DNA of 64,000 nt, taken from positions 190,456 through 254,455 of the forward strand of contig JAIOOV010000004.1 in assembly GCA_021414235.1 (NCBI GenBank), given 5' to 3'. This stretch comes from Candidatus Parcubacteria bacterium (GTDB lineage Bacteria; Patescibacteriota; Minisyncoccia; Phycocordibacterales; JAKFXT01). The notes beneath the pieces were generated by a model. The model searched no databases, was not told the origin of the DNA, and saw only the letters and a program-made list of their open reading frames with translations. Below, piece after piece: positions 1 through 64,000 of the stretch. The position numbers were made by a program, and so were the translations under genes. Positions within the stretch are counted from its first letter, which is position 1. Each line of letters begins with the position of its first letter.

Positions 1-35
1 CGGGGAGGAGGCCGGGCCTGTAGTATAATTTTTTA

Positions 36-2234
36 ATGCGTGCGCGCTTTTTCGTAAGGGTATTACTTTGCGCCTTTTTGTTGGCAATCTCCGTGGGTCC
101 GGGACGCGCGATTGCGGCGGCAGATCCCATCATGTGGCTCAAGTTCGATGATGGATCCGGTACTACGCCTCAGGATAGCGGAGCTAACAATATCGACGGC
201 TCTTTTACGGCGACCGAGCCTACTTGGACGAACAACGTGCCCAGCGTGTCTTTTGACAATCCTTACGCGCTCTCTTTTACGGGCTCGGGCGATGCCGTGA
301 ACGTGTCCTGGCCCGTGGGACGGAACTTCGCGGCGACAGATCCGAGAAGCTTCTCTTTTTGGTACAAGCCGACAGCTAATGGCGAAGGGTCTTATTCACG
401 CATCATCAGCTGGAGCAGCGATAAGCTGGAGATCGCCGGTACGGAGGCGGGACCCACCACCCACAAGATCACTTATTTCGATGGTAACTGGCACGCCACC
501 GATATCACGCTCAGCCTTGGTACTTGGTATCACGTTACCTTCACCTACGATGGCACCACTGCGAAGTTCTATATCGGGAATGAGTTGCAGGATGAGCACT
601 CTCTCGCGGGCCGTGACCTCAGCGGCACACTGCGTATCGGCAACCGCGTGCAGCAGCTTGATGAGGGTATCAATGGATATATAGATGATGTGCGCGTCTA
701 CGATTACGCGCTGAATTCTACGCAGGTCGGCAACCTCTCCTCCGGCTCGAGCAACCCCGATGCCGCTCCGGATGCCACGAGCCCCAGTGTGGAGATAACC
801 GTGCCCGCGAGCGCGGCCACCATCGGGGGGAGCGCGGTGACTCTCACTGCTAGCTCCTCGGACAATGTCCTGGTATCTGGCGTGAAGTTCTACTATGACA
901 GCACGAATCAGATAGGGAGCGAGATCACTGCCACCACCTCGGTGAATATCTATAATTCTACGTTCAATACCACTGCTCTCTCTGACGGCTCGCATACTCT
1001 CATCGCCGTGGCGCGGGACGCGGCTGGAAATCGCGCCACCTCCACCGCAGTGACGGTGACCGTGGATAATACGGGTCCCACCATTTCCGCGGTGGCAAGT
1101 TCCAGCATTACCAGCTCGGGAGGCACGCTGACCTGGACCACCAGTGAGGCGGCTTCCACAAAAGCGGTCTATTCCGCCGACTCGCTCTACGCCTCCTCCA
1201 CGACGGAGACGGATACCAGTACGCGGGTGACGAGCCATAGCAAGGCGATAAGTAGTCTGCTCTCCTGTACCCTCTACAACTACAAAGTCATCTCTGCTGA
1301 TACGGCGGGAAATTATGCCACCTCCACCGCGGGCACCTTTACTACGACAGGCTGTACGGGCGGCAGCGCGCCCTCTTCCTCCACTTCGACGGTGGTTACG
1401 GTAAGTTCGGCGGCCACCTCCACGGTCACGGATACCGGACGTACCATCACCGTCTCGACACCCGCCAACTTTACCTCCACCTCTTCTTCCGTGGTGATAC
1501 AGATAAAGGGTCTCTCTTCAAGCGCGGTACTCGATACCACCGGCAAGCCTTCTTCCAGCCTAAGCAGCGCGGCGAGCCTGGTGTTCAATGTGACCGCCCT
1601 CATCAACAACACCACGGAATTGGACTCCTTTGATACGGCAGTGACTGTCTCCTATACGTACACCGACGGTGACGTGAGCAGTCTCGATGAGAGCACGCTC
1701 AAGATGTACCACTACAAGAACAGCACGTGGTCGGAGCTTGATTCCTGCTCCGTAAATACCGGCACGAACACCATCACCTGTACCGCGCCGCACTTTTCCA
1801 TCTTCGCCATATTCGGAACATCACAATCCTCTTCGAGTAGTAGCTCCACCACGCATACTGGTGTTGTTATCGGCTGTACGGATCGTGCAGCTCTCAATTT
1901 TTCCCCTTACGCTTTCGGAGTGAATACCGCGCTTTGCCAGTACGCGCGCCAGGCGGCGGCTGTTTCCACGGCTGCTCCTCTTCCGCCAGCATTCACGCGC
2001 GACCTGCGGAGGGGGATGTCAGGAGAAGACGTAAAACGCTTGCAGCAGTGGCTCAACGCGAGGGGGCATGTCGTATCGAAGAGCGGCCCTGGAAGTAGGG
2101 GGAAGGAGACTGCGTATTTTGGATCCGCTACGGCAAAAGCCCTCGCGGCTTTCCAGAAGAAGAGTAAGATCAAACCGTCCTCTGGCTACTTCGGCCCAGT
2201 AACTCGCGGTATTGTGGCTGGTTCGATGCGATGA
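36..2234 (+). CDS. Secreted surface protein: N-terminal LamG/ConA-like lectin domain, Ig-like repeat region, C-terminal peptidoglycan-binding (PG_binding_1) module
   Basis: Signal peptide (MRARFFVRVLLCAFLLAISVGPGRA). LamG-like motifs (GTLRIGNR...IDDVRVYDYAL). Thr/Ser-rich Ig-like repeats. C-terminal LRRGMSGEDVKRLQQWLNARGHVV...GYFGPVTRGIV matches the PG_binding_1 pattern. A -10 TATAAT at 20-25 lies immediately before the ATG (leaderless-like). Confidence 0.6.
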   Translation: MRARFFVRVLLCAFLLAISVGPGRAIAAADPIMWLKFDDGSGTTPQDSGANNIDGSFTATEPTWTNNVPSVSFDNPYALSFTGSGDAVNVSWPVGRNFAATDPRSFSFWYKPTANGEGSYSRIISWSSDKLEIAGTEAGPTTHKITYFDGNWHATDITLSLGTWYHVTFTYDGTTAKFYIGNELQDEHSLAGRDLSGTLRIGNRVQQLDEGINGYIDDVRVYDYALNSTQVGNLSSGSSNPDAAPDATSPSVEITVPASAATIGGSAVTLTASSSDNVLVSGVKFYYDSTNQIGSEITATTSVNIYNSTFNTTALSDGSHTLIAVARDAAGNRATSTAVTVTVDNTGPTISAVASSSITSSGGTLTWTTSEAASTKAVYSADSLYASSTTETDTSTRVTSHSKAISSLLSCTLYNYKVISADTAGNYATSTAGTFTTTGCTGGSAPSSSTSTVVTVSSAATSTVTDTGRTITVSTPANFTSTSSSVVIQIKGLSSSAVLDTTGKPSSSLSSAASLVFNVTALINNTTELDSFDTAVTVSYTYTDGDVSSLDESTLKMYHYKNSTWSELDSCSVNTGTNTITCTAPHFSIFAIFGTSQSSSSSSSTTHTGVVIGCTDRAALNFSPYAFGVNTALCQYARQAAAVSTAAPLPPAFTRDLRRGMSGEDVKRLQQWLNARGHVVSKSGPGSRGKETAYFGSATAKALAAFQKKSKIKPSSGYFGPVTRGIVAGSMR

Positions 2235-2314
2235 GCTTTGCCCCTCAATCCCACGCTTTAGTATCAATAGCCTGGTTGCTTGTGACTAATAATAGTAGGT
2301 AGTACCATTCAGGT

Positions 2315-2710
2315 ATGAAAAAACTCCTTGTCTCCGGTGTCCTAGTAATAGGTCTTTTGTTTTTGAATATCCCCGTGTCGGCCGAGGCCGCCGTGTGGGT
2401 GGATGGCTACTACAAGAGCAATGGAACGTATGTCAGCGGCTATTACCGAAGCGAGCCGAATGGCTTGAAGTATGACAACTATAGCTGGACGGAGGGGGAC
2501 GATTTGTACAACGATAGCTATTACGATACGAGCTACGATTCCTACTGGTATACACCGAGCTATACCTGGGATTCCGATTATTACACTGGCTATAATTACA
2601 ACAATTATTATCTGGATTCTGATTTCAGTAATCCTTACGCCGATAGCTGGTATTCTGACTCCTACTCGGATTCATATGACTGGTACGATTCTTCATACGA
2701 TTGGTATTAA
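2315..2710 (+). CDS. Small secreted Tyr/Asp/Ser-rich low-complexity protein
   Basis: Signal peptide MKKLLVSGVLVIGLLFLNIPVSAEA. The C-terminal 80 aa are dominated by Y, D and S (…SYDSYWYTPSYTWDSDYYTGYNYNNYYLDSDF…SYDWYDSSYDWY). Confidence 0.5.
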   Translation: MKKLLVSGVLVIGLLFLNIPVSAEAAVWVDGYYKSNGTYVSGYYRSEPNGLKYDNYSWTEGDDLYNDSYYDTSYDSYWYTPSYTWDSDYYTGYNYNNYYLDSDFSNPYADSWYSDSYSDSYDWYDSSYDWY

Positions 2711-2749
2711 GCCGCCTTACCAGCACCATCGTTCGCTAATCCTCTTTTC

Positions 2750-3493
2750 ATGAATTTCAAAGGCCTCATCGATTACGCGCAGCCCATCGTCGCCGCAGCG
2801 ACCCTCTTTGCTCTCGCGCTCATGATCTCGGCGGGCTTCGGTGCATATACGGCGTATAAGATAAAAGTGGCAGGGAATACCATTGAGGTCACTGGCTCTG
2901 CACGCGAATCAGTGGTGGCTGATTTCGGACGCTGGAATATAAACCTGGATACCAAGACAGCTATAAACGATCAGCAGGCAGGCTTCGACCGCTTGGAGAG
3001 AGCGACCGCCACTATCCTGGCGTACCTCAAAGAGCAGGGCTTCACCGAGGTGGAGACGCCTGCGCCGAACGCCTCTCCCGACTACTACTATCAGCAGAAC
3101 TCTCCGCCAGTGCTCACTGGACATGTCGTCTCGCGCCAGATCATGGTGCGTAGCGCGGAGATAGATAAGATCGCGGCGCTCGCAGGAAACATCACGCCCC
3201 TCTCGGGCTCCGGATACAACGTATCTACCGGCGGCATCGAGCTTACCTATCAGAAACTTCCGGAGAAGCGCGTCTCATTGCTCGCAGGTGCCATCAAGGA
3301 TGCTAAGGCACGCGCAGAGGCTATCGCTAAGGAGAGCGGGATGTCTGTGGGTGCGCTGCGCTCGGCTACTGGCGGCGTGGTACAGGTTCTGCCGCAGGGT
3401 GGGGTAGAGATCAGCGACTACGGCTCATATGACACGCAGAGCAAGAACAAGGATGTCATGGTGACGGTGCGCGCGAGCTTCCTGATCGAATAA
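2750..3493 (+). CDS. SIMPL/DUF541-family periplasmic protein (membrane-anchored)
   Basis: N-terminal TM helix then SIMPL-like pattern (TIEVTGSARESVVADFGRWNINLDT…KDAKARAEAIAKESGMSVGAL…GGVVQV). Family call from memory. Confidence 0.5.
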   Translation: MNFKGLIDYAQPIVAAATLFALALMISAGFGAYTAYKIKVAGNTIEVTGSARESVVADFGRWNINLDTKTAINDQQAGFDRLERATATILAYLKEQGFTEVETPAPNASPDYYYQQNSPPVLTGHVVSRQIMVRSAEIDKIAALAGNITPLSGSGYNVSTGGIELTYQKLPEKRVSLLAGAIKDAKARAEAIAKESGMSVGALRSATGGVVQVLPQGGVEISDYGSYDTQSKNKDVMVTVRASFLIE

Positions 3494-3498
3494 GCGGC

Positions 3499-4422
3499 AT
3501 GCGCCAGGCCGTCCTCTGGATCGTCGGCGCCAGCATCCTCCTTGGCGGCTATGCCTATTGGGGTAATCGTGGAGGAGAGACGCTCTTCCCTCAAGGTGTC
3601 TCGACATCGGGTGGTGCTACCGACATCCTGTTTGTCGGCGACATGAACTTTGACCGCTATATCCGGCAGGTGGCTAGGGTACGCGGCTTTGAATATCTGT
3701 TTTCCTGTATCGATCCGCTATTGAAAGAAGCCGATCTTGTCGTGGGGAACCTGGAGGGTCCGATCACGGACCATCCGTCCGTAAGCGAGGGGACTGAGGC
3801 GGGGACTCCGGATAACTATCGATTCACCTTTCCTGCTTCGACGGCCCGCCTCTTGGCGGAGCATAACGTCGGGCTGGTCAATATAGGGAACAATCATATC
3901 GGCGATTTCGGACAGAGCGGCATAGCTTCTACTAAAAAATATTTGACCGAAGCCGGGGTCTCTTACTTTGGTGGTCGCTCTGGTGATACGCATGTATATC
4001 GCACGGCGATCAACGGAATTCAGCTGTCTTTCGTAAGCTACAATCAGTTCGGGGGAGACTCGGCGGGAAAAGTAGCCAAGCTCATCTCAGGCGAGCGCGC
4101 CGAGGAGAGGGTGGTGATCGTCTACACCCATTGGGGAGAAGAGTACGTCGAGCCCACGGATCGGATGCGGAACACCGCCAAGCTCTTCGCGGAGAGCGGA
4201 GCGGATCTCATCATCGGCTCGCACCCTCACATCGTTCAATCACAGGAGGTGATAGGAGACACTCGCGTCTACTATTCTCTGGGAAATTTCATATTCGATC
4301 AGTATTGGAACGAATCGGTCAGGAGGGGTCTCGCCGTCCTAGCGCATATCTCCGAGGATGGGATCAGCTTTGAGGAGAAGCCTGTTATTTTGAAACCTGA
4401 TGGTAGGACGTGTCCGTTGTAA
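3499..4422 (+). CDS. CapA/PgsA-like metallophosphatase (poly-gamma-glutamate capsule synthesis family)
   Basis: Motifs VGNLEGPITD, NIGNNHIGDFG, THWGEEY, GADLIIGSHPHIVQ and LGNFIFDQ are typical of the CapA/YwtB metallophosphoesterase family. N-terminal TM anchor. Confidence 0.65.
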   Translation: MRQAVLWIVGASILLGGYAYWGNRGGETLFPQGVSTSGGATDILFVGDMNFDRYIRQVARVRGFEYLFSCIDPLLKEADLVVGNLEGPITDHPSVSEGTEAGTPDNYRFTFPASTARLLAEHNVGLVNIGNNHIGDFGQSGIASTKKYLTEAGVSYFGGRSGDTHVYRTAINGIQLSFVSYNQFGGDSAGKVAKLISGERAEERVVIVYTHWGEEYVEPTDRMRNTAKLFAESGADLIIGSHPHIVQSQEVIGDTRVYYSLGNFIFDQYWNESVRRGLAVLAHISEDGISFEEKPVILKPDGRTCPL

Positions 4423-4468
4423 GGGTTCGGGGTACCAGAGACATTCCTTGCTCTGCTACAGTATCCGT

Positions 4469-4861
4469 ATGATCAAAGTAATCTCAATAATCATCGCAGT
4501 CCTCATTATCCTTGTCGGTGGTTTCTATTACCTCAACAACTACATCTACCAAGAGAAGCAGGCGGACGAATCGTTCTTCAATCTCGGCGTCTACGGCTAT
4601 CGCTGCGGGGACGGCACGGAGTTCACTATGTCGCCGGCCTCCGATATGGGGCAGATACTCCTCACTCCGGCAACGAGCGTGGAGCGCATCCCCAAGGTCA
4701 TCCTTACAAAAGCTGCGAGTGCAACCGGCGCTCGCTACGAGGGGGACGGTCTCGTCTTTTATGCTCATGGAGAAAGAGTGGAACTGAGCTCGAGTGAATT
4801 CACCACTACCTGCATCCCTATGCAGGTTCCGGCGGAAGCACCGTTCAATTTCGGAGACTAA
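4469..4861 (+). CDS. Membrane-anchored MliC-like (lysozyme-inhibitor-like) small protein
   Basis: TM anchor MIKVISIIIAVLIILVGGFYYL. C-terminal SATGARYEGDGLVFYAHGERVEL resembles the MliC SGA-x-Y...G core. Start chosen at the internal ATG after the long ORF-track extension. Confidence 0.35.
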   Translation: MIKVISIIIAVLIILVGGFYYLNNYIYQEKQADESFFNLGVYGYRCGDGTEFTMSPASDMGQILLTPATSVERIPKVILTKAASATGARYEGDGLVFYAHGERVELSSSEFTTTCIPMQVPAEAPFNFGD

Positions 4862-4939
4862 TCGCTTGCGCGATTTAAGGGGCGTCTGCTAGCGATAAAG
4901 ATATCGTACCTAAAAACCTTTCGGTTATACTCTTCCTAT

Positions 4940-5107
4940 ATGCAAAAGATAAAAGTAGAAAATCACGCGTTCTCGGGAGGCCTCTGGGCTATCGGCTGGC
5001 TCTTCACCATCGGCTACCTCAAGCTGGCGTTCTTCTGGCAGGGCGTGCTCGCTCTGGTGCTCTGGCCCTACTACCTCGGTGTCTTCTTCAGCACCATCGT
5101 GCGCTAA
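4940..5107 (+). CDS. 56-aa small hydrophobic membrane protein (not in ORF track, <60 aa)
   Basis: ATG 4940 to TAA 5107 encodes MQKIKVENHAFSGGLWAIGWLFTIGYLKLAFFWQGVLALVLWPYYLGVFFSTIVR. A -10-like TTATACT lies 9 nt upstream. Confidence 0.25.
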   Translation: MQKIKVENHAFSGGLWAIGWLFTIGYLKLAFFWQGVLALVLWPYYLGVFFSTIVR

Positions 5108-5112
5108 CCCAT

Positions 5113-5439
5113 ATGAATACTTCCATACTCATCACCACTACTGAATCCGTAGCTGGGAGAGAGGTGTCCCAGGTCCTCGGTCTGGTGAAGGGGAATACTA
5201 TCCAGACTCGCCATATCGGCAGCGATATCGTCTCGGGCCTCAAGTCCATCGTGGGAGGCGAGATCAAAGGCTACGTGAAAGCGATGAATATCGCACGCGA
5301 AGAGGCTACTACCCGTATGCTGGAAGAGGCTCGCGCACTCGGGGCGGATGCGATTATCTGCACCCGCTACTCCACTTCTCAGGTGATGACTGGTGGCGCT
5401 GAGATCCTGGCATATGGGACGGCCGTGAAGCTGCGCTAA
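5113..5439 (+). CDS. ybjQ: YbjQ/UPF0145 family protein
   Basis: 108 aa. The pattern ESVAGREV…GLVKGNTIQTRHIGSDI…GGEIKGY…ARE.A..RM..EA.ALGADAII is typical of DUF74/YbjQ. Confidence 0.7.
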   Translation: MNTSILITTTESVAGREVSQVLGLVKGNTIQTRHIGSDIVSGLKSIVGGEIKGYVKAMNIAREEATTRMLEEARALGADAIICTRYSTSQVMTGGAEILAYGTAVKLR

Positions 5440-5454
5440 GCAGAGGCGTGTGTG

Positions 5455-5492
5455 AAGAGCCTGGCATTGTCGCCAGGCTCTTCTTGTTTCCG
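5455..5492 (+). terminator. Rho-independent terminator after ybjQ
   Basis: 12-bp stem gaagagcctggc / gccaggctcttc with loop attgtc, followed by ttgtttcc. Confidence 0.5.
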
Positions 5493-5659
5493 GTCATAAA
5501 AAGATGCTTCAGGCGTCATTGCGACTGTGGCTGCTTCCTCCCATCTCTTCAAGATGCGCGTTTCCAGGTAGAATAGGGAATGAATGGTTCGGGAGTCTGC
5601 TTGTTGCTAAGAGAAGCTTGTAAACAAACATCCGTTTTTCCGTCCTAACCTAAGAGACA

Positions 5660-5965
5660 ATGAATGAAATCCTGCACGCGAATATCTTCTTCCTGATCAC
5701 GTCCATCGCGGTGATCGTCGTCGGTATCGGCCTCTCCATCGCTCTCTACTACGTGATCCTTATTCTGCGGGAATTCCGCGAGGTGGCCGAGAAGGTGCGC
5801 AAGGCGAGTGATGGATTGGAAGAGGATTTTCAAGACCTGAGGGCTGGCGTAAAGAGCGAGGGTAGGAAGGTTAAGAGCGCTTTTGACTTAGCTCTTGGAT
5901 TCATCCTGCAGCGCTTCGCTCGAGGGAAGCCCAAGAAGAAAGTAAAAGCTCCTAAGGAGGAGTGA
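5660..5965 (+). CDS. DUF948-like membrane-anchored coiled-coil protein
   Basis: N-terminal TM (IFFLITSIAVIVVGIGLSIALYYVIL) then a charged helical region. Commonly paired with YtxH-like genes. Confidence 0.45.
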   Translation: MNEILHANIFFLITSIAVIVVGIGLSIALYYVILILREFREVAEKVRKASDGLEEDFQDLRAGVKSEGRKVKSAFDLALGFILQRFARGKPKKKVKAPKEE

Positions 5966-5992
5966 GCAGAAATAGCTAACTATCCTAATCTC

Positions 5993-6424
5993 ATGGCAAA
6001 ATCAAAAACAGGAATCTCCGCAGGGGCTCTCGCGGGTGCAGGTACGGCAGCCGCCGCTGCTGTCGCGGGCGCTGCGGCATACTGGTTCTACGGAGCGAAG
6101 GGCGCCGCCACTCATCGCAAGAGCGCCGCGAGCTGGATGCAGAAAGCGCGCAAGGAAGCGCTCTCTGCGATCGAAGCTGCGGTCAAGAAGGCTGGTGACA
6201 TCGACAAGGATACCTACACCACTATCGCGCAGGGCATACTGAAGCGCTACTCCAGCGTGTCCGGGGCTACGGCTGCGGAAGTGAAAGAGCTTACTCGGGA
6301 GATGAAGGAGGTCTGGAATCATATGCAGAAGGCGCGCAAGAGCCGTGTAGTAAAGGTGGTCAAGAAAGTCGTGAAGAAGGTAGTGAAAAAAGCAAAGAAG
6401 GCCGCCAAGAAGTCTCGCTCCTAA
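5993..6424 (+). CDS. YtxH-like protein with Lys-rich C-terminal tail
   Basis: N-terminus GISAGALAGAGTAAAAAVAGAAAYWFYGAKGAA…RK is YtxH-like. The tail is KVVKKVVKKVVKKAKKAAKKSRS. Confidence 0.45.
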   Translation: MAKSKTGISAGALAGAGTAAAAAVAGAAAYWFYGAKGAATHRKSAASWMQKARKEALSAIEAAVKKAGDIDKDTYTTIAQGILKRYSSVSGATAAEVKELTREMKEVWNHMQKARKSRVVKVVKKVVKKVVKKAKKAAKKSRS

Positions 6425-6436
6425 ATCACTTTGAAG

Positions 6437-6469
6437 AAATAACCCTCTCGCCAAGCGAGAGGGTTATTT
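6437..6469. terminator. Bidirectional terminator between convergent genes
   Basis: 15-bp stem aaataaccctctcgc / gcgagagggttattt with loop caa, flanked by A and T tracts. Overlaps the stop of the minus-strand gene. Confidence 0.5.
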
Positions 6470-7627
6470 CAACGTCAGGAACATATTTATGTAATGCGTC
6501 GCGAGTCCGCCGTAGCTTTTCTCCTTTTCGAAGGCTTTCTCGATGAGTCCTGTCTGCTCGTCGTAGTATTCACGGGAAGTGCCATGGAAGGTGACGTGGG
6601 GGGCGAGGTCGTCTCCGGTCTCCTGAGCGATGACCACTTTGGTCTGAAAGGGGGCGGCTGCGCTCACTTCGTCCTTGGAGATATCTACGGAACCGTTCTC
6701 GCCGAGCGCGACTCTGCGATACGCCATGATGATGATCGTGCTCCCTGGTCTCTGTTCCAGAGCGTTCAATAGATGGTCGTATGTGTAGCCGTAGCGCAGC
6801 CCGTGGAGGAACTTCGGGGTCAGCTCTCCTCCGCCGTCATAAAATTCCGGGATGACCACGGAGAGCTCCAGATCGCTCTCCTCCATCTCTCTCACGACTT
6901 TGTTCATCAAGCTGACAAAGTTGCGCAAGACGCTCTTCTTGTCCGCTTCGTAGGAAGGGAGCATGTACGGCTCGATGTCGTACTGGAAGCCACGCAGCTT
7001 ATCCTCATGGGTCCGATTGTATTCCATCGCATAGCGGAGTACGGCGAAGGCTTTGTACTCATGTCCTCTCTCTGCCCAGTTGCGCCAGCCTGCTTCGGCG
7101 TCCACGCTGAGCCCTGCCTTGTGTGCGTCTCTGATGAAGGCCTGTAAGGCATCGTCGTAGGCTTGTTCTTTGATTTCCTTCTCAGCGCCTTCTTCCATAG
7201 CGAAGATATCCAAGTAGGAATCAATGGAGAGGTAGATGGTGCGGATACCGTTCTCCTTTGCACCTTTGATGATAGATTCCCGATACTCCGGAGTGATATC
7301 GAGGAGGGGAGTCCACAGCCAGGTGCCGCGCTCTACCGGCTTAGCCCCTATCTCCGATCTCTGTCTCTGTAATGAACTGAGGACGCTGGTGAGGAGGTTT
7401 TCCCGGGGGAGCGCGATGCTGTTTCGGAAACGCGGGTCGGAGATGACTGCGTTCGCAGTGATGTTCCGGTCGGAGTATTGGCTTGGATAGTGATCAGGAC
7501 CCGCTGCTGCGCGGGCGCTGAGCGCTTCGTGCGCCGGTGGGTTCAGGAAATATATACCCGCGAGCATCCCTAAGAGCAGGAGAGAGAGGAGTGCGGCATT
7601 CCTGGCCGCAGTGTGCCGCTTTTTCAT
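6464..7627 (-). CDS. Secreted/membrane-anchored putative glycoside-hydrolase-like TIM-barrel protein (DUF4015-like)
   Basis: N-terminal TM/signal (AARNAALLSLLLLGMLAGIYFL). WLWTPLLDITPEYRESIIKGAKENGIRTIYLSIDSYLDI resembles the GH-like DUF4015 family. Weak call. Confidence 0.35.
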   Translation of the reverse strand: MKKRHTAARNAALLSLLLLGMLAGIYFLNPPAHEALSARAAAGPDHYPSQYSDRNITANAVISDPRFRNSIALPRENLLTSVLSSLQRQRSEIGAKPVERGTWLWTPLLDITPEYRESIIKGAKENGIRTIYLSIDSYLDIFAMEEGAEKEIKEQAYDDALQAFIRDAHKAGLSVDAEAGWRNWAERGHEYKAFAVLRYAMEYNRTHEDKLRGFQYDIEPYMLPSYEADKKSVLRNFVSLMNKVVREMEESDLELSVVIPEFYDGGGELTPKFLHGLRYGYTYDHLLNALEQRPGSTIIIMAYRRVALGENGSVDISKDEVSAAAPFQTKVVIAQETGDDLAPHVTFHGTSREYYDEQTGLIEKAFEKEKSYGGLATHYINMFLTLK

Positions 7628-7701
7628 TGGCTTAATTGTAGCCTGTTTTGAGTTGTTTTGTTACAGAGGTGTTGCCACCCAAACGTTGATATAATCGGTA
7701 T

Positions 7702-8178
7702 ATGAGTGAAAAATTTGGAGGTGGAGGACCGGAAAAGTCCAGGTCTCCAGAAGGGGAAGAATTGGGTACCTTGATGGAAATCTACTCTGAGGATATTAAA
7801 ACGTTCAGAGTGGCGGCGATTGAATTCAAAAAACTACATGATCTGGAGAGACTTCGTTCTATCACAGAAATTTCACCGGAACTGTATGCTCTCTTTACGG
7901 ATTACCCTTTAATAACATTTATAAGACTTGGGGGAATATCCCAGGAAGCGATGGGAAGGGCCGAGAAGGAACTTACTCAAGACGAGTGTGAAAACTACAA
8001 GTTAAGGGTGGCTGCCATGATAGATATTGTTAAGGTTACCTCTGTGTTGCAGGCGATCGAGCATAGTCTTCCGAGAGAGCGGTGGTTGATATTATGGAAT
8101 GGTCTCTTGAAAAATGAATATCTACCTATTTCCATGGCGATAGGCTTAATAAACGGCGGTAAGATTCGACACGAGTAA
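7702..8178 (+). CDS. Hypothetical protein in AT-rich block
   Basis: 158-aa ORF with no recognisable family. Local GC (~40%) is well below the window average. Confidence 0.4.
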   Translation: MSEKFGGGGPEKSRSPEGEELGTLMEIYSEDIKTFRVAAIEFKKLHDLERLRSITEISPELYALFTDYPLITFIRLGGISQEAMGRAEKELTQDECENYKLRVAAMIDIVKVTSVLQAIEHSLPRERWLILWNGLLKNEYLPISMAIGLINGGKIRHE

Positions 8179-8234
8179 TTAAAAATCATAAGGCACATGT
8201 TCTTTTAATGAACGAGGTGCTAGGGTTTTAGGAT

Positions 8235-8609
8235 ATGACCAGGGAAAGAGCTATTGAATTGCTGAACACCTACGGTAAGGCTTGGGAAGAGCAGGATGAT
8301 GACCTTATCCTGACCGTCTTTACCGAGGATGCGACCTACGACGATCCTAAGGAGCCGAAGAATTTCGGACATGAAGAAATCCGGAACTATTGGATCACTA
8401 AGGTTCAGGGCGAGCAGAAGGATATACACTTTACGCTTCTAAATACGTGGGTTGATGGAGATACTGTCCTTGCCGAATGGAAAGCTAACTTCACGGACGT
8501 CCCTCGGAGTCTGCAAATAGAGATGCACGAGGTGGCCATCTTCTCTGTGCGCGATGACAAGTTTGCTTCGCTCCGCGAATACTACAAATCAGTAAAGACT
8601 CCGCTCTAG
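8235..8609 (+). CDS. SnoaL-like/NTF2-like (ketosteroid-isomerase-like) protein
   Basis: ELLNTYGKAWEEQDDDLILTVFTEDATYDDP is the typical N-terminus of SnoaL_2/NTF2-like proteins. Confidence 0.55.
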   Translation: MTRERAIELLNTYGKAWEEQDDDLILTVFTEDATYDDPKEPKNFGHEEIRNYWITKVQGEQKDIHFTLLNTWVDGDTVLAEWKANFTDVPRSLQIEMHEVAIFSVRDDKFASLREYYKSVKTPL

Positions 8610-8612
8610 GAG

Positions 8613-8861
8613 ATGTATTACGTATATATCCTCGAGTGTGCCGACGGCAGCCTCTACACGGGCATCACCACTGACGTGGAGCGGAGATTCGAGGAGCATA
8701 AAGCTGGAACCGGCGGACATTACACCCGTTCAAGATCGGTGACTGAGATTGTCTACACAGAGAAGCAGCCCGATCGCAGCTCTGCTTCCAAGCGCGAAGC
8801 CGAGATCAAGCGGCTGCCGAAAGCCAAGAAGCTCCTGCTCATCAAACAAAGAGCCAAATGA
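8613..8861 (+). CDS. GIY-YIG nuclease-domain protein (UPF0213 family)
   Basis: MYYVYILECADGSLYTGITTDVERRFEEHKAG contains the GIY…YIG motif and catalytic R/E. Confidence 0.65.
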   Translation: MYYVYILECADGSLYTGITTDVERRFEEHKAGTGGHYTRSRSVTEIVYTEKQPDRSSASKREAEIKRLPKAKKLLLIKQRAK

Positions 8862-8889
8862 GGCCATTTTGTGCTAGTATGCGGATTCC

Positions 8890-10365
8890 ATGTCCCGCGA
8901 AGAAGCTGTCATCAGGTTTGAAGAGGTGTCCTTCGAGTTCGGACACAATAAGCCTATCCTGCACGAGGCTTCTTTCTCCGTGCGCCGGGGAACCAAGATC
9001 GCCCTCATGGGTCAGAACGGGGCAGGTAAGAGCACCCTCTTTGGCCTCATCACCGGGGCCCACAGGCCGGAGTCGGGGAAGATCAATATTCCCAAGGGAC
9101 TTACTGTCGCTACTGCTAAGCAGGCGATACAACCTTCGGAGCGCTCGCTTACCGTACGTGAGTTCTTCGAGCGCTGCTTTACGAAGAAAATCTACGACAT
9201 TGATCCTCGCATCGACAAGATATTGGAGGTAGTACACCTGGTGGCACCTCACGATCGCACCGTAGGTTCTTTCTCCGGCGGTCAGCAGGCGCGTCTCTTG
9301 CTCGCTTCTGCCCTCATTCAGGATCCTGACCTCCTGCTTCTCGACGAGCCTACCAACAATCTGGATAAGGCGGGTATCGAACACCTCACTCAGTTCCTCA
9401 TCGACTACAAGAAGACCTGTATCGTGATCTCCCATGATGCGGAGTTCCTCAATGCCTTTACCCAAGGCGTCCTCTATCTCGATGTGCACACGCACATCAT
9501 GGAGCAGTACTCCGGCAACTATCACGATGTGGTGGCGGAGATCAGCGCCCGTATCGAGAAGGAGAATCGCAAGAACGCGCAGCTCGCCAAGGAGATCCAG
9601 GAGAAGAAGGATCAGTCCAACATGTTTGCGCATAAGGGTGGCCAGATGCGCCTCGTAGCGAAGCGCATGCGCGAGAAGGCGGAAGAGCTCGAAGAAGAGA
9701 TGGTGGATGTGCGTAAGGAGGACCGCACTATCCGTTCCTTCACTATTCCCTCGCAGCCGGACCTCATCGGAGACATCCTCTCCCTCACTTCCTTCTCCGT
9801 GATGAAGCACGGCAAGGGAGCGACCAAGCCAGTGGTACGCAAGACGGACATACACTTGAAGCGCAACAACCATCTCCTGCTCAAGGGTCCGAATGGTATC
9901 GGCAAGTCCACGCTCCTCGAGGCGCTTGCCTCAGGCAAGGCTTCCGGGTCCGTGATCGCCCCTGGTGTACGCGTGGGCTATTACCGCCAGGATTTCTCCA
10001 CTCTTAATTTCGAAGACACGGTGTATCAGTCCCTCCTCGAGGCGCTCGAATCAGCCGGAGGTAAGGTGCTGGAAGAGCATCTCCGCTCCACTGCTGCCGG
10101 TTTTCTCATTAGCTCTGAATTGATGAAGGTGAAAGTGGGACACCTCTCTGAGGGACAGAAAGGACTGGTAGCATTTGCACGCCTGGTGCTGCAGAAGCCG
10201 GGACTCCTCATACTCGACGAGCCCACCAACCACATCAACTTCCGTCATCTGCCAGTGATTGCGGCCGCGCTCGATCGCTATGATGGCGCTATGATCCTGG
10301 TCTCTCACGTGCCTGACTTCGTGGAGAAGGTTCGTATTGATGAAGTGCTCGATTTGGAGAAGTAG
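8890..10365 (+). CDS. ABC-F family ATPase (two tandem ABC domains, no TM domain)
   Basis: Two Walker A motifs (GQNGAGKST, GPNGIGKST), two signature motifs (SGGQQARL, LSEGQKGLV) and two Walker B motifs (LLLDEPTN, LILDEPTN). The inter-domain linker is charged. Confidence 0.8.
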   Translation: MSREEAVIRFEEVSFEFGHNKPILHEASFSVRRGTKIALMGQNGAGKSTLFGLITGAHRPESGKINIPKGLTVATAKQAIQPSERSLTVREFFERCFTKKIYDIDPRIDKILEVVHLVAPHDRTVGSFSGGQQARLLLASALIQDPDLLLLDEPTNNLDKAGIEHLTQFLIDYKKTCIVISHDAEFLNAFTQGVLYLDVHTHIMEQYSGNYHDVVAEISARIEKENRKNAQLAKEIQEKKDQSNMFAHKGGQMRLVAKRMREKAEELEEEMVDVRKEDRTIRSFTIPSQPDLIGDILSLTSFSVMKHGKGATKPVVRKTDIHLKRNNHLLLKGPNGIGKSTLLEALASGKASGSVIAPGVRVGYYRQDFSTLNFEDTVYQSLLEALESAGGKVLEEHLRSTAAGFLISSELMKVKVGHLSEGQKGLVAFARLVLQKPGLLILDEPTNHINFRHLPVIAAALDRYDGAMILVSHVPDFVEKVRIDEVLDLEK

Positions 10366-10379
10366 TCTATTCTGACGGA

Positions 10380-10916
10380 ATGGAATACACGCTGAAGCGC
10401 AGCAAACGTGCGCGAGCCATCCGCCTCTCCGTATATCCTGATGGACGGGTAGCAGTATCTGCGCCGCCCTTTGCTGCTCTGCGAACGATTGAGAGATTTC
10501 TGGAAGAGAAATCCGCTTGGATTGCGCGTACTCTTCAGTATTTAAAATCTATTCCTGCGGGGCTCGTGATCCCGACCAAGAGAGGCGACTATGCGCGCCA
10601 CAAAGAAACGGCGCACACTCTCGCAGCAGAGCGTCTCGCACATTTCAATACGCTCTACGGCTTCTCCTACGGAACCATCTCCATCCGTAACCAGAAGACC
10701 CGTTGGGGCAGCTGCTCCAAGCGGGGAAGCCTCAGCTTCAACTACAAGATCGCCCTCCTGCCTACGGAACTCGCTGACTATGTCGTTCTCCATGAACTCT
10801 GCCATAGGGGGGAATTCAACCATTCACGCCGATTCTGGGCCCTTATGGCCCGAGCCATGCCGGAATATGAGAAGAGGAGAGGGGAACTGAAGCGTATCCG
10901 CTTCGGGCGAGGCTGA
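10380..10916 (+). CDS. YgjP-like/DUF45 (M48/WLM-type) metal-dependent hydrolase
   Basis: WGSCSKRGSLSFNYKIALLP…YVVLHELCHRGEFNHSRRFW contains the HExxH-like motif of the YgjP family. Confidence 0.65.
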   Translation: MEYTLKRSKRARAIRLSVYPDGRVAVSAPPFAALRTIERFLEEKSAWIARTLQYLKSIPAGLVIPTKRGDYARHKETAHTLAAERLAHFNTLYGFSYGTISIRNQKTRWGSCSKRGSLSFNYKIALLPTELADYVVLHELCHRGEFNHSRRFWALMARAMPEYEKRRGELKRIRFGRG

Positions 10917-11015
10917 AAGAGAGGCTGTTGACAGAAATAACCCCATATGCTACTATTGCGGGGTCATATAGACTAAGGAACGCAGTCGGGTTTCCGAGCA
11001 GCATAACAACACACC

Positions 11016-11213
11016 ATGAAAGGAACCATCAAGACCATCACGGACCGTGGATTCGGATTCATCTCTCGCGAAGGCGAGACGAAGGATCTCTTCTTCCACT
11101 CCAAGGATCTCGTAGGCGTCATGTTTGACGAACTCAAGGTTGGCGACGTCGTCACCTTTGAAGTTGCAGAGGGACCGAAGGGCCTCAATGCAGTCAACGT
11201 AGCCCGCGCATAA
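11016..11213 (+). CDS. cspA: Cold-shock protein (CspA family)
   Basis: MKGTIKTITDRGFGFISREGETKDLFFHSKDL carries the RNP1/RNP2 cold-shock-domain motifs. The long 5'UTR starts at a TTGACA promoter near 10927. Confidence 0.85.
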   Translation: MKGTIKTITDRGFGFISREGETKDLFFHSKDLVGVMFDELKVGDVVTFEVAEGPKGLNAVNVARA

Positions 11214-11230
11214 TACGCGAGCGATCTGGC

Positions 11231-11263
11231 AAAAAGCCGCTGCCGCAAGGCAGCGGCTTTTTG
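11231..11263 (+). terminator. Rho-independent terminator after csp
   Basis: aaaaagccgctgcc-gcaa-ggcagcggctttttg. Confidence 0.6.
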
Positions 11264-11358
11264 CGTATTTATCGGAACTATTCTAGGTATGATCTGTTAA
11301 TATTTTTTTGACTCGCGGCCCCTCAGTTTCCCCGCTGTGCTTTGGGGAGCGTGAATTG

Positions 11359-11385
11359 AAAAACGAGCGGGTCTCGCTCGTTTTT
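11359..11385. terminator. Terminator hairpin downstream of minus-strand gene 11409-11900
   Basis: aaaaacgagcg-ggtct-cgctcgttttt with A and T tracts on both sides. Confidence 0.45.
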
Positions 11386-11408
11386 CGCTGCAACAGTTGT
11401 GTAGTTTC

Positions 11409-11900
11409 CTACTTTACGTAGACGATGCCTATGTCGGTCTCCGTACCGAGGTTGTGGTATCCCCATACGCCTGCTTCGCTGAAGGAGAGGGAGTAGGTTC
11501 CATTCATGCCCACGCTCTTCACTTGGTTGAAGCCTGCGTAGATGGGTGCGCCTTCGAAGGTGTCGGAGGTGACGCGCATGCTCTTCCCGCTCTTGTTAAT
11601 GAAGCGAACGCTGTCTCCGCGTTCTATCTCCACGATGCGGGGACTAAAGCCTGTGGCGGTGAGGGTGACGGTCGCCACGTAGGCGGTCCCTTCCTTGGCG
11701 CGGGTCACGGTGTACGCGGCTGCGGCGCGCTTTGCCGGAGTGTCGGCCGTTTTGACGTCGGTGTTGTCCGTGCTCTCTCCTGTAGGGGTCTCGGTAGAAG
11801 CGGGAGATGCGGTGTCATCGCTATACGTCCACCAGGCGAAGCCTCCGATGAGGAGAAGTGCTACGATGCCTCCTGCGATATATGTTTCCTTGCGTTCCAT
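11409..11900 (-). CDS. Secreted/membrane-anchored hypothetical protein (cupredoxin-like beta-sandwich, lacking Cu ligands)
   Basis: N-terminal TM (TYIAGGIVALLLIGGFAWW). The C-terminal ERGDSVRFINKSGKSMRVTSDT…GTYSLSF…GVWGYHNLG resembles a plastocyanin-like fold but has no Cys/His/Met ligand set. Confidence 0.4.
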   Translation of the reverse strand: MERKETYIAGGIVALLLIGGFAWWTYSDDTASPASTETPTGESTDNTDVKTADTPAKRAAAAYTVTRAKEGTAYVATVTLTATGFSPRIVEIERGDSVRFINKSGKSMRVTSDTFEGAPIYAGFNQVKSVGMNGTYSLSFSEAGVWGYHNLGTETDIGIVYVK

Positions 11901-12035
11901 AGGCGTTATGAAGATTATTTACCTCTAGTTAGTCTACACTGGTTTAGACGACTGTGCGTTGCTCTCCTTACTTCCTTTTCTTGCGATAGCGGTACAATTA
12001 AGGCTCAGGCATATAAGCTTATTCGTTTCTAATAT

Positions 12036-12452
12036 ATGGAGATCAATTACCTCTCGGTGCTCGCGTGCGGAGTGTTCGCAATGGTGGCGGGGTTTCTCTG
12101 GTATGGTCCTCTCTTCGGGAAGGTGTGGCTTGGGGTGATCGGCGCTTCCGCGGATGATCTCGCCCGCCGCGCAGAGATGCAGAAGAGGGCGATGCCACTC
12201 TACCTCGTGCAATTCCTCCTGGTGCTCTTCCAGGCATACGTACTCGCACATTTCGTGAAGGGCTGGACGGAGGCTACTGGCGTCGAGACTGCGCTGTGGA
12301 TCTGGGTTGGCTTCATCATGCCGACGGTTGCCGCCGGATCGATGTGGAACAATGATTCCGCGCGCATCTCCTGGACGCGCTTCGCTCTCCAGGCTGGCTA
12401 CCAGCTCATCTGTCTCGTTGCCTTCGGCTTCATCCTAGGCTATTGGCAGTAG
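12036..12452 (+). CDS. DUF1761 family membrane protein
   Basis: MEINYLSVLACGVFAMVAGFLWYGPLFGKVW is the conserved DUF1761 N-terminus. Four TM helices. Confidence 0.55.
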   Translation: MEINYLSVLACGVFAMVAGFLWYGPLFGKVWLGVIGASADDLARRAEMQKRAMPLYLVQFLLVLFQAYVLAHFVKGWTEATGVETALWIWVGFIMPTVAAGSMWNNDSARISWTRFALQAGYQLICLVAFGFILGYWQ

Positions 12453-12490
12453 TCGTATCCTCTGAGACGGCAGGGGGTTACAATGAGAAC

Positions 12491-13075
12491 ATGCTCCTCT
12501 CTGTCTTTCGGCATTGGCTTCCTTTCGCTCTCCTCATAGCTTTTGTAGCTTACTTTTCGTATGTGACGATGCAGCAGGCGTACCGGGATGCGGCGGATGA
12601 CCCGCAGATACAGATGACGATTGACGCCGTGCGTGCACTCGAGGCTGGCCGTACACCCGCCATGGTAGCTTCTCCTGAGGAGCCGATTGATATCTCACTC
12701 TCGCTTGCTCCCTTTCTTGCAGTGTTTGATGAGCGAGGAAGATTGCTCTCTTCCACCGGAGATCTCCATCGTGAAGACATTCGGTTGCCCGCAGGAACCT
12801 TTGATTACGCACGAGAGCACGGAGAGCATCGCTTCACCTGGCAGCCGGAGCCTGGTGTGCGCCAGGCGGTAGTGCTCGCGCGTTATGAGAGAGGGGGAGT
12901 GAAGGGCTTCGTGCTTGCAGGCCGTTCGCTGCGCGAGACAGAGAAACGCATAGAGGGACTTACCAGGAATATCACTCTCGCTTCTTCTGCTGCTCTGCTC
13001 GCAAGTCTCATTCTGAGCTTCTTAGTCGTCTGGTCGCGCCGTTATTTTCCCGAGAAGTCTGGGATAAGAGGGTGA
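12491..13075 (+). CDS. Hypothetical membrane protein (2 TM)
   Basis: Start placed at the internal ATG (MLLSVFRHWLPFALLIAFVAYF). TM helices at the N- and C-terminus. No family recognised. Confidence 0.35.
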   Translation: MLLSVFRHWLPFALLIAFVAYFSYVTMQQAYRDAADDPQIQMTIDAVRALEAGRTPAMVASPEEPIDISLSLAPFLAVFDERGRLLSSTGDLHREDIRLPAGTFDYAREHGEHRFTWQPEPGVRQAVVLARYERGGVKGFVLAGRSLRETEKRIEGLTRNITLASSAALLASLILSFLVVWSRRYFPEKSGIRG

Positions 13076-13170
13076 CTTGCAGAAACCGATAGGAGCGGTA
13101 CCCTTAAGGGGCATCTAAGGACAGGGCTTGATTCTCGAGCCCTTTCCTTACGGTGTTCCTCCTAAACTCG

Positions 13171-13228
13171 CCCCGGCGCGCGGCAGTTTCTCCTCTTCCC
13201 AGGGGAGAGCCACGCGCCGGGTTTTTCT
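13171..13228 (+). terminator. Long GC-rich terminator hairpin
   Basis: ccccggcgcgcgg…(nested tctcc/ggaga stem)…ccacgcgccggg followed by tttttc. The 12-bp stem has one mismatch. Confidence 0.45.
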
Positions 13229-13291
13229 TTCCTATTTGCCCATAAGGTCTATAATCAGTTATCGGGCAGCCAATCATTTCTTAATTTCTCT

Positions 13292-14431
13292 ATGAAAAAG
13301 ATATTTGCGTCCTTCGCAGCTCTGTCTCTCATTTTTTTGCCGCTCGCAGTGGAAGCCGCGAGCTTCCACTCGGGTGATAGCTACATCCTCGGGAAAGAGG
13401 AGGGTATCGGCGGCGATCTCTATGTCGCCGGGAACTCCATCTCCATCGAGGGCGCGGTAACAGGTGATGTCACCGGGGCGGGGAATGACATCTACTTCAC
13501 CGGCAGCGCTTCGCAGGATCTCCAGGCTGCGGGAGATGCGCTCACCCTTGTCGGAAACGTGGGGGATGATGTGCGGGCCGCGGGCCGCGCCATCACCGTG
13601 GGAGGCTCGGTGAAGGGGGACGTGCTCCTGGCAGGAGCTAAGGTAACTATGCTCCCGAGCGTGCTCGTAGGAGGGGATGCCGCGATTGCTGCCAGTCAGG
13701 TGCTCCTCAGTGGCACCATACAGGGAGGGTTACGCGTACATGCGCAAGAGGTGACTATCGACGGTACGGTGAACGGCCCGGTATACATTTCTGCGGAGAA
13801 GGTGACGTTCGGTCCGCACGCCGTGCTCTCCGGAGCGGTGACCTATCGATCCTCCAAGGCAGCCACTATCGTCACTGGGGCTACGCTCTCCGGAGCGGTG
13901 ACACACGATTCCATCGCTCCGCGTGAGAGCGTGTCCTCTCCTCTCTACTGGGCCAAGACAGTTGGCCTGTGGTTCGTGTTGAAGCTTCTCATGATTTTCC
14001 TCGGTTGTTTGCTCATGAGTTTCTACTACCAGCGCGCGGTGAAGGGGTTGGGCGAGCGCTTCTTCGATGGCTTCATCATGAATGTGATGCTCGGGTTCGC
14101 CTTCCTGGTAGCGACTCCATTCGCGGCTGTCTTCCTCATGACGACCGTCGTCGGTCTTCTCGTCGGCATACTGGTGATGCTGGTGTACGGCGCCATGCTC
14201 ATCATCAATACTCTCTACCTGCCGGCACTCGTAGGTGGGGAGATATACCGTTATTTCAAGAGGGAAACAGAGATGAAAGTATCCGTGTGGACCATCGTCA
14301 TAGGTACTATCGCTCTTGTGATACTCGCGCTTATCCCGGTCGTCGGCTGGATAGCGGCGTTCGTTCTCATGCTCGGTACGCTCGGAGCGGGTGTCCGCTT
14401 CAAGTGGAGCGAGCTCAAGAGTTATCGCTAG
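13292..14431 (+). CDS. Beta-helical repeat protein (bactofilin/DUF4097-like repeats) with signal peptide and C-terminal multi-TM domain
   Basis: Signal peptide MKKIFASFAALSLIFLPLAVEAAS. Repeats GDLYVAGNSISIEGAVTGDVTGAGNDIYFTG…GDALTLVGNVGDDVRAAGRAITVGGSVKGDVLLAG are followed by four predicted TM helices. Confidence 0.45.
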   Translation: MKKIFASFAALSLIFLPLAVEAASFHSGDSYILGKEEGIGGDLYVAGNSISIEGAVTGDVTGAGNDIYFTGSASQDLQAAGDALTLVGNVGDDVRAAGRAITVGGSVKGDVLLAGAKVTMLPSVLVGGDAAIAASQVLLSGTIQGGLRVHAQEVTIDGTVNGPVYISAEKVTFGPHAVLSGAVTYRSSKAATIVTGATLSGAVTHDSIAPRESVSSPLYWAKTVGLWFVLKLLMIFLGCLLMSFYYQRAVKGLGERFFDGFIMNVMLGFAFLVATPFAAVFLMTTVVGLLVGILVMLVYGAMLIINTLYLPALVGGEIYRYFKRETEMKVSVWTIVIGTIALVILALIPVVGWIAAFVLMLGTLGAGVRFKWSELKSYR

Positions 14432-14444
14432 TCATTCTTACCAC

Positions 14445-14996
14445 ATGAATTCTCGAGCACTTACCCTCATCGCCATCCTTCTCTTGATCGCGGGCGGCCT
14501 CTATTACTTCGTCATGCGTACGCCGGAGGGCGCAGCCACTCCGGTAGCTACGTCGACTCCCTCCGGTACCTCTTCTGGCGGCAGCTCTACCTCTACCCCT
14601 TCGAATGATCCGGTGACGCTCTGCGTGGCGGGCGGCGGCACCTGGAACGCGGAGGTGAACGAGTGTGTCCTTCCGCTCATCATGGTGGCTTCGCCTTCGG
14701 CGGGGGATCTGGTCACTTCTCCACTTACTGTCACCGGCACAGCGCGTGGCTACTGGTACTTCGAAGCGTCCTTTCCCATCAAGGTCACCGACTCTTCTGG
14801 CAAGGTCCTCTCGGAGCACTACGCTGAAGCGCAGAGCGACTGGATGACTGAGGAATACGTCCCTTTCAAAGGTACGATCTCCTTCAAGGCTCCTGTCGGA
14901 GGCGATGGTAAGGGATTCATCGTCTTTGAGAAAGACAATCCGTCTGGTCTCCCGGAGAACGATGCGTCGGTGAAGGTTCCTGTCCGCTTTAGGTAA
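14445..14996 (+). CDS. Membrane-anchored Gmad2 immunoglobulin-like domain protein
   Basis: TM anchor, S/T-rich linker, then PLTVTGTARGYWYFEASFPIKVTDSSGKVLSEHYAEAQSDWMTEEYVPFKGTISF, which is typical of the Gmad2/GerMN domain. Confidence 0.5.
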   Translation: MNSRALTLIAILLLIAGGLYYFVMRTPEGAATPVATSTPSGTSSGGSSTSTPSNDPVTLCVAGGGTWNAEVNECVLPLIMVASPSAGDLVTSPLTVTGTARGYWYFEASFPIKVTDSSGKVLSEHYAEAQSDWMTEEYVPFKGTISFKAPVGGDGKGFIVFEKDNPSGLPENDASVKVPVRFR

Positions 14997-14997
14997 T

Positions 14998-15693
14998 ATG
15001 ATAGAGGTCATCCCAGCAAAGCGGAGATTCTCGGAGGATCTCGGCTGGCTTAAGACAGCGTGGCTCTTCTCCTTCAGCCACTATTACGATCCGAAGAATC
15101 TAGAATTCGGTGCGCTCCGCGTGTTCAACGATGATGTGGTGATGCCGGGTGGCGGTTTCCCGGATCATGGGCATGCGAACTTCGAGATTGTGACCATAGT
15201 CCTCGAAGGAGAGATCGCGCATAAGGACAGCATGGGGAACGAGACGGTGGTGAAGGCGGGAGAGATACAGCGCATGTCCGCGGGCCGCGGCGTAGTGCAC
15301 TCGGAATTCAATAGGAGTACCGCACCAGTCCATCTGTATCAGCTGTGGTTTCATCCGAGAACGCAGAATCTCACGCCGAGCTACGCACAGGCAGAAGTGC
15401 TTCCGCAGGAAGCGGGAGCCGCCCTCTCTCCGCTCGTCTCGGGTCTTGAAGCGGCTCCGCTCTCTCTGTCTGCGGACGCTTCCATCTCTATGGGTTACCT
15501 CAAGAAGAGAACGAAGATGGCGCTGTCGCTCGAGTCTGTCGAAGGAATATTCTGTTACCTTGAGAAGGGGAGGCTTCGTGTCGGAAATGAGCTCCTCTTG
15601 CCGGGAGATCAGGCTCGCGTACGCGAAGAGAAAGAGATCCAGCTTGAGGCGGTGGAAGAAGTTAGATTCCTCCTCATCCGCACGAATTTATAA
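14998..15693 (+). CDS. Pirin-family cupin protein
   Basis: HGHANFEIVTIVLEGEIAHKDSMGNETVVKAGEIQRMSAGRGVVHSE matches pirin N-terminal cupin motifs. Confidence 0.75.
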   Translation: MIEVIPAKRRFSEDLGWLKTAWLFSFSHYYDPKNLEFGALRVFNDDVVMPGGGFPDHGHANFEIVTIVLEGEIAHKDSMGNETVVKAGEIQRMSAGRGVVHSEFNRSTAPVHLYQLWFHPRTQNLTPSYAQAEVLPQEAGAALSPLVSGLEAAPLSLSADASISMGYLKKRTKMALSLESVEGIFCYLEKGRLRVGNELLLPGDQARVREEKEIQLEAVEEVRFLLIRTNL

Positions 15694-15710
15694 AAGTAAT
15701 TTATTTTTCT

Positions 15711-16106
15711 ATGTCATATCACGCGAATGCCATCAAGATCGCCGAAGAGAATGAGAATTTTCGAAGAGTGATTTCGACCGGGGAGAAGAGCCAGTTGGTG
15801 GTGATGAGTGTTCCTCCGGGTGGGGATGTCGGTGAGGAGACCCATGAGCATGTGGAACAGACGCTGCTTTTTGTCTCAGGTAGCGGCAAGGCAAAGCTCA
15901 ATGATGACTCTTATGAAGTGAGTGCTGGAGATGTGGTGAGGGTCACTCCTGGTGTGCGGCATAATTTCATAAACACGGGAACGGAACCCCTCAAGATCTT
16001 CACGGTCTATGCTCCGCCGAATCATATCGATGGAAGAGTGCATGCGACCAAGGAGGATGCAGAGAAGGATGTGGAAGATGAGGAGTTCGGGCATCAAGTA
16101 GCCTAG
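15711..16106 (+). CDS. Cupin-domain protein
   Basis: GGDVGEETHEHVEQTLLFVSGSGKAKL…GDVVRVTPGVRHNFINTG is a cupin_2 motif pair. Confidence 0.6.
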   Translation: MSYHANAIKIAEENENFRRVISTGEKSQLVVMSVPPGGDVGEETHEHVEQTLLFVSGSGKAKLNDDSYEVSAGDVVRVTPGVRHNFINTGTEPLKIFTVYAPPNHIDGRVHATKEDAEKDVEDEEFGHQVA

Positions 16107-16152
16107 ATTTTGCCTGCATTTCTCTAAGACAGGGCTCTGGTATCATGGGTCC

Positions 16153-17319
16153 ATGGAACCCCTGGCTTCGAGGATAAGACCTAAGAATCTGGACGAATTC
16201 GTAGGCCAGCAGCATCTCGTGGGCCCAGGGAAACCGCTGCGGAAAGCTATCGAGGAGAAGCATCTCTTCTCTTTCATCCTGTGGGGGCCGCCGGGTGTCG
16301 GTAAGACTACGCTCGCGCGCATCTATGCACAGGCGCATGGTCTCCCATTCCACGAACTCTCCGCAGTCTCTGCGGGGAAGGACGATCTGCGCAAGGTGCT
16401 CTCAGGAAGAGCTCCAGGCCAGACGGCTGTCGTCTTCCTTGATGAGATACACCGTTTCAATAAAGCGCAGCAGGATTTCCTGCTGCCGTACGTAGAGAGC
16501 GGTGCCATTGTGCTCATCGGCTCTACTACGGAGAATCCGAGCTTCGAGGTGATCGGAGCACTCCTCTCTAGAAGTCGTGTGTTTGTATTGAAAGAGCTCA
16601 CCGAAGAAGAACTCGGAGAGATCGTCAGCCGCTCGGGCATCAAGCTCGACAAGAAAGCCAAAGAGCTTCTTGTCGCACTCGCGAACGGCGATGCACGCCA
16701 AGCGCTCACGCTCCTCGAGAACACCAAGAATATTTATGGAAAAGTAACGGCAGAGACCCTTAAGGAAGCGGCCCAAGCCAAGGTGCTCCGCTACGACAAG
16801 GGAGCAGAAGAGCACTACAACACCATCAGTGCGTATATAAAGAGCATGCGCGCTTCGCAGCCGGACGCAGCGCTCTACTATCTCGCACGTATGATCGATG
16901 CAGGGGAAGATCCCAAGTTCATCGCACGCAGAATGGTCATCTTCGCTTCCGAAGATATCGGGCAGGCCTTGCCGACCGCGCTCGTGGTGGCTAACGAAGT
17001 CTTTCGCGCGGTAGAGACGATCGGGCTTCCGGAGGCCGCCATCAATCTGGCGCATGGCACGGTCTACCTCTCTGTGGCTCCCAAGGATAAGTCGGCGTAC
17101 GAAGCCTACTTCCGGGCGCTCGCGGATGTGCAGAAGCTCGGGAACTTGCCAATACCGCTCGTGGTGCGGAATGCGTCGACCAATCTCATGAAGGAACTCG
17201 AGTACGGCAAAGGCTACGAGCGGTATAGCAAAGAAGACTATCTACCGGAGAAGCTCAAGGGGACTAAGTACTACCGGCCTAAAGGGGAGGCTGCCAAGAA
17301 GCCTAAGAAGAAACCCTAA
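16153..17319 (+). CDS. rarA: Replication-associated recombination protein A (AAA+ ATPase MgsA/RarA)
   Basis: LDEFVGQQHLVG…LWGPPGVGKTTLARIYA (Walker A), VVFLDEIHRFNKAQQDFLLPYVE (Walker B/sensor), C-terminal MgsA helical domain. Confidence 0.85.
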   Translation: MEPLASRIRPKNLDEFVGQQHLVGPGKPLRKAIEEKHLFSFILWGPPGVGKTTLARIYAQAHGLPFHELSAVSAGKDDLRKVLSGRAPGQTAVVFLDEIHRFNKAQQDFLLPYVESGAIVLIGSTTENPSFEVIGALLSRSRVFVLKELTEEELGEIVSRSGIKLDKKAKELLVALANGDARQALTLLENTKNIYGKVTAETLKEAAQAKVLRYDKGAEEHYNTISAYIKSMRASQPDAALYYLARMIDAGEDPKFIARRMVIFASEDIGQALPTALVVANEVFRAVETIGLPEAAINLAHGTVYLSVAPKDKSAYEAYFRALADVQKLGNLPIPLVVRNASTNLMKELEYGKGYERYSKEDYLPEKLKGTKYYRPKGEAAKKPKKKP

Positions 17320-17372
17320 CCGATACGGTGGGGATAAGTAGGCGTTATTTCCAGACGGATGAGTGTCGAGGC

Positions 17373-17382
17373 TGTATAATGG
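17373..17382 (+). promoter_or_regulatory. Extended -10 promoter (TGTATAATG) for the surface-protein gene
   Basis: tgtataatgg lies 38 nt upstream of the GTG start at 17420. Confidence 0.3.
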
Positions 17383-17419
17383 TTGGAACGTAGCGTAAGT
17401 ACGCGCTGCTGCCTCATAC

Positions 17420-19315
17420 GTGAATCACATTGTCCGAGACATCCTCGCCTCCGCAATCGTCCTCTCTTTTTTGGCACTCTCGATATCCGCGGAAGCCCTG
17501 ACGCTCTCCGCGGCGCCTGGTACACCCACTTCTACGCTCACCACCTACATCAATGGCGCGGATCGTGCCAATTTTCCTATTACCGTCCCGCTTGAGACTG
17601 CTACCACCGGAGCGGTCGAAGGGGATACGCTGGAGCTTTTCGTAAATGGCGCCCGCTTTCCGATTCCGGTCACGGGGGTGCTCTCTGCAAGCGATATCTC
17701 TGCTGATCAGCGCACCTTCACTTTGTCGCTCACGTTCGCCAATAACCTGAGCAACGGCGTTAAGAATTTCACTGCAGCCCTCTCCTCGAACGGTATTACC
17801 TACAGTTCTTCGAGCCCCGCGCTCACGCTTACGCTCGACACGAGCGCCCCCACGCTCTCGCCGGTATCCGTGGTGTCGAATAATACGGTCACTACGAAAG
17901 CCACCACGGGAAATGTAGTAACGCTCTCCTTTACGGCGAGCGAGGGTCTACGTACCCCCACGGTAACACTCGCTGGGCGTTCAGTGACTCCTGCGGGAGG
18001 TCCTCTTTCTTGGACGGCTTCCACCACCATGCTCTCGACAGACGGGGATGGGATCATTCCCTTTAGCATCTCCTATGCCGACCTCGCTGGTAACGTGGGT
18101 ACCACCATCTCTTCGGTACGTGGCGGGGGACAGAATGTGGTGTTTGATCGTACTGCGCCGGTCATCTCCTCGGCGACGAATATTGTGACGTCTGCTACGA
18201 CGGTGGATGGGACTAGTGTGAGCTTCGCTCCGACGGCGGTCGACGGTATCGAAGGCAGCCGTCCGGTCTCGTGCAACTTCGCTTCCGGGTATCTCTTCGC
18301 GATCGGCACGACCACAGTCTCTTGTACCTCAGCCGACTCTCTCGGTAACTCTGCTTCCGCCTCTTTCACGGTGGCGGTGCGTACGTTCATGCCGCTCTCT
18401 GCAAGCACAGCTCTGACTTCCGGAGCGCAGCAGGCAGTGACCGACGAGCATACTCTCTCTGCTTCCACCATCTCGGTGCCGAGCGATGCAGATACGCCCA
18501 CGCTTAATTTCAGTCCGATCCTTACTAGGAACTCCGGTGTCCCGAGCGTCTCTCTGGGCGGCGCGATTACTGTCTCTGCGCAGAGAGGTTCGGACGTGTT
18601 CTCCCTCCTTTTTCCTTCGAACCTCACCATCACCGGGCCCTCCTCCTGGAACGGGGTGTTCAAGCTACCGACTCTTAAGGCGAGCAATAGCGTGACCGTC
18701 ACGCCGTCTTCCGGCAATACGGCAAATAATGGATCGGTCATCGAAGTGGGTTCGGAGAGCACTCCTCTCACGCTCGATCGCGCGATCCGGCTGCTCATCC
18801 CACGCGCATGGAGCGAGTTCCTGGGGAAGAGTAGTGGCGGCGTCTTCGGGAAGATCAGTGCTATCTGTAACGCGGATGATCAGGACTCCGCGGATGCCCA
18901 GCTGTCTGCGGACGGCGACTGTCGTACCTCCGTCGGGATGGATATCGTGCTCTGGACCAAGCGCCCCGGCTCCTACGTGGTGTACAGCGAGACGCCCATC
19001 GCCTCCTCTCAGAGCCCCGCTGGAGGTGGTGGTGGAGGGGGAGGTGGCGGGGGAACCCTGATCGCACAGGTCACTGAAACTGGCTCTGTGAATCGCAATG
19101 TCTCACCCCAGACTGTTTCGGATCCTGCGCTGGTGCGTCCTGCGGATATCCAGAGGGACGGCGCTATCGACATCCTGGACTTCAATTCCTTGATGGTCGG
19201 CTGGGGCACTACCTCTCCTTCCGATCCCGCGGATACCAACGGAGATGGACAGGTAGATATTCTAGATTTCAATACCCTCATGGTATATTGGGGCAGCACG
19301 TATCAACTATTATGA
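17420..19315 (+). CDS. Secreted giant surface protein: Ig/HYR-like repeats, poly-Gly linker, C-terminal dockerin-like double Ca-binding repeat
   Basis: GTG start and signal peptide. Thr/Ser-rich beta-repeat region. SPAGGGGGGGGGGGTLIAQ linker. C-terminal ADIQRDGAIDILDFNSLMVGWG and ADTNGDGQVDILDFNTLMVYWG form a duplicated D-x-N/D-GDG-x-(V/I)D-x-x-D dockerin type-I-like signature. Confidence 0.6.
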   Translation: MNHIVRDILASAIVLSFLALSISAEALTLSAAPGTPTSTLTTYINGADRANFPITVPLETATTGAVEGDTLELFVNGARFPIPVTGVLSASDISADQRTFTLSLTFANNLSNGVKNFTAALSSNGITYSSSSPALTLTLDTSAPTLSPVSVVSNNTVTTKATTGNVVTLSFTASEGLRTPTVTLAGRSVTPAGGPLSWTASTTMLSTDGDGIIPFSISYADLAGNVGTTISSVRGGGQNVVFDRTAPVISSATNIVTSATTVDGTSVSFAPTAVDGIEGSRPVSCNFASGYLFAIGTTTVSCTSADSLGNSASASFTVAVRTFMPLSASTALTSGAQQAVTDEHTLSASTISVPSDADTPTLNFSPILTRNSGVPSVSLGGAITVSAQRGSDVFSLLFPSNLTITGPSSWNGVFKLPTLKASNSVTVTPSSGNTANNGSVIEVGSESTPLTLDRAIRLLIPRAWSEFLGKSSGGVFGKISAICNADDQDSADAQLSADGDCRTSVGMDIVLWTKRPGSYVVYSETPIASSQSPAGGGGGGGGGGGTLIAQVTETGSVNRNVSPQTVSDPALVRPADIQRDGAIDILDFNSLMVGWGTTSPSDPADTNGDGQVDILDFNTLMVYWGSTYQLL

Positions 19316-20574
19316 GCATGTATAAAGCGCTTTCGACTCTCGCGATCCTGCTCGGTATAGTTCTCCTTCCTTCCACTACGGAAGCAAGTTCCTTTGTTCT
19401 CGAGAACAAGACGATAACGGTGGAGGCTGGTAAGACATTCACTCTACCGGTCACGGTGGCACCAGGGGCGGGTGAGAAGCTCTACACCGCCAAGCTCGCA
19501 CTCGACTTTTCGCCAGAGATGCTCGAAGTCGTCTCCTTCACTTTTAAGCCATCTTGGCTCTCCGTCTCCCAGCCTGGCTATGACTCTGTCGACAATCCGA
19601 GAGGTGAGATGATAAAGACTGCAGGATTCCCCAAGGGGTTCTCTTCTTCTGTTTCCTTCGGCACAGTGACCTTCCGCGCCAAGAGCGTCGGGGAGGACGT
19701 CATCAGCGTTGGCCCTCGTTCTCTCATCCTCGATGCTACTAATAAGGATACGTTGACTTCCCGAGAGCAGGCGCGAGTCACTGTCAGGGCAGCATCCTCT
19801 CTCCCGCAGTCTGCTCCTGCGAAGCCTGCGGAAGACCCGAACCTCTTCGATATAAGTCATTCTCCTGAGATACAGACGGCAGGCGTGGGGCTCGTGTCCC
19901 GGGTCGCTCCAGGTGAGTTCCTCACGTTTTCAGTAAAGCTGCTCAATTTTGGTAACAAGAACAAGGTCGATGTGGGGCTCTCTTACAACGTCACAGACTC
20001 AGAAGGGAAGGTAATCTACCACGCGGAAGAGACGGTGGCGGTCGAGACTACCGCGAGCTTCGTGAAGACCATCCAGATCCCGTATGAGACGAAGCCTGGT
20101 CGCTACGTGGTGAGGAGCTTCATCACCTACAAGGATCAAGTCGCTCCTGCGCAGACCGAATTTCCCTTCACTGTGGAGGACAAGGTCCTCGGTCTCTTCC
20201 TGAGCGACTTCACTCTCTATGGAGGCACTACGGTTACTCTCAGTATTCTCTCGGTCCTGGGCTACACCCTGTTCCGCCGGTATAAGAAGGAGACTCGGTT
20301 CGCGCCGTTCGCATACGCCAATGTCCCTAGCGATGTTCGCATCTTCTATGAGATCCTCAGCGACACCATCATGGGCATGCGTCAGAGAGTAGGGGATGAT
20401 GCGCTCTTCGTCGCCTCTCAGATCGAAGGATTGAAGATAGATATCTCTACTGGCAGGGTGCTCTCCGTAGGGGAGAATCCTTCCAAAATCATCGCCTCTC
20501 TCGTATACGAATACGAGAAGCTTCTCGGCAAGAAGGTGTCCTTCTCGCTCCGTCCGGAGTCGATAGCTGCATAA
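19312..20574 (+). CDS. Type-I membrane protein with N-terminal cohesin-like domain, CARDB-like domain, single TM helix and ~100-aa cytoplasmic tail
   Basis: ATG overlaps the upstream stop (ATGA). Signal peptide MSMYKALSTLAILLGIVLLPSTTEA. KTITVEAGKTFTLPVTVAPGAGEKLYTAKLALDFSPEMLEVVSF…FGTVTFRAKSVGEDVISVGP matches the cohesin beta-sandwich pattern. Second domain (…LTFSVKLLNFGN…VDVGLSYNVTDSEGKVIYH…PGRYVVRSFITY) is CARDB-like. TM helix is GTTVTLSILSVLGYTLF. Confidence 0.55.
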   Translation: MSMYKALSTLAILLGIVLLPSTTEASSFVLENKTITVEAGKTFTLPVTVAPGAGEKLYTAKLALDFSPEMLEVVSFTFKPSWLSVSQPGYDSVDNPRGEMIKTAGFPKGFSSSVSFGTVTFRAKSVGEDVISVGPRSLILDATNKDTLTSREQARVTVRAASSLPQSAPAKPAEDPNLFDISHSPEIQTAGVGLVSRVAPGEFLTFSVKLLNFGNKNKVDVGLSYNVTDSEGKVIYHAEETVAVETTASFVKTIQIPYETKPGRYVVRSFITYKDQVAPAQTEFPFTVEDKVLGLFLSDFTLYGGTTVTLSILSVLGYTLFRRYKKETRFAPFAYANVPSDVRIFYEILSDTIMGMRQRVGDDALFVASQIEGLKIDISTGRVLSVGENPSKIIASLVYEYEKLLGKKVSFSLRPESIAA

Positions 20575-20585
20575 AGCGGAATTTT

Positions 20586-20969
20586 ATGAAAAAGAAAAAG
20601 ACCATCCTCATAGTGGAAGACGATGACAACATACGCGATCTGGTGGTAATCGCCCTTACGCCCAAAGGGCACACCTTGCTCCAGGCGAAGAACGGTGCGG
20701 AAGGAGTGGAGCTCGCCCTTGCGAATCATCCTGATCTCATCCTGCTTGATCTCATGATGCCGGTGATGGATGGTATGACAGCTTTCAAGAAGATCCGCGA
20801 AGACGCTTGGGGCAAGAACGTACCGGTCATCATCATGACCAACCTCAGCGCCACGGAAGACAAGCTGGTAGCGGACATGGTGGCCAACAAGCCCCTCCAT
20901 TACCTCATTAAGTCTGACTGGGAGATTCCGGACGTGATCAAGAAGATCGAAGCCGCCCTAGGTCTCTGA
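20586..20969 (+). CDS. Stand-alone response-regulator receiver domain (CheY-like)
   Basis: ILIVEDDDNIRDLV…LILLDLMMPVMDGMTAFKKIRED…VPVIIMTNLSA. The phospho-acceptor Asp is in LLDLMMP and the conserved Lys in the C-terminal HYLIKSD. No output domain. Confidence 0.75.
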   Translation: MKKKKTILIVEDDDNIRDLVVIALTPKGHTLLQAKNGAEGVELALANHPDLILLDLMMPVMDGMTAFKKIREDAWGKNVPVIIMTNLSATEDKLVADMVANKPLHYLIKSDWEIPDVIKKIEAALGL

Positions 20970-21034
20970 TACCTGGTTACCCACAGGAAGTTCTCTTTCG
21001 GAAGGGTATACTGGAGCCATGGCGGTGCGCTTAC

Positions 21035-23110
21035 GTGCCCGCACCCTTTTTCGTGAAAAGATTCATTTTCCGCAGTCTAACCACTTCTCTACTCGCTGCC
21101 TCTTTCGTACTCGCTTCGCTCCCTGCAGAGGCCCTGACGCTCTCCGAAGCTCCTGGTACGCCGACCTCTCCGCTCACGACGTATATCAACGGGGCAGACC
21201 GGGCAAGTTTCTCTGTCACCGTTCCTCTCTCTACCAGTACGACCGGCGCTGTGGCGGGAGACACGCTCGAACTCTACGTGAACGGAGTTTCCTTTCCTTC
21301 TCCTGTGACCGCGGTGCTCTCGAGTAATGATGTGGATGTCACAGGTTCTCATACCTTCACTCTTGCTCTGACTTTCGCCAACAACCTGAGTAACGGGGTG
21401 AAGAATTTCACCGCAGCTCTCTCTTCTGATGGGGTGAGTACGAGTACGGCGAGTCTCGTCCCCCTTACACTTACTCTAGATACGGCGGCGCCGACGCTCT
21501 CGCCAGTGTCTCTCTCTTCAGACGATGCGACCACCACCGTCGCGAATGTTGGAAATGTGGTCACGCTTTCCTTTACTTCGAACGAAAGTATCGCTGCACC
21601 CACCGTGACGCTTGCGGGGCGTTCGGCGACCGCTATCGGAGGACCTACCTCCTGGTCCGCTTCGACCACGATGATTTCTGCGGATACCGACGGAAGCATT
21701 CCGTTCAGTATCGCTTTTGCCGACCTCGCGGGTAACGTGGGTACCACCGTCTCTACTGTCCGTGGTGGGGGACAGAACGTTACCTTTGACCATACGCCGC
21801 CGGTGCTGGTGATGTCTGACATAGTCACTGCTGCCTCCTCTTCCGCTGGAACTATCGTTCAGTTCCCAGCGCTTGCGGCCGATGCAATCGGGGGGAATAA
21901 GGCGATCGTGTGCGACCGTCTCTCGGGTTCCGTCTTTGCGATCGGTACGACGACGGTGAGCTGTACGGCGAGCGATGCTCTCAATAACTCGACGTCCACC
22001 TCCTTTACTGTTTTGGTCCGTAGCTTCACCTCTCTTTCTACTAATACCTCTCTGTATGCGGGAGCGCAGCAGGTGGTAGTGAACGCCACGACCTCGGCTA
22101 CCTCTACTGTCTCTATACCTGTTGATGCAACGAGCCCTACGTTGAATCTTGCAGCGCTGCTCTCTACTACGAGTGATAGCGCGAGCGTGAGCCTAGGTGG
22201 CGCGCTTGCTGTGGAGGCGGTGAGGGGCGGCAATACGATCGCGGTCGCATTTCCTGCGGGGCTCACGGTCACCGGCCCTTCTTCCTGGAACGGTGTGCTC
22301 AATCTGCCCACGGTGAAGGCGAGCGATAGTGTCACGGTTACACCTACCGCTAATTACCGGGCGAGCGTGGGGCAGGTCATAGAGATAGGCGCTGGTGACG
22401 TTGCGCTGACGCTCGATCGTGCCGTACGCATCCTCATTCCTGGTGCTTGGCAGGCGTTCCTTGGCTGGAGCCGTAACGGAACCTTCGGCGCGATCACTAC
22501 GGTCTGTAACGCTGACAATCAAGGTGTTGTAGATGCACAACTTTCTGCCGGAGCAGATTGTCGCGTCAACATCGGCCAGGATACGGCTATATGGACTAAG
22601 CACTTCAGTTCCTTCTTCCCTTATGGAGAGACGCCCATCTCCTCTGTGTCTTCCGGAGGAAATGGCGGTGGAGGAGGGGGAGGTGGCGGTGGCTTCATAT
22701 CCGCCCAGACATCAGTGTCTGTTCAAACCGCACCTGCAACCCCTTCTCTTTCTGTAGAGCCTGTGGGTGCTGTTCTCGGTGCCTCGACCTATCGCTTCTC
22801 TACGACGCTCAAGAAAGGTTCGCGCGGTACGGCAGTGAAGGAGCTGCAGAAGATCCTCAAGGAAGAAGGCCTTTTCGATGAAGAGATCACTGGTCTCTTT
22901 GGAAACGTGACTCTACAGGCGGTTAAAGCGTATCAGAAGAAGAACAAGCTTGAGGCGGTAGGCGAAGTGGGGCCGGCTACGCGCAAGCTTCTCAATGCGC
23001 GCGCCACTTCCTCCCCAGCGCAATCGACAGATGCCCTTCGTGCGCAGATAGATCAGCTTCTCCTTTTGGTAAAGGCGCTCCAGGCGCAGATGAAGACGGC
23101 GGGTAATTAA
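21035..23110 (+). CDS. Paralogous giant surface protein: Ig/HYR-like repeats, poly-Gly linker, C-terminal peptidoglycan-binding (PG_binding_1) module
   Basis: Collinear with 17420-19315 at about 60-75% identity over roughly the first 540 aa (EALTLSEAPGTPTSPLTTYINGADRA…). Linker SSGGNGGGGGGGGGGFISAQ. The C-terminus LKKGSRGTAVKELQKILKEEGLFDEEITGLFGNVTLQAVKAYQKK is PG_binding_1-like instead of dockerin. Confidence 0.6.
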   Translation: MPAPFFVKRFIFRSLTTSLLAASFVLASLPAEALTLSEAPGTPTSPLTTYINGADRASFSVTVPLSTSTTGAVAGDTLELYVNGVSFPSPVTAVLSSNDVDVTGSHTFTLALTFANNLSNGVKNFTAALSSDGVSTSTASLVPLTLTLDTAAPTLSPVSLSSDDATTTVANVGNVVTLSFTSNESIAAPTVTLAGRSATAIGGPTSWSASTTMISADTDGSIPFSIAFADLAGNVGTTVSTVRGGGQNVTFDHTPPVLVMSDIVTAASSSAGTIVQFPALAADAIGGNKAIVCDRLSGSVFAIGTTTVSCTASDALNNSTSTSFTVLVRSFTSLSTNTSLYAGAQQVVVNATTSATSTVSIPVDATSPTLNLAALLSTTSDSASVSLGGALAVEAVRGGNTIAVAFPAGLTVTGPSSWNGVLNLPTVKASDSVTVTPTANYRASVGQVIEIGAGDVALTLDRAVRILIPGAWQAFLGWSRNGTFGAITTVCNADNQGVVDAQLSAGADCRVNIGQDTAIWTKHFSSFFPYGETPISSVSSGGNGGGGGGGGGGFISAQTSVSVQTAPATPSLSVEPVGAVLGASTYRFSTTLKKGSRGTAVKELQKILKEEGLFDEEITGLFGNVTLQAVKAYQKKNKLEAVGEVGPATRKLLNARATSSPAQSTDALRAQIDQLLLLVKALQAQMKTAGN

Positions 23111-23116
23111 TCTCTC

Positions 23117-24049
23117 ATGCACCGAACCCTCAGGACCTTGGCACGTTTCTTTATTCCTTCGAAAGGGAATCGCTATAAGCCGAGGTTCTTTACTGCGCGC
23201 CCGGTGGGTCTGATACTCGCCGTCCTGGTGCTCCTGGAGCTCGGAGTGCTCGCACAAGGAATGCTCCTTACGAGGAGCGATCGATATCTCACCAGCGTGC
23301 TCCCGGGGGCGCTCGCTGCTTTCTCGAATGAGGCCCGCAGCGAAGCCGCGCTTCCTGCGCTGCGCCCTGACGCACATCTTGCGAAGGCCGCCTTGCTCAA
23401 GGCGGAGGACATGGCCTCTCGCGGGTATTTCTCCCACCAGACCCCAGAGGGGCAGGAGCCCTGGATATTCTTGGAGAAAGCTGGGTATGACTATTCCTAC
23501 GCTGGTGAGAACTTAGCGGTGAACTTTTCTGATTCCCAGGACGTCACTGATGCGTGGCTCCTCTCTCCGACGCATCGCGCCAATCTTTTGAACGCGGATT
23601 TCTCCGAAGTCGGCTTCGGCGTCGCCACCGGCACCTACCAGGGCAGGGAAGCAGTCTTTGTGGTGCAGTTCCTCGCGGCTCCTGCTGGCGCTGATGTTCC
23701 TGTGCAGCCGGCGATGGAAGTGCTTCCTGCGGAGGTCTCCGTAGGAGAGAGCGGAGTGTCGGAGGTGAAGGCCTACGTCACCAGCCAGTCTTCTCTCTCG
23801 GGTCGCATCCTTTCTTCTCCTCGATCCCTTGCAAGTACGGTGAACCTCATCTTGCTCGCGTTCATCGCCTGTCTCTTTGCTCTCGCTATGGTACTCAAGC
23901 TCCGTGCACAGCAGAGGGAGGCCTGGAGCAACGGCCTTCTAGCCATAAGCGCTCTCGCTGGTCTCATCCTCCTCCAGGGAGGCCTCTTCCCTGGAGAGGT
24001 ATTCCTGCCGGAGAGTGCAGCGAGCGTTTCGCTCAGCGTCCCTCGGTAA
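23117..24049 (+). CDS. CAP (SCP/TAPS) domain protein with N- and C-terminal TM anchors
   Basis: GYFSHQTPEGQEPWIFLEKAGYDYSYAGENLAVNF…DAWLLSPTHRANLLNADFSEVGFGVA matches the CAP/SCP core. Hydrophobic segments flank the domain. Confidence 0.65.
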   Translation: MHRTLRTLARFFIPSKGNRYKPRFFTARPVGLILAVLVLLELGVLAQGMLLTRSDRYLTSVLPGALAAFSNEARSEAALPALRPDAHLAKAALLKAEDMASRGYFSHQTPEGQEPWIFLEKAGYDYSYAGENLAVNFSDSQDVTDAWLLSPTHRANLLNADFSEVGFGVATGTYQGREAVFVVQFLAAPAGADVPVQPAMEVLPAEVSVGESGVSEVKAYVTSQSSLSGRILSSPRSLASTVNLILLAFIACLFALAMVLKLRAQQREAWSNGLLAISALAGLILLQGGLFPGEVFLPESAASVSLSVPR

Positions 24050-24050
24050 A

Positions 24051-24086
24051 CGAAAACTCCCTCGCCTAGGCGAGGGAGTTTTCGTT
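24051..24086. terminator. Bidirectional terminator between convergent genes
   Basis: cgaaaactccctcgcc-tagg-cgagggagttttcg is a 16-bp perfect inverted repeat. Confidence 0.55.
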
Positions 24087-24093
24087 GCGAGAG

Positions 24094-24459
24094 TTAACGG
24101 ATTTTCTTGGTGCTCGTGGCGATGCGGGTCTCTTTGATTTTCTGCTGCACTGCTTTACGTTCGGTCTGGAGCTTGTCGATGGCTGCTTTTTTGGCGACAC
24201 GCTCCGCGGCGATGTCTTTCTTGATGGCGTCGGTTTTTGCTTTGGCCTCCTTGCGGATAGCTGTGATTTTTGCAGCGTACTCCTCGCGTAAGATCTTGAT
24301 CTTGTCCTGAAGCTCTTTCTGGAGGACTTGGATCTGCCGTTCTGCGGCGACGGTTGGGCTTGAAGAAGCGGTCTCTGTCTGGGCATGAGCAACACCAGCG
24401 ATCATGAAGGTGACAAAGAGGACTCCTGCTAAGTATTTAGTCATAGATTGAAATAACAA
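24094..24459 (-). CDS. Secreted coiled-coil protein (hypothetical)
   Basis: Signal peptide MTKYLAGVLFVTFMIAGVAHAQ followed by a K/E/A-rich heptad-like sequence. Confidence 0.4.
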   Translation of the reverse strand: MLFQSMTKYLAGVLFVTFMIAGVAHAQTETASSSPTVAAERQIQVLQKELQDKIKILREEYAAKITAIRKEAKAKTDAIKKDIAAERVAKKAAIDKLQTERKAVQQKIKETRIATSTKKIR

Positions 24460-24512
24460 CTTAATCTCATCTTCTGCAAAAAAAGTATATCACGCGGTCG
24501 AATCCCTGCACC

Positions 24513-25373
24513 TTAAGAAATCCCAGTAAATACGTGATAGCAATCCAGGAATTTCCCTGCGATCTGCTTCGAAGCCTCGGTCTCGGAAATCTCTTTCTTG
24601 TGGAGTGAGAGGATGGTATCCCAGAAGATGCTGCGTCCTACGGCGAATCCGATCATGCCGGGGATAGAGCGCGCCGCAGCGAGCCACTCCTTGGCGATGG
24701 GGAGATCCTCGCCGCGACCGAGGACGATGACTCCCACCTCGGAGCGCCCATCCGCGCGCGCCGCAGCCACGATGCGTTCATAGCCGGAACGATCTGGCAT
24801 ACCCTCCACCTTCCAGATGTCCGGCTCGACGCCGTGCCGATAGAAATCCGCAATGAGCTGCTCCAAGGCGTTTGCGCGCTCCCTAGGTTCGACGGGGGTC
24901 AGAGGCTCGAGGAGGAATCCTATGCCTTCGTTACGGCAGAATACGGAGAGTTCGCGGAGCTTGAGGATGTCCTCGAGGAGATGGTCGCTGCCGGCGGGAT
25001 TCCAGCGCACCAGCGCCTTGGCAAAGGTGGGACGTACGCGCTTGAGGTGCTCGCGGAATTCTTCGCCGTAGGCGAATTCGAATTCATCTCCTTTTCCGCC
25101 GCTCTTCTCCGCGCTCGCTGCGGTGATGATGCCGCGCGACTTGGCATCCTTCAATATGGAGAGACCATACTCCTCATCCACGAGGATGGCGCCTTCTCCA
25201 GAGGGAATGCCGCGCTCAAGCGCTATGAGGAACCCTTTGTAGATGATTTCCTTGTAATGGCTGATGGTCTGACGTTCTTCGGGAGAGAGGTCGGTAGAGC
25301 CGAAGAGGTTTTTTGCCAGGAACGTCCGATGATCGAACGGGAGCATGTAAAGGGGCTTCTGATATCCAAGCAT
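24513..25373 (-). CDS. DUF2090-like aldolase-type TIM-barrel protein (hypothetical)
   Basis: KPLYMLPFDHRTFLAKNLFG… resembles the DUF2090/IolC C-terminal family. Family assignment is from memory only. Confidence 0.4.
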   Translation of the reverse strand: MLGYQKPLYMLPFDHRTFLAKNLFGSTDLSPEERQTISHYKEIIYKGFLIALERGIPSGEGAILVDEEYGLSILKDAKSRGIITAASAEKSGGKGDEFEFAYGEEFREHLKRVRPTFAKALVRWNPAGSDHLLEDILKLRELSVFCRNEGIGFLLEPLTPVEPRERANALEQLIADFYRHGVEPDIWKVEGMPDRSGYERIVAAARADGRSEVGVIVLGRGEDLPIAKEWLAAARSIPGMIGFAVGRSIFWDTILSLHKKEISETEASKQIAGKFLDCYHVFTGIS

Positions 25374-25460
25374 AGGGAGGAAGATTATACCCTTAGTATA
25401 GTATCTTTGACGATTCCGCTCTAGGAGTCTGTCGGAAGCCTTCCTGCTATAATTCCTCGC

Positions 25461-26255
25461 ATGAATCCCTCCAGACGACCTTCGCCTCCATCGAAAGCAT
25501 CTGTTACTTCCTGGGGCAGCGTGGCGGAGTGGTATGACGAACTCCTCGAAGGGGACAAGGACAGCTATCAGCAGCAGGTCATACTGCCGAACCTCTTACG
25601 GCTCTTGGCCCCGAAAGCAGGAGAGAAGGTGCTCGACGTCGCTTGCGGCTCAGGTTTCTTCGCGCGTGCTGCAGCCTCTCTCGGCGCCCAAGTGATCGCT
25701 TCCGACGTGAGCGCGGAGCTCATTAAGATTGCCAAGGAGAAACCTACGACCAACATCCGCTACTATGCGTCTCCCGCGCATAAGCAGCCCTTCCTTGAAG
25801 CAGGGAGTACCGATAAGGCGATGATCGTGCTCGCACTCCAGAATATCAAGGAGATTCGTGAGACCCTGAAGGAGGTTGCTCGCGTGCTGAAGCCGTTCGG
25901 TTCGCTCCTCATTGTTCTCAATCACCCGTCTTTCCGCATACCCAAGGAGAGTGCCTGGGGGTACGATGAAGAGAAGAAGACGCAGTACCGACGTATCGAC
26001 CGCTACCTCTCCGAGATCTCTTCAGAGATAGAGATGCATCCAGGGAAGCCGGGTAGTGCGCGGACGCTCTCGTTCCATCGTCCGCTCCAGCTCTATTTCA
26101 AGGAACTGCGTGCCGCAGGGTTCTCGGTGACGCACCTCGAAGAGTGGATCTCGCATAAGAAGAGCCAGAAAGGCCCGCGACAGAAAGCTGAGGACCAGGC
26201 GCGCAAGGAGATACCTCTTTTCATGTGCCTCGCTGCGCAAAAGACCCTCTCGTAG
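25461..26255 (+). CDS. Class I SAM-dependent methyltransferase
   Basis: Motif I is VLDVACGSGFFARAAASLGAQVIASDVS. Motif II is AMIVLALQNI. Confidence 0.65.
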   Translation: MNPSRRPSPPSKASVTSWGSVAEWYDELLEGDKDSYQQQVILPNLLRLLAPKAGEKVLDVACGSGFFARAAASLGAQVIASDVSAELIKIAKEKPTTNIRYYASPAHKQPFLEAGSTDKAMIVLALQNIKEIRETLKEVARVLKPFGSLLIVLNHPSFRIPKESAWGYDEEKKTQYRRIDRYLSEISSEIEMHPGKPGSARTLSFHRPLQLYFKELRAAGFSVTHLEEWISHKKSQKGPRQKAEDQARKEIPLFMCLAAQKTLS

Positions 26256-26292
26256 GGCTTTCCTATCTGCCCTCGGGGGCAAGTGCTAGACT

Positions 26293-27000
26293 TTGCCCAT
26301 GAAGAAGGTGGCAATATTCGATATCGACGGGACCCTCTTTCGCTCCAGTCTCCTCATTGAGCTCGTGGACATATTGGTAGAGCGCGGCGCTTTCCCGCAG
26401 GATGCGCCGAAGGCGTACGCCAAGGACAAGGAGCGCTGGCAGAACCGCCAGGGCTCGTATGAGAATTACATAAACAAGACGGTGAAGGTGTTCATGGAGA
26501 ATATCAAAGGCGTCTCCTACGAAGATTTCAGCTCTGCTACGGAGATCGTCTCGAAGCGATACAAGCATCGCTTGTATCGCTACACCCGTGCCCTCTTGAA
26601 GCGCCTCAAGAAGCAGGGGTACTTCCTCCTCGCTATCTCTCAGTCCCCTAAGGGCGTACTCGATCCGTTCGGGAAGGCCTTAGGCTTCGACAAGATCTAC
26701 GGACGTCTCTACGAGCTCGGGCCATCAGAGCGCTTCACTGGCGTGATCACTGATCTGCATCTCATCAGTAACAAGGCCAATATCGTGAAGCGTGCGATAC
26801 AGAAGGAAGGACTTACCCTCGAGGGTTCCATAGGAGTAGGGGACACGGACGGCGACATCTCTTTCTTGGAGATGGTGGAAACACCTATTTGTTTCAATCC
26901 GAACAAGGGGTTGTATAAGCACGCGAGGCGGAATGGCTGGAAGGTGGTAGTGGAGCGGAAGGATGTCATCTATGAGATTCCTACAGGGAAGAAGGGATAA
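26293..27000 (+). CDS. HAD-superfamily hydrolase (HAD-IB/phosphoserine-phosphatase-like)
   Basis: KVAIFDIDGTLF (motif I DxDGT), SQSPKGVLDPFGKALGFDKIYG, GVGDTDGDISFL (motif IV). Confidence 0.65.
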   Translation: MPMKKVAIFDIDGTLFRSSLLIELVDILVERGAFPQDAPKAYAKDKERWQNRQGSYENYINKTVKVFMENIKGVSYEDFSSATEIVSKRYKHRLYRYTRALLKRLKKQGYFLLAISQSPKGVLDPFGKALGFDKIYGRLYELGPSERFTGVITDLHLISNKANIVKRAIQKEGLTLEGSIGVGDTDGDISFLEMVETPICFNPNKGLYKHARRNGWKVVVERKDVIYEIPTGKKG

Positions 27001-27039
27001 GAAGGTTTTGCTCTCTACTTAAATAAGTGGTATAATAGT

Positions 27040-27406
27040 GGGTAGCTCTTTGCTGAATGATCGCTCCGTCGCGCAAGCGTCGGGGAGGAAAGTCCGAACA
27101 CGGGCCTGCGCGCAAGCGCGGGCAGAAGGGTAGCAGGTAACGCCTGTCTGCTGCGAGGCACGAGATGCGAACAGTGACGCTCCTACCGAAAGGGAAGAGC
27201 ATCCTCTATCAGTAATGATTAGGGATGAACCTTTGTGGCAACACAGAGGGTGCAACGGCTAAATTCTTACTTCCGTGCAAGGCCGTGCCGCGCGCAAGCG
27301 CGGAGTGCCGCTTGAGCTTAAGGGTGACCTTAGGCCCAGATAAATGATCGTTCAATCCTTGTCGCAAGACAGGGAGGGACAGAACTCGGCTTATAGGCAA
27401 AGAGCG
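27040..27406 (+). ncRNA. rnpB: RNase P RNA (bacterial type A)
   Basis: Conserved CR-I gggaggaaagtccgaacac, agggtgcaacggc and CR-V acagaactcggcttat. The P1 helix pairs 5' gctctttgc with 3' gcaaagagc. Promoter TTGCTC-17-TATAAT at 27004-27034. Terminator immediately downstream. Confidence 0.8.
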
Positions 27407-27414
27407 CCAAATAT

Positions 27415-27446
27415 GAAAACGCCCCGCTTTACTGCGGGGCGTTTTC
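27415..27446 (+). terminator. Rho-independent terminator of rnpB
   Basis: aaaacgccccgc-tttact-gcggggcgttttc. Confidence 0.55.
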
Positions 27447-27517
27447 TGTGTGGCTATAGGGTTGGGGGATAGGAGGCGGTTCTGTATAATGAAAGCCATA
27501 TCAGTAACGTTCAATCC

Positions 27518-29896
27518 ATGACTACCCGCGTATCCGTAAACAGCGGCTCCCTCCTCCAGAACCTCGAGGCGACCGGTATCCTGGCTCTCATCGGCTTGGT
27601 CTTCCTCCTCCCTCTCTGGTTCCTGCCGACCTCCTTCTTCCCAGTTCTCTTCAGTAAGACCTTGCTTGCGGGGCTAGTGGCCTTCCTTCTTGCTGGGATC
27701 TTCGTCCTCGGGAGGCTCAAGGCGGGTTCGGTCCTCTTGCCGCGTTCAGTCATGGTGATCGCGGCCCTTCTTTTACCGGCTGCCTACGCCCTCTCTGCAC
27801 TTTTTTCGGACTCTCCGGCCGCTTCTTTTCTCGGGCAGATGATTGAGATTGATACGGTATTCTTCGTGGTCATCGCTTCACTCCTCCTCCTCTTAACCGG
27901 CTTCTTGGTGCGTACACAGCAGGCGGTCTTCAATATGGCGGCCGCGCTCCTCGGCGCCTTCCTTCTCCTGAGCGTGTATCAGCTCTTTCATCTTTTGATA
28001 AGTCCTTCCGTGCTCTCCTTCGGTATTTTCACTGGGATAAGCGCGACGCCGCTCGGTTCCTGGGTGGATATCGGCGCCTTTGCGGGCCTAGCTGCGCTTC
28101 TCGTGCTCATCACGCTCGAGCTTTTGCCGGTAGAGAAGACCACTCGCGTCATCCTCTATGTGGCCCTGGCGCTCGCCACAATATTTCTTGTCGTCGTTAA
28201 CACGGTCGCCGTCTGGTATGTGCTTGCTTCTTCCGCTACCCTGCTCGCACTCTACCGCCTCTCTCAGGCTCCCAAGGGCGTGGCCTATCATCCTCGCCAT
28301 ATTCCGTTCCGTCTTGCTGCAGCGGTGGTCATCTCGATATTCTTCATCTTCTTCGGTCCGGCGGTGAATGCTCGCATCTCCCAAACGCTCGGAGTCAGTG
28401 AGATTGAAGCTCGTCCTTCTTGGCAGGGAACCTATGCGATTGGCAAGGAGACCGTATCGAGCCAGACGCTCTTTGGTATTGGCCCGAACCAGTTTGACCG
28501 TGCGTGGAATCTTTATCGTCCGCAGGCGGTGAACGTCACTCCTTTCTGGGGTGTGGATTTTGCCATGGGCATCGGCGTGGTGCCGACGGCGCTCGTGACT
28601 ACGGGCCTCGTGGGTTTCCTCGCGTGGCTCTTCCTGCTCGGCTCCATCGTCTGGGAGGGGTATCGGGTGATGCGCGCACCGAGAGCTGACGCCTTCGTTC
28701 ACTACCTCACGGTCCTTACCTTGGGAGCGGCGCTCTACTTCGTTCAGCTCTTCGTCATGCACGTGCCGACACCAGGCATGTATCTCCTTGGCTTCATCTT
28801 CTTCGGGCTCTTCTTAGCGCATCTCCGCAACCGCGAAGCGATTACGGAGAAAGAGGTCCTCTTCAGCGGAAACCCAATACTCAGTTTCGGATTCATCTCC
28901 CTCTTCATTGTCCTCCTTGTCGGTTCCGTCGCGGGGCTCTACTTCCTCGCAGGGAAAGGCGCAGGCGTTGCTTTCTTCAATCGCGGGGCGACCGTGTACG
29001 CAGAGACGCAGGATATAGATAAGGCTGAAGCCTTGGTTGCCCGCGCGAATCGCGTGGACGAGAATGACTCTTATTATCGAGCTCTCTCGCAGCTCCGCCT
29101 CGTCCGCCTGGGGAACCTGCTGAACCAGTCTTCGACGCTTCCGCAGGAGCAGGTGCGCGCAGAGTTCCAGACGCTTCTCCGGGATGCGATCGCCTATGCT
29201 CAAGCTGCTGTAGCCTATGATCAGTATGAGTATCTTAATCACATCGCGCTCGCGCAGGCCTATGAGTCGGTGGTTCCGCTCAAGATCTCGAATGCGTATG
29301 AGAACGCTCTCTCGACCTACATCACCGCGCAGTCCTTTGCTCCCAAGAGTCCGGCTCTTCCGCTCGCTCTCGCTCGTTTGGAACTTCTAAATGACAAGCC
29401 TGAGCTCGCGGGTAAATACATCGAGGCTGCCTTCGCCTTGAAGCCCGATTACACTGAGGCCGCTTTCCTCAGCTCCCAGATCGCCGTAGCCCTGGGTGAC
29501 GTGAAGGGTGCTATCGCTTCTGCTGAGAAGACCGTGACGCTTGCTCCGAATGAGCCAGTGGCTTATTTCCAGCTTGGTCTCCTCTACTACAACGAGCGCC
29601 GCTATGCGGACGCCATCGCTGCCTTCGAACGCGCGGTGGGGCTCCAGGGAGCCTATGCGAACGCGCGCTACTTCCTCGGCCTCTCCTACGCTTCAGTGGG
29701 GAAGAGCCCGGACGCTATCCAGCAGTTCGAAGCCATCCAGGTGACCAATCCGGATAACAAGGAGGTGAAGGCGATCCTTGAGAACCTGCGTGCAGGACGT
29801 CCGCCTCTCGCTGGCGCCGCTACGGAAGAGAAGAATGTGCCCGAGAAGCGTCCGCAGCTTCCGGTCTCGGACAAGAAACAGGAACCGTCTTTCTAA
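27518..29896 (+). CDS. O-antigen-ligase-like (Wzy_C) polytopic membrane protein with C-terminal TPR repeats
   Basis: More than 10 TM helices with a Wzy_C-like loop, then ~330 aa of TPR-like repeats (…AYFQLGLLYYNERRYADAIAAFERAV…ARYFLGLSYASVGKSPDAIQQFE…). Confidence 0.6.
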   Translation: MTTRVSVNSGSLLQNLEATGILALIGLVFLLPLWFLPTSFFPVLFSKTLLAGLVAFLLAGIFVLGRLKAGSVLLPRSVMVIAALLLPAAYALSALFSDSPAASFLGQMIEIDTVFFVVIASLLLLLTGFLVRTQQAVFNMAAALLGAFLLLSVYQLFHLLISPSVLSFGIFTGISATPLGSWVDIGAFAGLAALLVLITLELLPVEKTTRVILYVALALATIFLVVVNTVAVWYVLASSATLLALYRLSQAPKGVAYHPRHIPFRLAAAVVISIFFIFFGPAVNARISQTLGVSEIEARPSWQGTYAIGKETVSSQTLFGIGPNQFDRAWNLYRPQAVNVTPFWGVDFAMGIGVVPTALVTTGLVGFLAWLFLLGSIVWEGYRVMRAPRADAFVHYLTVLTLGAALYFVQLFVMHVPTPGMYLLGFIFFGLFLAHLRNREAITEKEVLFSGNPILSFGFISLFIVLLVGSVAGLYFLAGKGAGVAFFNRGATVYAETQDIDKAEALVARANRVDENDSYYRALSQLRLVRLGNLLNQSSTLPQEQVRAEFQTLLRDAIAYAQAAVAYDQYEYLNHIALAQAYESVVPLKISNAYENALSTYITAQSFAPKSPALPLALARLELLNDKPELAGKYIEAAFALKPDYTEAAFLSSQIAVALGDVKGAIASAEKTVTLAPNEPVAYFQLGLLYYNERRYADAIAAFERAVGLQGAYANARYFLGLSYASVGKSPDAIQQFEAIQVTNPDNKEVKAILENLRAGRPPLAGAATEEKNVPEKRPQLPVSDKKQEPSF

Positions 29897-29902
29897 GGGG
29901 CT

Positions 29903-31582
29903 ATGGTGCGCCAACTCTTTTCTTGGCTCGAACGCGATGTCATCGGCGTTCATGCAGCGGCGTACCTCCTCGGCTTCTCCGCGCTCCTCTCCCAGATCCT
30001 AGGGCTCTTGAGGGATAGGCTGCTTGCTGCGAGTTTCGGAGCTTCCGCTCCGCTCGATATCTATTACGCGGCGTTCCGCGTGCAAGACTTCGTCTTTCTC
30101 TCCATTGCCTCGCTCGTCTCCCTCTCGGTGCTCATCCCATTCCTCTCGGAGAGGGAAGCGAAGGGGAAGGAGGAGATGAAGAGCTTCCTCGATTCCATCT
30201 TCACCGTCTTCTTCGCGGCGATCAGCATCGCGAGCGCGGCTGCATATCTCGCGATGCCTGCTCTCGTACCAATCCTCTTTCCGGGATTTGCAGGCGGAGA
30301 GTATGGGCAGGCGATTGTGGAGCTCTCTCGTATACTCCTCCTCTCGCCGGTATTCCTCGGTGTCTCCAACTTGCTTGCGAGCGTGCTCCAGCTCCGGAGG
30401 AAATACTTCATCTACGCTCTCTCTCCTCTCCTCTACAACGCAGGAATCATCGCGGGCATCCTAGCCTTCTATCCGCGCTGGGGCTTAAACGGCTTGGGGT
30501 ATGGCGTGCTTCTCGGTGCCTCTCTCCATCTTGCGATACAGCTCCCGGCAATCATCCGTCTCGGCTTCCTGCCGCGGCCGCGGATTCCAGAGAGCATGGC
30601 ACTGATTGGGAAGGTGGTGACGCTCTCTCTGCCGCGCACGCTCGCTCTCTCTGCCAATCATCTGGCTTTGGTTGCGCTCACCGCGATTGCCACCCTGATG
30701 CATGCGGGCTCCATTGCCATCCTCGCGTTCTCTCTCAATCTGCAGTCAGTCGCTGTCTCTATCATCGGGGCGAGCTACTCCATGGCTGCTTTTCCAGTAC
30801 TCGCGGCTTCCATAAGCCAAGGGGACCGGGCGGAGTTCCTGAAGCATCTCTATGCGGCAGCGCGACACATCATCTTCTGGTCCTTCCCGGCGGCCATCCT
30901 TTTCATCGTGCTGCGGGCGCATGTGGTGCGCGTAGTGCTCGGCGCAGGTTCCTTCGACTGGAATGACACTCGCCTCACTGCCGCCTGTCTCGCTATCCTT
31001 GCGTTTGCCATCGTGCCGCAGAACCTCACTCTCCTTTTTATGCGTGCGTACTATGCGCTCGGTAATACGCGCATCCCGCTTCTTGCGGGGTTACTCTCGG
31101 CAGCGACGACGATTGCTGCCTCCTTCAGCCTCGTGCCGCTCTTTGAGAGCGCACCCGAGCTGCGCTTCTTCTTCGAATCGCTGCTGCGCGTGGAGGATCT
31201 CTCTGGTACGGTGGTGCTCGCGCTTCCTCTCGCGCTCCTCATCGGCTCCCTGGTGGGCTTCATCACCCTCATCCTCTCGGCGCCTCGGCATTTCCCGGGG
31301 CTCTCCCGCGCTCTTGGAGCGACCGCGCTCCATAGCTTCTCCGCGGCGGTGGTCATGGGCTTTGTGACCTACAATCTCCTGGGCGAGCTCGGCGCGTTCT
31401 TCGGCCTTGAGACGGTCCTAGCACTCTTCCTCCAGGCTGCTGCTGCAGGCATCGTGGGTATCGCAGCAGGAGCGCTCCTGCTTCTCTTGTTCCGGAACGA
31501 GGAAGCGGAGGAGATACGGAAGTCCATACGCCGCAGGTTCTGGAAGGACGGGGTCGTGGCTTCTCCAGAGCAATTGTATTAA
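29903..31582 (+). CDS. murJ: Lipid II flippase MurJ (MviN family)
   Basis: AAYLLGFSALLSQILGLLRDRLLAASFGASAPLDIYYAAFRVQDF is the MurJ N-terminal signature. 14 TM helices. Confidence 0.75.
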   Translation: MVRQLFSWLERDVIGVHAAAYLLGFSALLSQILGLLRDRLLAASFGASAPLDIYYAAFRVQDFVFLSIASLVSLSVLIPFLSEREAKGKEEMKSFLDSIFTVFFAAISIASAAAYLAMPALVPILFPGFAGGEYGQAIVELSRILLLSPVFLGVSNLLASVLQLRRKYFIYALSPLLYNAGIIAGILAFYPRWGLNGLGYGVLLGASLHLAIQLPAIIRLGFLPRPRIPESMALIGKVVTLSLPRTLALSANHLALVALTAIATLMHAGSIAILAFSLNLQSVAVSIIGASYSMAAFPVLAASISQGDRAEFLKHLYAAARHIIFWSFPAAILFIVLRAHVVRVVLGAGSFDWNDTRLTAACLAILAFAIVPQNLTLLFMRAYYALGNTRIPLLAGLLSAATTIAASFSLVPLFESAPELRFFFESLLRVEDLSGTVVLALPLALLIGSLVGFITLILSAPRHFPGLSRALGATALHSFSAAVVMGFVTYNLLGELGAFFGLETVLALFLQAAAAGIVGIAAGALLLLLFRNEEAEEIRKSIRRRFWKDGVVASPEQLY

Positions 31583-31592
31583 TATCCTTCGA

Positions 31593-33386
31593 ATGCAGAA
31601 GAACGTACGAAATTTCTCCATAATCGCGCATATCGACCACGGCAAGTCCACGCTTGCGGATAGGATGCTGGAGTTCACCGGCACCATTGAGAAGCGCAAG
31701 ATGCGCGAGCAGGTGCTCGACTCCATGGAGCTGGAGCGCGAGCGCGGCATCACCATTAAGATGCAGCCGGTGCGCATGGCGTATTCGCTCGAAGGCGTGC
31801 CCTATGAGCTGAACCTCATCGACACTCCGGGGCACATCGATTTCTCCTACGAAGTATCTCGTGCGCTCACTGCGGTGGAAGGCTCGCTCCTCCTAGTGGA
31901 CGCCACTCAGGGCGTGCAGGCGCAGACTCTGACCACCCTTGGCATGGCCCGGGAGCAGGGCCTCGTTCTCATTCCGGTCTTGAGCAAGATCGATTCGCCG
32001 CTTGCGCGTATCACTGAAGTGAAGGAAGAGATCGTACAGCTTCTCGGTTGTGCCATAGAAGACATCGTAGAGACTTCCGGCAAGACAGGTGAGGGGATAG
32101 AGAAGCTCCTCTCTGAGATCATCCGTCGCGTGCCGCCGCCTACGGTCGTGGAGAGCAAGGAGCAGAAAGCGCTTGTCTTCGACTTTCAATATTCAAATCA
32201 TCAGGGCATCATCCTCTATACGCGCGTGTACGAGGGTTCCATCAAGAAAGGGGATGCTCTCGAGCTCAAGGTGGCCAAAGAGCGCTTCTTGGCGCTCGAG
32301 GTGGGTACGTTCATGCCTGAGCCGAAAGCCTTGGCTTCGCTGAACGCCGGAGAGATCGGCTATATCGTGACCGGTATCAAGCGCCCGGGCATCGCCTCTG
32401 TGGGAGACACGGTGGTACGCGAACGTAGCGCTGTTCCGGCGCTCGAAGGGTACATGAATCCTCGTCCGGTCGTCTGGGCTTCAGTGTACCCGGAAGGACA
32501 GGATGACTTCACTGCGCTCCGCCAGGCGCTCGACCGCTTGCGTCTCTCGGACGCCTCGCTTTCTTTTGAAGAAGAACATTCCGGCTCCCTCGGTCGCGGT
32601 TTTCGCTGCGGCTTCCTTGGCATGCTCCACTTGGAGATAATCACGGAGCGCCTGCGCCGCGAGTTCGATCTCGATCTCATCATCACCACTCCGAGCATCA
32701 CCTACGAAGTGGAGGTGAAGAACGGCAAGCGCGAGAAGGTCTACACTCCCTCGCTTTTCCCGGACCACGGCAATCTGAACGCGGTCTTCGAGCCGTGGAT
32801 CGTGGCGCACCTCATCACTCCTACCGAATACCTCGGCAACATCATGCAGCTGCTCTTCCCGCATGAAGCCATCGTCCAGGAGACCATCACCTTCGGCGAC
32901 AACCGCACGGAGCTCATCGTGGAGATGCCGCTCCGCGAGCTCATGCGCAACTTCTTTGATGAGCTGAAGAGTGCTTCCTCGGGCTTTGCTTCGCTTTCGT
33001 ATGAGATAGGGGAGCTGCGGCCGGCGAGCGTGACTCGCCTCGATATCCTGGTGGCGGAGGAGATAGTGCCGGCGTTCTCGCGCGTGGTGGCCACCTCGCG
33101 AGCTCAGGAAGAGGCGGAAGCAGCGGTGGAGAAGCTTCACAAGATCTTGCCGCGTCAGATGTTCGTGACCAAGATCCAGGGGCAGGCTCTGGGACGCATC
33201 ATGTCCTCCCGTACGCTCTCGGCCATGCAGAAGGATGTGACTCAGCACATGTACGGCGGCGATATCACCCGTAAGATGAAGCTCCGCGAGAAGCAGAAGA
33301 AGGGTAAGAAGAAGATGCGCGCGTTAGGCTCCGTGAACATCCCGCAGGAGGTGTTCTTGAAGATGCTCCGTTCGGAGGATAAATAA
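31593..33386 (+). CDS. lepA: Elongation factor 4 (LepA)
   Basis: IRNFSIIAHIDHGKSTLADR (G1), DTPGHIDF (G3), SKID (G4), plus the LepA-specific C-terminal domain. Confidence 0.9.
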   Translation: MQKNVRNFSIIAHIDHGKSTLADRMLEFTGTIEKRKMREQVLDSMELERERGITIKMQPVRMAYSLEGVPYELNLIDTPGHIDFSYEVSRALTAVEGSLLLVDATQGVQAQTLTTLGMAREQGLVLIPVLSKIDSPLARITEVKEEIVQLLGCAIEDIVETSGKTGEGIEKLLSEIIRRVPPPTVVESKEQKALVFDFQYSNHQGIILYTRVYEGSIKKGDALELKVAKERFLALEVGTFMPEPKALASLNAGEIGYIVTGIKRPGIASVGDTVVRERSAVPALEGYMNPRPVVWASVYPEGQDDFTALRQALDRLRLSDASLSFEEEHSGSLGRGFRCGFLGMLHLEIITERLRREFDLDLIITTPSITYEVEVKNGKREKVYTPSLFPDHGNLNAVFEPWIVAHLITPTEYLGNIMQLLFPHEAIVQETITFGDNRTELIVEMPLRELMRNFFDELKSASSGFASLSYEIGELRPASVTRLDILVAEEIVPAFSRVVATSRAQEEAEAAVEKLHKILPRQMFVTKIQGQALGRIMSSRTLSAMQKDVTQHMYGGDITRKMKLREKQKKGKKKMRALGSVNIPQEVFLKMLRSEDK

Positions 33387-33480
33387 ACTTCTAGCCCAGG
33401 ATCATCGGGAGATAGGCGAGGAGGAGGCCCAGGATGACCAGGATGGAGATGATAGCCCAGATTAACTCGATGCGGCGCTT

Positions 33481-33924
33481 GTGCTTGGGGTTGAAAAGCA
33501 TGGGTTTTTGAGGAGAGTGTATAATAGCACGGTGCAGAACCGTCGAGAACAGCAGCTCCCGAAAGCGTGGCGAGTACTCGCCTCCCCGTTCTTCCTGCTG
33601 TTTTTGATAGTGTTCGTAGGGCTCGCAGGGAAAGGTTCTTGGAACATGTATCTCAAGAGCCAAGAGGCCCAGGCTGGGAGGGTGGATGTGGAACATCGGC
33701 TCGGGAGACTCGAGTCTCGGGCAGCCTTCCTTGAAGGAGAGGTGAACCGGCTTCATACGGAAGCCGGGCTCGAGCTTGCTATCCGGGAGGCTTTTAATGT
33801 AAGCAAGGAAGGGGAGAAGGTATACGTAATCGTGGATCATTTCTCCACCACCTCGCTTCCCGACGAGACGGTCACTGAGTCGGTCCTCCGCTGGTTTCGA
33901 GATCTTTTTAAGAAAGGAGAATAA
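33481..33924 (+). CDS. Septum-formation initiator family protein (FtsB/DivIC-like); start uncertain
   Basis: TM helix (VLASPFFLLFLIVFVGLAG), coiled coil (LESRAAFLEGEVNRLHTE), then GLELAIREAFNVSKEGEKVYVIVD, which is typical of the DivIC/FtsB C-terminus. The ORF-track start is GTG. A TGTATAAT box lies inside the 5' extension, so the true start may be downstream. Confidence 0.45.
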   Translation: MLGVEKHGFLRRVYNSTVQNRREQQLPKAWRVLASPFFLLFLIVFVGLAGKGSWNMYLKSQEAQAGRVDVEHRLGRLESRAAFLEGEVNRLHTEAGLELAIREAFNVSKEGEKVYVIVDHFSTTSLPDETVTESVLRWFRDLFKKGE

Positions 33925-33925
33925 C

Positions 33926-33996
33926 GCGGATATAGTTTAGTGGCAGAACTGGTGCTTCCCAAGCATCGGGCGGGGGTTCGATTCCCCCTATCCGCA
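33926..33996 (+). tRNA. tRNA-Gly (anticodon CCC)
   Basis: Hand-folded cloverleaf: acceptor gcggata/tatccgc, anticodon stem ggtgc/gcatc with loop ttCCCaa, T-arm ggggg-ttcgatt-ccccc. Confidence 0.8.
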
Positions 33997-34007
33997 CCGA
34001 TAGTTTC

Positions 34008-34799
34008 TCAGTGCTCCGACGGAGTAACCTGTCCTCGGGCTCCGTCTATGGGAATACTTACTCCATTCACGCCCGGACTCATCTTGAGTAAAAGACTTAC
34101 CGCCTTTGCCACTTCGCTTCCTCCGAGCCACGGACGCAGGGCGCCCTGAGGTACGTTTAGATCCCGAGCTACCCCTTCCACTGTAGTGAGTGGTGCGCTT
34201 GGCGGGGGTTCTATGGGCCCATTGAGCAGGCTGTAGAAGAAGAAACCTTCCTTACCGAATTCTTGGGCACGGTGCTTGCTTAGGAAGGGGACGAACGCTT
34301 TGGACATGAGGTAGGCGTCTTTGTCGCTCGTATACGCGTCGCCGCTCCCGTGGATACAGGCATCACCGATGAAGACGAAGGTTCCGCCCTTCTTCTCTTG
34401 TCGCATGCGGTACAGGGCAGCTTTCGTGACAAGGAGGGGAGCCAGTGCGTTAGCGCCCATGTTCTCATTGAAAGCGACTTCTTCGGCTTTCAGGATCCCT
34501 GAAAGAGAATCTTTTTGCGGCTTTGAGACCCTAAACGTAGCCGCGTTATGCACCACTACGTCAGGCGAGATATTTTTAAATATCTTCTCGACGATCTTTT
34601 TGTCGGAGAGGTTGCCGCTCACGAGTATCACTTCCGCTCCCTTGCTTTCCGCTTTCTTCTTCGTCTCCTCGGCCTCTTTCTTGCTTGAGTTAAAATGAAG
34701 GTAGATATTGTATCCCTCCCGGGCAAGAGAGAGGACGATCTCGGCGCCTATGCGCTTGGCTCCGCCGGTGACGAGGGCCCATTTTCGGTCTTTTGCCAT
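34008..34799 (-). CDS. Short-chain dehydrogenase/reductase (SDR family)
   Basis: WALVTGGAKRIGAEIVLSLAREGYNIYLHF (TGxxxGxG Rossmann motif). The catalytic Y…K lies in the central region. Confidence 0.75.
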   Translation of the reverse strand: MAKDRKWALVTGGAKRIGAEIVLSLAREGYNIYLHFNSSKKEAEETKKKAESKGAEVILVSGNLSDKKIVEKIFKNISPDVVVHNAATFRVSKPQKDSLSGILKAEEVAFNENMGANALAPLLVTKAALYRMRQEKKGGTFVFIGDACIHGSGDAYTSDKDAYLMSKAFVPFLSKHRAQEFGKEGFFFYSLLNGPIEPPPSAPLTTVEGVARDLNVPQGALRPWLGGSEVAKAVSLLLKMSPGVNGVSIPIDGARGQVTPSEH

Positions 34800-34866
34800 T
34801 GTTCCCAGAGGATACCACCCGTCCAGCGAGCGTGCTACAATATCCTTCCTTAACGAACCGAACTAT

Positions 34867-35100
34867 ATGAAAAAAGTGACCATATATAGCACGCCTACCT
34901 GCACCTACTGCAGCATGGCCAAGGAATTCTTCAAGAATCACAACATTCCGTATACGGAATATAACGTGAAGGATGACCTGGTGAAGCGCAAAGAGATGAT
35001 CGACCGGAGTCAGCAGATGGGGGTCCCGGTCATCGATATCGATGGCAAGATTACGGTAGGTTTTGATGAAGCGGAGCTCTCGGCAGCCTTGGGACTCTAA
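34867..35100 (+). CDS. Glutaredoxin-like protein (NrdH/YruB-type)
   Basis: KKVTIYSTPTCTYCSMAKEFFKNHNIPYTEYNV has a CxxC active site in a thioredoxin fold. 77 aa. Confidence 0.7.
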   Translation: MKKVTIYSTPTCTYCSMAKEFFKNHNIPYTEYNVKDDLVKRKEMIDRSQQMGVPVIDIDGKITVGFDEAELSAALGL

Positions 35101-35102
35101 TC

Positions 35103-35133
35103 AAAAAGCCGCCCCCAAGGGGGCGGCTTTTTG
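35103..35133 (+). terminator. Rho-independent terminator
   Basis: aaaaagccgccccc-aa-gggggcggcttttt. Confidence 0.6.
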
Positions 35134-35163
35134 ATTTATTCCGCTGTGGTATAGTCCTCACAC

Positions 35164-35238
35164 GCCCTCGTAGTTCAACGGATAGAACGTCTCCGTCCTA
35201 AGGAGTAGATGTAGGTTCAATTCCTGCCGAGGGCACCA
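35164..35238 (+). tRNA. tRNA-Arg (anticodon CCU), CCA encoded
   Basis: Acceptor gccctcg/cgagggc. Anticodon loop gtCCTaa (U·U mismatch at 27-43). T-arm gtagg-ttcaatt-cctgc. 3' acca. Confidence 0.75.
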
Positions 35239-35293
35239 GTAACCTCCTCGCTGTTAGGTAAGTTAAGATGCTAAGAGCCTAACCTTTTTCACT

Positions 35294-35836
35294 ATGCCTC
35301 TGTCAAAAGTAGTTCGCGCACTACTCATATCCACTGCTCTATTGATCGTACCTTACGTTGCTTCCTTGTTCGTCGACGGGTGGCTATGGACTGGCTTTGA
35401 TTACGTCTTTGCCTGGGTGATGTTCTCGTTTCTCAGCCTCGGGCTTACTTCCGTCGCAAATAGCACTAAGGATGTCTCGTATAAGGTTGCGACCGGTCTT
35501 TCGGTGATAGGGTTGTTTCTGCTCGTCTGGATAAACGGCGCGGTCCAGATCATCGGAGATGTGGGTGACTTCGACAGCCCTAACGGGTTGTACCTCGGGG
35601 TACTTGCGGTATGGTTCATCGGCGCCCTCCTATCTCGCTTTAAGTCGCTTGGAATGTCCTACACCCTCTTTGCGATGGCGCTCGTTCAATTCTGTGTACC
35701 CCTGATCGCATATCTCTTCTGGCCTCCTTCAGTGTATGCATGGATGCCGAGCGTACTCGGGATCTTCATCCTGAATTCAATATGGGTGATGCTGTTCACG
35801 GTATCGGGTTTCTTGTTTCGACAGAGCGCGGAATAG
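35294..35836 (+). CDS. Hypothetical polytopic membrane protein (5-6 TM)
   Basis: Highly hydrophobic 180-aa ORF with no recognisable family. Confidence 0.4.
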   Translation: MPLSKVVRALLISTALLIVPYVASLFVDGWLWTGFDYVFAWVMFSFLSLGLTSVANSTKDVSYKVATGLSVIGLFLLVWINGAVQIIGDVGDFDSPNGLYLGVLAVWFIGALLSRFKSLGMSYTLFAMALVQFCVPLIAYLFWPPSVYAWMPSVLGIFILNSIWVMLFTVSGFLFRQSAE

Positions 35837-35873
35837 TTTGCGTCGGGTACAGAGAGAGGGGATAATAGCGGAA

Positions 35874-36176
35874 ATGGATAATACGCCTGACCGGGAGATA
35901 CTCGAGAGATTGTTAAAGCTTGAGCAGGAGAACTATCGGATACTGAAAGCGCTTCGTAGCAGCCAGCGCTGGGGCGTGTTCTGGGGGTTCATTAAATTCT
36001 TGCTCCTCATCATTCCGCTCATTATCGCCTACTTCTATCTCCAGCCGTATCTGCAGATGATCTGGGCCACCTACGAGCAAGCTCAGGGCCAACTGACCAA
36101 TCTGCAGCAGTTGGGGGCCAAAATACCGGACATGGGGGAGCTCTTAAAGCAGTTCCAGCAGGCTCGCCCACAGTAG
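35874..36176 (+). CDS. Hypothetical single-TM protein with Gln-rich C-terminus
   Basis: Start placed at the internal ATG (MDNTPDREILERL…). TM helix is FLLLIIPLIIAYFYL. SD-like gagagggg is upstream. Confidence 0.35.
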   Translation: MDNTPDREILERLLKLEQENYRILKALRSSQRWGVFWGFIKFLLLIIPLIIAYFYLQPYLQMIWATYEQAQGQLTNLQQLGAKIPDMGELLKQFQQARPQ

Positions 36177-36207
36177 TCGGATATGTTATAAATCGGGGGT
36201 CTCGAAT

Positions 36208-36281
36208 GCCGAGGTAGCTCAGTTGGTTAGAGCATTTGTCTGAAGAACAAAGGGTCGGCGGTTCGAATCCGCCCCTCGGCA
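36208..36281 (+). tRNA. tRNA-Phe (anticodon GAA)
   Basis: gccgaggtagctcagttggttagagc… with anticodon loop ctGAAga and T-arm ggcgg-ttcgaat-ccgcc. A -10 TATAAA lies upstream. Confidence 0.85.
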
Positions 36282-36289
36282 CATAGTGT

Positions 36290-36889
36290 ATGACACAGCA
36301 GGTGTTTGTTATCCATGGGGGAGATACCTTCGATTCATACGAGGAATATCTGGCGTTTCTGCGGGTAAAGAAGGTTGATCTGGAGGGTACGAAGAGGAGG
36401 GATTGGAAGAGCTCTCTTTCGGAGCGTCTTGGCGAGGGGTATGAGGTTATCGCTCCGCGGATGCCCAGCAAAGAGAATGCTAAGTATGCGGAATGGAAGA
36501 TTTGGTTTGAGAAGTTCATTCCACTTCTCGGTGATCAGCCTGTGCTCATAGGCCATTCTTTGGGAGGCATATTCCTTGCGAAGTATTTATCTGAGGAAAT
36601 CTATCCGCAGAGAATAAGGGCTACTCTACTTGTGGCTGCACCCTATAGCGCAGCGGTTGGCGAGACTCTCGGAGATTTCGTTTTGAAGCCCGATCTCGAA
36701 GGCCTCGCTCGTCAGGGAGGCGACCTCTTCCTCTATCACAGTAAGGATGATCCGGTGGTGCCGTTTGTGGATATGGAGGCGTACCGTAAGGCTTTACCGA
36801 CGACCCAGATACGCGTCTTGGAGAATAGGGGGCACATTAATCAGGAGGAATTTCCAGAATTGATCGAAGATATCAAGAGCCTGCGTTAG
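36290..36889 (+). CDS. Alpha/beta-hydrolase (RBBP9/YdeN-type serine hydrolase)
   Basis: VFVIHGGDTFDSYEEY… with nucleophile elbow LIGHSLGG. About 200 aa, typical of the Ser_hydrolase (DUF1234-like) family. Confidence 0.6.
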   Translation: MTQQVFVIHGGDTFDSYEEYLAFLRVKKVDLEGTKRRDWKSSLSERLGEGYEVIAPRMPSKENAKYAEWKIWFEKFIPLLGDQPVLIGHSLGGIFLAKYLSEEIYPQRIRATLLVAAPYSAAVGETLGDFVLKPDLEGLARQGGDLFLYHSKDDPVVPFVDMEAYRKALPTTQIRVLENRGHINQEEFPELIEDIKSLR

Positions 36890-36902
36890 CGAAAATAGGA
36901 AG

Positions 36903-36934
36903 CCGCCTTCTGGAAAGGGCTTCCAGAAGGCGGT
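36903..36934. terminator. Bidirectional terminator between convergent genes
   Basis: gccgccttctggaa-agggc-ttccagaaggcggt. Confidence 0.5.
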
Positions 36935-36941
36935 CAGGAGG

Positions 36942-37307
36942 TTATCCTCTCGGGAGGAATTTCTTGATAGTCGCGCGCACCCCTTTAGGGAGAGGTATGG
37001 CGCGCCGTTTGCCGCGCGAAAGATTGGGACTAGGGAAGAGGATGCGAGTTTCTTGGAACAGGCTACGCACCTTGTCTGTGGTCATGACGGCTGTTCCCGC
37101 GATACTGGTCGAGCCGTCGGGCGTACCGCATCGCCAGCTGACCGTCCACCTGAGGCCGTTACGTTGGATACTGATCCATACGGACAGCCTGTAGCTAAGG
37201 GTCAGGGTGTCATTTTCTCTCGCTCCGACGAACCAGCCGCTGTTCACGACTCTCTTCTCGACGAGTGTGTGCTTTTCTGCGAGGAGTGCCAAGCTTTTTG
37301 CTGCCAA
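36942..37307 (-). CDS. Hypothetical protein (TTG start), single-gene unit bracketed by two terminators
   Basis: The ORF begins after an in-frame TAG with SD agggggat and a TTG start. Trp-rich with no family recognised. Confidence 0.3.
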   Translation of the reverse strand: MAAKSLALLAEKHTLVEKRVVNSGWFVGARENDTLTLSYRLSVWISIQRNGLRWTVSWRCGTPDGSTSIAGTAVMTTDKVRSLFQETRILFPSPNLSRGKRRAIPLPKGVRATIKKFLPRG

Positions 37308-37365
37308 CTCATCCCCCTATGTGCTAAGTTCGGAAGAATGCTACCTTCTTCCTGTGGCATGAGTC

Positions 37366-37413
37366 AACCCTCCTAATCAAAAACCCCGCCTCAAGGCGGG
37401 GTTTTTGATTAGG
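37366..37413. terminator. Strong bidirectional terminator (22-bp perfect inverted repeat) overlapping the hsp20 stop
   Basis: cctcctaatcaaaaaccccgcc-tcaa-ggcggggtttttgattaggagg. Confidence 0.6.
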
Positions 37414-37885
37414 AGGTCTTGATCTTGAGCTTGGTGGACTTTCCCTTGTCGATCTTGGGGAGGCGGATGATGAGGAGTCCGTTCTTCTCGATAGCCTCGG
37501 CTTCCTCGGACTCGATCTCGGCGGGGAGAAGGATGGTGCGGGAGAATTCACCCCAGTAGAGCTCCTTGAGGAAGTAGTCCTCGTCGGAGACGGTGCGGCC
37601 TTCCTCGCGGCGACCGGTGAGGGTGACCATATCCCGGGTGATGGAGACATCGATGTCCTCAGGGCGAACACCGGCGACCATCGCTTTGATGAAAATATTC
37701 TCGGCCGTCTGGTAGACGTCTACGGCGAGTTGGCCCACGCCGCTCTCCTCCTCGATCCACTGGGAAGAAGGGCGAGATTCGCGAGAGACGCTCGTCGTCA
37801 CGATCTCTTCCTCAACACCCTCGTCTGCATCGACGCTGATGGTGCCAGTGAGCCGCTCAAAGAAGGATTTTTTATCTCGTGCCAT
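37409..37885 (-). CDS. Hsp20/alpha-crystallin family small heat-shock protein
   Basis: The alpha-crystallin domain (…AVDVYQTAENIFIKAMVAGVRPEDIDVSITRDMVTLTGRRE…FSRTILLPAEIESEEAEAIEKNGLLIIRLPK) carries the I-x-I-like C-terminal motif. Confidence 0.8.
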   Translation of the reverse strand: MARDKKSFFERLTGTISVDADEGVEEEIVTTSVSRESRPSSQWIEEESGVGQLAVDVYQTAENIFIKAMVAGVRPEDIDVSITRDMVTLTGRREEGRTVSDEDYFLKELYWGEFSRTILLPAEIESEEAEAIEKNGLLIIRLPKIDKGKSTKLKIKTS

Positions 37886-37894
37886 AGATGATGA

Positions 37895-38596
37895 TTAATA
37901 TACGCAAGTTCGGTTGAGGCGCTTCACTTTCTCGAAAAAGAGGAAAAGTATGATGGAGAGCACCCAGACCACGCCGAAAGTCATAAACAGGTTGTTACCG
38001 GTGTTCAGTATAAAGAAGTTGAACAGCGTGTGCAACAGACCTGCGAGGATAACTCCAAAAAAGGCGTAGAGAACCTTCTTTCCTCGTGTGGCGCAGAAGG
38101 AATAGGCCATAGCGATACCAATGATACTCGAGGAGATTACGTGGAGGAGGGTAGAGCCGATGAAGCGCAGGTTTCCGGTGGCGAGGGTGTCAGCAATGCC
38201 TCCTTGGGCAAGCGGAGCGAGCAGGAAGAGTGCATTCTCGATCGCCGCGAAGCCGAGGGCTGCTGTGATCAGGTAGATCATGTTATCCACCGGCTCATCA
38301 TTCTCTTTCCTGCGTAATGCTCCGATATAGGCTCCGGCGAATTTGAGGATCTCCTCGATGAAGGCCCACAGCAGGATGGTGATGAGAGTGCCGATGGCGA
38401 AGTACTGCGTGACAATGTTCTCAAAGAAGAAGGCGGCGGGCACAGCCACAGCGCCTCCCAGGAAGGCCATGGCGATAATCCCTTTGGGTTCGGGATGTCT
38501 CTTGTCTTCTTGGAGCCAGAACCAGAGCCAGAGAAAGGCTGGCAGCATGCCGCCGAGGAGGGCGAAGAAGATAGTGGTGATGTCTAACGGGGCCAT
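37895..38596 (-). CDS. PrsW-family intramembrane metalloprotease
   Basis: Polytopic membrane protein with the FIEEILKF (EExxK) motif and conserved His residues typical of PrsW/YpdC proteases. Confidence 0.65.
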   Translation of the reverse strand: MAPLDITTIFFALLGGMLPAFLWLWFWLQEDKRHPEPKGIIAMAFLGGAVAVPAAFFFENIVTQYFAIGTLITILLWAFIEEILKFAGAYIGALRRKENDEPVDNMIYLITAALGFAAIENALFLLAPLAQGGIADTLATGNLRFIGSTLLHVISSSIIGIAMAYSFCATRGKKVLYAFFGVILAGLLHTLFNFFILNTGNNLFMTFGVVWVLSIILFLFFEKVKRLNRTCVY

Positions 38597-40752
38597 GATT
38601 CTACGATGAGGAGGGATTTAGTGTTAGGAATAGATTTCCAAATCTCTTCGGTGACGAACGGCATGAAGGGGTGGAGGAGCTTGAGGGAATCTCGAAGTAT
38701 TTTCCTCAGTGCTGTAGCGCGAGAGTTCTTTGCGGTATCGTTGCCTTCTTTGAAGATCAGTTTGCTCTCTTCGAGGATGACACTCGCAAAAGTATCCCAG
38801 AGATAATGATATATCTTTTCTGCGGCTAAGTGGATACGGAAGTTCTCTAAGTCTTTGGTGATATCTTCCGCGACCGCAGTGAATTCTTCGAGAAGCTTGG
38901 TGTCTGCCGGAACAAGAGGGCCGTCGCTCACTCCTTCGGTCGATTCAAGGACGAAGCGAGTGATGTTCCAGATCTTGTTGGCAAATAATTTATAGCCTCT
39001 TACTTTCTGTTCATCGAATTTAACATCGCTGCCGATAGCGCTGCCCACAATAAGTCCCATCCGGAGGGCGTCTGCCCCGTACCTTTCGATCATCTCTAAA
39101 GGATCGATGCCATTATTGAGTGATTTGCTGAATTTGCGCCCGTCTTTAGCACGAACCAATCCATGAATGAGGACTTTCTTGAAGGGCGGCTGGCCGAGAT
39201 GAAAACCGCTCATGAGTATCATGCGCGATACCCATAGCTGGAGTATCTCGTAAGCAGGGGACATGAATGCGGTCGGGTGGTAGGTTTCCAGATCGGGCGT
39301 GCGCTCTGGCCAGCCGAGCGTAGAGAATGTCCACAATGCGGAGGAGAACCAAGTGTCAAGCACATCCTCATCTTGCTGCCATCCTTCGCCTTCTGGCGGG
39401 GTTACGTCGCAGTACACTTCGCCTTCTCGATACCATACGGGTATGCGGTGACCGAACCATATCTGTCGGGAGATACACCAGTCGTGCAGATTGTCTATCC
39501 AGTGGAAGTATGTGTTGCGGAACCCGTCCTGGGGCATCTCTACTGCGCCACTCTCCACCATCTCGCGCATCATCTTCTTGAGCGTGGTGCGGACTCCGTC
39601 CTTTTCATACTCCTTGTCGACGGCGATGAACCACTGCTCCATAATCTGCGGTTCGATAACCGCTCCTGTCCGCTCGGAAAGAGCGACGTTATGAACGTAA
39701 TCTTCGTCTATCCTTTCCACTAAACCCTTTGCTTGGAGCTTCTCGACTATCTTTTCGCGTGCTTCTGTTATCTTCATACCGGCGAATTCGCCAGCAATAG
39801 GGAGGAGCTTACCGTACCGGTCGATTATCTGTTCTTTATCCAGATCATGCCGCTCAGCTATCTCAAAATCGACCATGGAATGCCATGGAGTTATGGTCAT
39901 TACGCCAGTACCTATTTCTGGATCGCTCGCCGTGTCTTTGATGACTGTGGCGGTGGTGGGGCCATTTATCCATTCAAGCTCAATCTTTTGTCCGTGCGTA
40001 AACTCAGCATAGCGAGCGTCATCGGGATGTATAACGACATACTTGTCGCCAAATTTGGTTTCTGGTCGGGCTGTAGCGATGATGAACGGGCCGTATTTGA
40101 GGTAATAGAACTTGGCTTTTTCTTCCTGATAAATAATTTCATCATCGGAGATAGTAGTCTGTCCCTTGGGGTCCCAATTGACGGCACGGTACCCACGATA
40201 AATAAGCCCGGCATCGTGCATTCGCTTAAATGCAGTGAACACGGCGCGATTACGTATCTCATCGAGCGTATACGCATAGCGCGACCAGTCGAGCGAAGCG
40301 CCCATGCGCCGTATTTGGCCTAAAATAGTATTCTCGCTATTCTTTGCGAATTCATATACGCGCTTTACCAGTTCTTCGCGACCAAGATCGTGACGGGTCT
40401 TACCTTCGTCCTTCTGTAAATTCTTTTCAACGCGGGCTTGTGTGGCAATAGCTGCGGAATCGGTCCCTGGTATCCAAAGAGCTTTTTTACCGCGCATGCG
40501 GGCAAAACGCGTCACGATATCTTGCAGCGTATCTTCGTAGGCGTGACCGACGTGCAGCGTTCCAGTGACGTTCGGGGGAGGGAGGACGATGGAAAAAGCT
40601 TCTGTGCGTTCGCCAGGAAGATTATCTGGGTTGAAAAAACCGCTCTCCTCCCATTCCTGGTAGATACGTTTCTCGGTTGCTACGGGGTCGTAGGGCTTGA
40701 GGAATTTCTCGTCTACGGAGCTTGGTATTTTCTCGCGTTCCTCGGGATTCAT
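38584..40752 (-). CDS. valS: Valine--tRNA ligase (compact 722-aa form)
   Basis: HIGH region NVTGTLHVGHAYEDTLQD, KMSKS region KFSKSLNNGIDP, CP1 editing-domain motifs and an anticodon-binding domain. Lacks the long C-terminal coiled coil. Confidence 0.9.
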   Translation of the reverse strand: MNPEEREKIPSSVDEKFLKPYDPVATEKRIYQEWEESGFFNPDNLPGERTEAFSIVLPPPNVTGTLHVGHAYEDTLQDIVTRFARMRGKKALWIPGTDSAAIATQARVEKNLQKDEGKTRHDLGREELVKRVYEFAKNSENTILGQIRRMGASLDWSRYAYTLDEIRNRAVFTAFKRMHDAGLIYRGYRAVNWDPKGQTTISDDEIIYQEEKAKFYYLKYGPFIIATARPETKFGDKYVVIHPDDARYAEFTHGQKIELEWINGPTTATVIKDTASDPEIGTGVMTITPWHSMVDFEIAERHDLDKEQIIDRYGKLLPIAGEFAGMKITEAREKIVEKLQAKGLVERIDEDYVHNVALSERTGAVIEPQIMEQWFIAVDKEYEKDGVRTTLKKMMREMVESGAVEMPQDGFRNTYFHWIDNLHDWCISRQIWFGHRIPVWYREGEVYCDVTPPEGEGWQQDEDVLDTWFSSALWTFSTLGWPERTPDLETYHPTAFMSPAYEILQLWVSRMILMSGFHLGQPPFKKVLIHGLVRAKDGRKFSKSLNNGIDPLEMIERYGADALRMGLIVGSAIGSDVKFDEQKVRGYKLFANKIWNITRFVLESTEGVSDGPLVPADTKLLEEFTAVAEDITKDLENFRIHLAAEKIYHYLWDTFASVILEESKLIFKEGNDTAKNSRATALRKILRDSLKLLHPFMPFVTEEIWKSIPNTKSLLIVESWPR

Positions 40753-40869
40753 AAGGGTGACTATAACAAGAATAAACTTGCAGTTCTAGGTGTCCTTCGC
40801 TCTTCTTGGCCAGCTTCTTCTTCGTGAGAATGATGGCGGATTGATGGTGTTGTGTTTGACTAACCAATA

Positions 40870-40890
40870 AATCCAATGCATCATTGGATT
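40870..40890 (+). promoter_or_regulatory. Perfect 9-3-9 palindrome AATCCAATG-CAT-CATTGGATT (candidate operator)
   Basis: Located 36 nt upstream of the ATG of ORF 40927, next to a TTGACT box, and within the divergent valS promoter region. Confidence 0.4.
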
Positions 40891-40926
40891 GCTAGCAGAG
40901 CCCGCTAGCTTAGAGGAAGGAGATCT

Positions 40927-41445
40927 TTGATGAGGACGAATCCGGGCCCTGAGTTGGCCCACGTAATGCGGCGGGGTACCGATTTCGGCCCCGTCGTTGC
41001 CAGCATGCTCAGCGCTGGCACGGCCAAGAGCCGTGAGGAGGCTGAGAACCTGGTCGATGCCTTCCTGCAGTGGATGTCGCTGGTACCGGCCGTACGGCCT
41101 CCCAAGGTCTACGTGATGCTGAAGACGCCGGTCGACGATGTCTTCCATGCGTTTCTCGAGCACGAAGGTCCGTATCGCGACTTCTGCAGCCGCTATCTCG
41201 GCTTCGAGGTCAAGCACCACCCGATCAAGGACCCCGGCGGTATCGACCTGCCCCAGAGTGCACGGTTTTCCGTAGGTCTGCTCGAGCGCCACTTCGGCGC
41301 CGAGCTCCACCCCATCCTGAAGGACTGGAGGAACCAGCTCGACGGCGAATGCTACGCCGTCAGCTGTATCGTCTGTCCCGAAACCTCGGAAATGGGCCAG
41401 ACCGTGCAGGCCACCCTTCCCAATGGTGCGACTATCATGCACTAG
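40927..41445 (+). CDS. Hypothetical cytoplasmic protein (GC-rich, Cys-x4-Cys-x2-Cys near C-terminus)
   Basis: 172 aa. SD ggaaggag 7 nt upstream. GC ~63% is above the window mean. CYAVSCIVC motif. No family recognised. Confidence 0.4.
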   Translation: MMRTNPGPELAHVMRRGTDFGPVVASMLSAGTAKSREEAENLVDAFLQWMSLVPAVRPPKVYVMLKTPVDDVFHAFLEHEGPYRDFCSRYLGFEVKHHPIKDPGGIDLPQSARFSVGLLERHFGAELHPILKDWRNQLDGECYAVSCIVCPETSEMGQTVQATLPNGATIMH

Positions 41446-41470
41446 CCGTAGTATCGGCTGAACGTACAAG

Positions 41471-41521
41471 CCCGCGAGAGTAACTGCCATAACAAGCAGG
41501 ACAATCTCGCGGGTTCTTTTT
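41471..41521 (+). terminator. Terminator-like hairpin with long loop and T-tract
   Basis: cccgcgaga…26-nt loop…tctcgcggg ttcttttt. Confidence 0.4.
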
Positions 41522-41537
41522 GTGGTAATTTAAGCTT

Positions 41538-42731
41538 TTATTTTTTTGAACTGTTCGATGATAGTCGCAGGTTACCATCGGCCTTGAAGGAGACGTTCTT
41601 TTTCTTGGTCCCACGCTGCTTGAGGAAGCCTGCTACGGCGATCATGACGGCGTTGTCAGTAGTAAGAGAGGGCGCAGGAAGGAAGCAGGAGATATTTCCA
41701 AGGCTTTCGGTCATGCTCTTAAGTCCTGCACGGATGTGGCGGTTTGCAGCTACGCCGCCTCCGGCGATGAGCGTCTTGCTCTTGGTCTTAAGGAGCGCCG
41801 CTTTCGTCTTTGTGACCAATACTTCGGTCACCGCATCTTCAAACTCTCGGGCGACGCCGCGCTTGGTAGCGTCATCGAGCTTCATATCCTTCAATTTGTA
41901 CAAGACTGCAGTCTTGAGCCCAGCAAAAGAGAATTCCAGATCCTTGGAGGTAAGCATAGGACGCGGCAGTTCGAGCGCACGAGGGAGTTTCTTGGTGCGG
42001 GCTTCTTCTGCGAGCTTGGATATCTCGGGTCCGCCGGGATACGGGAGGCCGAGCATGCGTGCCACTTTGTCGAAGGCTTCTCCAGCGGCATCGTCGCGCG
42101 TTGCACCGAGCAGAGAATATTTTCCTGGCTTCTTGATATGGATGAGTTCGGTGTGGCCTCCGGAAATGAGGAGGGCAACTGCCGGGTAACTCACTTTGGA
42201 AAGGAGATATTGTTTCGGCTTCTGTTCTACGAGAAGGGAGGAGAAGACATGCCCCTCCATGTGATTGACCGGGATGATGGGCTTGTTCCAGATGAGGGCG
42301 AGCGCCTTGGCGATGTTCACGCCGACCCAGAGGGCGGGCTCTAGGCCCGGGCCATGAGTGACAGCAATCGCATCTATGGTCGGGCGGGAGAGGCGCGGGA
42401 CGAGCGCCATGAAGGCCTCGCGCAGTTCTGGTTCGCGCTCTAGGATCGCCCTCACTTTCTTATCCGTCTTGGCATCAAGCGGCTTCTCCTTAGCGTGGAG
42501 TTTCCAGAGCTTGGCTTGGCGGAGTGCTGATTCGAGGAGGGGGATGAGGTTCTTGCCGTGTTCGCGCTTGGCGAGCATGGGTACGACGCCGCCTAAGTGC
42601 GCGTGGAGAGAGGCCTGGGAATACAGGGCGTTTCCGAGGATGGAGATACCGGGACTCTTGCTGCCGCCTTTGAAACCGACGATGGCGATGGCGGTCTCGT
42701 CGCAGGAGGTCTCAATAGCTAGCACCTTCAT
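41538..42731 (-). CDS. tsaD: tRNA N6-adenosine threonylcarbamoyltransferase TsaD (Kae1/YgjD) with ~55-aa C-terminal extension
   Basis: MKVLAIETSCDETAIAIV…, metal-binding HMEGH and the GGVAAN motif. 397 aa versus the usual ~340. TTGACA-18-TATACC promoter directly upstream with a very short leader. Confidence 0.85.
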   Translation of the reverse strand: MKVLAIETSCDETAIAIVGFKGGSKSPGISILGNALYSQASLHAHLGGVVPMLAKREHGKNLIPLLESALRQAKLWKLHAKEKPLDAKTDKKVRAILEREPELREAFMALVPRLSRPTIDAIAVTHGPGLEPALWVGVNIAKALALIWNKPIIPVNHMEGHVFSSLLVEQKPKQYLLSKVSYPAVALLISGGHTELIHIKKPGKYSLLGATRDDAAGEAFDKVARMLGLPYPGGPEISKLAEEARTKKLPRALELPRPMLTSKDLEFSFAGLKTAVLYKLKDMKLDDATKRGVAREFEDAVTEVLVTKTKAALLKTKSKTLIAGGGVAANRHIRAGLKSMTESLGNISCFLPAPSLTTDNAVMIAVAGFLKQRGTKKKNVSFKADGNLRLSSNSSKK

Positions 42732-43057
42732 ATATTCGAGGTATACCTTTCTAAAAGGGAGTTGTCAAAAAGAAAGCGCTCTGCTTGGGGCAGAGCGGGT
42801 TGCGAGTAGCGGAAGAGGAAAAGAATTGGCCAGAGCAGGCCTCGATCCTATCAGGTGGGATTCCGAGAGTTACTCCGTATCGACCCTAACATCGATGCAC
42901 CCGGGATGGGATGATCTAAGCCGTCAGGGTAGCGTAGGCATGCCACGGGACGTTTCCCTTTGTGTTCGGATGGCCCGGCCCTTTTCAGAATCCTCCCCTC
43001 AACCGCCACTCGCGAAAACGAGTTTACTCCTCCCTTTTGTGTCTTGTCAAAGTCTAC

Positions 43058-43609
43058 CTAAACCCGCATCCAGGAGAGGACATGTATCCAGAAACGCTTG
43101 ATGAAGCTGAAGGGTTTGAAGTCCTCCTGGTCTTCTATAGGAGTGGTGGAAGAAGTAGTGGAGGGAACGTCTTGGGTGGAACTCCCGGGTTTGCCCTTGT
43201 CGAAAGTGGTGCAGTAACCTTGCTGAGGCTTCTCACAGTAGCGCTTGGTGCAGGCGGCCGCTCCGTTGCTCATACGCGCACAGCTATTGCAACCGTCGTA
43301 CCAGGTGCGGCAGCTCTCCGGGGGAGTGAAGGTGGCTGGAGCAGGAGGAGTCTTTACTGGACCGCTCTCCTCCGGAGTGCACTCGCCGCGATGGATGAGG
43401 GTTGCGCCGTCGCTCCCCATCATGCAGGAGTTGCCGTAGGTCTGGTACTGCGGATAGCAGGGGGTGGTGATGCATTGCACCTGCTTAGCGCCGCATACTG
43501 GGTCGTACTGCATGGTGCAGGCTCGCTCGCCTTGCGCAGAAGCGCTTCCAGGCAGGAGCACGGCAGCTGCGAATAATATGGCGAGGCTTATAGCGCGGGT
43601 AGAATTCAT
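43058..43609 (-). CDS. Secreted Cys-rich protein with Kazal-like protease-inhibitor module(s)
   Basis: Signal peptide. C-TMQYDPVCG…TYGNSC…GATLIHRGEC matches Kazal Y-x-P-V-C-G…T-Y-x-N-x-C…G-x-C spacing, with extra Cys residues. A second Cys-rich repeat (CRTWYDGCNSCARMSNGAAACTKRYC) follows, then a Pro/Thr-rich segment and a hydrophobic C-terminus. Confidence 0.45.
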   Translation of the reverse strand: MNSTRAISLAILFAAAVLLPGSASAQGERACTMQYDPVCGAKQVQCITTPCYPQYQTYGNSCMMGSDGATLIHRGECTPEESGPVKTPPAPATFTPPESCRTWYDGCNSCARMSNGAAACTKRYCEKPQQGYCTTFDKGKPGSSTQDVPSTTSSTTPIEDQEDFKPFSFIKRFWIHVLSWMRV

Positions 43610-43617
43610 AACATTAT

Positions 43618-44259
43618 TTAAGACGTAAAAATTCCCTGTATCTTACTTTGGAGCTCTGCTCTACGTGCTGGACTCAAGAAGATGTTCCAGGCGAGGACTA
43701 CGGTAAGCGTGATGAAGGCGCCTATGCCCGCGAGGAACATGTCTTTCTGCGGGTCCCAGACATCGCCTTGGGCTCCGACGAAATCCACGCTCACCTCTGG
43801 ATTGACCGTGAGTACGGCGAGCCACTCCAGTACTTCGTAAATAGCCGAGAAGGAGAATACCAAACAGAGGGGGAGCCAATAGTTCCAGAACAGGCCCTTG
43901 GCTTGGAGACGATGGAGCGCTTCACGGAGAGGGAAGACGAGGAGAAGTCCGAAGCTGAAGTGGACTAGTCGGTCGAAGGTGTTACGCTCTGTCCCGAACC
44001 ATTTTCCGATGGTTTCGCCGAAGGGCACTTCTGAGTAGGTATAGTGAGAGCCAAGAACGTGGAGAATGAGGAAGAGGGTGATGAGGGTGTAGGAAGCGCT
44101 GGAGAGCCTGAAGTGACGTCCGAAGAGGAGAACGAGGGGGATGGCAAGGAGCACTAGTACATTCTCTAGAAGCCAGCCGTAGCGGGAGAGAGGCTCGATG
44201 GCTGCCCAGATCCAGGCGGCGGTGAACAGAAGTGCGAGCAGTTTCTGGTAAGGGGTCAT
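43618..44259 (-). CDS. DUF2238/YjdF-family membrane protein
   Basis: Motifs HYTYSEVP, DRLVHF and GAQGDVWD match YjdF-like proteins as remembered. 5 TM helices. Confidence 0.55.
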   Translation of the reverse strand: MTPYQKLLALLFTAAWIWAAIEPLSRYGWLLENVLVLLAIPLVLLFGRHFRLSSASYTLITLFLILHVLGSHYTYSEVPFGETIGKWFGTERNTFDRLVHFSFGLLLVFPLREALHRLQAKGLFWNYWLPLCLVFSFSAIYEVLEWLAVLTVNPEVSVDFVGAQGDVWDPQKDMFLAGIGAFITLTVVLAWNIFLSPARRAELQSKIQGIFTS

Positions 44260-44272
44260 GCGGAAAATTTGC

Positions 44273-44356
44273 GGAGGAGGTGAGATTCGAACTCACGATA
44301 CCTTGCGGTATGCCGGTTTTCGAAACCGGTGCATTCGGCCACTCTGCCACTCCTCC
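44273..44356 (-). tRNA. tRNA-Ser (anticodon CGA), class II with long variable arm
   Basis: The reverse complement folds as ggaggag-tg-gcag…ccggt-ttCGAaa-accgg-(ataccgcaaggtatc)-gtgag-ttcgaat-ctcac-ctcctcc. Confidence 0.8.
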
Positions 44357-44444
44357 TGGTACCGTCGCACCCTACCACTTTTTTGCCGTTTTTTCAAAAA
44401 ATGGTATAGTGCGGGCGCCTGCCTCTGCAGGCAGGTTTTTTATC

Positions 44445-44518
44445 GGCCTTATCGTCTAGCCTGGTCTAGGACGCATCCCTTTCACGGATGAAACCCGGGT
44501 TCAAATCCCGGTAAGGTC
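44445..44518 (+). tRNA. tRNA-Glu (anticodon UUC)
   Basis: ggccttatcgtctagcctggtctaggacg-catcc-ctTTCac-ggatg…cccgg-ttcaaat-cccgg-taaggtc-a. TTGCCG-16-TATAGT promoter upstream. Confidence 0.8.
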
Positions 44519-44544
44519 ACATTAAGATGTGCTAGGCTGAAGTC

Positions 44545-45000
44545 ATGGAAAAGCCTAACCTCTACGAAGTGGCGGTGACCGCCATCATCCGTAAGGATGG
44601 GAAATACCTCATCACCAAGCGTTGTTTGACCAAGAAGCGCTTTCCGGGCGTCTGGACGGTCCCCGGAGGGAAGCTGGAGATGAGCGATTACGCGGATCTT
44701 CCCAAGGATACGAAGAATGCCTGGTACGCCGTTCTCGAAAAGACAGTGCGCAGAGAGGTGAGGGAAGAGGTGGGGCTTGAGATAGCGAATGTTCGCTATG
44801 TCACCGATCTCATTACACTCGACTTCGAGAACCCGCTCCTCGTCCTCTCTATGATGGCAGACTATGCCTCTGGAGAAGTGGTCCTCCAGAGAGATGAGGC
44901 GGATGAATATGCTTGGGTCACTCTGGAAGAGGCCAGAGGGTATGACTTTATCGATGGGATATATGAGGAGATAGAGGCGGCGGAGAAGGCCGTACGCTAG
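44545..45000 (+). CDS. NUDIX hydrolase
   Basis: Nudix box GGKLEMSDYADLPKDTKNAWYAVLEKTVRREVREEVGLE (GX5EX7REVXEEXGL-like). Confidence 0.75.
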   Translation: MEKPNLYEVAVTAIIRKDGKYLITKRCLTKKRFPGVWTVPGGKLEMSDYADLPKDTKNAWYAVLEKTVRREVREEVGLEIANVRYVTDLITLDFENPLLVLSMMADYASGEVVLQRDEADEYAWVTLEEARGYDFIDGIYEEIEAAEKAVR

Positions 45001-45043
45001 CTTGTATTCAGCTCGGATTCTTGTTAGTTTTTGGAAGTTCGAA

Positions 45044-45116
45044 GGGCGGTTAGCTCAGTTGGTAGAGCACAATCTTGACGTGATTGGGGTCAGAGGTTCG
45101 AATCCTCTACCGCCCA
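45044..45116 (+). tRNA. tRNA-Val (anticodon GAC)
   Basis: gggcggttagctcagttggtagagc-a-caatc-ttGACgt-gattg-gggtc-agagg-ttcgaat-cctct-accgccc-a. Confidence 0.85.
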
Positions 45117-45208
45117 CAATAAAAGCATTCTAGTTTTCCTGGGGGCGAAAATATAGCGTACAGGACGCGGTCCTTGTGCTTTATCCTTGTACGAGCCAGA
45201 ATTGACTC

Positions 45209-46099
45209 ATGTCGATGGAGGATAATTTCATACGGAGGATAGACAGTAATAGGAGGGGGCAAAATCAAGAAAAGAGGCTCTCTTTGGGCTCCGCCATCGC
45301 CCGAGAAGCTGTTTTGTCCAAAAAGGCTGCGATTGATCCTGAGGGCTTCCGGGATCTCTATGGTTCTGGGGTAGATGTCGATCAAAAACACGTTGGGGAC
45401 GTAAAAAGGCAGATAGAGGCGCAGCAAGCGCAAGAGTTAGACGAACAGGCCCTCCATGAATACCGTAAAACCTTGGAACTCGCTTCCGCTCTCGAGTTCC
45501 TTGTGTGTGAAGGCATTCGCTCTCATGGATGGCTTGGCACAGAAGCGACCGCGGTCAAGACGGCAGAATACGACGATCTCTTTAATGGTGTTGATCTCGT
45601 GGCTGAGTTCAAGCAAAAGACAGGATGGAGGTCCCATCTTGGCCTCGCCATCGATGTGGCTTTCGGAGGGGGTCTTGAGAAGAAGATTATGCGCGTGAAA
45701 TCGGAGATAGATAAAGGTGTCCTCCCGAAAATAAAATATTTTGCGCTCGGTGATTTTCGTGGCGAACTCAAAGGGGTGCCGCGTGTAGTCGCTGGCCTTG
45801 ATGGCAAGGCCACTCTCGGGCTTGCCCAGCTTTGGGAAGAACAAAGGGTACGTTTTGCTTCTCACCCCGTCCAATACACTCTGCTGTATGAGATGAGGCT
45901 TCAGCTCAAGGTTTTTGGCGAATATGCCGCCAAGACTAATAAGCCGGAGATAGCGGAAGCGTATGGGCGCGCACTTGCGTTGCTCGAAGAAGTCATGCGT
46001 CAGAAAGAGCGTGAGCAGGGCCGACCTCAGGAGCTTACTTCGTCGATCGACACCGTCCGTCATCTTGAAGGCGCCTTGCACCAAGTATTCAATTACTAG
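45209..46099 (+). CDS. Hypothetical cytoplasmic protein
   Basis: 296-aa ORF with no family recognised. Sits between tRNA-Val and the DNA glycosylase gene. Confidence 0.4.
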   Translation: MSMEDNFIRRIDSNRRGQNQEKRLSLGSAIAREAVLSKKAAIDPEGFRDLYGSGVDVDQKHVGDVKRQIEAQQAQELDEQALHEYRKTLELASALEFLVCEGIRSHGWLGTEATAVKTAEYDDLFNGVDLVAEFKQKTGWRSHLGLAIDVAFGGGLEKKIMRVKSEIDKGVLPKIKYFALGDFRGELKGVPRVVAGLDGKATLGLAQLWEEQRVRFASHPVQYTLLYEMRLQLKVFGEYAAKTNKPEIAEAYGRALALLEEVMRQKEREQGRPQELTSSIDTVRHLEGALHQVFNY

Positions 46100-46117
46100 T
46101 TGTAAGTCGCGGTTTTT

Positions 46118-46732
46118 ATGAAAAAAGATCCCATCTCCGCCTCCGTTGAGGTTCTCAAAAAAGATAAATATTTCGGCCCGCTCATCAAGAAGCATGGGCC
46201 GCCAGAATTGAAGCGCGGTACGAACGTATTCGAGGCTCTGGTACGCTCCATCGTCTATCAGCAGCTCTCAGGGAAGGCTGCAGCTACCATCTATGGTCGC
46301 TTCCGGACGCTTTTCACAAGTAAGAAATTTCCGACTCCAGAAGAGGTGAGTAAGGTGCCTTTTGAGAAACTGCGCTCTGTAGGGCTCTCCAATCAGAAAG
46401 CCTCATACATCCTCGACCTCGCTGCAAAATTCGCAGATGGAACCATAGAGCATAAGAAACTCTCACGTATGACCAATGAAGAGATTGTGGCGCATCTTGT
46501 CCAGGTGAAGGGTGTCGGCGTATGGACCGTGCATATGTTCCTCATGTTCACGCTGAACCGCCCTGACGTGCTTCCGGTAGGAGACCTTGGGATAAAGAAG
46601 GGTTTCCAGATCGTCTACAAGCTGCGCACAATGCCGGAAGCTAAGAAGATGGAGAAGCTTGCTTCTGCATGGCGGCCGCATGCGACTACGGCCTGCTGGT
46701 ATCTCTGGAGGGCTGCGGACGAGAAGAAATAG
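46118..46732 (+). CDS. HhH-GPD superfamily DNA glycosylase (AlkA / 3-methyladenine glycosylase II-like)
   Basis: Helix-hairpin-helix VKGVGVWTVHMFLMFTLNRPDVLPVGDLGIKKG with the catalytic Asp in VGDLG. Confidence 0.7.
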   Translation: MKKDPISASVEVLKKDKYFGPLIKKHGPPELKRGTNVFEALVRSIVYQQLSGKAAATIYGRFRTLFTSKKFPTPEEVSKVPFEKLRSVGLSNQKASYILDLAAKFADGTIEHKKLSRMTNEEIVAHLVQVKGVGVWTVHMFLMFTLNRPDVLPVGDLGIKKGFQIVYKLRTMPEAKKMEKLASAWRPHATTACWYLWRAADEKK

Positions 46733-46735
46733 GAG

Positions 46736-47659
46736 CTACGCGTGAAGGTAGAGGTAGATGTCCTCAAGCGCCTTCACTGCGTCACCCGCGGCGATGTTGT
46801 TCTGGTGGTAGAGGCCATCGGTGCAATCGCCTGCTGCCCATATGCCGGGGACTGAGGCGCGCTGCGTGCGCGGGTCCACTATGATCTGCCCGATCGGGTT
46901 CTTGGCCACTACGTCTTTCATAAAATCAGTGGAGGGGAGGAGGCCGATCTCTACGAATACGCCTTGCACCGCGAGTTCCTTGTTCTCGCCGCTCTCTCTG
47001 TCTTTGTACGTAAGACCGCTGATGAAATTTTCTCCCTGGATGGAGAGAGGCTCGGCGTTCAGGACTGCGTGCATCTTGGGATTCTCCAACACCTTCTTTA
47101 CGGTGACCGGGTCTGCCCGGAACTCGGCGCTCCTGTTGAGGAGGGTGACGCTTTTGGTATAGGCGAGAAGTTGCGCTGCGGTCTCGAAAGCGGCATTACC
47201 TCCGCCAATGACAACGGTGTCCATATCGGCGAAGAGTGGGCCATCGCAGGAGGCACAGTAGGTCACTCCCTTATGCTCGAACTGATCCGCTCCTGGGATC
47301 TCTAGTCTCCTTCGGGTGCTCCCTGTGGTCACTAGGACGGCCTTGGCTTCATAGGATCCGCCCTTGCTGTCGGTAATGAGGAAAGTCTCACCCTTCTTCT
47401 CTACAGAGGCCACACGGAGCCCTGTCTTTATGTCCACCATGTCTCCCGCATAGGCGCGCAGGTGCGCCTCTAGGCTCTTGGCGAGATCCTCTCCGGAGAT
47501 ATTTACCGTACCGATCCAGTTCTCGATGCCCGCAGACACGATGCTCTGTCCGCCGAAGCTCTCGGTGATGAAGAGGGTCTTGAGGCGCTTGCGGGAAGCG
47601 TACACGCCTGCAGCGACGCCGCCTGGTCCTCCGCCGATTATCGCCAAGTCATACATCAT
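46736..47659 (-). CDS. trxB: Thioredoxin-disulfide reductase
   Basis: FAD site YDLAIIGGGPGGVAAGVYA, redox-active CASCDGPLF, NADPH site VIGGGNAAFE. Confidence 0.85.
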   Translation of the reverse strand: MMYDLAIIGGGPGGVAAGVYASRKRLKTLFITESFGGQSIVSAGIENWIGTVNISGEDLAKSLEAHLRAYAGDMVDIKTGLRVASVEKKGETFLITDSKGGSYEAKAVLVTTGSTRRRLEIPGADQFEHKGVTYCASCDGPLFADMDTVVIGGGNAAFETAAQLLAYTKSVTLLNRSAEFRADPVTVKKVLENPKMHAVLNAEPLSIQGENFISGLTYKDRESGENKELAVQGVFVEIGLLPSTDFMKDVVAKNPIGQIIVDPRTQRASVPGIWAAGDCTDGLYHQNNIAAGDAVKALEDIYLYLHA

Positions 47660-47688
47660 ATAAGGTAGGGAATAGTATAGCAGAGAGG

Positions 47689-47713
47689 AGTAACGAAGAA
47701 ACCCGGGTGGACC
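47689..47713 (-). terminator. Terminator hairpin downstream of ftsZ (minus strand)
   Basis: aacccggg-tggacc-cccgggtt flanked by A/T tracts. Confidence 0.5.
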
Positions 47714-47728
47714 CCCGGGTTTCGTCTG

Positions 47729-48904
47729 CTACTTGATCTTACTTCTTCGAAGGAAAGCCGGGACCGCATTCCAGTCATCGTCGTCCTCGGGAGAGACTGG
47801 CTTGGTGTCCTTGTTCTCCGGCTGCATGGGCTTCTCAGGGAGGGAGTTGAAGATGCTTGGCTTCTTCGGCTCAGGAGCGTTCTGGGCCTCCATGACCGCC
47901 GGATTAGGGCGCTTCAGATTGAACATGGAATCGCTGGCGCGGGGAGAAGCTTCGGGGAAGCCTGAGGCGATGACCGTGACCTTGATTTGGTTCTTCTTGA
48001 GCTGCTTGTCCAAAATGGTACCGAACTTGATCTTGGCATTGGGGTCCACGGATTCGGTGACGATCTTGACGATCTCGTTGATCTCCAAGATGCCGAGGTC
48101 GTCGCCAGAGGCGATGGCGATGAGGATGCCGCGTGCGCCGTTGACGGAGATGTCGAGGAGAGGGGAGTTGATGGCTGCCTTGGCAGCGTCTTCTGCGCGC
48201 TTGTCGCCGTCAGCCACGCCGATGCCGATGAGGGCGGAGCCGCCGTTCTCCATGACGGTGCGGATGTCGGCGAAGTCGGCGTTGATTTCGCCTGGGGTGA
48301 CGATGAGGTCGGCGATACCCTCCACTGCCTGCCGCAGCACTTCGTTGCACATGGCGAAGGCTGCCTTAGTGGTGGTGCCTTTGTTGGCCACAGTGAGGAG
48401 GCGGTCGTTCGGGATCACGATGATGGCATCCACTTCCTTGCGGAGCTCTTCGAGTCCCTGCTCGGCGAGACGTGCGCGCTGGGCGCCTTCGAAACCGAAA
48501 GGCTTGGTGACGACCGCGATGGTGAGTGCACCTAATTCCTTTGCGGTACGCGCGACGACAGGAGAAGCACCAGTGCCGGTACCGCCACCCATACCACCAG
48601 TGATGAAGACCATGTCAGCACCTTTGAGGGCTTCCTGGATCTCTTCCTTGGTCTCTTCCGCAGAGCGCTTGCCGAGTTCCGGGTTCATGCCGGTGCCGAG
48701 GCCGCGGGTGAGATTCTTGCCGATGTGGATCTTCCTCTTGGCGAGAGAGTTGTGAAGGTCCTGCGCGTCGGTGTTCACTACGATGAAATCGACTCCCTTC
48801 ACGTTGGAGCTGATCATGTGATTGACCGTGTTCTTGCCGGAGCCGCCGCAGCCGACGACCTTGATGCGCGCTGACGTTTCGATTTCCGGAGTGATTTTGG
48901 GCAT
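47729..48904 (-). CDS. ftsZ: Cell-division GTPase FtsZ
   Basis: Start at MPKITPE… (the ORF-track 5' extension has no SD). IKVVGCGGSGKN, tubulin signature GGGTGTGASPVVA, T7 loop NDRL region. C-terminal tail ends DDDWNAVPAFLRR. Confidence 0.9.
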   Translation of the reverse strand: MPKITPEIETSARIKVVGCGGSGKNTVNHMISSNVKGVDFIVVNTDAQDLHNSLAKRKIHIGKNLTRGLGTGMNPELGKRSAEETKEEIQEALKGADMVFITGGMGGGTGTGASPVVARTAKELGALTIAVVTKPFGFEGAQRARLAEQGLEELRKEVDAIIVIPNDRLLTVANKGTTTKAAFAMCNEVLRQAVEGIADLIVTPGEINADFADIRTVMENGGSALIGIGVADGDKRAEDAAKAAINSPLLDISVNGARGILIAIASGDDLGILEINEIVKIVTESVDPNAKIKFGTILDKQLKKNQIKVTVIASGFPEASPRASDSMFNLKRPNPAVMEAQNAPEPKKPSIFNSLPEKPMQPENKDTKPVSPEDDDDWNAVPAFLRRSKIK

Positions 48905-49004
48905 AAGAATATTAAATGTGTAGGGAGGCCTGTATACGAAGAATGATACCAAAGGGGTCTTAAAGCGCTACTTTGAAAAAAGGTCCTTGTGTGTCGTAAC
49001 GGGC

Positions 49005-49042
49005 GCAAAACTCCCCGCGACCTGTGGTTGCGGGGAGTTTGC
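49005..49042 (-). promoter_or_regulatory. 13-bp stem hairpin in ftsA-ftsZ intergenic region
   Basis: gcaaaactccccgc-gacctgtggtt-gcggggagtttgc lies between the ftsA stop (49068) and ftsZ start (48904). Could be an attenuator or processing site tuning the FtsA:FtsZ ratio. Confidence 0.4.
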
Positions 49043-49067
49043 AAGGAAATACGTAAATTACGGGCTT

Positions 49068-50255
49068 CTAGGGGAGGAACGGCTTGAGGCCTTCGCCGAG
49101 GGACTTCCAGAAGCGCTTGCCCATGGAGCCGAAGTTCACATTCTCGCGCGGGCGGGAGGAATCGCCGCTGAAGCCCCAGATGCAGAGTCCGTAGGCCACC
49201 GACCAGGTAGCGTCCTTCACTTGCTGCTTGCCACCCTGGGGGACGGTGAGGAGGGCTACCTTGGAGGGGAGCTTGAGCGCAGCCTTGGCGAGGTCCTCGA
49301 TGCTCGAGAGACCAGAGCCGCCGCCGGTGATGATGATGCCAGCAGGGAGGAGTCCGCTCCGGCCGAGTTTTTTCAAATGGGCTTCGATGAGGTCGAAAAT
49401 ATCGGAGAGACGCGCCACCACGATCTCGTCCAAACGTTTCTTGGAAAAATTAGTATTGGTGATGGCGCCGAGTTTGATGCGCTCGGCCTCTTCGAGGGAA
49501 ACCTTGAGGCCCAGGGCGATGTCGTTGGTGATATCAGTAGAGCCGATGGGGAAGACCTCGAGGGAAACTGGTGCTCCGTTCTCGTAGACCACGATGGAGA
49601 CGGTCTCGGCGCCGATGTTAGCAAGGACGCAGCCGGCCATCTTCTGAGTCTTGGTGAGTGAGACGAGGGAAGCAGCGATGGGTGCAGCCATCGCGTCCAC
49701 TACTTCGACGCCCGCGTTCTCTACTGCCTGGATGAGGTCCTGGAGATGCTTGTCGAGATAGGTGACGAAGAGCATGCGCACTTCCACCTTCATGGCCTTG
49801 AGGCCTACTGGACGATTGCCGAGCACGTCGCGTCCATCCGTCTTGTAGTGGAGCGGGATGGGGTGGAGGATGCGGCGATTGATGATGGCATTCTGGGGGA
49901 TGGCCAGGCGCGCGGCTTCGTGCGCCTTGTCCACGTCGAGGTCAGAGATCTCTGCATCCCCGCGGGAGACCACGGCGCTCCCCGAGCTTATAATCGATTC
50001 GAGGCCTACTCCGCCCACGGCGAGGAAGGCCTCTTTGATCTTAATCTGCGCCTGCTTCTCGGCTTCGGCTACTGCTAGTCGTACGCTCTCAGCCACTTCG
50101 GCGTCGCTTACGATGTAGCCGTGGCGGAGGCCTTTGGACTCGACACAGGCGGTGGCGAGGATCTTGGGCAGGTCTTTGTCGTTCGTGCGCTCACACACCA
50201 CCACTTTTATGTTGTGTGAGCCAATGTCGATGCCGGTTCGGATATCGCGTGCCAT
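49068..50255 (-). CDS. ftsA: Cell-division protein FtsA (actin-like ATPase)
   Basis: Start MARDIRTGIDIGSHNIKVVV… and …IITGGGSGL show the actin-fold phosphate-1/2 motifs and an FtsA-type 1C subdomain. Confidence 0.85.
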   Translation of the reverse strand: MARDIRTGIDIGSHNIKVVVCERTNDKDLPKILATACVESKGLRHGYIVSDAEVAESVRLAVAEAEKQAQIKIKEAFLAVGGVGLESIISSGSAVVSRGDAEISDLDVDKAHEAARLAIPQNAIINRRILHPIPLHYKTDGRDVLGNRPVGLKAMKVEVRMLFVTYLDKHLQDLIQAVENAGVEVVDAMAAPIAASLVSLTKTQKMAGCVLANIGAETVSIVVYENGAPVSLEVFPIGSTDITNDIALGLKVSLEEAERIKLGAITNTNFSKKRLDEIVVARLSDIFDLIEAHLKKLGRSGLLPAGIIITGGGSGLSSIEDLAKAALKLPSKVALLTVPQGGKQQVKDATWSVAYGLCIWGFSGDSSRPRENVNFGSMGKRFWKSLGEGLKPFLP

Positions 50256-50291
50256 TGTGCTGAAGCAACGCGCGGGTATCGGATCCGGTCT

Positions 50292-50675
50292 TTAGATCTT
50301 AAAGCGTGTACGCACCCGCTGCTCGTTGCGCTCCATTGTACTACCGTGGTCGTGTCCTTTCAAATGAAAAAGTCCGTGGATAAGAAGAAAGGCGAGAAGA
50401 TTCGGAAAGGTGCGTGAGAAAAGCTTCGTTTCCTTTTTGATTTTCGCGAGGCAGATGATCAGTTCTCCTTCGTTCTTCGAAAGAGAGAAGGAGAGGATGT
50501 TGGTCGGCTTGTCTTTGCTGCGGTAGATGCGGTTGAGCGCGCGCGATCGAGCTGGGCTTACGAAAGCGATGGAGAGGCGATAGCTCTTTCCGAGCACTGC
50601 CTCTTTGAGAGACGCAAAAGGAAGCCGGGGTACGGCTTCCTTAGTGCTGCGAGCGAGAGTGACGTTGTCGCGCAT
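50292..50675 (-). CDS. ybeY: rRNA maturation RNase YbeY
   Basis: Zn-binding motif LIHGLFHLKGHDHG (HxxxHxxGxxH). Confidence 0.8.
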   Translation of the reverse strand: MRDNVTLARSTKEAVPRLPFASLKEAVLGKSYRLSIAFVSPARSRALNRIYRSKDKPTNILSFSLSKNEGELIICLAKIKKETKLFSRTFPNLLAFLLIHGLFHLKGHDHGSTMERNEQRVRTRFKI

Positions 50676-50683
50676 CAGGCGGT

Positions 50684-50932
50684 TTAGCGCTTGCGACCGC
50701 GTACCGGCTCAGGAGGGAGCTTGCCGAGCTTGGCGAGCTTCTCGTACTTAGCCTTGCGGGTGAGAGACTTGAGTGTGCGCTTCTTGCGGATGAACTTGGT
50801 GAGCGGACGCGCGCTGTAGCGGATGCTACGGACACGAGGGAGGATGCCAGCACCCTGCACGCGCTTGGTGAAGCGGCGGATGATGCTCTGGCTGTTCTCG
50901 TTGCTATTGCGCACTACTTCGACGTTTATCAT
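50684..50932 (-). CDS. rpsU: 30S ribosomal protein S21
   Basis: Start at MINVEVVRNSNENSQSIIRRFTKRVQGAGILPRVRSIRYSARPLTKF… matches the S21 pattern (EV…NE…ALRRFKR…G.L.E.R…Y.KP…RK). My coordinates are ±1 nt here. Confidence 0.7.
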   Translation of the reverse strand: MINVEVVRNSNENSQSIIRRFTKRVQGAGILPRVRSIRYSARPLTKFIRKKRTLKSLTRKAKYEKLAKLGKLPPEPVRGRKR

Positions 50933-50979
50933 AGCGAGGAGCCTACCATATTCCACCCCTTCTCTGCAACGCGGGGGCT

Positions 50980-52188
50980 CTAGCGGCGACCCTGACGGAG
51001 ATAGGCGGGGAGCTGTAAAAGGGGGATGGTTTCCTGGGAGCGGGTCTTCATATGGCGCACGATGGCGCTGCCTTCCAGGGCTTCTTTCTGACCGATGATG
51101 ATGGTATAGGGGATAGCCATCTTCTCAGCCACCATGATCTGCGCGGACATGCGGTCCTTGGGGAGCGCCTGGAGGACCGGAATCTTTGCTTGGCGGAGCA
51201 CCTCGATTGCGGCGAGGCTCTGGAGCTTGGCGTCGAAGCCGAGCTGGATGAGATAGGCGGCAGGAGGCTTTAGCTGCTGCGTGTCCTTCTTCGGCTCCGC
51301 AAGTCCGAGGCCTCCCAAGGAGAGCGAGATGCCCACTGCATAGATATCCTTCTTGGAGCCGAATTTCTTGCCGAGGTCGTCATAGCGGCCGCCCTTGGCG
51401 AGGAGCGCGGAGTGGAGCTTGCCCTTCATCTTGCGGCTATTCGGCTCTTCTGTGTGTATCTCGAAGATGGTCTTGGTATAGAAATCCTTGCCGCCTACCA
51501 GGCAGTGGTTGATGCCGTAGGGCATGCGCATGCTCTCGAGGAACTCGAGCACTTCGCTGAAGTGCGTGCGGCTGGTCTCGGAGAGGGAGCCCATGGGCTT
51601 CGGCGCTGCTTCCGTGAGGATATTGCACTTCTCGTGCGCATTCACGCACTCAAGCGTGCGGAAGATATCCTTCTTCTTGAGATGCGCTTTGCAGGCTGCG
51701 GGGATGTCGGCGAGGTGCTTGTTGCAGTAGTTGCCGAATTCGCGGGAGAAGCGGGCGATGGATTCGCGATCCCCGAGGCTGTTCAATTCCACGTAGAGCT
51801 TCTCGAAGCCGAGTTCTTCCAGGATGATGCTGGTGGTCTTGAAGAGGATAGCTTCGGCGATACTCTTGCTTGATCCGATGATCTCAAGAGAGAAGAAGAC
51901 GCCCTCCTTGCCCCCGTAATTCTCCCGAGGGAGCTGCTTGGGGAGCGGTTCGCTGTGATACAGGAGAAGGGGCTGGGGAAGGGTGCCGAGGTTGTGCTTC
52001 ACGTAGGCTTCCAGGATGTTCTGTCGCTTGGCTTCTCCAGGGACGCCATCTTTGCCGAGATGAAGCTTCTTACCCTTAAGCTCTCCTTCAAGAAGAGAGG
52101 AGAGCGGAGAGAAACCGTAGTAACGGGCGATTTCGCGGGCTTTTTCGTAACGACGGAGATTCTCTGGAGAGGCTTTGGGCATGGTCAC
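50980..52188 (-). CDS. hisS: Histidine--tRNA ligase
   Basis: Class II aaRS motifs with the HisRS-specific GGRYD-like region (AKGGRYDDLGKKFG) and an anticodon-binding domain. GTG start. Confidence 0.85.
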   Translation of the reverse strand: MTMPKASPENLRRYEKAREIARYYGFSPLSSLLEGELKGKKLHLGKDGVPGEAKRQNILEAYVKHNLGTLPQPLLLYHSEPLPKQLPRENYGGKEGVFFSLEIIGSSKSIAEAILFKTTSIILEELGFEKLYVELNSLGDRESIARFSREFGNYCNKHLADIPAACKAHLKKKDIFRTLECVNAHEKCNILTEAAPKPMGSLSETSRTHFSEVLEFLESMRMPYGINHCLVGGKDFYTKTIFEIHTEEPNSRKMKGKLHSALLAKGGRYDDLGKKFGSKKDIYAVGISLSLGGLGLAEPKKDTQQLKPPAAYLIQLGFDAKLQSLAAIEVLRQAKIPVLQALPKDRMSAQIMVAEKMAIPYTIIIGQKEALEGSAIVRHMKTRSQETIPLLQLPAYLRQGRR

Positions 52189-52736
52189 TTGGTCTCGATC
52201 ACTCCTGGGAAGAGATCAGCCTTGGGAAGCGGGAAGAGGCGTATGAAAGCGCGTCCGATGATGTTGTCGCGCGGAAGCGCTCCCCAGGCACGTGAGTCGG
52301 AGCTCGCGGCGCGATTGTCACCCATGACGAAGTATTCCTCTGCTCCCAAAGTCATCTCCCCATCATCCTCGCGGGGGAAGCGGATGTAGGACTGGTCGAG
52401 GGCGAAGCCTTTGGGATACACGCTGTTCTTTATGGTCACTTCGCCTTGGCTGATCTCTACGGTCTCTCCAGGGAGTCCCACGATGCGCTTGATGAAATAC
52501 TTAGAAGGGTCCTTGGGGTAGCGGAAGATGATCACGTCGCCGCGCTCAGGCTCGGAGAAATGATAGCTGAGGCGGTCTACCACCAGATATTCGCCGGTAT
52601 CGAAGGTTGGCTCCATGGATGCACCCGAGACGATGAAGGGTTCAGCGACGAAGAGACGGATGGGGACGATGATCGCGAGAGTCAGGAAAGCGAAACGAGC
52701 CATTTCTTGAAGGAGCGAAGGCTGTTTCGTTTCCAT
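52185..52736 (-). CDS. lepB: Signal peptidase I
   Basis: Box B VSGASMEPTF (catalytic Ser), box D RGDVIIFRYP, box E YFVMGDNRAASSDSR. Confidence 0.8.
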   Translation of the reverse strand: METKQPSLLQEMARFAFLTLAIIVPIRLFVAEPFIVSGASMEPTFDTGEYLVVDRLSYHFSEPERGDVIIFRYPKDPSKYFIKRIVGLPGETVEISQGEVTIKNSVYPKGFALDQSYIRFPREDDGEMTLGAEEYFVMGDNRAASSDSRAWGALPRDNIIGRAFIRLFPLPKADLFPGVIETK

Positions 52737-52815
52737 ACGTGGGAGAATTGTAATACGCCGGTGTATGGTCTACAAGGCGCGAGAGCTTTTCTTTGTGTTC
52801 TGCTACACTATCCCC

Positions 52816-53409
52816 ATGTCGTATCTGATAGTCGGTCTCGGGAATCCTGGAAGAGAATATGAAAACACGCGGCACAACGCGGGACAGATGATGTGTGCGG
52901 CGATTGCGGAACGTTTCAAATTCAAAGAAGGGAAAGAGAGTACTAAAGCGAAAGGAATGGAGCGCTCTGGCGAGATTGCGGAGAAGAAAGTGACACTACT
53001 CACGCCAGGAGAGTTCATGAACAACTCTGGCCGCTCCGTGAAGCCCTACATAAAGACTCCAAAGGATCTGGAGCGTCTCGTGGTCATCTACGACGAACTC
53101 GATCTACCCTTCGGCCGTATCAAACTCTCCTATGGCCGCAGCGCAGGCGGGCACAATGGGCTAGATTCCGTCATTAAAGCTCTGAAGAGCAAAGATTTTC
53201 TGCGCATTCGCATCGGAGTTTCTCCTGCGACTGCAGGCGGCAAGCTCAAGAAACCTCATGGTGAGCAGGAGGTAGTCGATTTCATACTGGGAAAGTTCTC
53301 CAAGAAGGAGAACGATGAGCTTACGAAAGTCGCAAAGACCGTAGGGGACGCGGTGGAGACTTTTATATCTGAAGGAAGGGAGCTGGCGACGGGGAAGTTT
53401 AATCAGTAA
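52816..53409 (+). CDS. pth: Peptidyl-tRNA hydrolase
   Basis: Start at the internal ATG MSYLIVGLGNPGREYENTRHNAGQM has the catalytic His in the NTRHNAG motif. …GGHNGLDS is also conserved. Confidence 0.85.
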   Translation: MSYLIVGLGNPGREYENTRHNAGQMMCAAIAERFKFKEGKESTKAKGMERSGEIAEKKVTLLTPGEFMNNSGRSVKPYIKTPKDLERLVVIYDELDLPFGRIKLSYGRSAGGHNGLDSVIKALKSKDFLRIRIGVSPATAGGKLKKPHGEQEVVDFILGKFSKKENDELTKVAKTVGDAVETFISEGRELATGKFNQ

Positions 53410-53411
53410 AC

Positions 53412-53441
53412 AAAAAGCCCCGCCGGTAGGCGGGGCTTTTT
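53412..53441. terminator. Bidirectional terminator between pth and rpsA
   Basis: aaaaagccccgcc-ggta-ggcggggcttttt. Confidence 0.6.
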
Positions 53442-53461
53442 GTTTGTTACATTAGGAATCT

Positions 53462-54589
53462 TTATTTCTTCGCCACGAACGACAGCGTCATCTTCTGTTC
53501 CTTGGGTTCGAAGAAGGTGATCTTGAAGGAGTAGTTCTTGCCGAGTTCGAGAGAGCTCTTGAGTTTCTCATCACTTCCAAACTCCGAGACATGCACGAGA
53601 CCTGCAACACCTTCCTCAATCGAGGCGAGTGCACCGTGCTTGTTGTACTTAATGATGACGCCTTCTACGGTGTCATCCTTCTTGTACTTCTCGCCGGCTT
53701 CCTTCCACGGGTTGGCTTTGAGCGCCTTCACCGAGAGGGAGATCTTGCTGTCCTTAACGTCGATGACCTTCACTTTGACCTTGTCGCCCACCTTGAAGTG
53801 CGCGCGAGGGTCTTCTACGAGGCCCCAGTCGATCTCAGAGATGTGCACGAGTCCCTCGAGGCCTTCCTCGAGCTTCACGAACACGCCGAAGTCTACGGTG
53901 CCAGTGACGGTACCCTCTACGGTGTCGCCGACTTCATACTTACTGATGATCTCCTGCTTCTCCTTTTGAGACGGGCTCTTCTCGGAGAAGATGAGCTTAC
54001 CTTCCTTAGGAGTGGAGCCGATGATGGTGACAGAGAGGGAAGTACCGACAAGTTTCTTCAACTCATCATAGATCTTGTCCTTGTCGCCGTCCTCAACACG
54101 GGGATAGTGCTCGCTCTTGAGCTGGGAAGCAGGGAGGAAGCCCTGGATGCCCTGCCACTCGAGGATGAGTCCGCCCTTGTTGGCGTCTACCACCTTGAGT
54201 TCAAGGAGACGCTTTTCCTTGATGATGTCTTCCGCTTCGCTCCAGATGAGGGCCTGACGGGCTTCCTTGAGGGAGAGCTCGATGTAGCCGTCTTCGTTGC
54301 CAGCATCCACCACCTTGGCGGCGATGTTGTCACCGATGTTCACGCGGCGGAGGATGTCACGTGCGTTCAAATATTCGCGGCCGTAGATGATACCGGTGCC
54401 GAAGGGGGGCAAGTCGATATACACCGCAGACTTTTCAATCGCGATGACGGGACCCTCTACGATGTCGCCGACGGAAGGGGGAGTAGCAGTCTCCTCCAAG
54501 ATCTTGTCCATCGGACCTGCTTTCCTGACCTTCACCCCGCTCTCCTCTGCTTCGAGTTCGGCATTCTTGCCGTTCATTTCATTATCCAT
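53462..54589 (-). CDS. rpsA: 30S ribosomal protein S1 (four S1 domains)
   Basis: Start at MDNEMNGKN… with SD agga. Four S1 OB-fold repeats (GDIVEGPVIAIEK…, …LELKVVD…, GDTVEGTVTGTVDFGVFV…, DDTVEGVIIKYNKHGALA…). Confidence 0.8.
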   Translation of the reverse strand: MDNEMNGKNAELEAEESGVKVRKAGPMDKILEETATPPSVGDIVEGPVIAIEKSAVYIDLPPFGTGIIYGREYLNARDILRRVNIGDNIAAKVVDAGNEDGYIELSLKEARQALIWSEAEDIIKEKRLLELKVVDANKGGLILEWQGIQGFLPASQLKSEHYPRVEDGDKDKIYDELKKLVGTSLSVTIIGSTPKEGKLIFSEKSPSQKEKQEIISKYEVGDTVEGTVTGTVDFGVFVKLEEGLEGLVHISEIDWGLVEDPRAHFKVGDKVKVKVIDVKDSKISLSVKALKANPWKEAGEKYKKDDTVEGVIIKYNKHGALASIEEGVAGLVHVSEFGSDEKLKSSLELGKNYSFKITFFEPKEQKMTLSFVAKK

Positions 54590-54726
54590 ATAGGTTTTCC
54601 TGAAGTGGAGGCCGAGGGCGTCGGTCGTGTCGGGAGCCCTCAGGTTTACTTCCACAGCGGCTAGTAATGGAATACGGGGAGTATACGTATTTTGGGGGTT
54701 TTGTGAAGGGCGACAAAAAAGATCAG

Positions 54727-54778
54727 TCCCGACGCGCTCCACCCTTGGAATATTCCAAAAGGTTTTGCGCGTCGGGAC
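54727..54778 (-). promoter_or_regulatory. Nested palindrome in rpsA upstream leader region
   Basis: 12-bp perfect stem gtcccgacgcgc…gcgcgtcgggac encloses a perfect 14-bp palindrome ttggaatattccaa. About 140-190 nt upstream of the rpsA start. Confidence 0.35.
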
Positions 54779-54968
54779 GGATGGGGCTGATTGCCATCTG
54801 CTGATGCTCAGCCTCCAAGGCTAGTTCATCTTCTTGAGAGCGTGCATCGAACCTCCCTAAAAGTTACCTCCTTTGTAATCTCACTATTTGTAAAAATCAA
54901 TGTCAAGTTAATTCTCTGGAATTAAAAATACCCTTTCGGACTCGTGAAGGTGAGTCTGAAAGAGTAGG

Positions 54969-54999
54969 GAGATCCCCGCCGCCCTCGCGGCGGGGATCC
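54969..54999 (-). terminator. GC-rich terminator hairpin after small minus-strand ORF
   Basis: gatccccgccgc-cctc-gcggcggggatc. The stop of ORF 55016-55222 lies just upstream. Confidence 0.5.
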
Positions 55000-55015
55000 A
55001 GCTTGGTCGTTGCGC

Positions 55016-55222
55016 TTAGCGCGCGGCGCCGGTCGCCAGATGGTTCAGGGTGATGCCCTGACTGGCACGGGTGGCGCCGACGCTGATCGGATGACGGGAG
55101 CGGGCGCGCCGATCGTTCTTGGCGCCGGTGGTGGTCGACATGTCCGAGGCCTGAAGCACGAGGCCGGGCATCTGGTTGTGCGACGACGGCGGCCCGGTGT
55201 GGGCCGAGTGGAGACGGGGCAT
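55016..55222 (-). CDS. 68-aa basic small protein in GC-rich island (hypothetical)
   Basis: ATG preceded by SD aagggag at 7-nt spacing. Product is MPRLHSAHTGPPSSHNQMPGLVLQASDMSTTTGAKNDRRARSRHPISVGATRASQGITLNHLATGAAR. A terminator follows. Codon usage is GC-skewed and unlike its neighbours. Confidence 0.3.
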   Translation of the reverse strand: MPRLHSAHTGPPSSHNQMPGLVLQASDMSTTTGAKNDRRARSRHPISVGATRASQGITLNHLATGAAR

Positions 55223-55380
55223 GAGACACTCCCTTGGTTTCTGGGTGACCAGCACGTCCTTTCGACGGAGTCTGTTGCGCAGGGTCTCCGTGGCGTCCCG
55301 AAGGACAAAGAACGTGGATCGTCTATAAGCCTAGCACCAGTGTAAAACTCTGCAAGTATGGAAGTATTTTCTATCCACAC

Positions 55381-55424
55381 TAAAAAAAGTGAAAGACCCC
55401 GGTGCACTACGGCATCGCGGGGTC
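55381..55424 (-). terminator. Minus-strand terminator inside GC-rich island
   Basis: Stem gaccccg / cggggtc with a 14-nt loop. On the minus strand it is followed by tttcactttttttag. Confidence 0.4.
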
Positions 55425-55943
55425 CCTTGGGGTCGCTGAAACTCGGCTACAGTATCTTTTTAGAAAGAGCGGGTCCGCTCTCTGCGTGCCTGCCATTACC
55501 GTCATCCGCTCGACCGGCATGATCGAGGGGAGGGATAGCCTTGTGCACCCGTGGCGGCGGGGCAAGACCTGACGATGGAAAGCGGGATGGCAGAGAACGG
55601 ACCCTGCCAGGATTCTGTGGTTAAAGGGGAAATAATGCAAATACCATTTCTCCTCCAGGCTTTAAAAACAAAAACCCCGGCCAAAATGGTCGGAGCGGGC
55701 AAACAGAATGAACGAAGAACAAAGAGGGCCAAGAGGTGGCCGCAGCAGCCTGAGGACCCGAAGGCCTATCCGACTGCCGCGAGCCACGTCCTGGCGGACT
55801 CAGGATGGAGACATGGGGTCCCCTCCTTCGTCCACAAGCTATAGCAGCACAAGTTCCCCTGCGGGGCATGGACTGCTAGGAATCGCCGGGCGGCGGAAGT
55901 TTTGAAGGTCTCCCTTAAGGAGTTCTTCCGCCGCCCACGCCGA

Positions 55944-56417
55944 TCAGGCCGCCATCGGCATCGCGGCGGTGCCGACCGAGGGGGCGCGGATGGTGCCGCG
56001 CTCCTTGATCATGGTCGACGTGGGCTCGGCGAAGGTGTAGTGGTCGACGGCCGGCGCACGGGTGGTGCCCGTCGTGCCGACGCCGTGGTTGATCGAGGTC
56101 ATGAGCGCCTGGTCGGTCGCGGTCGTCAGCCGCTTGAGGCTGATGATGGCGCCGATGTCGAGCGACGAGAAGGGGGAGTTCAGCTCGACGAAGGTCACCT
56201 CCGCGGTCGGATGGACGGACCCCCGCCCGTCGCCGGTGAGGCCGGTCATGCTGTCGATCTTGGTGTGCAGGCCGATCTGGCCGCCGTCTTTGGGATCCAC
56301 CCCGGAAGCCAAGCTGGGCTTGGTCGCTGGGTTGTCCGGGAAAGGTGCGGCGACGCTCGGAGCACTCGCGGCCAGCAGCAGGCCGGCCGCGAAGAGCGAG
56401 AGAAACTTGGTACCCAT
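55944..56417 (-). CDS. Secreted hypothetical protein in GC-rich island
   Basis: SD gagagg. Signal peptide MGTKFLSLFAAGLLLAASAPSVAA. Gly/Thr-rich mature region. The plus-strand overlapping ORF 55902-56456 is Gly/Arg-rich antisense junk. Confidence 0.4.
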   Translation of the reverse strand: MGTKFLSLFAAGLLLAASAPSVAAPFPDNPATKPSLASGVDPKDGGQIGLHTKIDSMTGLTGDGRGSVHPTAEVTFVELNSPFSSLDIGAIISLKRLTTATDQALMTSINHGVGTTGTTRAPAVDHYTFAEPTSTMIKERGTIRAPSVGTAAMPMAA

Positions 56418-56580
56418 GTTACCTCTCTGTCGATGTGCATCCCATCCTCGTCCTAGAAATCTCCAGGTGGATGGTTATCGGAGAGCGTACCATTCTTTTA
56501 AAAAAAGTAAATACCGTCCAATGATATATAGATGTAGTCAAGTTTTTCCTTCGTTTCGGGCATTCTGCTATACTCCTCGC

Positions 56581-57222
56581 ATGGTCATCACCTACTTCGG
56601 ACACGAATTTTTCAAGATCCAGTTCGGCAATCTCACCCTTGCCACTAATCCTATCTCCAAGGACTCCAAGCTGAAGGCTTCGCGCTTTGGTGCGGATATC
56701 GCCCTCATCACCTGTGCGAACGATGAGGACATGAATGGTGTGGAGCAGGTCTCCTTTGGTGAGCGCGAGCCGTTTGCTATCACGGGTCCTGGCGAATATG
56801 AGGTGAAGGATGTCTTTATAAAAGGCTTCCTCTCTCAGGCGGGTGGTAGCAAGAAGTACAACACTATATATACAGTCTCTCTCGAGGGTATGAACCTCTG
56901 CTTTTTGGGTGCGCTCGGTAGCAAAGATGTAGCGGCCGAGACCAAAAGCGCACTTGGGGATATCGACATTCTCTTCGTGCCCATTGGCGGAGATGACGTA
57001 CTTACCTCGGTGGAGGCAGCCAAATTCGCAGTCTCTCTTGAGCCGCGCCTCATCATTCCGATGCACTACGGCAAAGGAGCTTCCGCAGAGGCATCGCTTA
57101 AGACCTTCCTCAAGGAGATCGGCGCGGAGAAGACAGAGCCTGCGGACAAGCTCACGCTGAAGAAGAAAGACTTGGAAGGGAAAGAAGGGGATGTGGTGGT
57201 GCTCGCCAGTGTCTCGGAATAG
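56581..57222 (+). CDS. MBL-fold metallo-hydrolase (Lactamase_B_3/UPF0173-like)
   Basis: Start at the internal ATG MVITYFGHEFFKIQFGNLTLATNPIS. The His/Asp cluster is implied by …HYGKGASAEA. …DILFVPIGGDDVLTSVEAAKFAVSLEPRLIIPMHYG is typical of this family. A -10 TATACT lies 6 nt before the ATG (leaderless-like). Confidence 0.6.
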   Translation: MVITYFGHEFFKIQFGNLTLATNPISKDSKLKASRFGADIALITCANDEDMNGVEQVSFGEREPFAITGPGEYEVKDVFIKGFLSQAGGSKKYNTIYTVSLEGMNLCFLGALGSKDVAAETKSALGDIDILFVPIGGDDVLTSVEAAKFAVSLEPRLIIPMHYGKGASAEASLKTFLKEIGAEKTEPADKLTLKKKDLEGKEGDVVVLASVSE

Positions 57223-57238
57223 TTTTAATCATTGAATT

Positions 57239-57553
57239 GTGAGCGTACTCGATTTTATAGAGCGCTTGAGAGAGAAGTCGGTGAGAGAGCGTAAGCAATG
57301 GGCGCTCGGCATCGCTTTCGGTGTCACTCTCTTCATCGGCCTCATCTGGGCGACGTTCCTCGCTGCAAGGCTCGCGGGAACTACGGTATCGCCGGTAACT
57401 GAGAACCAGACGAGTGTCGAGACTGACACCCCTTTTGGTACTCTCTTCGGTGGGTTACGTGAAGCCTGGAGTAGCTTCAAAGAGTCGGTGGGTTCAGTCG
57501 GCTCAATCGATTACGCTCCGTCCTCCAGTAGTGCTGAAAACGGCCTGCGCTAA
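57239..57553 (+). CDS. Small membrane protein (hypothetical, GTG start)
   Basis: One TM helix (WALGIAFGVTLFIGLIWATFLAA). No family recognised. Confidence 0.35.
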   Translation: MSVLDFIERLREKSVRERKQWALGIAFGVTLFIGLIWATFLAARLAGTTVSPVTENQTSVETDTPFGTLFGGLREAWSSFKESVGSVGSIDYAPSSSSAENGLR

Positions 57554-57616
57554 GGGGTTTTTAGGGCATTTTGTACTGTCTTTCCAAAGACTTTCATGCT
57601 AGAATACTAACTAATT

Positions 57617-60076
57617 ATGGCGGAAAAGAAGGAGGAACAGCTTGAGGAGCGCGGCATTCTGCCTCGCAACATCACTACCGAGATGCGGGAGTCGTACCTC
57701 GATTACGCCATGTCGGTCATCACTCAGCGCGCCCTCCCGGATGCGCGCGATGGACTGAAGCCGGTGCATCGCCGCATCCTCTTCACTATGCATGAGATGG
57801 GACTCACCACCTCTGCCAAGTTCCGTAAATCCGCAGCGGTTGTGGGTGACGTGATGGGAAAATTCCATCCGCATGGCGACGCCTCCATCTATGACGCTAT
57901 GGCCAAGATGGCGCAGGATTTCAGCTATCGCTACCCGCTCGTCTTCGGCCAGGGTAACTTCGGTTCGGTAGACGGCGACGCTCCGGCCGCCATGCGTTAT
58001 ACCGAGGCCAAGATGGCCAAGCTCTCGGCAGAGCTCATCCGCGATCTTGAGAAAGAGACAGTGGAATTCCGCCTCAACTACGACAGTACTCGTAAGGAGC
58101 CGGTAGTCTTCCCGGCAGCCGTACCGAATCTGCTTCTCAATGGAACCCTCGGCATCGCCGTGGGTATGGCCTCCAACATCCCGCCGCACAATCTGCGCGA
58201 AGTAGTGGATGCCACCGTCTATCTCATTGAGAATCCGGAGGCTACTACTGAAGACCTCCTTCAGTTCGTGAAGGGGCCGGATTTTCCGACGGCAGGCATC
58301 GCCTACAACAAGGATGACATCCGTCACGCCTATGCGAACGGCAAGGGAGGAGTGGTGGTGCGCGGCGAGGCCGAGATTACTGAGAACAAGGGTGGGCAGT
58401 TCCAGATAATCATCACCTCGATCCCGTTCCGCGTGAACAAGTCCGAGCTTATCATCTCCATTGCCGACCTGGTGCGTGAGAAGAAGCTCGAGGGTATCCG
58501 CGCCATCAACGATCTCTCTACGCGCGATACGCGCATCGTCATCGACTTAAAGACGGGCGTTGAGCCGCAGCGCGTCCTCAATTTCCTCTACAAGCACACT
58601 CAGCTCGAAGAGACTTTTCATTACAACATGGTGGCGCTGGTCGGCGGCGTCCCTCAGACGCTCTCGCTCAAGGCAGTCCTCGACGAATTCATCGTCCATC
58701 GCGGTGAGGTGGTACGCCGACGCTCCGCATTCGACCTTAAGCAGGCTGAAGCGCGTGAGCACATCCTCCTCGGACTCAAGAAGGCGCTCGACCATATCGA
58801 CGCGGTCATCAAGCTCATCCGTGCTTCCAAGGACACCCCGACCGCGCATGCGAACCTGATGAAGGAGTTTAAGTTCTCTACACTCCAGGCCACGGCCATC
58901 TTGGAAATGCGCTTGCAGAAGCTCGCTGGCCTCGAGCGCAAGAAGATCGAGGATGAGCTCAAAGAGGTACAGGCACTCATCGCATATCTTGAGGATCTCT
59001 TAGCACACCCCAAGAAGATCCTGGCCCTCATCAAGAAAGAGCTCGCTGAGATCGCAGAGAAATATGGGGACGAGCGCCGTACTCGCATCGTGGCAGGCGG
59101 AGCCAAGGCGTTCTCTGCAGAAGACCTTGTCGCGGACGAGGACAGCGTGCTGGTGTATACCGCAGGCGGCTACGTGAAGCGTACTAATCCGGAGGAGTAC
59201 AAGAAGCAGCGCCGCGGCGGCGTGGGCGTGGTGGATCTCGATACCAAGGAAGAGGATTTCATCACTCAGTTCATTACCACCAATACCCACAGCGATCTCC
59301 TGTTCTTCTCGGACAAGGGCAAGGCGTATCAGATCAAGATGTACGAGATACCGGAAGGACGCAGGGCTACCCGCGGCAAATCCATCATGAACTTCCTGCC
59401 GCTCTCGGCAGATGAGAAGATCACCTCGGTGCTTCCGATGACTAAGGAGGTCAAGAAAGCTGCAGGGGACGATCTCTCGCTCATGATGGTCACGCGTGAT
59501 GGCACTGGCAAGAAGACGGCGGTCAAGGGCTTCTTCGATGTCCGCCGTAGCGGCATCATCGCCATTAAGCTCGAGCCGGGCGATGTGCTCGTCTCTGCAT
59601 TCCTCGTGGGGAAGGGCGACTCGGTGATCCTGGGCACGCGTAAGGGCCAATCCATCCGCTTCAAGGAGGCGGACATCCGCGAGATGGGCAGGAATGCGCA
59701 GGGCGTGCGCGCTATCAAGCTTGGTAAGGGCGATGCACTCGTCGCCGCGGATGTGGTCAAGAAGGAATACAAGGAACCTTCGCTCCTCGTCATGTCCGCC
59801 AATGGCTACGGCAAGCGCACGCCGCTCTCCGAGTACAAGATCCAGGGTCGTGGCGGCTCTGGTATCAAGACGGCCAACGTCACTGCAAAGACAGGGGATA
59901 TCATGACGGGCGCAGTCATTTTCGATGAAGAATCAGAGCTCATCTCCATTTCCAAACAGAGCCAGGTGATCAGGGTGGATATAAAAGAGATTCCGCGTCT
60001 CGGCCGCTCCACTCAGGGTGTGCGGGTGATGAAGCTCCGCGAGGGGGATAGTCTCGCTTCGTTGGTCTGCTTGTAG
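57617..60076 (+). CDS. gyrA: DNA gyrase subunit A
   Basis: The active-site Tyr region (…[13 protein letters not shown]…) and the QRDR-like segment …[26 protein letters not shown] are conserved. The C-terminal six-bladed beta-pinwheel repeats carry a GyrA box-like QGRGGSG. Confidence 0.92.
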
Positions 60077-60130
60077 GCCTTTGTTGAAAACTTTTCCCAG
60101 CGCGTCTTCGGTACACGGTATACTTACCTC

Positions 60131-60658
60131 ATGGCGTTTCTTGATCCGCGGATGACGCTCTCTCCGCTCGGACTCTCCTCGGGAATGAAGGTGGCGGACG
60201 TGGGCGCCGGCTCCGGTGCCTACGCTCTCGCCGCTGCGGAGGCGGTGGGGGATTCCGGAGTCATTTACGCAATCGACGTTCAGAAGGAGCTCTTGGGCAA
60301 GCTTAAGCGCGAAGCGGAGCGCCGCGGGAAGCACTCCATTCATATCGTCTGGGCGAACGCAGAGGTGCTGGGCGGGAGCGGTCTCAATGACCAGAGTGTG
60401 GATGCGGCTATCTTCTCAAACGTGCTCTTCCAGATGGAAGACAAGGAGGAGGCGCTTAGAGAGGTCCGTCGCATCTTGGTCCCTAAGGGCCGAGTACTCG
60501 TCATCGATTGGTCTGAGAGCGGGGGCTTGGGCCCCCAGAAAGGACATCTCTTTGGTAAAGCTGCCGCCCGCGCGCTCTTTGAGGGGAACGGCTTCACCTT
60601 CCGCACAGAGTCTCGCGCCGGGGATCATCATTACGCGCTCGTATTTCAAAAATCATGA
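60131..60658 (+). CDS. Class I SAM-dependent methyltransferase
   Basis: Motif I VADVGAGSGAYALAAA. Motif post-I VIYAIDVQ. Confidence 0.65.
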   Translation: MAFLDPRMTLSPLGLSSGMKVADVGAGSGAYALAAAEAVGDSGVIYAIDVQKELLGKLKREAERRGKHSIHIVWANAEVLGGSGLNDQSVDAAIFSNVLFQMEDKEEALREVRRILVPKGRVLVIDWSESGGLGPQKGHLFGKAAARALFEGNGFTFRTESRAGDHHYALVFQKS

Positions 60659-61968
60659 AATCTCTTACCTCTTTCCAGATCGTAGTTCTCATCCTCTGTC
60701 TCCTCGGTATCGTTGGTGGCGTAGCCGCCTTCGCTACTTATCGAGGCGGGAATTCTGCTCAAAATCTTCCTCCTATGACGCTCTGGGGTACTGTGCCGCA
60801 GGAGAAGATGGAATCCTTGCTCATGAATTCCGCAGGGCTCCAGGGGTCTGGGCTCAAGCTCTCATATGTGGAGAAGCGTTCTGAGTCCATAGAGTCTGAT
60901 CTGGTGGATGCTCTCGCGAGCGGCAGGGGGCCTGATCTCATCCTTGCTTCACAGGATCTGATATTGAGACAGCAGGGTAAACTGGCAGTACTTCCGTACG
61001 AAAATCTCTCCGAGCGCGATTTCAAGGATACCTTTGTCGGAGGGGCGGAGATCTTCCTTTCACCTGCGGGCACTATAGCTCAGCCGATGCTGGTAGATCC
61101 TCTGGTCCTCTACTGGAACCGGACTCTCCTCACGAATGCTGGAGTCGCCAATCCTCCCCGCTACTGGGATGAGCTCTTCACCTTGGCTCCTCTGGTGAGC
61201 CAGAAGGATAAGCAGGGGAATATCATCCGAAGTCTGGTCGCCTTCGGTGAGTATGGCAACGTGACGGACGCCAAAAGCATCCTCTCCGCACTCATCCTCC
61301 AGGGAGGGAATGCGATAGTCGGGAAGGATAGCAGCGGACGCTACACTTCTCTCTTGCGGCTCCAGACCGCGGAAGAGCTTTCTCCAGTCGAATCCGCCGT
61401 GCGCTTCTATACTGATTTCTCCAATCCCTCCAAGACTATCTATTCCTGGAATCGCGGGCTGCAGGCTTCTCAGGATATGTTTGCGGCGGGGAAGCTGGGG
61501 CTTTATATAGGTTTTGCGAGTGAACTCTCCGCTATCCGCGCCAAGAATCCTAACCTTGATTTCGATGTGACTTCTTTGCCTCAGGTGCGTGATGGCGCAC
61601 GGGTCGCTACCTACGGACGCTTCTATTCTTTAGCCGTTCCTCGCGCAAGTATGAACCAGGCGTATGCGCTCTTGGCGGCGCAAAGGCTTGCTGAGCCTGC
61701 TTTGGCGCAGGAATTCGCCAATCTGATCGGTTTCTCCCCGGTACGTCGCGATCTCTTGGGGGCTACTCCTTCTGATTCGTATCTCTTCGTCTTCTATCGA
61801 GCGGCGCTCCAGTCCTACTCTTGGCTTGATCTGGATGCTGAGGGTTCCGATGATGTCTTCCGTCGGATGATCGAATCCGTCACTTCTGGCCGTGCCCGCA
61901 TCGGGGAGGCGGTAGGGAGGGCTCATGAGGAGCTGCAGGAGCTTTTGAATCGCTTTAATCCGCGTTAA
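60655..61968 (+). CDS. Membrane-anchored extracellular solute-binding protein (SBP_bac_1/MalE-like), orphan
   Basis: N-terminal TM anchor. …DLILASQDLI…, LVLYWNRTLLTNAGVANPPRYWDEL and …LYIGFASE… are hallmark segments of family-1 sugar-binding proteins. No permease or ATPase genes adjacent. Confidence 0.5.
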   Translation: MKSLTSFQIVVLILCLLGIVGGVAAFATYRGGNSAQNLPPMTLWGTVPQEKMESLLMNSAGLQGSGLKLSYVEKRSESIESDLVDALASGRGPDLILASQDLILRQQGKLAVLPYENLSERDFKDTFVGGAEIFLSPAGTIAQPMLVDPLVLYWNRTLLTNAGVANPPRYWDELFTLAPLVSQKDKQGNIIRSLVAFGEYGNVTDAKSILSALILQGGNAIVGKDSSGRYTSLLRLQTAEELSPVESAVRFYTDFSNPSKTIYSWNRGLQASQDMFAAGKLGLYIGFASELSAIRAKNPNLDFDVTSLPQVRDGARVATYGRFYSLAVPRASMNQAYALLAAQRLAEPALAQEFANLIGFSPVRRDLLGATPSDSYLFVFYRAALQSYSWLDLDAEGSDDVFRRMIESVTSGRARIGEAVGRAHEELQELLNRFNPR

Positions 61969-62000
61969 CAGCTGGTGTATACTGATACCCAAGCACTACG

Positions 62001-62396
62001 ATGAATCTCTCCTCGATTAAGCACGCGGCTTCCTGCTCTTACGCCTACACCCTCCTCGCCTTGCTTTCGGCTCCGTATCTTCTCAGGGCGGAGGGCGCCG
62101 TAGACAACCCCAGTCCTGTCACCGGCGGAAGCGGTATCCTGAGGAATCCGATCAATGCCAACAACATCCAGGATCTTTTAGGGCTCATCATGAATGTCAT
62201 CACTATTTTGGTGCTGCCGTTCGCTATCTTCTTCTTGGTGCGCACCGGCTTCTTCTTCGCGACGGCGGGTGGCAATGAAGACAAGATCAGTCGGGCCAAG
62301 ACTGACTTCCTCTACGTGGTCATAGGCCTTGCTATCATCCTCGGCGCTCAGCTTATCGGAGCCATCCTTCAGAACACTTTAAATTCGCTTAGATAA
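62001..62396 (+). CDS. VirB2/TrbC-like two-helix pilin paralog 1 (C-terminus …NSLR)
   Basis: Possible signal peptide (AYTLLALLSAPYLLRAEGA), then two hydrophobic helices (IMNVITILVLPFAIFFLV and FLYVVIGLAIILGAQLIGAIL) separated by a charged turn (TAGGNEDKISRAK). Confidence 0.5.
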   Translation: MNLSSIKHAASCSYAYTLLALLSAPYLLRAEGAVDNPSPVTGGSGILRNPINANNIQDLLGLIMNVITILVLPFAIFFLVRTGFFFATAGGNEDKISRAKTDFLYVVIGLAIILGAQLIGAILQNTLNSLR

Positions 62397-62782
62397 TGAA
62401 GAAATTTTCAATTATCGCGCTTACGCTATCGTCCTTTCCTCTCTTGGCGTTTGCTCAGCAGCGGAGCGGCTATTCTGGCCAAACCTTCGCTGGCCTGGTA
62501 AGGGTGATTGTGGGCTATATCAATCCCATCGCTTCTATCCTCATCAGCCTGACCATGCTCGTCTTCCTCTATAACCTGATGCGCTACGTGTGGACGGCAG
62601 GGGATAGTAAGGAGCATGGAGAGGCTATACGCAGTATCGGCTGGAGCCTCCTCGGTCTTCTCGTCCTCTTTGGCATGTGGGGCATCTTGAGCATTGCTTC
62701 GGCAACGCTCTTCGGGACGTCTCTTTTGGGAGGTGGGGACCCTTGTCACGTGGATCCTGGTTCGTCCTCTGTGACCTGCTAA
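62396..62782 (+). CDS. VirB2/TrbC-like two-helix pilin paralog 2 (Cys-containing Gly-rich tail)
   Basis: Signal peptide MKKFSIIALTLSSFPLLAFAQQ. Helix 1 VGYINPIASILISLTMLVFLYNLM. Turn TAGDSKEHGEAIR. Helix 2 SLLGLLVLFGMWGILSIA. Tail GGGDPCHVDPGSSSVTC. Its start overlaps the paralog-1 stop (ATGA). Confidence 0.55.
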   Translation: MKKFSIIALTLSSFPLLAFAQQRSGYSGQTFAGLVRVIVGYINPIASILISLTMLVFLYNLMRYVWTAGDSKEHGEAIRSIGWSLLGLLVLFGMWGILSIASATLFGTSLLGGGDPCHVDPGSSSVTC

Positions 62783-62871
62783 ATCACTCACTTATCCACA
62801 GGGAAGTTGTTAAATAGGCCTTATCTCCTATAATAGTGGGGTAACAGATACATTACCTATACTTTTAGTTT

Positions 62872-63261
62872 ATGAAGAAAATTCTCATGCGAGCAGGGGC
62901 GATCAGCGTAGCGGTGCTTCCGTTCGTAGCGTCCGCTCAGCAGGTCAGTGACACCTATTTCCGGAGCATAATTACTGCAGTCAACGGTCTTATCACTGCG
63001 CTCTTCCCGCTCGTCTTCGCAGGTGCGGTCCTCGGGTTCATGATCGGTATCGGCATGTATCTCTTCTCCGGCGGCGATGAGGGTAAGAAAGAGAAGGCTC
63101 AGGATGTGATGAAGTACGGCCTCATCGTGCTCTTCGTTATGTTCGCAGTCTACGGAATCATCAGGCTTGCCGCTAACGTTCTCGGTATCGGTCTTGGCGG
63201 CAGTATCCCTACTCCTACTCTTCCTACCACCGGTGGCGGTTGTGCAGGCGGTAACTGTTAG
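62872..63261 (+). CDS. VirB2/TrbC-like two-helix pilin paralog 3 (Cys-containing Gly-rich tail)
   Basis: Signal peptide MKKILMRAGAISVAVLPFVASAQQ. Helix 1 LITALFPLVFAGAVLGFMIGIGMYLF. Turn SGGDEGKKEKAQD. Helix 2 GLIVLFVMFAVYGIIRLAANVLG. Tail PTTGGGCAGGNC. Closely matches the TrbC/VirB2 pfam-like pattern. Confidence 0.6.
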   Translation: MKKILMRAGAISVAVLPFVASAQQVSDTYFRSIITAVNGLITALFPLVFAGAVLGFMIGIGMYLFSGGDEGKKEKAQDVMKYGLIVLFVMFAVYGIIRLAANVLGIGLGGSIPTPTLPTTGGGCAGGNC

Positions 63262-63279
63262 TTTCTCCTGGTCTATTCT

Positions 63280-63546
63280 GTGTCAGGCTCTCAAACTACA
63301 GCGATCAATAGCTTAATAGGGAAGTTCGCTACGGCGATCATTAACCCGCTTCTCCTATTGATGTTCGCCGCGGCCTTCTTGTACTTCGTTTACGGCATCT
63401 TCCAGTTCGTGCGGAATCCTGAGGATAGCGGCGCGCGTTCGAAAGGGCTTCAGCATATGTTCTATGGGCTCATCGGCTTGCTTCTGATGGTCTCTGCTGG
63501 GGCGATCTTCAACATCGTAAAATCGACGGTGAATTCGCTGAGGTAA
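63280..63546 (+). CDS. VirB2/TrbC-like two-helix pilin paralog 4 (C-terminus …NSLR, GTG start, no cleavable signal)
   Basis: Helix 1 ATAIINPLLLLMFAAAFLYFVYGIF. Turn RNPEDSGARSKG. Helix 2 MFYGLIGLLLMVSAGAIFNIV. Ends VNSLR like paralog 1. Confidence 0.5.
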   Translation: MSGSQTTAINSLIGKFATAIINPLLLLMFAAAFLYFVYGIFQFVRNPEDSGARSKGLQHMFYGLIGLLLMVSAGAIFNIVKSTVNSLR

Positions 63547-63568
63547 GGGTCGAGAAGCGAATAGAAGC

Positions 63569-63599
63569 AAAAAGCGCCCGCTTGCTGCGGGCGCTTTTT
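63569..63599 (+). terminator. Rho-independent terminator after pilin array
   Basis: aaaagcgcccgc-ttgct-gcgggcgctttt. Confidence 0.6.
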
Positions 63600-63640
63600 G
63601 CTAAACTCTCCTTCGGCGTATTTACTAGCACCTTCTCGTG

Positions 63641-63713
63641 TCCGCCCAGAAGGACTCGAACCTTCGACCAATTGCTTAAGAGGCAACTGCTCTACCAACT
63701 GAGCTATGGGCGG
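63641..63713 (-). tRNA. tRNA-Lys (anticodon CUU)
   Basis: Reverse complement: ccgccca-ta-gctcagttggtagagc-a-gttgc-ctCTTaa-gcaat-tggtc-gaagg-ttcgagt-ccttc-tgggcgg-a. Confidence 0.8.
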
Positions 63714-63767
63714 ATGAACTCCGTTAAATTACCAGATTATTCGCTTTCAGGGAATACCTTCTGACTA

Positions 63768-63850
63768 GTAGGCCGGGTGGGGGTCGAACCCACATCCGCT
63801 AATGCGGACAACATTTTAAGTGTTGCGCGTATACCATTCCGCCACCGGCC
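63768..63850 (-). tRNA. tRNA-Leu (anticodon UAA), class II
   Basis: Reverse complement: gggccgg-tg-gcg-gaatggtata-cgc-g-caaca-ctTAAaa-tgttg-(tccgcattagcggat)-gtggg-ttcgacc-cccac-ccggcct. Confidence 0.75.
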
Positions 63851-63902
63851 CGCAAACTGCTCTATCTAACCCGCTCTTTTGAGCGAGCAAAAATCCGGGC
63901 GA

Positions 63903-63974
63903 TTTTTGCTAGAGGCGTAGGGCGGAATCGAACCGCCGTATAAGAGTTTTGCAGACTCTCGCCTTACCACTTGG
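63903..63974 (-). tRNA. tRNA-Cys (anticodon GCA)
   Basis: Reverse complement: ggcgtag-ta-gcc-aagtggtaa-ggc-g-agagt-ctGCAaa-actct-tatac-ggcgg-ttcgatt-ccgcc-ctacgcc-t. Confidence 0.8.
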
Positions 63975-64000
63975 CTACTACGCCTTACCTTTCTCCTGAA

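Follow-up and report, generated by a model that had tools for sequence, protein, structure and literature searches.

Paralogous surface proteins around a cohesin gene

The window, i.e., the whole 64-kb stretch of DNA analysed here, carries on its plus strand two genes for surface proteins, A and B, which enclose a gene for a cohesin-bearing membrane protein (cohesin-TM) and a gene for a receiver-only response regulator (Table 1). The A product is identical to an NCBI protein named 'HYR domain-containing protein [Candidatus Parcubacteria bacterium]', whereas the 685-aa record for B is named 'peptidoglycan-binding protein'. The signal peptide of A was called by inspection (MNHIVRDILASAIVLSFLALSISAEA), and its HYR domain scores 34.4 bits. 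The B frame is open from a GTG at 21035, where the preliminary description had placed the start, but the GTG at 21053, which matches the NCBI record, is the more likely one; a TATACT hexamer resembling a -10 element lies upstream at 21007-21012. The CAP/YkwD gene that follows is probably co-transcribed with B, and the palindrome behind it is likely a bidirectional terminator that closes this plus-strand unit.

Table 1. Coordinates of genes, domains and other elements within the window
Feature	Position	Strand	Description
Surface protein unrelated to A/B	36..2234	+	Laminin_G_3, Big_7, PG_binding_1; second user of a PG-binding anchor in the window
Gene A	17420..19315	+	631 aa, secreted surface protein, from the ORF list; signal peptide aa 1-26, Ig-like domains, HYR aa 243-320, domain 4, poly-Gly, dockerin tail
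Domain 4 of A	18380..19021	+	aa 321-534; unnamed ~200-aa 'pre-anchor' domain, last domain common to A and B
Poly-Gly linker of A	19022..19054	+	11 Gly, (GGN)11, aa 535-545; homology with B ends here
Dockerin of A	19142..19312	+	aa 575-631, two Ca-loop-plus-helix repeats
Dockerin repeat 1, loop	19145-19180	+	DIQRDGAIDILD-FNSLMVGWG
Dockerin repeat 2, loop	19232-19267	+	DTNGDGQVDILD-FNTLMVYWG
Cohesin-TM gene	19312..20574	+	420 aa, directly after A; begins with a signal peptide
Cohesin	19387-19791	+	aa 26-160
Ig-like domain of cohesin-TM	19909-20181	+	aa 200-290, after a disordered linker
TM helix of cohesin-TM	20200-20292	+	aa 297-327; cytoplasmic domain follows, aa 328-420
Response regulator	20586..20969	+	receiver only, 127 aa, 11 nt past the cohesin-TM gene; Response_reg 68.3 bits
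Gene B	21053..23110	+	685 aa, paralogue of A: same body, poly-Gly linker, PG_binding_1, C-terminal amphipathic helix
Gly linker of B	22655..22693	+	GGN, then 10 Gly
PG_binding_1 of B	22823..22993	+	aa 597-653 (691-aa numbering); PF01471 49.7 bits, cutoff 23
CAP/YkwD-domain membrane protein	23117..24049	+	6 nt after B; CAP 73.6 bits; YkwD family 97 bits, below cutoff
Perfect 19-bp palindrome	24049..24086	.	inverted repeat between convergent genes

The A and B proteins are collinear paralogues, as the preliminary description had stated, although it called them giant, a term that does not suit proteins of only 631 and 685 aa. In a BLASTP alignment of A residues 2-532 with B residues 9-540 (691-aa reading), 318 of 533 positions are identical (60%; 74% positives, three gaps, E = 0), and the similarity ceases entirely past the poly-Gly linker. 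At the DNA level the two genes are 65% identical over 1,593 bp; in the segment for which ~75% had been quoted (17496-17650 versus 21127-21280) the identity is ~72-75%. Resemblance through low-complexity composition is ruled out by the long exact blocks shared and by the presence of HYR in both copies. The value of dN is ~0.25 and that of dN/dS ~0.1-0.2, with dS saturated, and both copies are constrained. The phylogeny of A and B bodies is nearly star-like, with eight sites supporting a grouping by type versus eight supporting a grouping by genome, and gene conversion may have taken place. Around the duplication, neither an IS element nor flanking repeats were detected, in agreement with the earlier reading: apart from the (GGN)n tracts, the repeat search returned only matches within the paralogues themselves, all of them offset by ~3,640 bp.

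Since the source genome is a metagenome-assembled one, A and B might represent strain variants that were collapsed or mis-joined in assembly or binning. We regard such an artefact as extremely improbable, as 65% DNA identity is far outside strain variation and both reading frames are intact and constrained. Moreover, the order A, cohesin, response regulator, B is common to three assemblies, namely the window and the independent L001 and L065/L066 from other samples. It should be noted that the B orthologues of L001 and L065 reach contig ends before their C-termini, and the conserved arrangement covers B there only as far as these ends, short of the PG-binding tail.

Shared body, glycine linker and two anchors

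The last domain common to A and B, domain 4, contains two conserved Cys residues and a WTK(H/R) motif and has no Pfam match at E <= 10 and no NCBIfam match at E <= 0.01. A profile built on it detected 1,591 representative clusters at E <= 1e-3 (206 at E <= 1e-30), and the family consensus terminates in ...WTKHFTxFVTYTQT...GGGG. Among the 70 members scanned, domain 4 was followed by PG_binding_1 in 12, SLH in eight, Dockerin_1 in seven and CW_binding_2 in three. Across the family, domain 4 is typically followed by a Gly linker and then by one of several interchangeable anchors. The linkers of A and B are the only runs of at least six Gly across the six frames of the window, and their tracts match in register at 26 of 29 nucleotides. 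Both had been described as uninterrupted stretches of 11-12 Gly, which holds for A (11 Gly) but not for B, where the run is interrupted once.

Past the linker, the dockerin-like tail proposed for A is borne out by Dockerin_1, which scores 27.8 bits on the isolated 63-aa tail (cutoff 22.9) and 22.0 bits, slightly below this cutoff, on the whole protein. The window contains no dockerin-type Ca loops besides the two of this tail, and the A-tail profile covers both repeats when aligned with the solved dockerin 2y3n_B. Four distant loci (L002, L006, L007 and L008) have dockerin tails that share 54-59% identity with that of A, and other dockerin tails in the tail comparison share 49-56%. The AF2 model of A is confident for aa 141-322 only, which form two beta-sandwich domains, and because domain 4 and the dockerin have pLDDT < 50 and are unreliable there, the dockerin fold is assigned from sequence and not from structure.

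The PG_binding_1 module assigned to B was likewise recovered, and six proteins with unrelated bodies (P0242, P0235, P0302, P0244, P0238 and P0247) have tails that match the whole B tail at 41-53% identity. The likeness drawn earlier between this tail and the surface protein at the start of the window extends to the PG_binding_1 domain (37.9 bits, 33% identical to that of B) but not to the linker, which is poly-Ser there and not poly-Gly. The window also encodes MurJ, and therefore the cell makes peptidoglycan.

The most plausible scenario, and in our view a probable one, is that A and B display one body on two envelope anchors, the duplicated body having been re-tailed near the poly-Gly linker. 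The body of ~510 aa, composed of Ig-like domains, HYR and the pre-anchor domain, would be exported by the Sec pathway in both proteins and presented at two attachment points of the envelope, likely with a putative adhesive role towards host or substrate. B would be held non-covalently on peptidoglycan through PG_binding_1 and its terminal helix. Fusion to a different tail would have taken place at or beside the (GGN)n-encoded linker, which is the standard junction between pre-anchor domain and anchor across a large protein family. The shuffling of anchoring ends after duplication, as the preliminary description had proposed, is supported by a shared body up to poly-Gly, the dockerin and PG_binding_1 that follow it, and the interchangeable anchors of the domain-4 family.

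Dockerin, cohesin and membrane module in Patescibacteria

The preliminary description took the dockerin for an anchoring end. The dockerin is present, but alone it anchors nothing; the membrane cohesin encoded next door, by the cohesin-TM gene, had been missed. Cohesin is detected in the product of this gene at 27.6 bits (cutoff 24.1). In its AF2 model, a confident one (mean pLDDT 80.7), the best single-domain Foldseek matches of the cohesin are the solved cohesins 2jh2 and 2vo8 (TM 0.79-0.82, rmsd 2.4-2.9 A), and several cohesins from dockerin complexes are also among the matches, including OlpA/OlpC-type ones. An extracellular location of the cohesin follows from the signal peptide together with the TM helix, behind which basic residues lie. 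The gene corresponds to a fusion of two genes that are separate in L008. Its ATG overlaps the TGA of A (ATGA), an overlap kept in the window, L001 and L065, so that A and cohesin-TM are probably co-transcribed and translationally coupled. Plug and socket would thus be made together, and the dockerin of A would bind, in a Ca2+-dependent manner, the single cohesin on the outer face of the cytoplasmic membrane.

The distribution of these genes was compared in 51 Patescibacteria loci with the membrane module, of which 13 encode a cohesin. In 12 of these 13 loci the gene just ahead of the cohesin gene ends in a dockerin, placed 0-5 residues before the stop, and none of the 38 cohesin-less loci has a dockerin-tailed gene in that position (Fisher p = 8e-11). 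The pair occurs in about a quarter of the relatives compared, and the adjacency was also seen in L002, L004, L005, L006, L007 and L008. What sets the lineage of the window apart is as much the exchange of the cargo, on a dockerin tail that stays fixed, as the exchange of the tail, because the slot just before the cohesin gene is a conserved dockerin-gene position whose cargo, as in more distant relatives, is normally small and unrelated.

This co-occurrence also bears on whether the A tail is a generic EF-hand-like calcium-binding tail that has no cohesin partner and lies beside a cohesin-like beta-sandwich by coincidence. The whole-protein Dockerin_1 score just short of the cutoff would agree with such a tail, calmodulin-type EF-hands (calmodulin and CaBP1) reach scores similar to those of dockerins with the A-tail profile, and beta-sandwich folds are common, with RbmA and transglutaminase domains among the Foldseek matches. 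However, a chance neighbourhood is very improbable given the 12/13 versus 0/38 distribution, a dockerin that always forms the very C-terminus of the protein encoded just before the cohesin, the ATGA overlap in three assemblies, and a cohesin that exceeds its Pfam cutoff and is best matched by cohesins from solved dockerin complexes.

The membrane module, above all its cytoplasmic domain of ~100 aa, is 50-62% identical across Patescibacteria, far more than a mere anchor would need, and a homologous receiver-only response regulator directly follows it in 42 of 50 evaluable loci, as well as in every locus inspected by hand. Cohesin-TM might therefore act as a transmembrane sensor that reports cohesin-dockerin occupancy or mechanical load through its cytoplasmic domain to the response regulator, or, in other genomes, relays it to PAS or CHASE3 histidine kinases; histidine kinases adjoin the module in L002, L004, L005, L007 and L008. 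The cohesin proteins of the window and L001 share 79% identity, the A proteins 65%. We nevertheless consider a signalling device unlikely. Gene adjacency is not interaction, no kinase homologue was found in the window, and no signalling fold or family could be recognised in the cytoplasmic domain. Furthermore, the module and regulator occur without cohesin or dockerin in 38 of 51 loci, and it is therefore the membrane module, rather than the docking pair, to which the regulator is tied.

A different use of the two anchors, in which membrane-held A and peptidoglycan-held B bind each other through their homologous bodies and so tie the layers together or build a surface lattice, would fit the placement of one body at different depths of the envelope, the flanking of the cohesin and regulator genes by A and B in three assemblies, and a C-terminal helix of B that could oligomerise. 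We find this bridge improbable, as bodies only 60% identical and with fast dN are better explained by diversification, for different ligands or antigenic variation, than by a conserved mutual interface. Under the preferred reading of one body on two separate anchors, the A/B pair is a modest instance of a general anchor-swap theme, and the more novel lead is the conserved cassette of dockerin, cohesin, membrane module and response regulator.

Comparison with known systems

No report of a dockerin-cohesin cassette in Patescibacteria was found in the searchable literature; the one related statement there concerns an essential protein with a dockerin domain from a Saccharibacterium (PMC10633639). 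The proposed tethering is similar to that by OlpA and OlpC of Clostridium thermocellum, in which one cohesin on a cell-bound protein attaches one secreted dockerin protein to the surface, and the type I dockerins of their partners (complexes 3ul4 and 4dh2) likewise consist of two Ca-loop-plus-helix repeats at the C-terminus. However, OlpA and OlpC attach to the wall through SLH repeats and carry enzymes of a cellulose-degrading system, whereas here a TM helix followed by a conserved cytoplasmic domain takes the place of the former and an Ig-like/HYR protein without a catalytic domain that of the latter, and the partners are adjacent overlapping genes of a small-genome Parcubacterium.

Cohesin and dockerin serve as a general plug outside cellulosomes in the glycoside-hydrolase complexes of Clostridium perfringens (2jh2, 2vo8 and 2w1n), which provide the best structural matches of the window cohesin; in 2w1n the cohesin is likewise followed by a second beta-sandwich. 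Those modules join secreted enzymes together, while here a surface protein would be joined to a membrane protein in a two-gene unit beside a response regulator. Peer et al. are said to have surveyed such non-cellulosomal modules in FEMS Microbiol Lett in 2009.

For the putative signalling role, an analogy is offered by the RsgI-type anti-sigma sensors of C. thermocellum, single-pass membrane proteins that carry a binding module outside the cell and, in the cytoplasm, a domain tied to a regulator. They have no sequence or domain relationship to cohesin-TM, and the adjoining regulator here is a receiver-only response regulator and not a sigma factor.

Finally, the combination of a variable body, a flexible linker and a non-covalent anchor resembles the modular surface proteins of Gram-positive bacteria, whose anchors include SLH, LysM, PG_binding_1 and the CWB2 of the C. 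difficile Cwp family. In contrast to these proteins, the junction here is a specific unnamed domain of ~200 aa with a poly-Gly linker, and a single body, duplicated recently, bears two types of anchor within 3.6 kb.

Two paralogues with a common body and different tails

The window is an ordinary piece of chromosome that encodes MgsA, MurJ, LepA, GyrA, a class I tRNA synthetase and other proteins. The surface proteins A and B are identical to two NCBI proteins from a 544-kb contig of a Candidatus Parcubacteria MAG, annotated as 'HYR domain-containing protein' and 'peptidoglycan-binding protein', respectively. Both have Sec-type signal peptides by inspection, and with 631 and 685 aa neither deserves the label 'giant' that it received in the preliminary description. 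In a BLASTP alignment of A (residues 2–532) with B (residues 9–540), 60% of the positions are identical and 74% positive, with three gaps, and the HYR domain (PF02494, cutoff 21.7 bits) was detected both in A (34.4 bits) and in B (27.6 bits); thus, the proposed homology is collinear rather than a product of low-complexity composition. At the DNA level, the claimed identity of ~75% holds for the stretch then quoted (about 72–75%) but not overall (65% across 1,593 bp).

Coordinates of the features discussed, in the window or in related loci (L numbers) from other assemblies
Feature	Sequence	Position (nt)	Protein details
Gene with Laminin_G_3, Big_7 and PG_binding_1	window	36–2234	
ORF A	window	17420–19315 (+)	
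Cluster of genome-grouping sites, Ig-like domain 2	window	17865–18097	A aa 149–226
Long antisense ORF opposite A	window	18073–18798 (−)	
Cluster of type-grouping sites, HYR	window	18230–18346	A aa 271–309
Domain 4 of A	window	18380–19021	A aa 321–533
Poly-Gly linker of A	window	19022–19054	11 Gly
Cohesin-TM gene	window	19312–20574 (+)	420 aa
First beta-sandwich (model)	window		cohesin-TM aa 26–160
Disordered linker between the beta-sandwiches (model)	window		
Second beta-sandwich (model)	window		cohesin-TM aa 200–290
TM helix (model)	window		cohesin-TM aa 297–327, then RRYKK
Small cytoplasmic alpha/beta domain (model)	window		after the TM helix
Membrane module	window	19909–20571	C-terminal 56% of the cohesin protein
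Receiver-only response regulator (RR)	window	20586–20969 (+)	
ORF B, open from 21035	window	21053 (annotated start)–23110 (+)	
Long antisense ORF opposite B	window	21349–21828 (−)	
Domain 4 of B	window	22022–22663	
Poly-Gly linker of B	window	22655–22693	GGN, then 10 Gly
Perfect 19-bp loopless palindrome	window	24049–24086	
Usual dockerin cargo genes	L002; L004; L005; L006; L008	5315–5998; 5216–5995; 5294–5998; 5267–6004; 3633–4313	
Giant surface protein ahead of the dockerin gene	L002; L005; L006; L008	3162–5279; 3–4784; 2–4720; 1–3627	
GIY-YIG endonuclease gene	L007	4738–5004	88 aa
Gene call opposite the B orthologue	L001	5962–6834 (−)	

The similarity between A and B ends at the poly-Gly run, which had been described as uninterrupted in both proteins; this is true for A, but the run of B has one interruption. 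The two linkers, the sole runs of at least six Gly across all reading frames of the window, could serve as flexible tethers, and the underlying (GGN)n tract would be a plausible recombination junction. Identity of the two tracts at 26 of 29 nt was not accepted as a sign of recent exchange, since ~75% identity already follows from the GGN codons. In agreement with the earlier statement, neither an IS element nor a flanking repeat surrounds the duplication; the sole repeats are matches within the paralogues, all offset by ~3,640 bp, and the (GGN)n tracts.

Past the linker the tails differ as described before, with A matching the Dockerin_1 model and B matching PG_binding_1 (PF01471) at 49.7 bits (cutoff 23) across the full model, positions 1–57. 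The entire tail of B, including the terminal helix, is 41–53% identical to the tails of proteins whose bodies differ from that of B. These relatives came to light via the tails of the domain-4 family described below; the tail of B itself gave two weak, short PG_binding_1 matches in an index of 5.8 billion proteins. The presence of MurJ in the window indicates that the cell probably makes peptidoglycan, on which B would be held. The surface protein encoded at 36–2234 indeed has the same domain, as had been pointed out, but the two copies share only 33% identity, which rules that gene out as a recent donor of the tail, and it has a poly-Ser linker in place of poly-Gly.

Long antisense ORFs lie opposite both A and B. 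A minus-strand gene call in the public record of L001, a related locus, is such an artefact of Thr/Ser/Ala/Gly-rich coding sequence, the plus strand there encoding the B orthologue. In addition, a palindrome located exactly between a convergent CAP-domain gene and the gene at 24094–24459 is likely a bidirectional terminator.

The tail of A and its predicted partner

Type I dockerins (PF00404) consist of two tandem segments of ~22 residues, each comprising an EF-hand-like Ca2+ loop with the pattern D-x-[NDQ]-x-D-G-x-[IV]-[DN]-x-x-D and a helix. The tail of A contains two such segments, DIQRDGAIDILD-FNSLMVGWG and DTNGDGQVDILD-FNTLMVYWG, which by our own count are identical at 13 of 22 positions and contribute the sole loops of this kind in the window. 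Dockerin_1 scores 22.0 bits against whole A and 27.8 bits against the isolated 63-aa tail (curated Pfam cutoff 22.9) and matches six of eight homologous tails; the score of the NCBIfam model dockerin_GC is 20.3, below its cutoff of 29. A profile built from eight such tails spans both repeats of the solved dockerin 2y3n_B (E = 0.002), with calmodulins scoring similarly, and the tail of A is 49–56% identical to other dockerin tails. Based on the intact repeats, the score of the isolated tail and the alignment with 2y3n, the tail of A is, by its sequence, most likely a dockerin, with its likely socket encoded in the overlapping next gene. The AF2 model of A is confident for aa 141–322 only, where HYR forms an Ig-like beta-sandwich (aa 240–322, pLDDT about 87–96); pLDDT is below 50 along the dockerin tail, and both this tail and domain 4 are poorly modelled because only three sequences cover them. 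The Ig-like and HYR domains of the body suggest a possible role in adhesion.

The start codon of the next gene, cohesin-TM, overlaps the TGA stop of A at 19313–19315 (ATGA). Its product matches Cohesin (PF00963) at 27.6 bits (cutoff 24.1) over aa 42–140 of a 428-aa reading. The profile of this protein had no match among PDB sequences at E ≤ 1, so a fold comparison was needed. In the AlphaFold model, built with 35 homologues (mean pLDDT 80.7), two beta-sandwiches are followed by a TM helix and a cytoplasmic domain. The best single-domain structural matches are the solved cohesins 2jh2 and 2vo8 (TM 0.79–0.82, rmsd 2.4–2.9 Å), further matches include the CaCohA2, OlpC, OlpA, ScaB and ScaC cohesins from dockerin complexes, and the top match overall is 2w1n, a cohesin-FN3 double module. 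As modelled, the protein thus adopts the beta-sandwich (jelly-roll) fold of cohesins. An N-terminal signal peptide and the N-out topology expected from the positive-inside rule place the cohesin, according to the model and inspection, outside the cell on a cell-bound protein. Through its dockerin, A would then attach with the help of Ca2+ to the extracellular cohesin of a membrane protein presumably co-expressed with it. That contact between A and B might bridge membrane and wall appears unlikely.

Dockerin, cohesin and membrane module across Patescibacteria

Full-length relatives of cohesin-TM are present in other Parcubacteria. A scan of species-representative genomes yielded 56 loci covering most named Patescibacteria lineages, in which cohesins were sought with an HMM built from 24 full-length homologues. 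Among the 51 loci with sufficient upstream sequence, 13 have a cohesin, fused to the membrane module in three of them. In 12 of these 13, the ORF immediately preceding the cohesin has a dockerin tail, with the dockerin 0–5 residues from the stop codon in every case, and no such ORF occurs upstream in the 38 cohesin-less loci (Fisher p = 8e-11). Set against this association, the alternative that the tail of A is an EF-hand tail without any partner is unlikely. Cohesin matches within the bodies of small dockerin proteins and upstream of L015, L027, L028, L033, L038, L044, L049 and L059 were rejected as false; they resulted from unrelated N-termini of partial-coverage alignment rows in the HMM. 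Overall, about one in four of the Patescibacteria loci sampled has the cassette of dockerin gene, cohesin, membrane module and RR. The core of membrane module and RR is nearly universal among loci retrieved with that module, the receiver-only RR following it directly in 42 of 50 evaluable loci.

Most lineages have a small repeat protein as cargo on the dockerin, and the window has the large Ig/HYR protein. For example, a secreted protein of 227–259 aa, with an unrelated body containing repeats of the form 'AWS..G(W/Y)I.F', is encoded immediately ahead of the cohesin in L002, L004, L005 and L006. These proteins share one C-terminal tail, ending in LMVYWG.TYQL, and all except that of L005 have a poly-Gly linker. 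The usual cargo has a body of ~130 aa with three 'AWS.N.G(W/Y)I.F' repeats and a CxxxC motif, for which no family match was found. Very small Gly-rich bodies occur in L030, L031, L043 and L055–L057, and a body of a third kind (292 aa) in L007. Two dockerin-tailed genes (213 and 667 aa) precede a single cohesin in L035 (Nealsonbacteria), where the dockerin matches are located 3,433 and 1,419 nt ahead of the membrane module; this suggests competition or exchange of cargo on one socket. Further upstream, the dockerin gene is usually preceded by a giant surface protein with a Pro/Thr-rich tail, including a Peptidase_S74 intramolecular-chaperone domain in L008, and often by an intervening small TM protein; the window, in which A follows MgsA, encodes no homologue of either.

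The cohesin of L007 and L008 stands alone as a protein of ~225 aa with its own TM anchor, encoded between the dockerin gene and a membrane module of ~260 aa, and the cohesin-TM gene of the window is a fusion of such cohesin and membrane-module genes. It should be noted that a GIY-YIG gene, probably a mobile homing endonuclease, is inserted between these two genes in L007. The membrane module comprises an Ig-like domain, a TM helix and a cytoplasmic domain of ~100 aa with the motif FYEILSDTIM.MRQRVGD. The stand-alone form of this unnamed module, of ~260 aa, is found in hundreds of Patescibacteria at 50–62% identity (L009–L064). It also occurs in MAGs labelled 'Gammaproteobacteria' (L010, L041, L045, L053, L057, L062) or DPANN (L058, 'Undinarchaeales'; L064, 'Nanoarchaeia'). 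The modules in these MAGs are of the Patescibacteria type and have typical Patescibacteria neighbours; wrong labels or contaminated bins are the probable explanation, and true transfer to other ultra-small cells is a less likely one.

The strong conservation of this cytoplasmic domain and the adjoining RR, whose receiver domain scores 68.3 bits in the window, suggest that the cohesin membrane protein may act in signalling. However, most loci have membrane module and RR without a cohesin, and the window contains no kinase paired with the RR: PAS or CHASE3 histidine kinases are often located near the module in other genomes, but a search of the window for a homologue of the L008 kinase gave no hit at E ≤ 1e-2. 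A bolder and rather improbable version makes the cassette a surface-sensing unit, in which a replaceable dockerin-tagged surface protein would sit in a membrane receptor, the cytoplasmic domain would report occupancy or mechanical load to the RR, and B would be a non-signalling adhesin copy.

Anchor interchange, origin of the pair and comparison with known systems

The part of the body that precedes the linker, domain 4, is a ~200-aa domain with two conserved Cys and a WTKHF motif, for which no match was found in Pfam at E ≤ 10 or in NCBIfam at E ≤ 0.01. Homology to the pre-linker region of the gene at 36–2234 was rejected (BLASTP E = 0.31). A domain-4 profile matched 1,591 representative clusters, with E ≤ 1e-30 for 206, and the named members are proteins from Patescibacteria MAGs. 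The domain is usually located near the C-terminus of large proteins, ahead of a linker and an envelope anchor; the family consensus ends in GGGG, and a run of at least five Gly follows within 80 residues in 25 of 68 members inspected. A known envelope anchor was identified downstream in 30 of 70 members scanned against Pfam (PG_binding_1 in 12, SLH in eight, Dockerin_1 in seven and CW_binding_2 in three), and the bodies of these 30 proteins are very different. Since the anchors after domain 4 vary, and relatives of the tails of A and B are found on other bodies, interchange of anchors at the domain 4-linker junction is, in these comparisons, a family-wide pattern with A and B as a within-genome instance, in line with the shuffling of the anchoring end proposed initially. 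The A/B pair alone rates as an ordinary case of modular evolution. Domain 4 is a candidate for description as a domain family in its own right, which would help to annotate many hypothetical surface proteins.

The gene order MgsA, A, cohesin-TM, RR, B is kept in L001 (cohesin 79% identical), and A, cohesin-TM, RR, B in L065/L066 (cohesin 72% identical, linker of 17 Gly), with the ATGA overlap retained in both; an assembly artefact as the source of the pair is unlikely. In L002, with a cohesin about 61% identical, the small cargo still occupies the dockerin position, and none of the 12 census dockerin genes has the HYR/domain-4 body; the large body at the dockerin position is therefore a derived trait that only this small clade shows. 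The phylogeny of the body is close to a star: A copies share 60–64% identity with one another, the B copies 72%, and A and B 55–61%. Eight sites favour grouping by type and eight by genome, each set with its own cluster (see table), a split that may be a trace of A-B gene conversion. The neighbours are far better conserved than A and B, with MgsA and RR of the window 87% identical to their counterparts in L001. Because dS is saturated (> 1), only relative dN values were used: dN is 0.09 for MgsA and RR and 0.25 for A and B. Together with dN/dS of about 0.1–0.2, this points to both A and B as fast-evolving yet constrained.

Most Patescibacteria (CPR) are uncultured, ultra-small organisms that probably live attached to other cells, and the construction and use of their surface is a central question for the group. 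The locus is a clear natural case in which one adhesin-like body comes with two different anchors. Literature searches returned nothing specific on a cohesin-dockerin system or cassette in Parcubacteria or Patescibacteria, so the dockerin gene and the adjacent membrane cohesin gene form a conserved, putative plug-and-socket pair that appears to be new for this group and could be a genomic marker for the surface proteins displayed by a given CPR cell. In the cellulosome, a scaffoldin has several cohesins that assemble dockerin-bearing carbohydrate-active enzymes, whereas here there is a single cohesin, and no catalytic or CBM domain was found in A or in the small dockerin proteins of other loci. 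With one cohesin and no enzymes, the system is not a cellulosome; non-cellulosomal cohesin-dockerin pairs are already known.

Follow-up and report, generated by a model that had tools for sequence, protein, structure and literature searches.

Four predicted VirB2-like pilin genes in a gyrA-linked block of a Candidatus Parcubacteria genome

The Pilin Locus

Four small, co-oriented open reading frames (ORFs) of 131, 128, 129 and 88 aa lie on the forward strand at the end of the window, the window being the whole 64,000-nucleotide stretch of a Candidatus Parcubacteria MAG that was analysed (Table 1). Their coordinates and sizes are exactly those given in a preliminary description of the sequence, and their products are 100% identical to the NCBI proteins MCE9644044-47 (K8Q93_02275-02290), which were deposited under the label "hypothetical protein". 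The first two genes overlap by a single base, in the sequence TAATG (stop TAA at 62394-62396, ATG at 62396-62398), rather than by the ATGA that had been described. Overlaps of the ATGA kind are found instead in the methyltransferase and solute-binding protein (SBP) gene pair upstream, and between the orthologues of ORF 1 and ORF 2 in one related locus (L002).

Table 1. Features of the pilin array and its immediate surroundings (positions in the window)
Feature	Position	Strand	Details
Class I SAM-dependent methyltransferase	60131-60658	+	Pfam; stop overlaps SBP start (ATGA)
SBP (SBP_bac_1/8)	60655-61968	+	Pfam match; N-terminal membrane anchor, extracellular solute-binding
Pilin paralogue 1 (ORF 1, type B)	62001-62396	+	131 aa
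Pilin paralogue 2 (ORF 2, type C)	62396-62782	+	128 aa
Promoter-like site	62807-62834	+	TTGTTA-16-TATAAT; 10/12 consensus matches only; within the 89 nt between paralogues 2 and 3
Pilin paralogue 3 (ORF 3, type C)	62872-63261	+	129 aa
Pilin paralogue 4 (ORF 4, type D)	63280-63546	+	88 aa; GTG start
Inverted repeat	63566-63602	no strand	Perfect, 16 nt; A-tract on one side, T-tract on the other
tRNA cluster (Lys, Leu, Cys)	63640-63984	-

Each of the four ORFs has a one-to-one orthologue in one related contig, with 74-80% identity; for ORF 1 and its L002 orthologue the figure is 80%. The dN/dS ratio is 0.11-0.15 for ORFs 1-3 against 0.03 for gyrA, the dS values for the three ORFs being about 1-1.6 and thus near saturation; for ORF 4 the ratio was not computable because dS was saturated. 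The four ORFs are genuine genes and not chance ORFs, and the orthologues of paralogues 1-3 are, by these ratios, under purifying selection. Overall positive selection was rejected on the same values.

The promoter-like site before paralogue 3 has to be read in the light of the fact that such sites are no more numerous in the region overall than in shuffled sequence. The inverted repeat past the array, a likely bidirectional intrinsic terminator, separates paralogue 4 from the convergent tRNA-Lys gene. This tRNA gene belongs to the cluster that had already been noticed beyond the array. The exact sequence of paralogue 3 also occurs on a 28.5-kb Logan contig, which stops inside the array; the exact sequence of paralogue 4 gave no match.

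Protein Architecture

The four proteins share the architecture first proposed for them, two helices joined by a charged turn. Hydropathy analysis reveals in each ORF two hydrophobic segments of roughly 19-25 residues (Kyte-Doolittle peaks of 1.9-2.7) with a short charged loop between them, which reads GGNEDK, AGDSKE, GGDEGK and PEDSGA in ORFs 1-4, respectively. In agreement with this, AlphaFold2 predicts helix-loop-helix hairpins for the two paralogues modelled, paralogue 1 (helices 56-88 and 93-130, pLDDT 85-91) and paralogue 3 (helices 27-65 and 70-104 followed by a disordered tail, pLDDT about 85-91). Fold searches are non-specific: the hairpin matches hundreds of unrelated helical hairpins alike, and solved conjugative pilins lie outside the top matches.

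The termini of the proteins are more varied. Paralogue 1 starts with a leader some 31 aa long (...LLRA/EG). A Gly/Pro-rich spacer comes next, and then an NP motif (N49 and P50 are invariant in the alignment of type B proteins), helix 1, the loop (GGNEDK...AK), helix 2 and a C-terminus that reads TLNSLR. Paralogue 2 has a leader (MKK...LLAFA/QQ), two helices and a C-terminal tail ending in GGGDPCHVDPGSSSVTC, which carries a Cys-x10-Cys pair (PCHVDPGSSSVTC) that is conserved in the orthologues from two related loci (L002 and L007). Paralogue 3 is built similarly, with a leader (MKK...FVASA/QQ), two helices and a Gly/Pro/Thr-rich tail ending in TTGGGCAGGNC; its terminal CAGGNC is not conserved, since the orthologues (59-77% identity) are without these cysteines. 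Paralogue 4 ends in TVNSLR, and both it and its orthologues are leaderless. The leaders of paralogues 1-3, as read from the sequence, resemble n-, h- and c-regions and end in LRA, AFA and ASA, respectively. All four C-termini had been reported correctly, as had an optional leader ending in A(F/S)AQQ: it is present in ORFs 2 and 3, the leader of ORF 1 being different and longer.

Family Assignment

All four ORFs match the Pfam family PF18895 (T4SS_pilin), with 28.3, 22.0, 29.0 and 24.3 bits for ORFs 1-4, respectively. The gathering cut-off of 26.6 bits is passed by ORFs 1 and 3 only, and the matches below it have E-values of 1.8e-4 (paralogue 2) and 3.3e-5 (paralogue 4). The TrbC/VirB2 family PF04956 is matched by paralogue 1 alone (23.3 bits, E 7.7e-5), and its gathering cut-off of 27.9 bits is not reached by any of the four ORFs. 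When relatives and paralogues are considered, 35 out of 40 match PF18895 (best 1.9e-18) and 13 out of 40 match PF04956 at E<0.01 (best 1.1e-6). The NCBIfam model NF045849 gives 21.3, 24.3, 17.3 and 32.2 bits for ORFs 1-4, all under its curated cut-off of 40, and is the best NCBIfam match of paralogue 4 (E 6e-8).

The alignment of type B proteins was compared by hhalign with an alignment of seven annotated VirB2/TrbC proteins from MPF_T plasmids; the match is weak (probability 9%, E 0.0035) and extends over 61 collinear columns, which take in an N-terminal (D/N)P..NI..F motif of the mature protein. The whole-family profile reaches E 0.15 against a single VirB2. Matches of the family profile to PDB sequences were rejected as spurious transmembrane helices, for example GPCR helices at E ~0.002, and indicate some compositional attraction.

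The four ORFs belong, as divergent members, to the VirB2-like pilin family of Patescibacteria (PF18895, related to TrbC/VirB2). The VirB2/TrbC-like family call of the preliminary description stands, as PF18895 is matched by four out of four ORFs and PF04956, weakly, by ORF 1. Its further proposals, of alternating sub-types, of the edge of a type IV secretion system (T4SS) and of a novel filament, fared less well, as described in the following sections.

Pilin Types and Their Order

The four paralogues are 24-40% identical to each other in pairwise comparisons. They had been divided into two alternating sub-types; comparison with relatives reveals three types instead, in the fixed order B-C-C-D; in relatives the order is A-B-C-C(-C)-D. 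The types A-B-C-D are collinear in eight loci across Kaiser-, Wolfe- and Zambryskibacteria. They differ in architecture, type D being leaderless, type B carrying the NP motif and type A a Cys motif. In the relatives examined the array invariably closes with type D, and leaderless proteins of 78-98 aa hold the last position in eight loci (L002, L007, L011, L012, L014, L016, L017 and L018). The array contains four genes here and four to six across relatives, and the differences in number concern the middle type C alone. Gene conversion and a recent origin by tandem duplication were considered and rejected, since DNA repeats are limited to remnants of 14-29 nt in the leader regions.

The maintenance of the type order across the class Paceibacteria points to heteromeric assembly with specialised roles. 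Some family members are single ORFs with 2-17 fused pilin domains, and one fused relative matches TrbC at 83.8 bits. Such fused ORFs suggest that unlike units work together in a single assembly. Nevertheless, the fused multi-domain versions would need processing before any VirB2-like polymerisation, and this counts against a pilin model.

Genomic Neighbourhood

The array is adjoined upstream, across a gap of 32 nt, by the gene for the membrane-anchored SBP. No ABC permease was recognised in the whole window by ORF reading and Pfam scans, and the SBP is therefore called an orphan. A block with the order gyrA, methyltransferase, anchored orphan SBP and four to six pilins is found in Kaiser-, Wolfe- and Zambryskibacteria. 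In eight related loci (those listed above for the leaderless proteins, with L004 in place of L007), four to six PF18895 genes come 1-50 nt after the SBP gene. The adjacency of SBP and array holds in lineages with GyrA identities between 97% and 65%, across three named candidate groups. Wherever the contig of a related locus extends far enough upstream, the methyltransferase gene lies between gyrA and the SBP gene, and an MBL-fold gene is likewise conserved within the gyrA-linked block. No SBP gene adjoins L008, a distant array of two pilins. The SBP is thus a conserved neighbour of the pilins, and may be functionally linked to them. Neither the gyrA-linked block nor the fixed pilin order is mentioned in the literature searched.

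The array had been thought to mark the possible edge of a T4SS, even though no VirB4 or VirD4 genes had been noticed in the window. The latter observation holds: a Pfam scan of all window ORFs of at least 388 aa detected neither of these ATPases in the 62 kb before the array, with a non-T4SS assignment for 19 of these ORFs and no assignment for one (6464-7627); this negative result bears on the large ATPases more than on small or multi-pass components such as VirB3, VirB6 and VirB8. In the related loci examined, T4SS Pfam families are absent within 4-10 kb of the array, and where contigs continue, the downstream 4-10 kb encode tRNAs, rbfA, infB, an aminotransferase and a protease. Over the stretches scanned, the array is without physical linkage to T4SS genes, and does not form the edge of a T4SS. 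At the level of whole genomes, VirB4 is present in 2,417 out of 3,035 Patescibacteria assemblies (80%), and Table S1 of PMC12102498 gives a Zambryskibacteria genome with the same block (GCA_001823875.1) as VirB4-positive.

Comparison with Known Systems

Arrays of VirB2-like pilins in Patescibacteria have already been published (PMC12102498, PMC10633639, PMC12857230; 2023-2025), which leaves the suggestion of a novel filament unsupported. In PMC12102498, 441 arrays of 2-11 genes are reported from 383 Patescibacteria assemblies, pilins are found near virB4 in 1,135 out of 1,948 assemblies, and the average identity within arrays is 25%, compared to 24-40% here; its supplement contains no K8Q93 or MCE9644 entries. 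The locus is a further example of the known VirB2 arrays and does not represent a new type of system. The PF18895 genes of other Patescibacteria classes are situated inside T4SS clusters, and in Southlakia epibionticum ML1 a predicted pilin series in such a cluster (SEML1_0006-0019) is essential. According to reviews, an extracellular filament or pilus has never been seen for any PF18895 member.

The closest parallels are the arrays of S. epibionticum and of Nanosynbacter lyticus TM7x (a Sec-secreted array). They belong to the same Pfam family and phylum, are arranged in tandem, and consist of two-helix members that diverge in sequence (~25% identity) while resembling each other in structure, mostly with Sec-type leaders. 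The window array differs in its position outside any T4SS cluster, in a gyrA/methyltransferase/SBP block, and in its fixed type order.

Agrobacterium tumefaciens VirB2 and RP4 TrbC (PF04956) resemble the window proteins in having a long leader and a helix-loop-helix hairpin of ~70 residues with a basic loop, and also in weak HMM matches and a collinear but weak profile alignment. In all six of the canonical genes retrieved, a comparison set made up of Ti-plasmid-type relatives, virB2 lies between virB1 and virB3, whereas the window array has no adjacent virB1, virB3 or virB4. Moreover, the window host is monoderm and has four paralogues rather than one gene.

Tandem amplification and divergence in a host-dependent bacterium have also given rise to the multi-copy VirB2 genes in the T4SS loci of Bartonella and Anaplasma phagocytophilum. 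However, the copies there are regarded as surface variants that can replace one another, whereas the types described here are old, hold conserved positions and differ in architecture. Finally, the pilin-like conjugal transfer proteins Mbov_0395 and MMCAP2_0565 of Mycoplasma ICEs (NF045849) are two-helix proteins of ~80 aa from a monoderm MPF-FATA-type system; the window proteins score under the cut-off of this model (at best 32.2 versus 40 bits) and have no ICE context.

A Model for the Array and Its Alternatives

On balance, we think it probable that the array is a VirB2-like pilin set that feeds a VirB4-type T4SS filament or channel with specialised heteromeric subunits. Paralogues 1-3 would be inserted by the Sec route and have their leaders cut by signal peptidase I, while paralogue 4, which has no leader, would enter the membrane directly as a hairpin. 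Once there, the Lys/Arg-containing loop of each two-helix hairpin is expected to be cytoplasmic, with the N-terminus and the variable C-terminal tail facing outward; in paralogue 2, the outward tail would carry the conserved Cys-x10-Cys loop. The ATPase machine, of the VirB4 type found in the monoderm (MPF-FATA-derived) T4SS of Patescibacteria, would be encoded elsewhere in the genome and may draw on this membrane pool of pilins to build a surface filament or channel for contact with the host cell. The paralogues would then be distinct subunit types that are not interchangeable, in a heteromeric assembly analogous to one of major and minor subunits. The family matches, the hairpin architecture, the conserved type order and the VirB4-positive genome with the same block are in favour of this explanation. 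The marginal Pfam scores speak against it, given that two of the four ORFs fall under the PF18895 cut-off and the TrbC match falls under its own; so do the lack of VirB4 or VirD4 matches among the large window ORFs and of T4SS Pfam families within 4-10 kb in relatives, the non-specific structure searches, and the fact that the family has never been seen to form a pilus.

A different reading, which we regard as unlikely, dispenses with the T4SS. The array and the anchored SBP, perhaps together with the methyltransferase, would make up an envelope module of their own, a membrane or surface complex that serves to capture ligands, take them up or adhere, in which the hairpins are integral membrane subunits and not filament subunits. 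The position of the array 1-50 nt past the SBP gene in every lineage examined fits this reading, as do the orphan state of the SBP, with no ABC permease recognised in the window, and the lack of any identified T4SS gene near the array; fused proteins with up to 17 hairpins also resemble polytopic membrane proteins more than pilus subunits. Four observations weigh on the other side. Firstly, gyrA, the methyltransferase gene and the MBL-fold gene share the conserved block, so that the linkage of SBP and pilins may be inherited gene order. Secondly, the two-pilin array L008 lacks the SBP. Thirdly, PF18895 genes of other Patescibacteria classes reside in T4SS clusters and are essential there. Fourthly, the block-carrying genome GCA_001823875.1 has VirB4.

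In a wider form that is about equally doubtful, the gyrA-linked block would represent an undescribed Paceibacteria-wide module, in which the anchored SBP (possibly with the methyltransferase) is co-expressed with ordered A-B-C-D subunits of a heteromeric surface or membrane structure. Were this true, the structure might be VirB4-independent, or ligand capture by the SBP might be coupled to a T4SS-like conduit, for example for the uptake of host nutrients.

PMC12102498 suggests antigenic or host-range variation for the pilins of Patescibacteria, as has been proposed for the VirB2 copies in Bartonella and Anaplasma; on this view, the four paralogues would be interchangeable variants of one major pilin. 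Besides being the literature's own suggestion, this would agree with the high divergence within the array, with a copy number ranging from four to six between lineages, and with pilins diverging faster than their neighbours (74-80% identity compared to 97% for GyrA, and a dN/dS three to five times higher). It is nonetheless quite improbable for the array as a whole, since each paralogue has its own orthologue and the same type order persists across deep divergence, the types differ architecturally, overall dN/dS is well under 1, and there is no sign of gene conversion and no DNA-level repeat beyond the leader remnants. Because only type C varies in number, variation may concern type C alone.

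The idea that the ORFs are spurious or encode unrelated two-helix proteins (holins, phage- or toxin-like), whose HMM matches reflect hydrophobic composition, could draw on the marginal Pfam scores, the GPCR matches and the non-specific fold searches, but it is largely refuted and extremely improbable: the array ORFs have no PHROG match at E<0.09, on which ground the holin or phage idea was rejected, their neighbours are housekeeping genes (gyrA, tRNAs, translation genes) and not phage genes, their chromosomal synteny is conserved and they are under purifying selection, and family members match PF18895 at 1.9e-18 and TrbC at 1.1e-6, with 83.8 bits against TrbC for the fused relative.

Implications for Patescibacteria

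A large part of bacterial diversity belongs to the Patescibacteria, which are host-dependent. In the single species tested, the T4SS with its pilin series has proved essential, yet the function of the system has been described as completely unknown. Four genes that were so far "hypothetical" now gain a family assignment. Across the Paceibacteria, the pilins have been retained as an ordered set of distinct subunit types, which argues for specialised roles over simple antigenic variation. This set is held apart from any T4SS ATPase gene and adjoins an orphan SBP, and its conserved neighbourhood offers a testable lead to what these pilins do.

Family and organisation of the array

The four small ORFs near the 3' end of the window (P1-P4) constitute a real feature and lie at the claimed positions, all on the plus strand. 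They are identical to NCBI MCE9644044-47 (locus tags K8Q93_02275-02290), which all carry the annotation "hypothetical protein" and belong to a Candidatus Parcubacteria bacterium MAG (contig of 544,218 bp). In each, a short charged loop separates two hydrophobic segments of about 19-25 residues. P2 and P3 begin with MKK and have leaders ending in AFA/QQ and ASA/QQ, respectively; the leader of P1 is longer (ending in LLRA/EG) and is followed by a Gly/Pro-rich spacer, while P4 is leaderless. The C-termini were quoted correctly in the preliminary description; the Cys-x10-Cys tail of P2 is kept in its orthologues, and the terminal cysteines of P3 are not kept in theirs.

The earlier assignment to VirB2/TrbC-like pilins was right. 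In Pfam, all four proteins match PF18895 (T4SS_pilin; gathering score 26.6 bits), with 28.3, 22.0, 29.0 and 24.3 bits for P1 to P4, and P1 also matches TrbC/VirB2 (PF04956) at 23.3 bits, under the cut-off of 27.9. When P1-P4 were aligned with 36 database relatives (alignment A5, n = 40), PF18895 matched 35 sequences (best 1.9e-18) and TrbC 13 (best 1.1e-6). A Mycoplasma ICE "pilin-like conjugal transfer protein" model in NCBIfam gives sub-threshold matches to all four, the best being P4 (32.2 bits against a cut-off of 40); a PHROGs search of P1-P4 returned no matches. In an independent comparison, an alignment of the P1 type was set against annotated VirB2/TrbC genes from MPF_T plasmids using hhalign, giving 61 collinear columns in a weak alignment (probability 9%, E 0.0035) that includes the (D/N)P..NI..F motif at the mature N-terminus.

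The family profile, searched against 1.84 billion proteins, recovered 101,048 representatives (50% identity) at E<=1e-3, so the PF18895-type family is very large; 31,614 were found at E<=1e-10. The top matches, from the representative library, are single ORFs with 2-17 tandem hairpin domains (P0047, P0051, P0069). P0047 has six domains in 552 aa (235.9 bits); P0069 (1,775 aa) matches the profile 17 times, with Pfam PF18895 also seeing 11 of these matches, and has a TrbC score of 83.8 bits. Such fused "poly-pilins", of which the literature searched made no mention, would either have to be processed or function as polytopic membrane proteins.

Genes 1 and 2 had been said to overlap by ATGA; they have one base in common (TAATG), and the ATGA overlap sits upstream, at the junction of the methyltransferase gene and that of an orphan, membrane-anchored extracellular solute-binding protein (SBP). 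Intergenic gaps are 32 nt (SBP-P1), 89 nt (P2-P3, with a promoter-like site, TTGTTA-16-TATAAT) and 18 nt (P3-P4). A perfect 16-nt inverted repeat 3' of P4 (AGCAAAAAGCGCCCGC / GCGGGCGCTTTTTGCT), with symmetric flanking A and T tracts, faces convergent tRNA-Lys/Leu/Cys genes and is likely a bidirectional terminator common to these genes and the array. Protein identity among P1-P4 is 24-40%, and the array has no DNA-level repeats except 14-29-nt remnants in the leader regions.

Coordinates of features in the window
Feature	Position	Strand	Remarks
P1	62001-62396	+	131 aa; type B
P2	62396-62782	+	128 aa; type C
P3	62872-63261	+	129 aa; type C
P4	63280-63546	+	88 aa, GTG start; type D
Inverted repeat	63566-63602
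gyrA	57617-60076		immediately upstream region
Class I SAM methyltransferase	60131-60658		immediately upstream region
SBP	60655-61968		immediately upstream region
Conserved block	57617-63546
Signal peptidase I	52185-52736
HYR-domain pair	17420-23110		631 and 691 aa
Cohesin-domain membrane protein	19288-20574		between HYR pair
Receiver-domain gene	20586-20969		between HYR pair
LamG/Big/PG-binding surface protein	36-2234		732 aa
Repeat protein	2315-2710		131 aa, secreted
ORF without assignment	6464-7627

Genomic surroundings

Every window ORF of at least 388 aa was scanned against Pfam; 19 have non-T4SS assignments and one has none. The former include LamG/Big surface proteins, HYR/dockerin/cohesin proteins, a TPR membrane protein, MurJ, LepA, a class I tRNA synthetase, FtsZ, FtsA, TsaD, MgsA, an ABC-F protein and GyrA. 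Since none matches a T4SS family, there is no VirB4/VirD4 ATPase among ORFs of this size in the 62 kb upstream of the array. No ABC permease was recognised anywhere in the window. A signal peptidase I gene was identified by sequence reading and by a Peptidase_S26 match on the syntenic gene of a related 140-kb contig (L002).

Elsewhere in the window, two paralogous HYR-domain surface proteins, with a dockerin-like module at the end of one and a peptidoglycan-binding domain at the end of the other, enclose a cohesin-domain protein and, by sequence reading, a response-regulator-like gene; this CPR genome may thus possess a cohesin-dockerin set for surface display. Directly after a LamG/Big surface protein comes a secreted protein whose mature part is nearly all Tyr/Asp/Ser/Asn/Trp low-complexity repeats (...YYDTSYDSYWYTPSYTWDSDYY...).

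A block conserved in relatives

The order MBL-fold gene, small ORF, gyrA, SAM methyltransferase, SBP and four to six pilin genes is kept across the class Paceibacteria (Kaiser-, Wolfe- and Zambryskibacteria), in the window and in every related locus retrieved (L002, L004, L011, L012, L014, L016, L017 and L018).

Related loci and their pilin genes
Locus	Source	Identity to window	Pilin genes
L002	140-kb JGI contig	GyrA 97%	4
L004/L005	Logan contigs	GyrA 91%	4
L011	Logan contig	GyrA 65%	5
L012/L013	Logan contigs	GyrA 66%	6
L014	Logan contig, begins inside SBP gene	SBP 42%	5
L016	complete Kaiserbacteria genome CP070993.1		5
L017	Wolfebacteria MAG		6
L018	Zambryskibacteria MAG GCA_001823875.1		6

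Paralogue copy number, a comparison proposed in the preliminary description, is thus four to six per tabulated locus. The L002 pilins are 1:1 orthologues of P1/P2/P3/P4 (80/75/75/74% identity), counting a fourth gene absent from gene-caller output. In the tabulated loci, the first pilin starts 1-50 nt from the SBP stop. Downstream, where the contig continues (4-10 kb), are tRNAs, rbfA, infB, an aminotransferase and a trypsin-like protease, among others. No T4SS Pfam family gene surrounds the array in any related locus, in the available sequence of up to 10 kb each side; together with the upstream scan, this does not support the suggestion that the array marks a T4SS edge.

A module of SBP and pilins that works without a T4SS is unlikely, at perhaps one chance in five. 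The invariant SBP adjacency and the existence of fused multi-hairpin relatives favour it, but gyrA is conserved just as well, and essential arrays are embedded in T4SS clusters in other classes.

Other arrays were also encountered. MAG DASPJT01 (Paceibacterota) has a copy on each of two contigs, 31 and 20, where the matches to paralogue 4 share 84% and 83% identity with the window, which suggests strain heterogeneity or a true duplication of the locus. A distant two-gene array on a 578-kb ENA scaffold (L008, locus coordinates 10001-10814), about 7 kb from dnaA/dnaN, has UbiA and PGI genes but no SBP as neighbours, so SBP linkage is not universal for PF18895 arrays. In L012, the array is followed about 5 kb further on by a type IV pilin-like gene (N_methyl, PF07963; 15718-16404).

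Pilin types and selection

Two alternating sub-types had been described. When 41 pilins from eight loci were clustered, they fell instead into types that are collinear among the loci: A, with an N-terminal Cys motif, absent from the window; B, TrbC-like, with an invariant NP motif; C, with a leader, two or three copies and variable tails; and D, leaderless, 78-98 aa and always last. The window array is thus B-C-C-D, which is A-B-C-C(-C)-D in reduced form. That the types differ in architecture and keep a fixed order speaks for a heteromeric structure built of specialised subunits.

Relative to L002, dN/dS is lowest in gyrA (0.03), followed by the methyltransferase (0.05) and the SBP (0.09), and reaches 0.11-0.15 in P1-P3, with dS of about 1-1.6, near saturation. 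P1-P3 are under purifying selection, relaxed compared with their housekeeping neighbours. This faster divergence, and the variable copy number of type C, would suit interchangeable antigenic variants; given the 1:1 orthology and fixed type order, we regard that explanation as improbable, more so than the SBP module. Unrelated small membrane proteins or holins are essentially excluded.

Possible role

Our best reading, of moderate confidence, is that VirB2-like hairpin subunits of the PF18895 family feed a VirB4-type machine. P1-P4 would be inserted in the membrane, three with cleaved Sec leaders (the window has a signal peptidase I gene) and one leaderless, with the basic loop on the inner side and the tails on the outer side. 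Subunits from this membrane pool would be used by a VirB4-type machine, encoded elsewhere, to build a surface filament or conduit, which may be used in host contact. What the analysis itself shows is membership of the family, the architecture, the conservation and the absence of linkage to T4SS genes; the other steps are drawn from the family and the literature.

In a survey of 3,035 Patescibacteria genomes with PF04956, PF18895 and other profiles, Quinonero-Coronel et al. 2025 (PMC12102498) found VirB4 in 2,417. VirB2-like pilins were present in 1,948 VirB4-positive assemblies (near virB4 in 1,135), and 383 assemblies contained a total of 441 arrays, with 2-11 pilin genes per array and a mean identity of 25%. 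The Zambryskibacteria genome of L018, which has the same block as the window, is VirB4-positive in their Table S1. Southlakia epibionticum has been shown to need the series of predicted pilins within its T4SS cluster to grow as an epibiont (Wang et al. 2023, PMC10633639), so that this series is essential. According to a 2025 review, no monoderm T4SSs other than the Patescibacteria systems have VirB2-like pilins; their function is described in print as "completely unknown".

The array adds a member to a kind already published, and the earlier suggestion of a novel filament is not supported. Neither the gyrA/methyltransferase/SBP linkage nor the conserved type order was found in the searchable literature; this neighbourhood and subunit order are a modest, testable addition.
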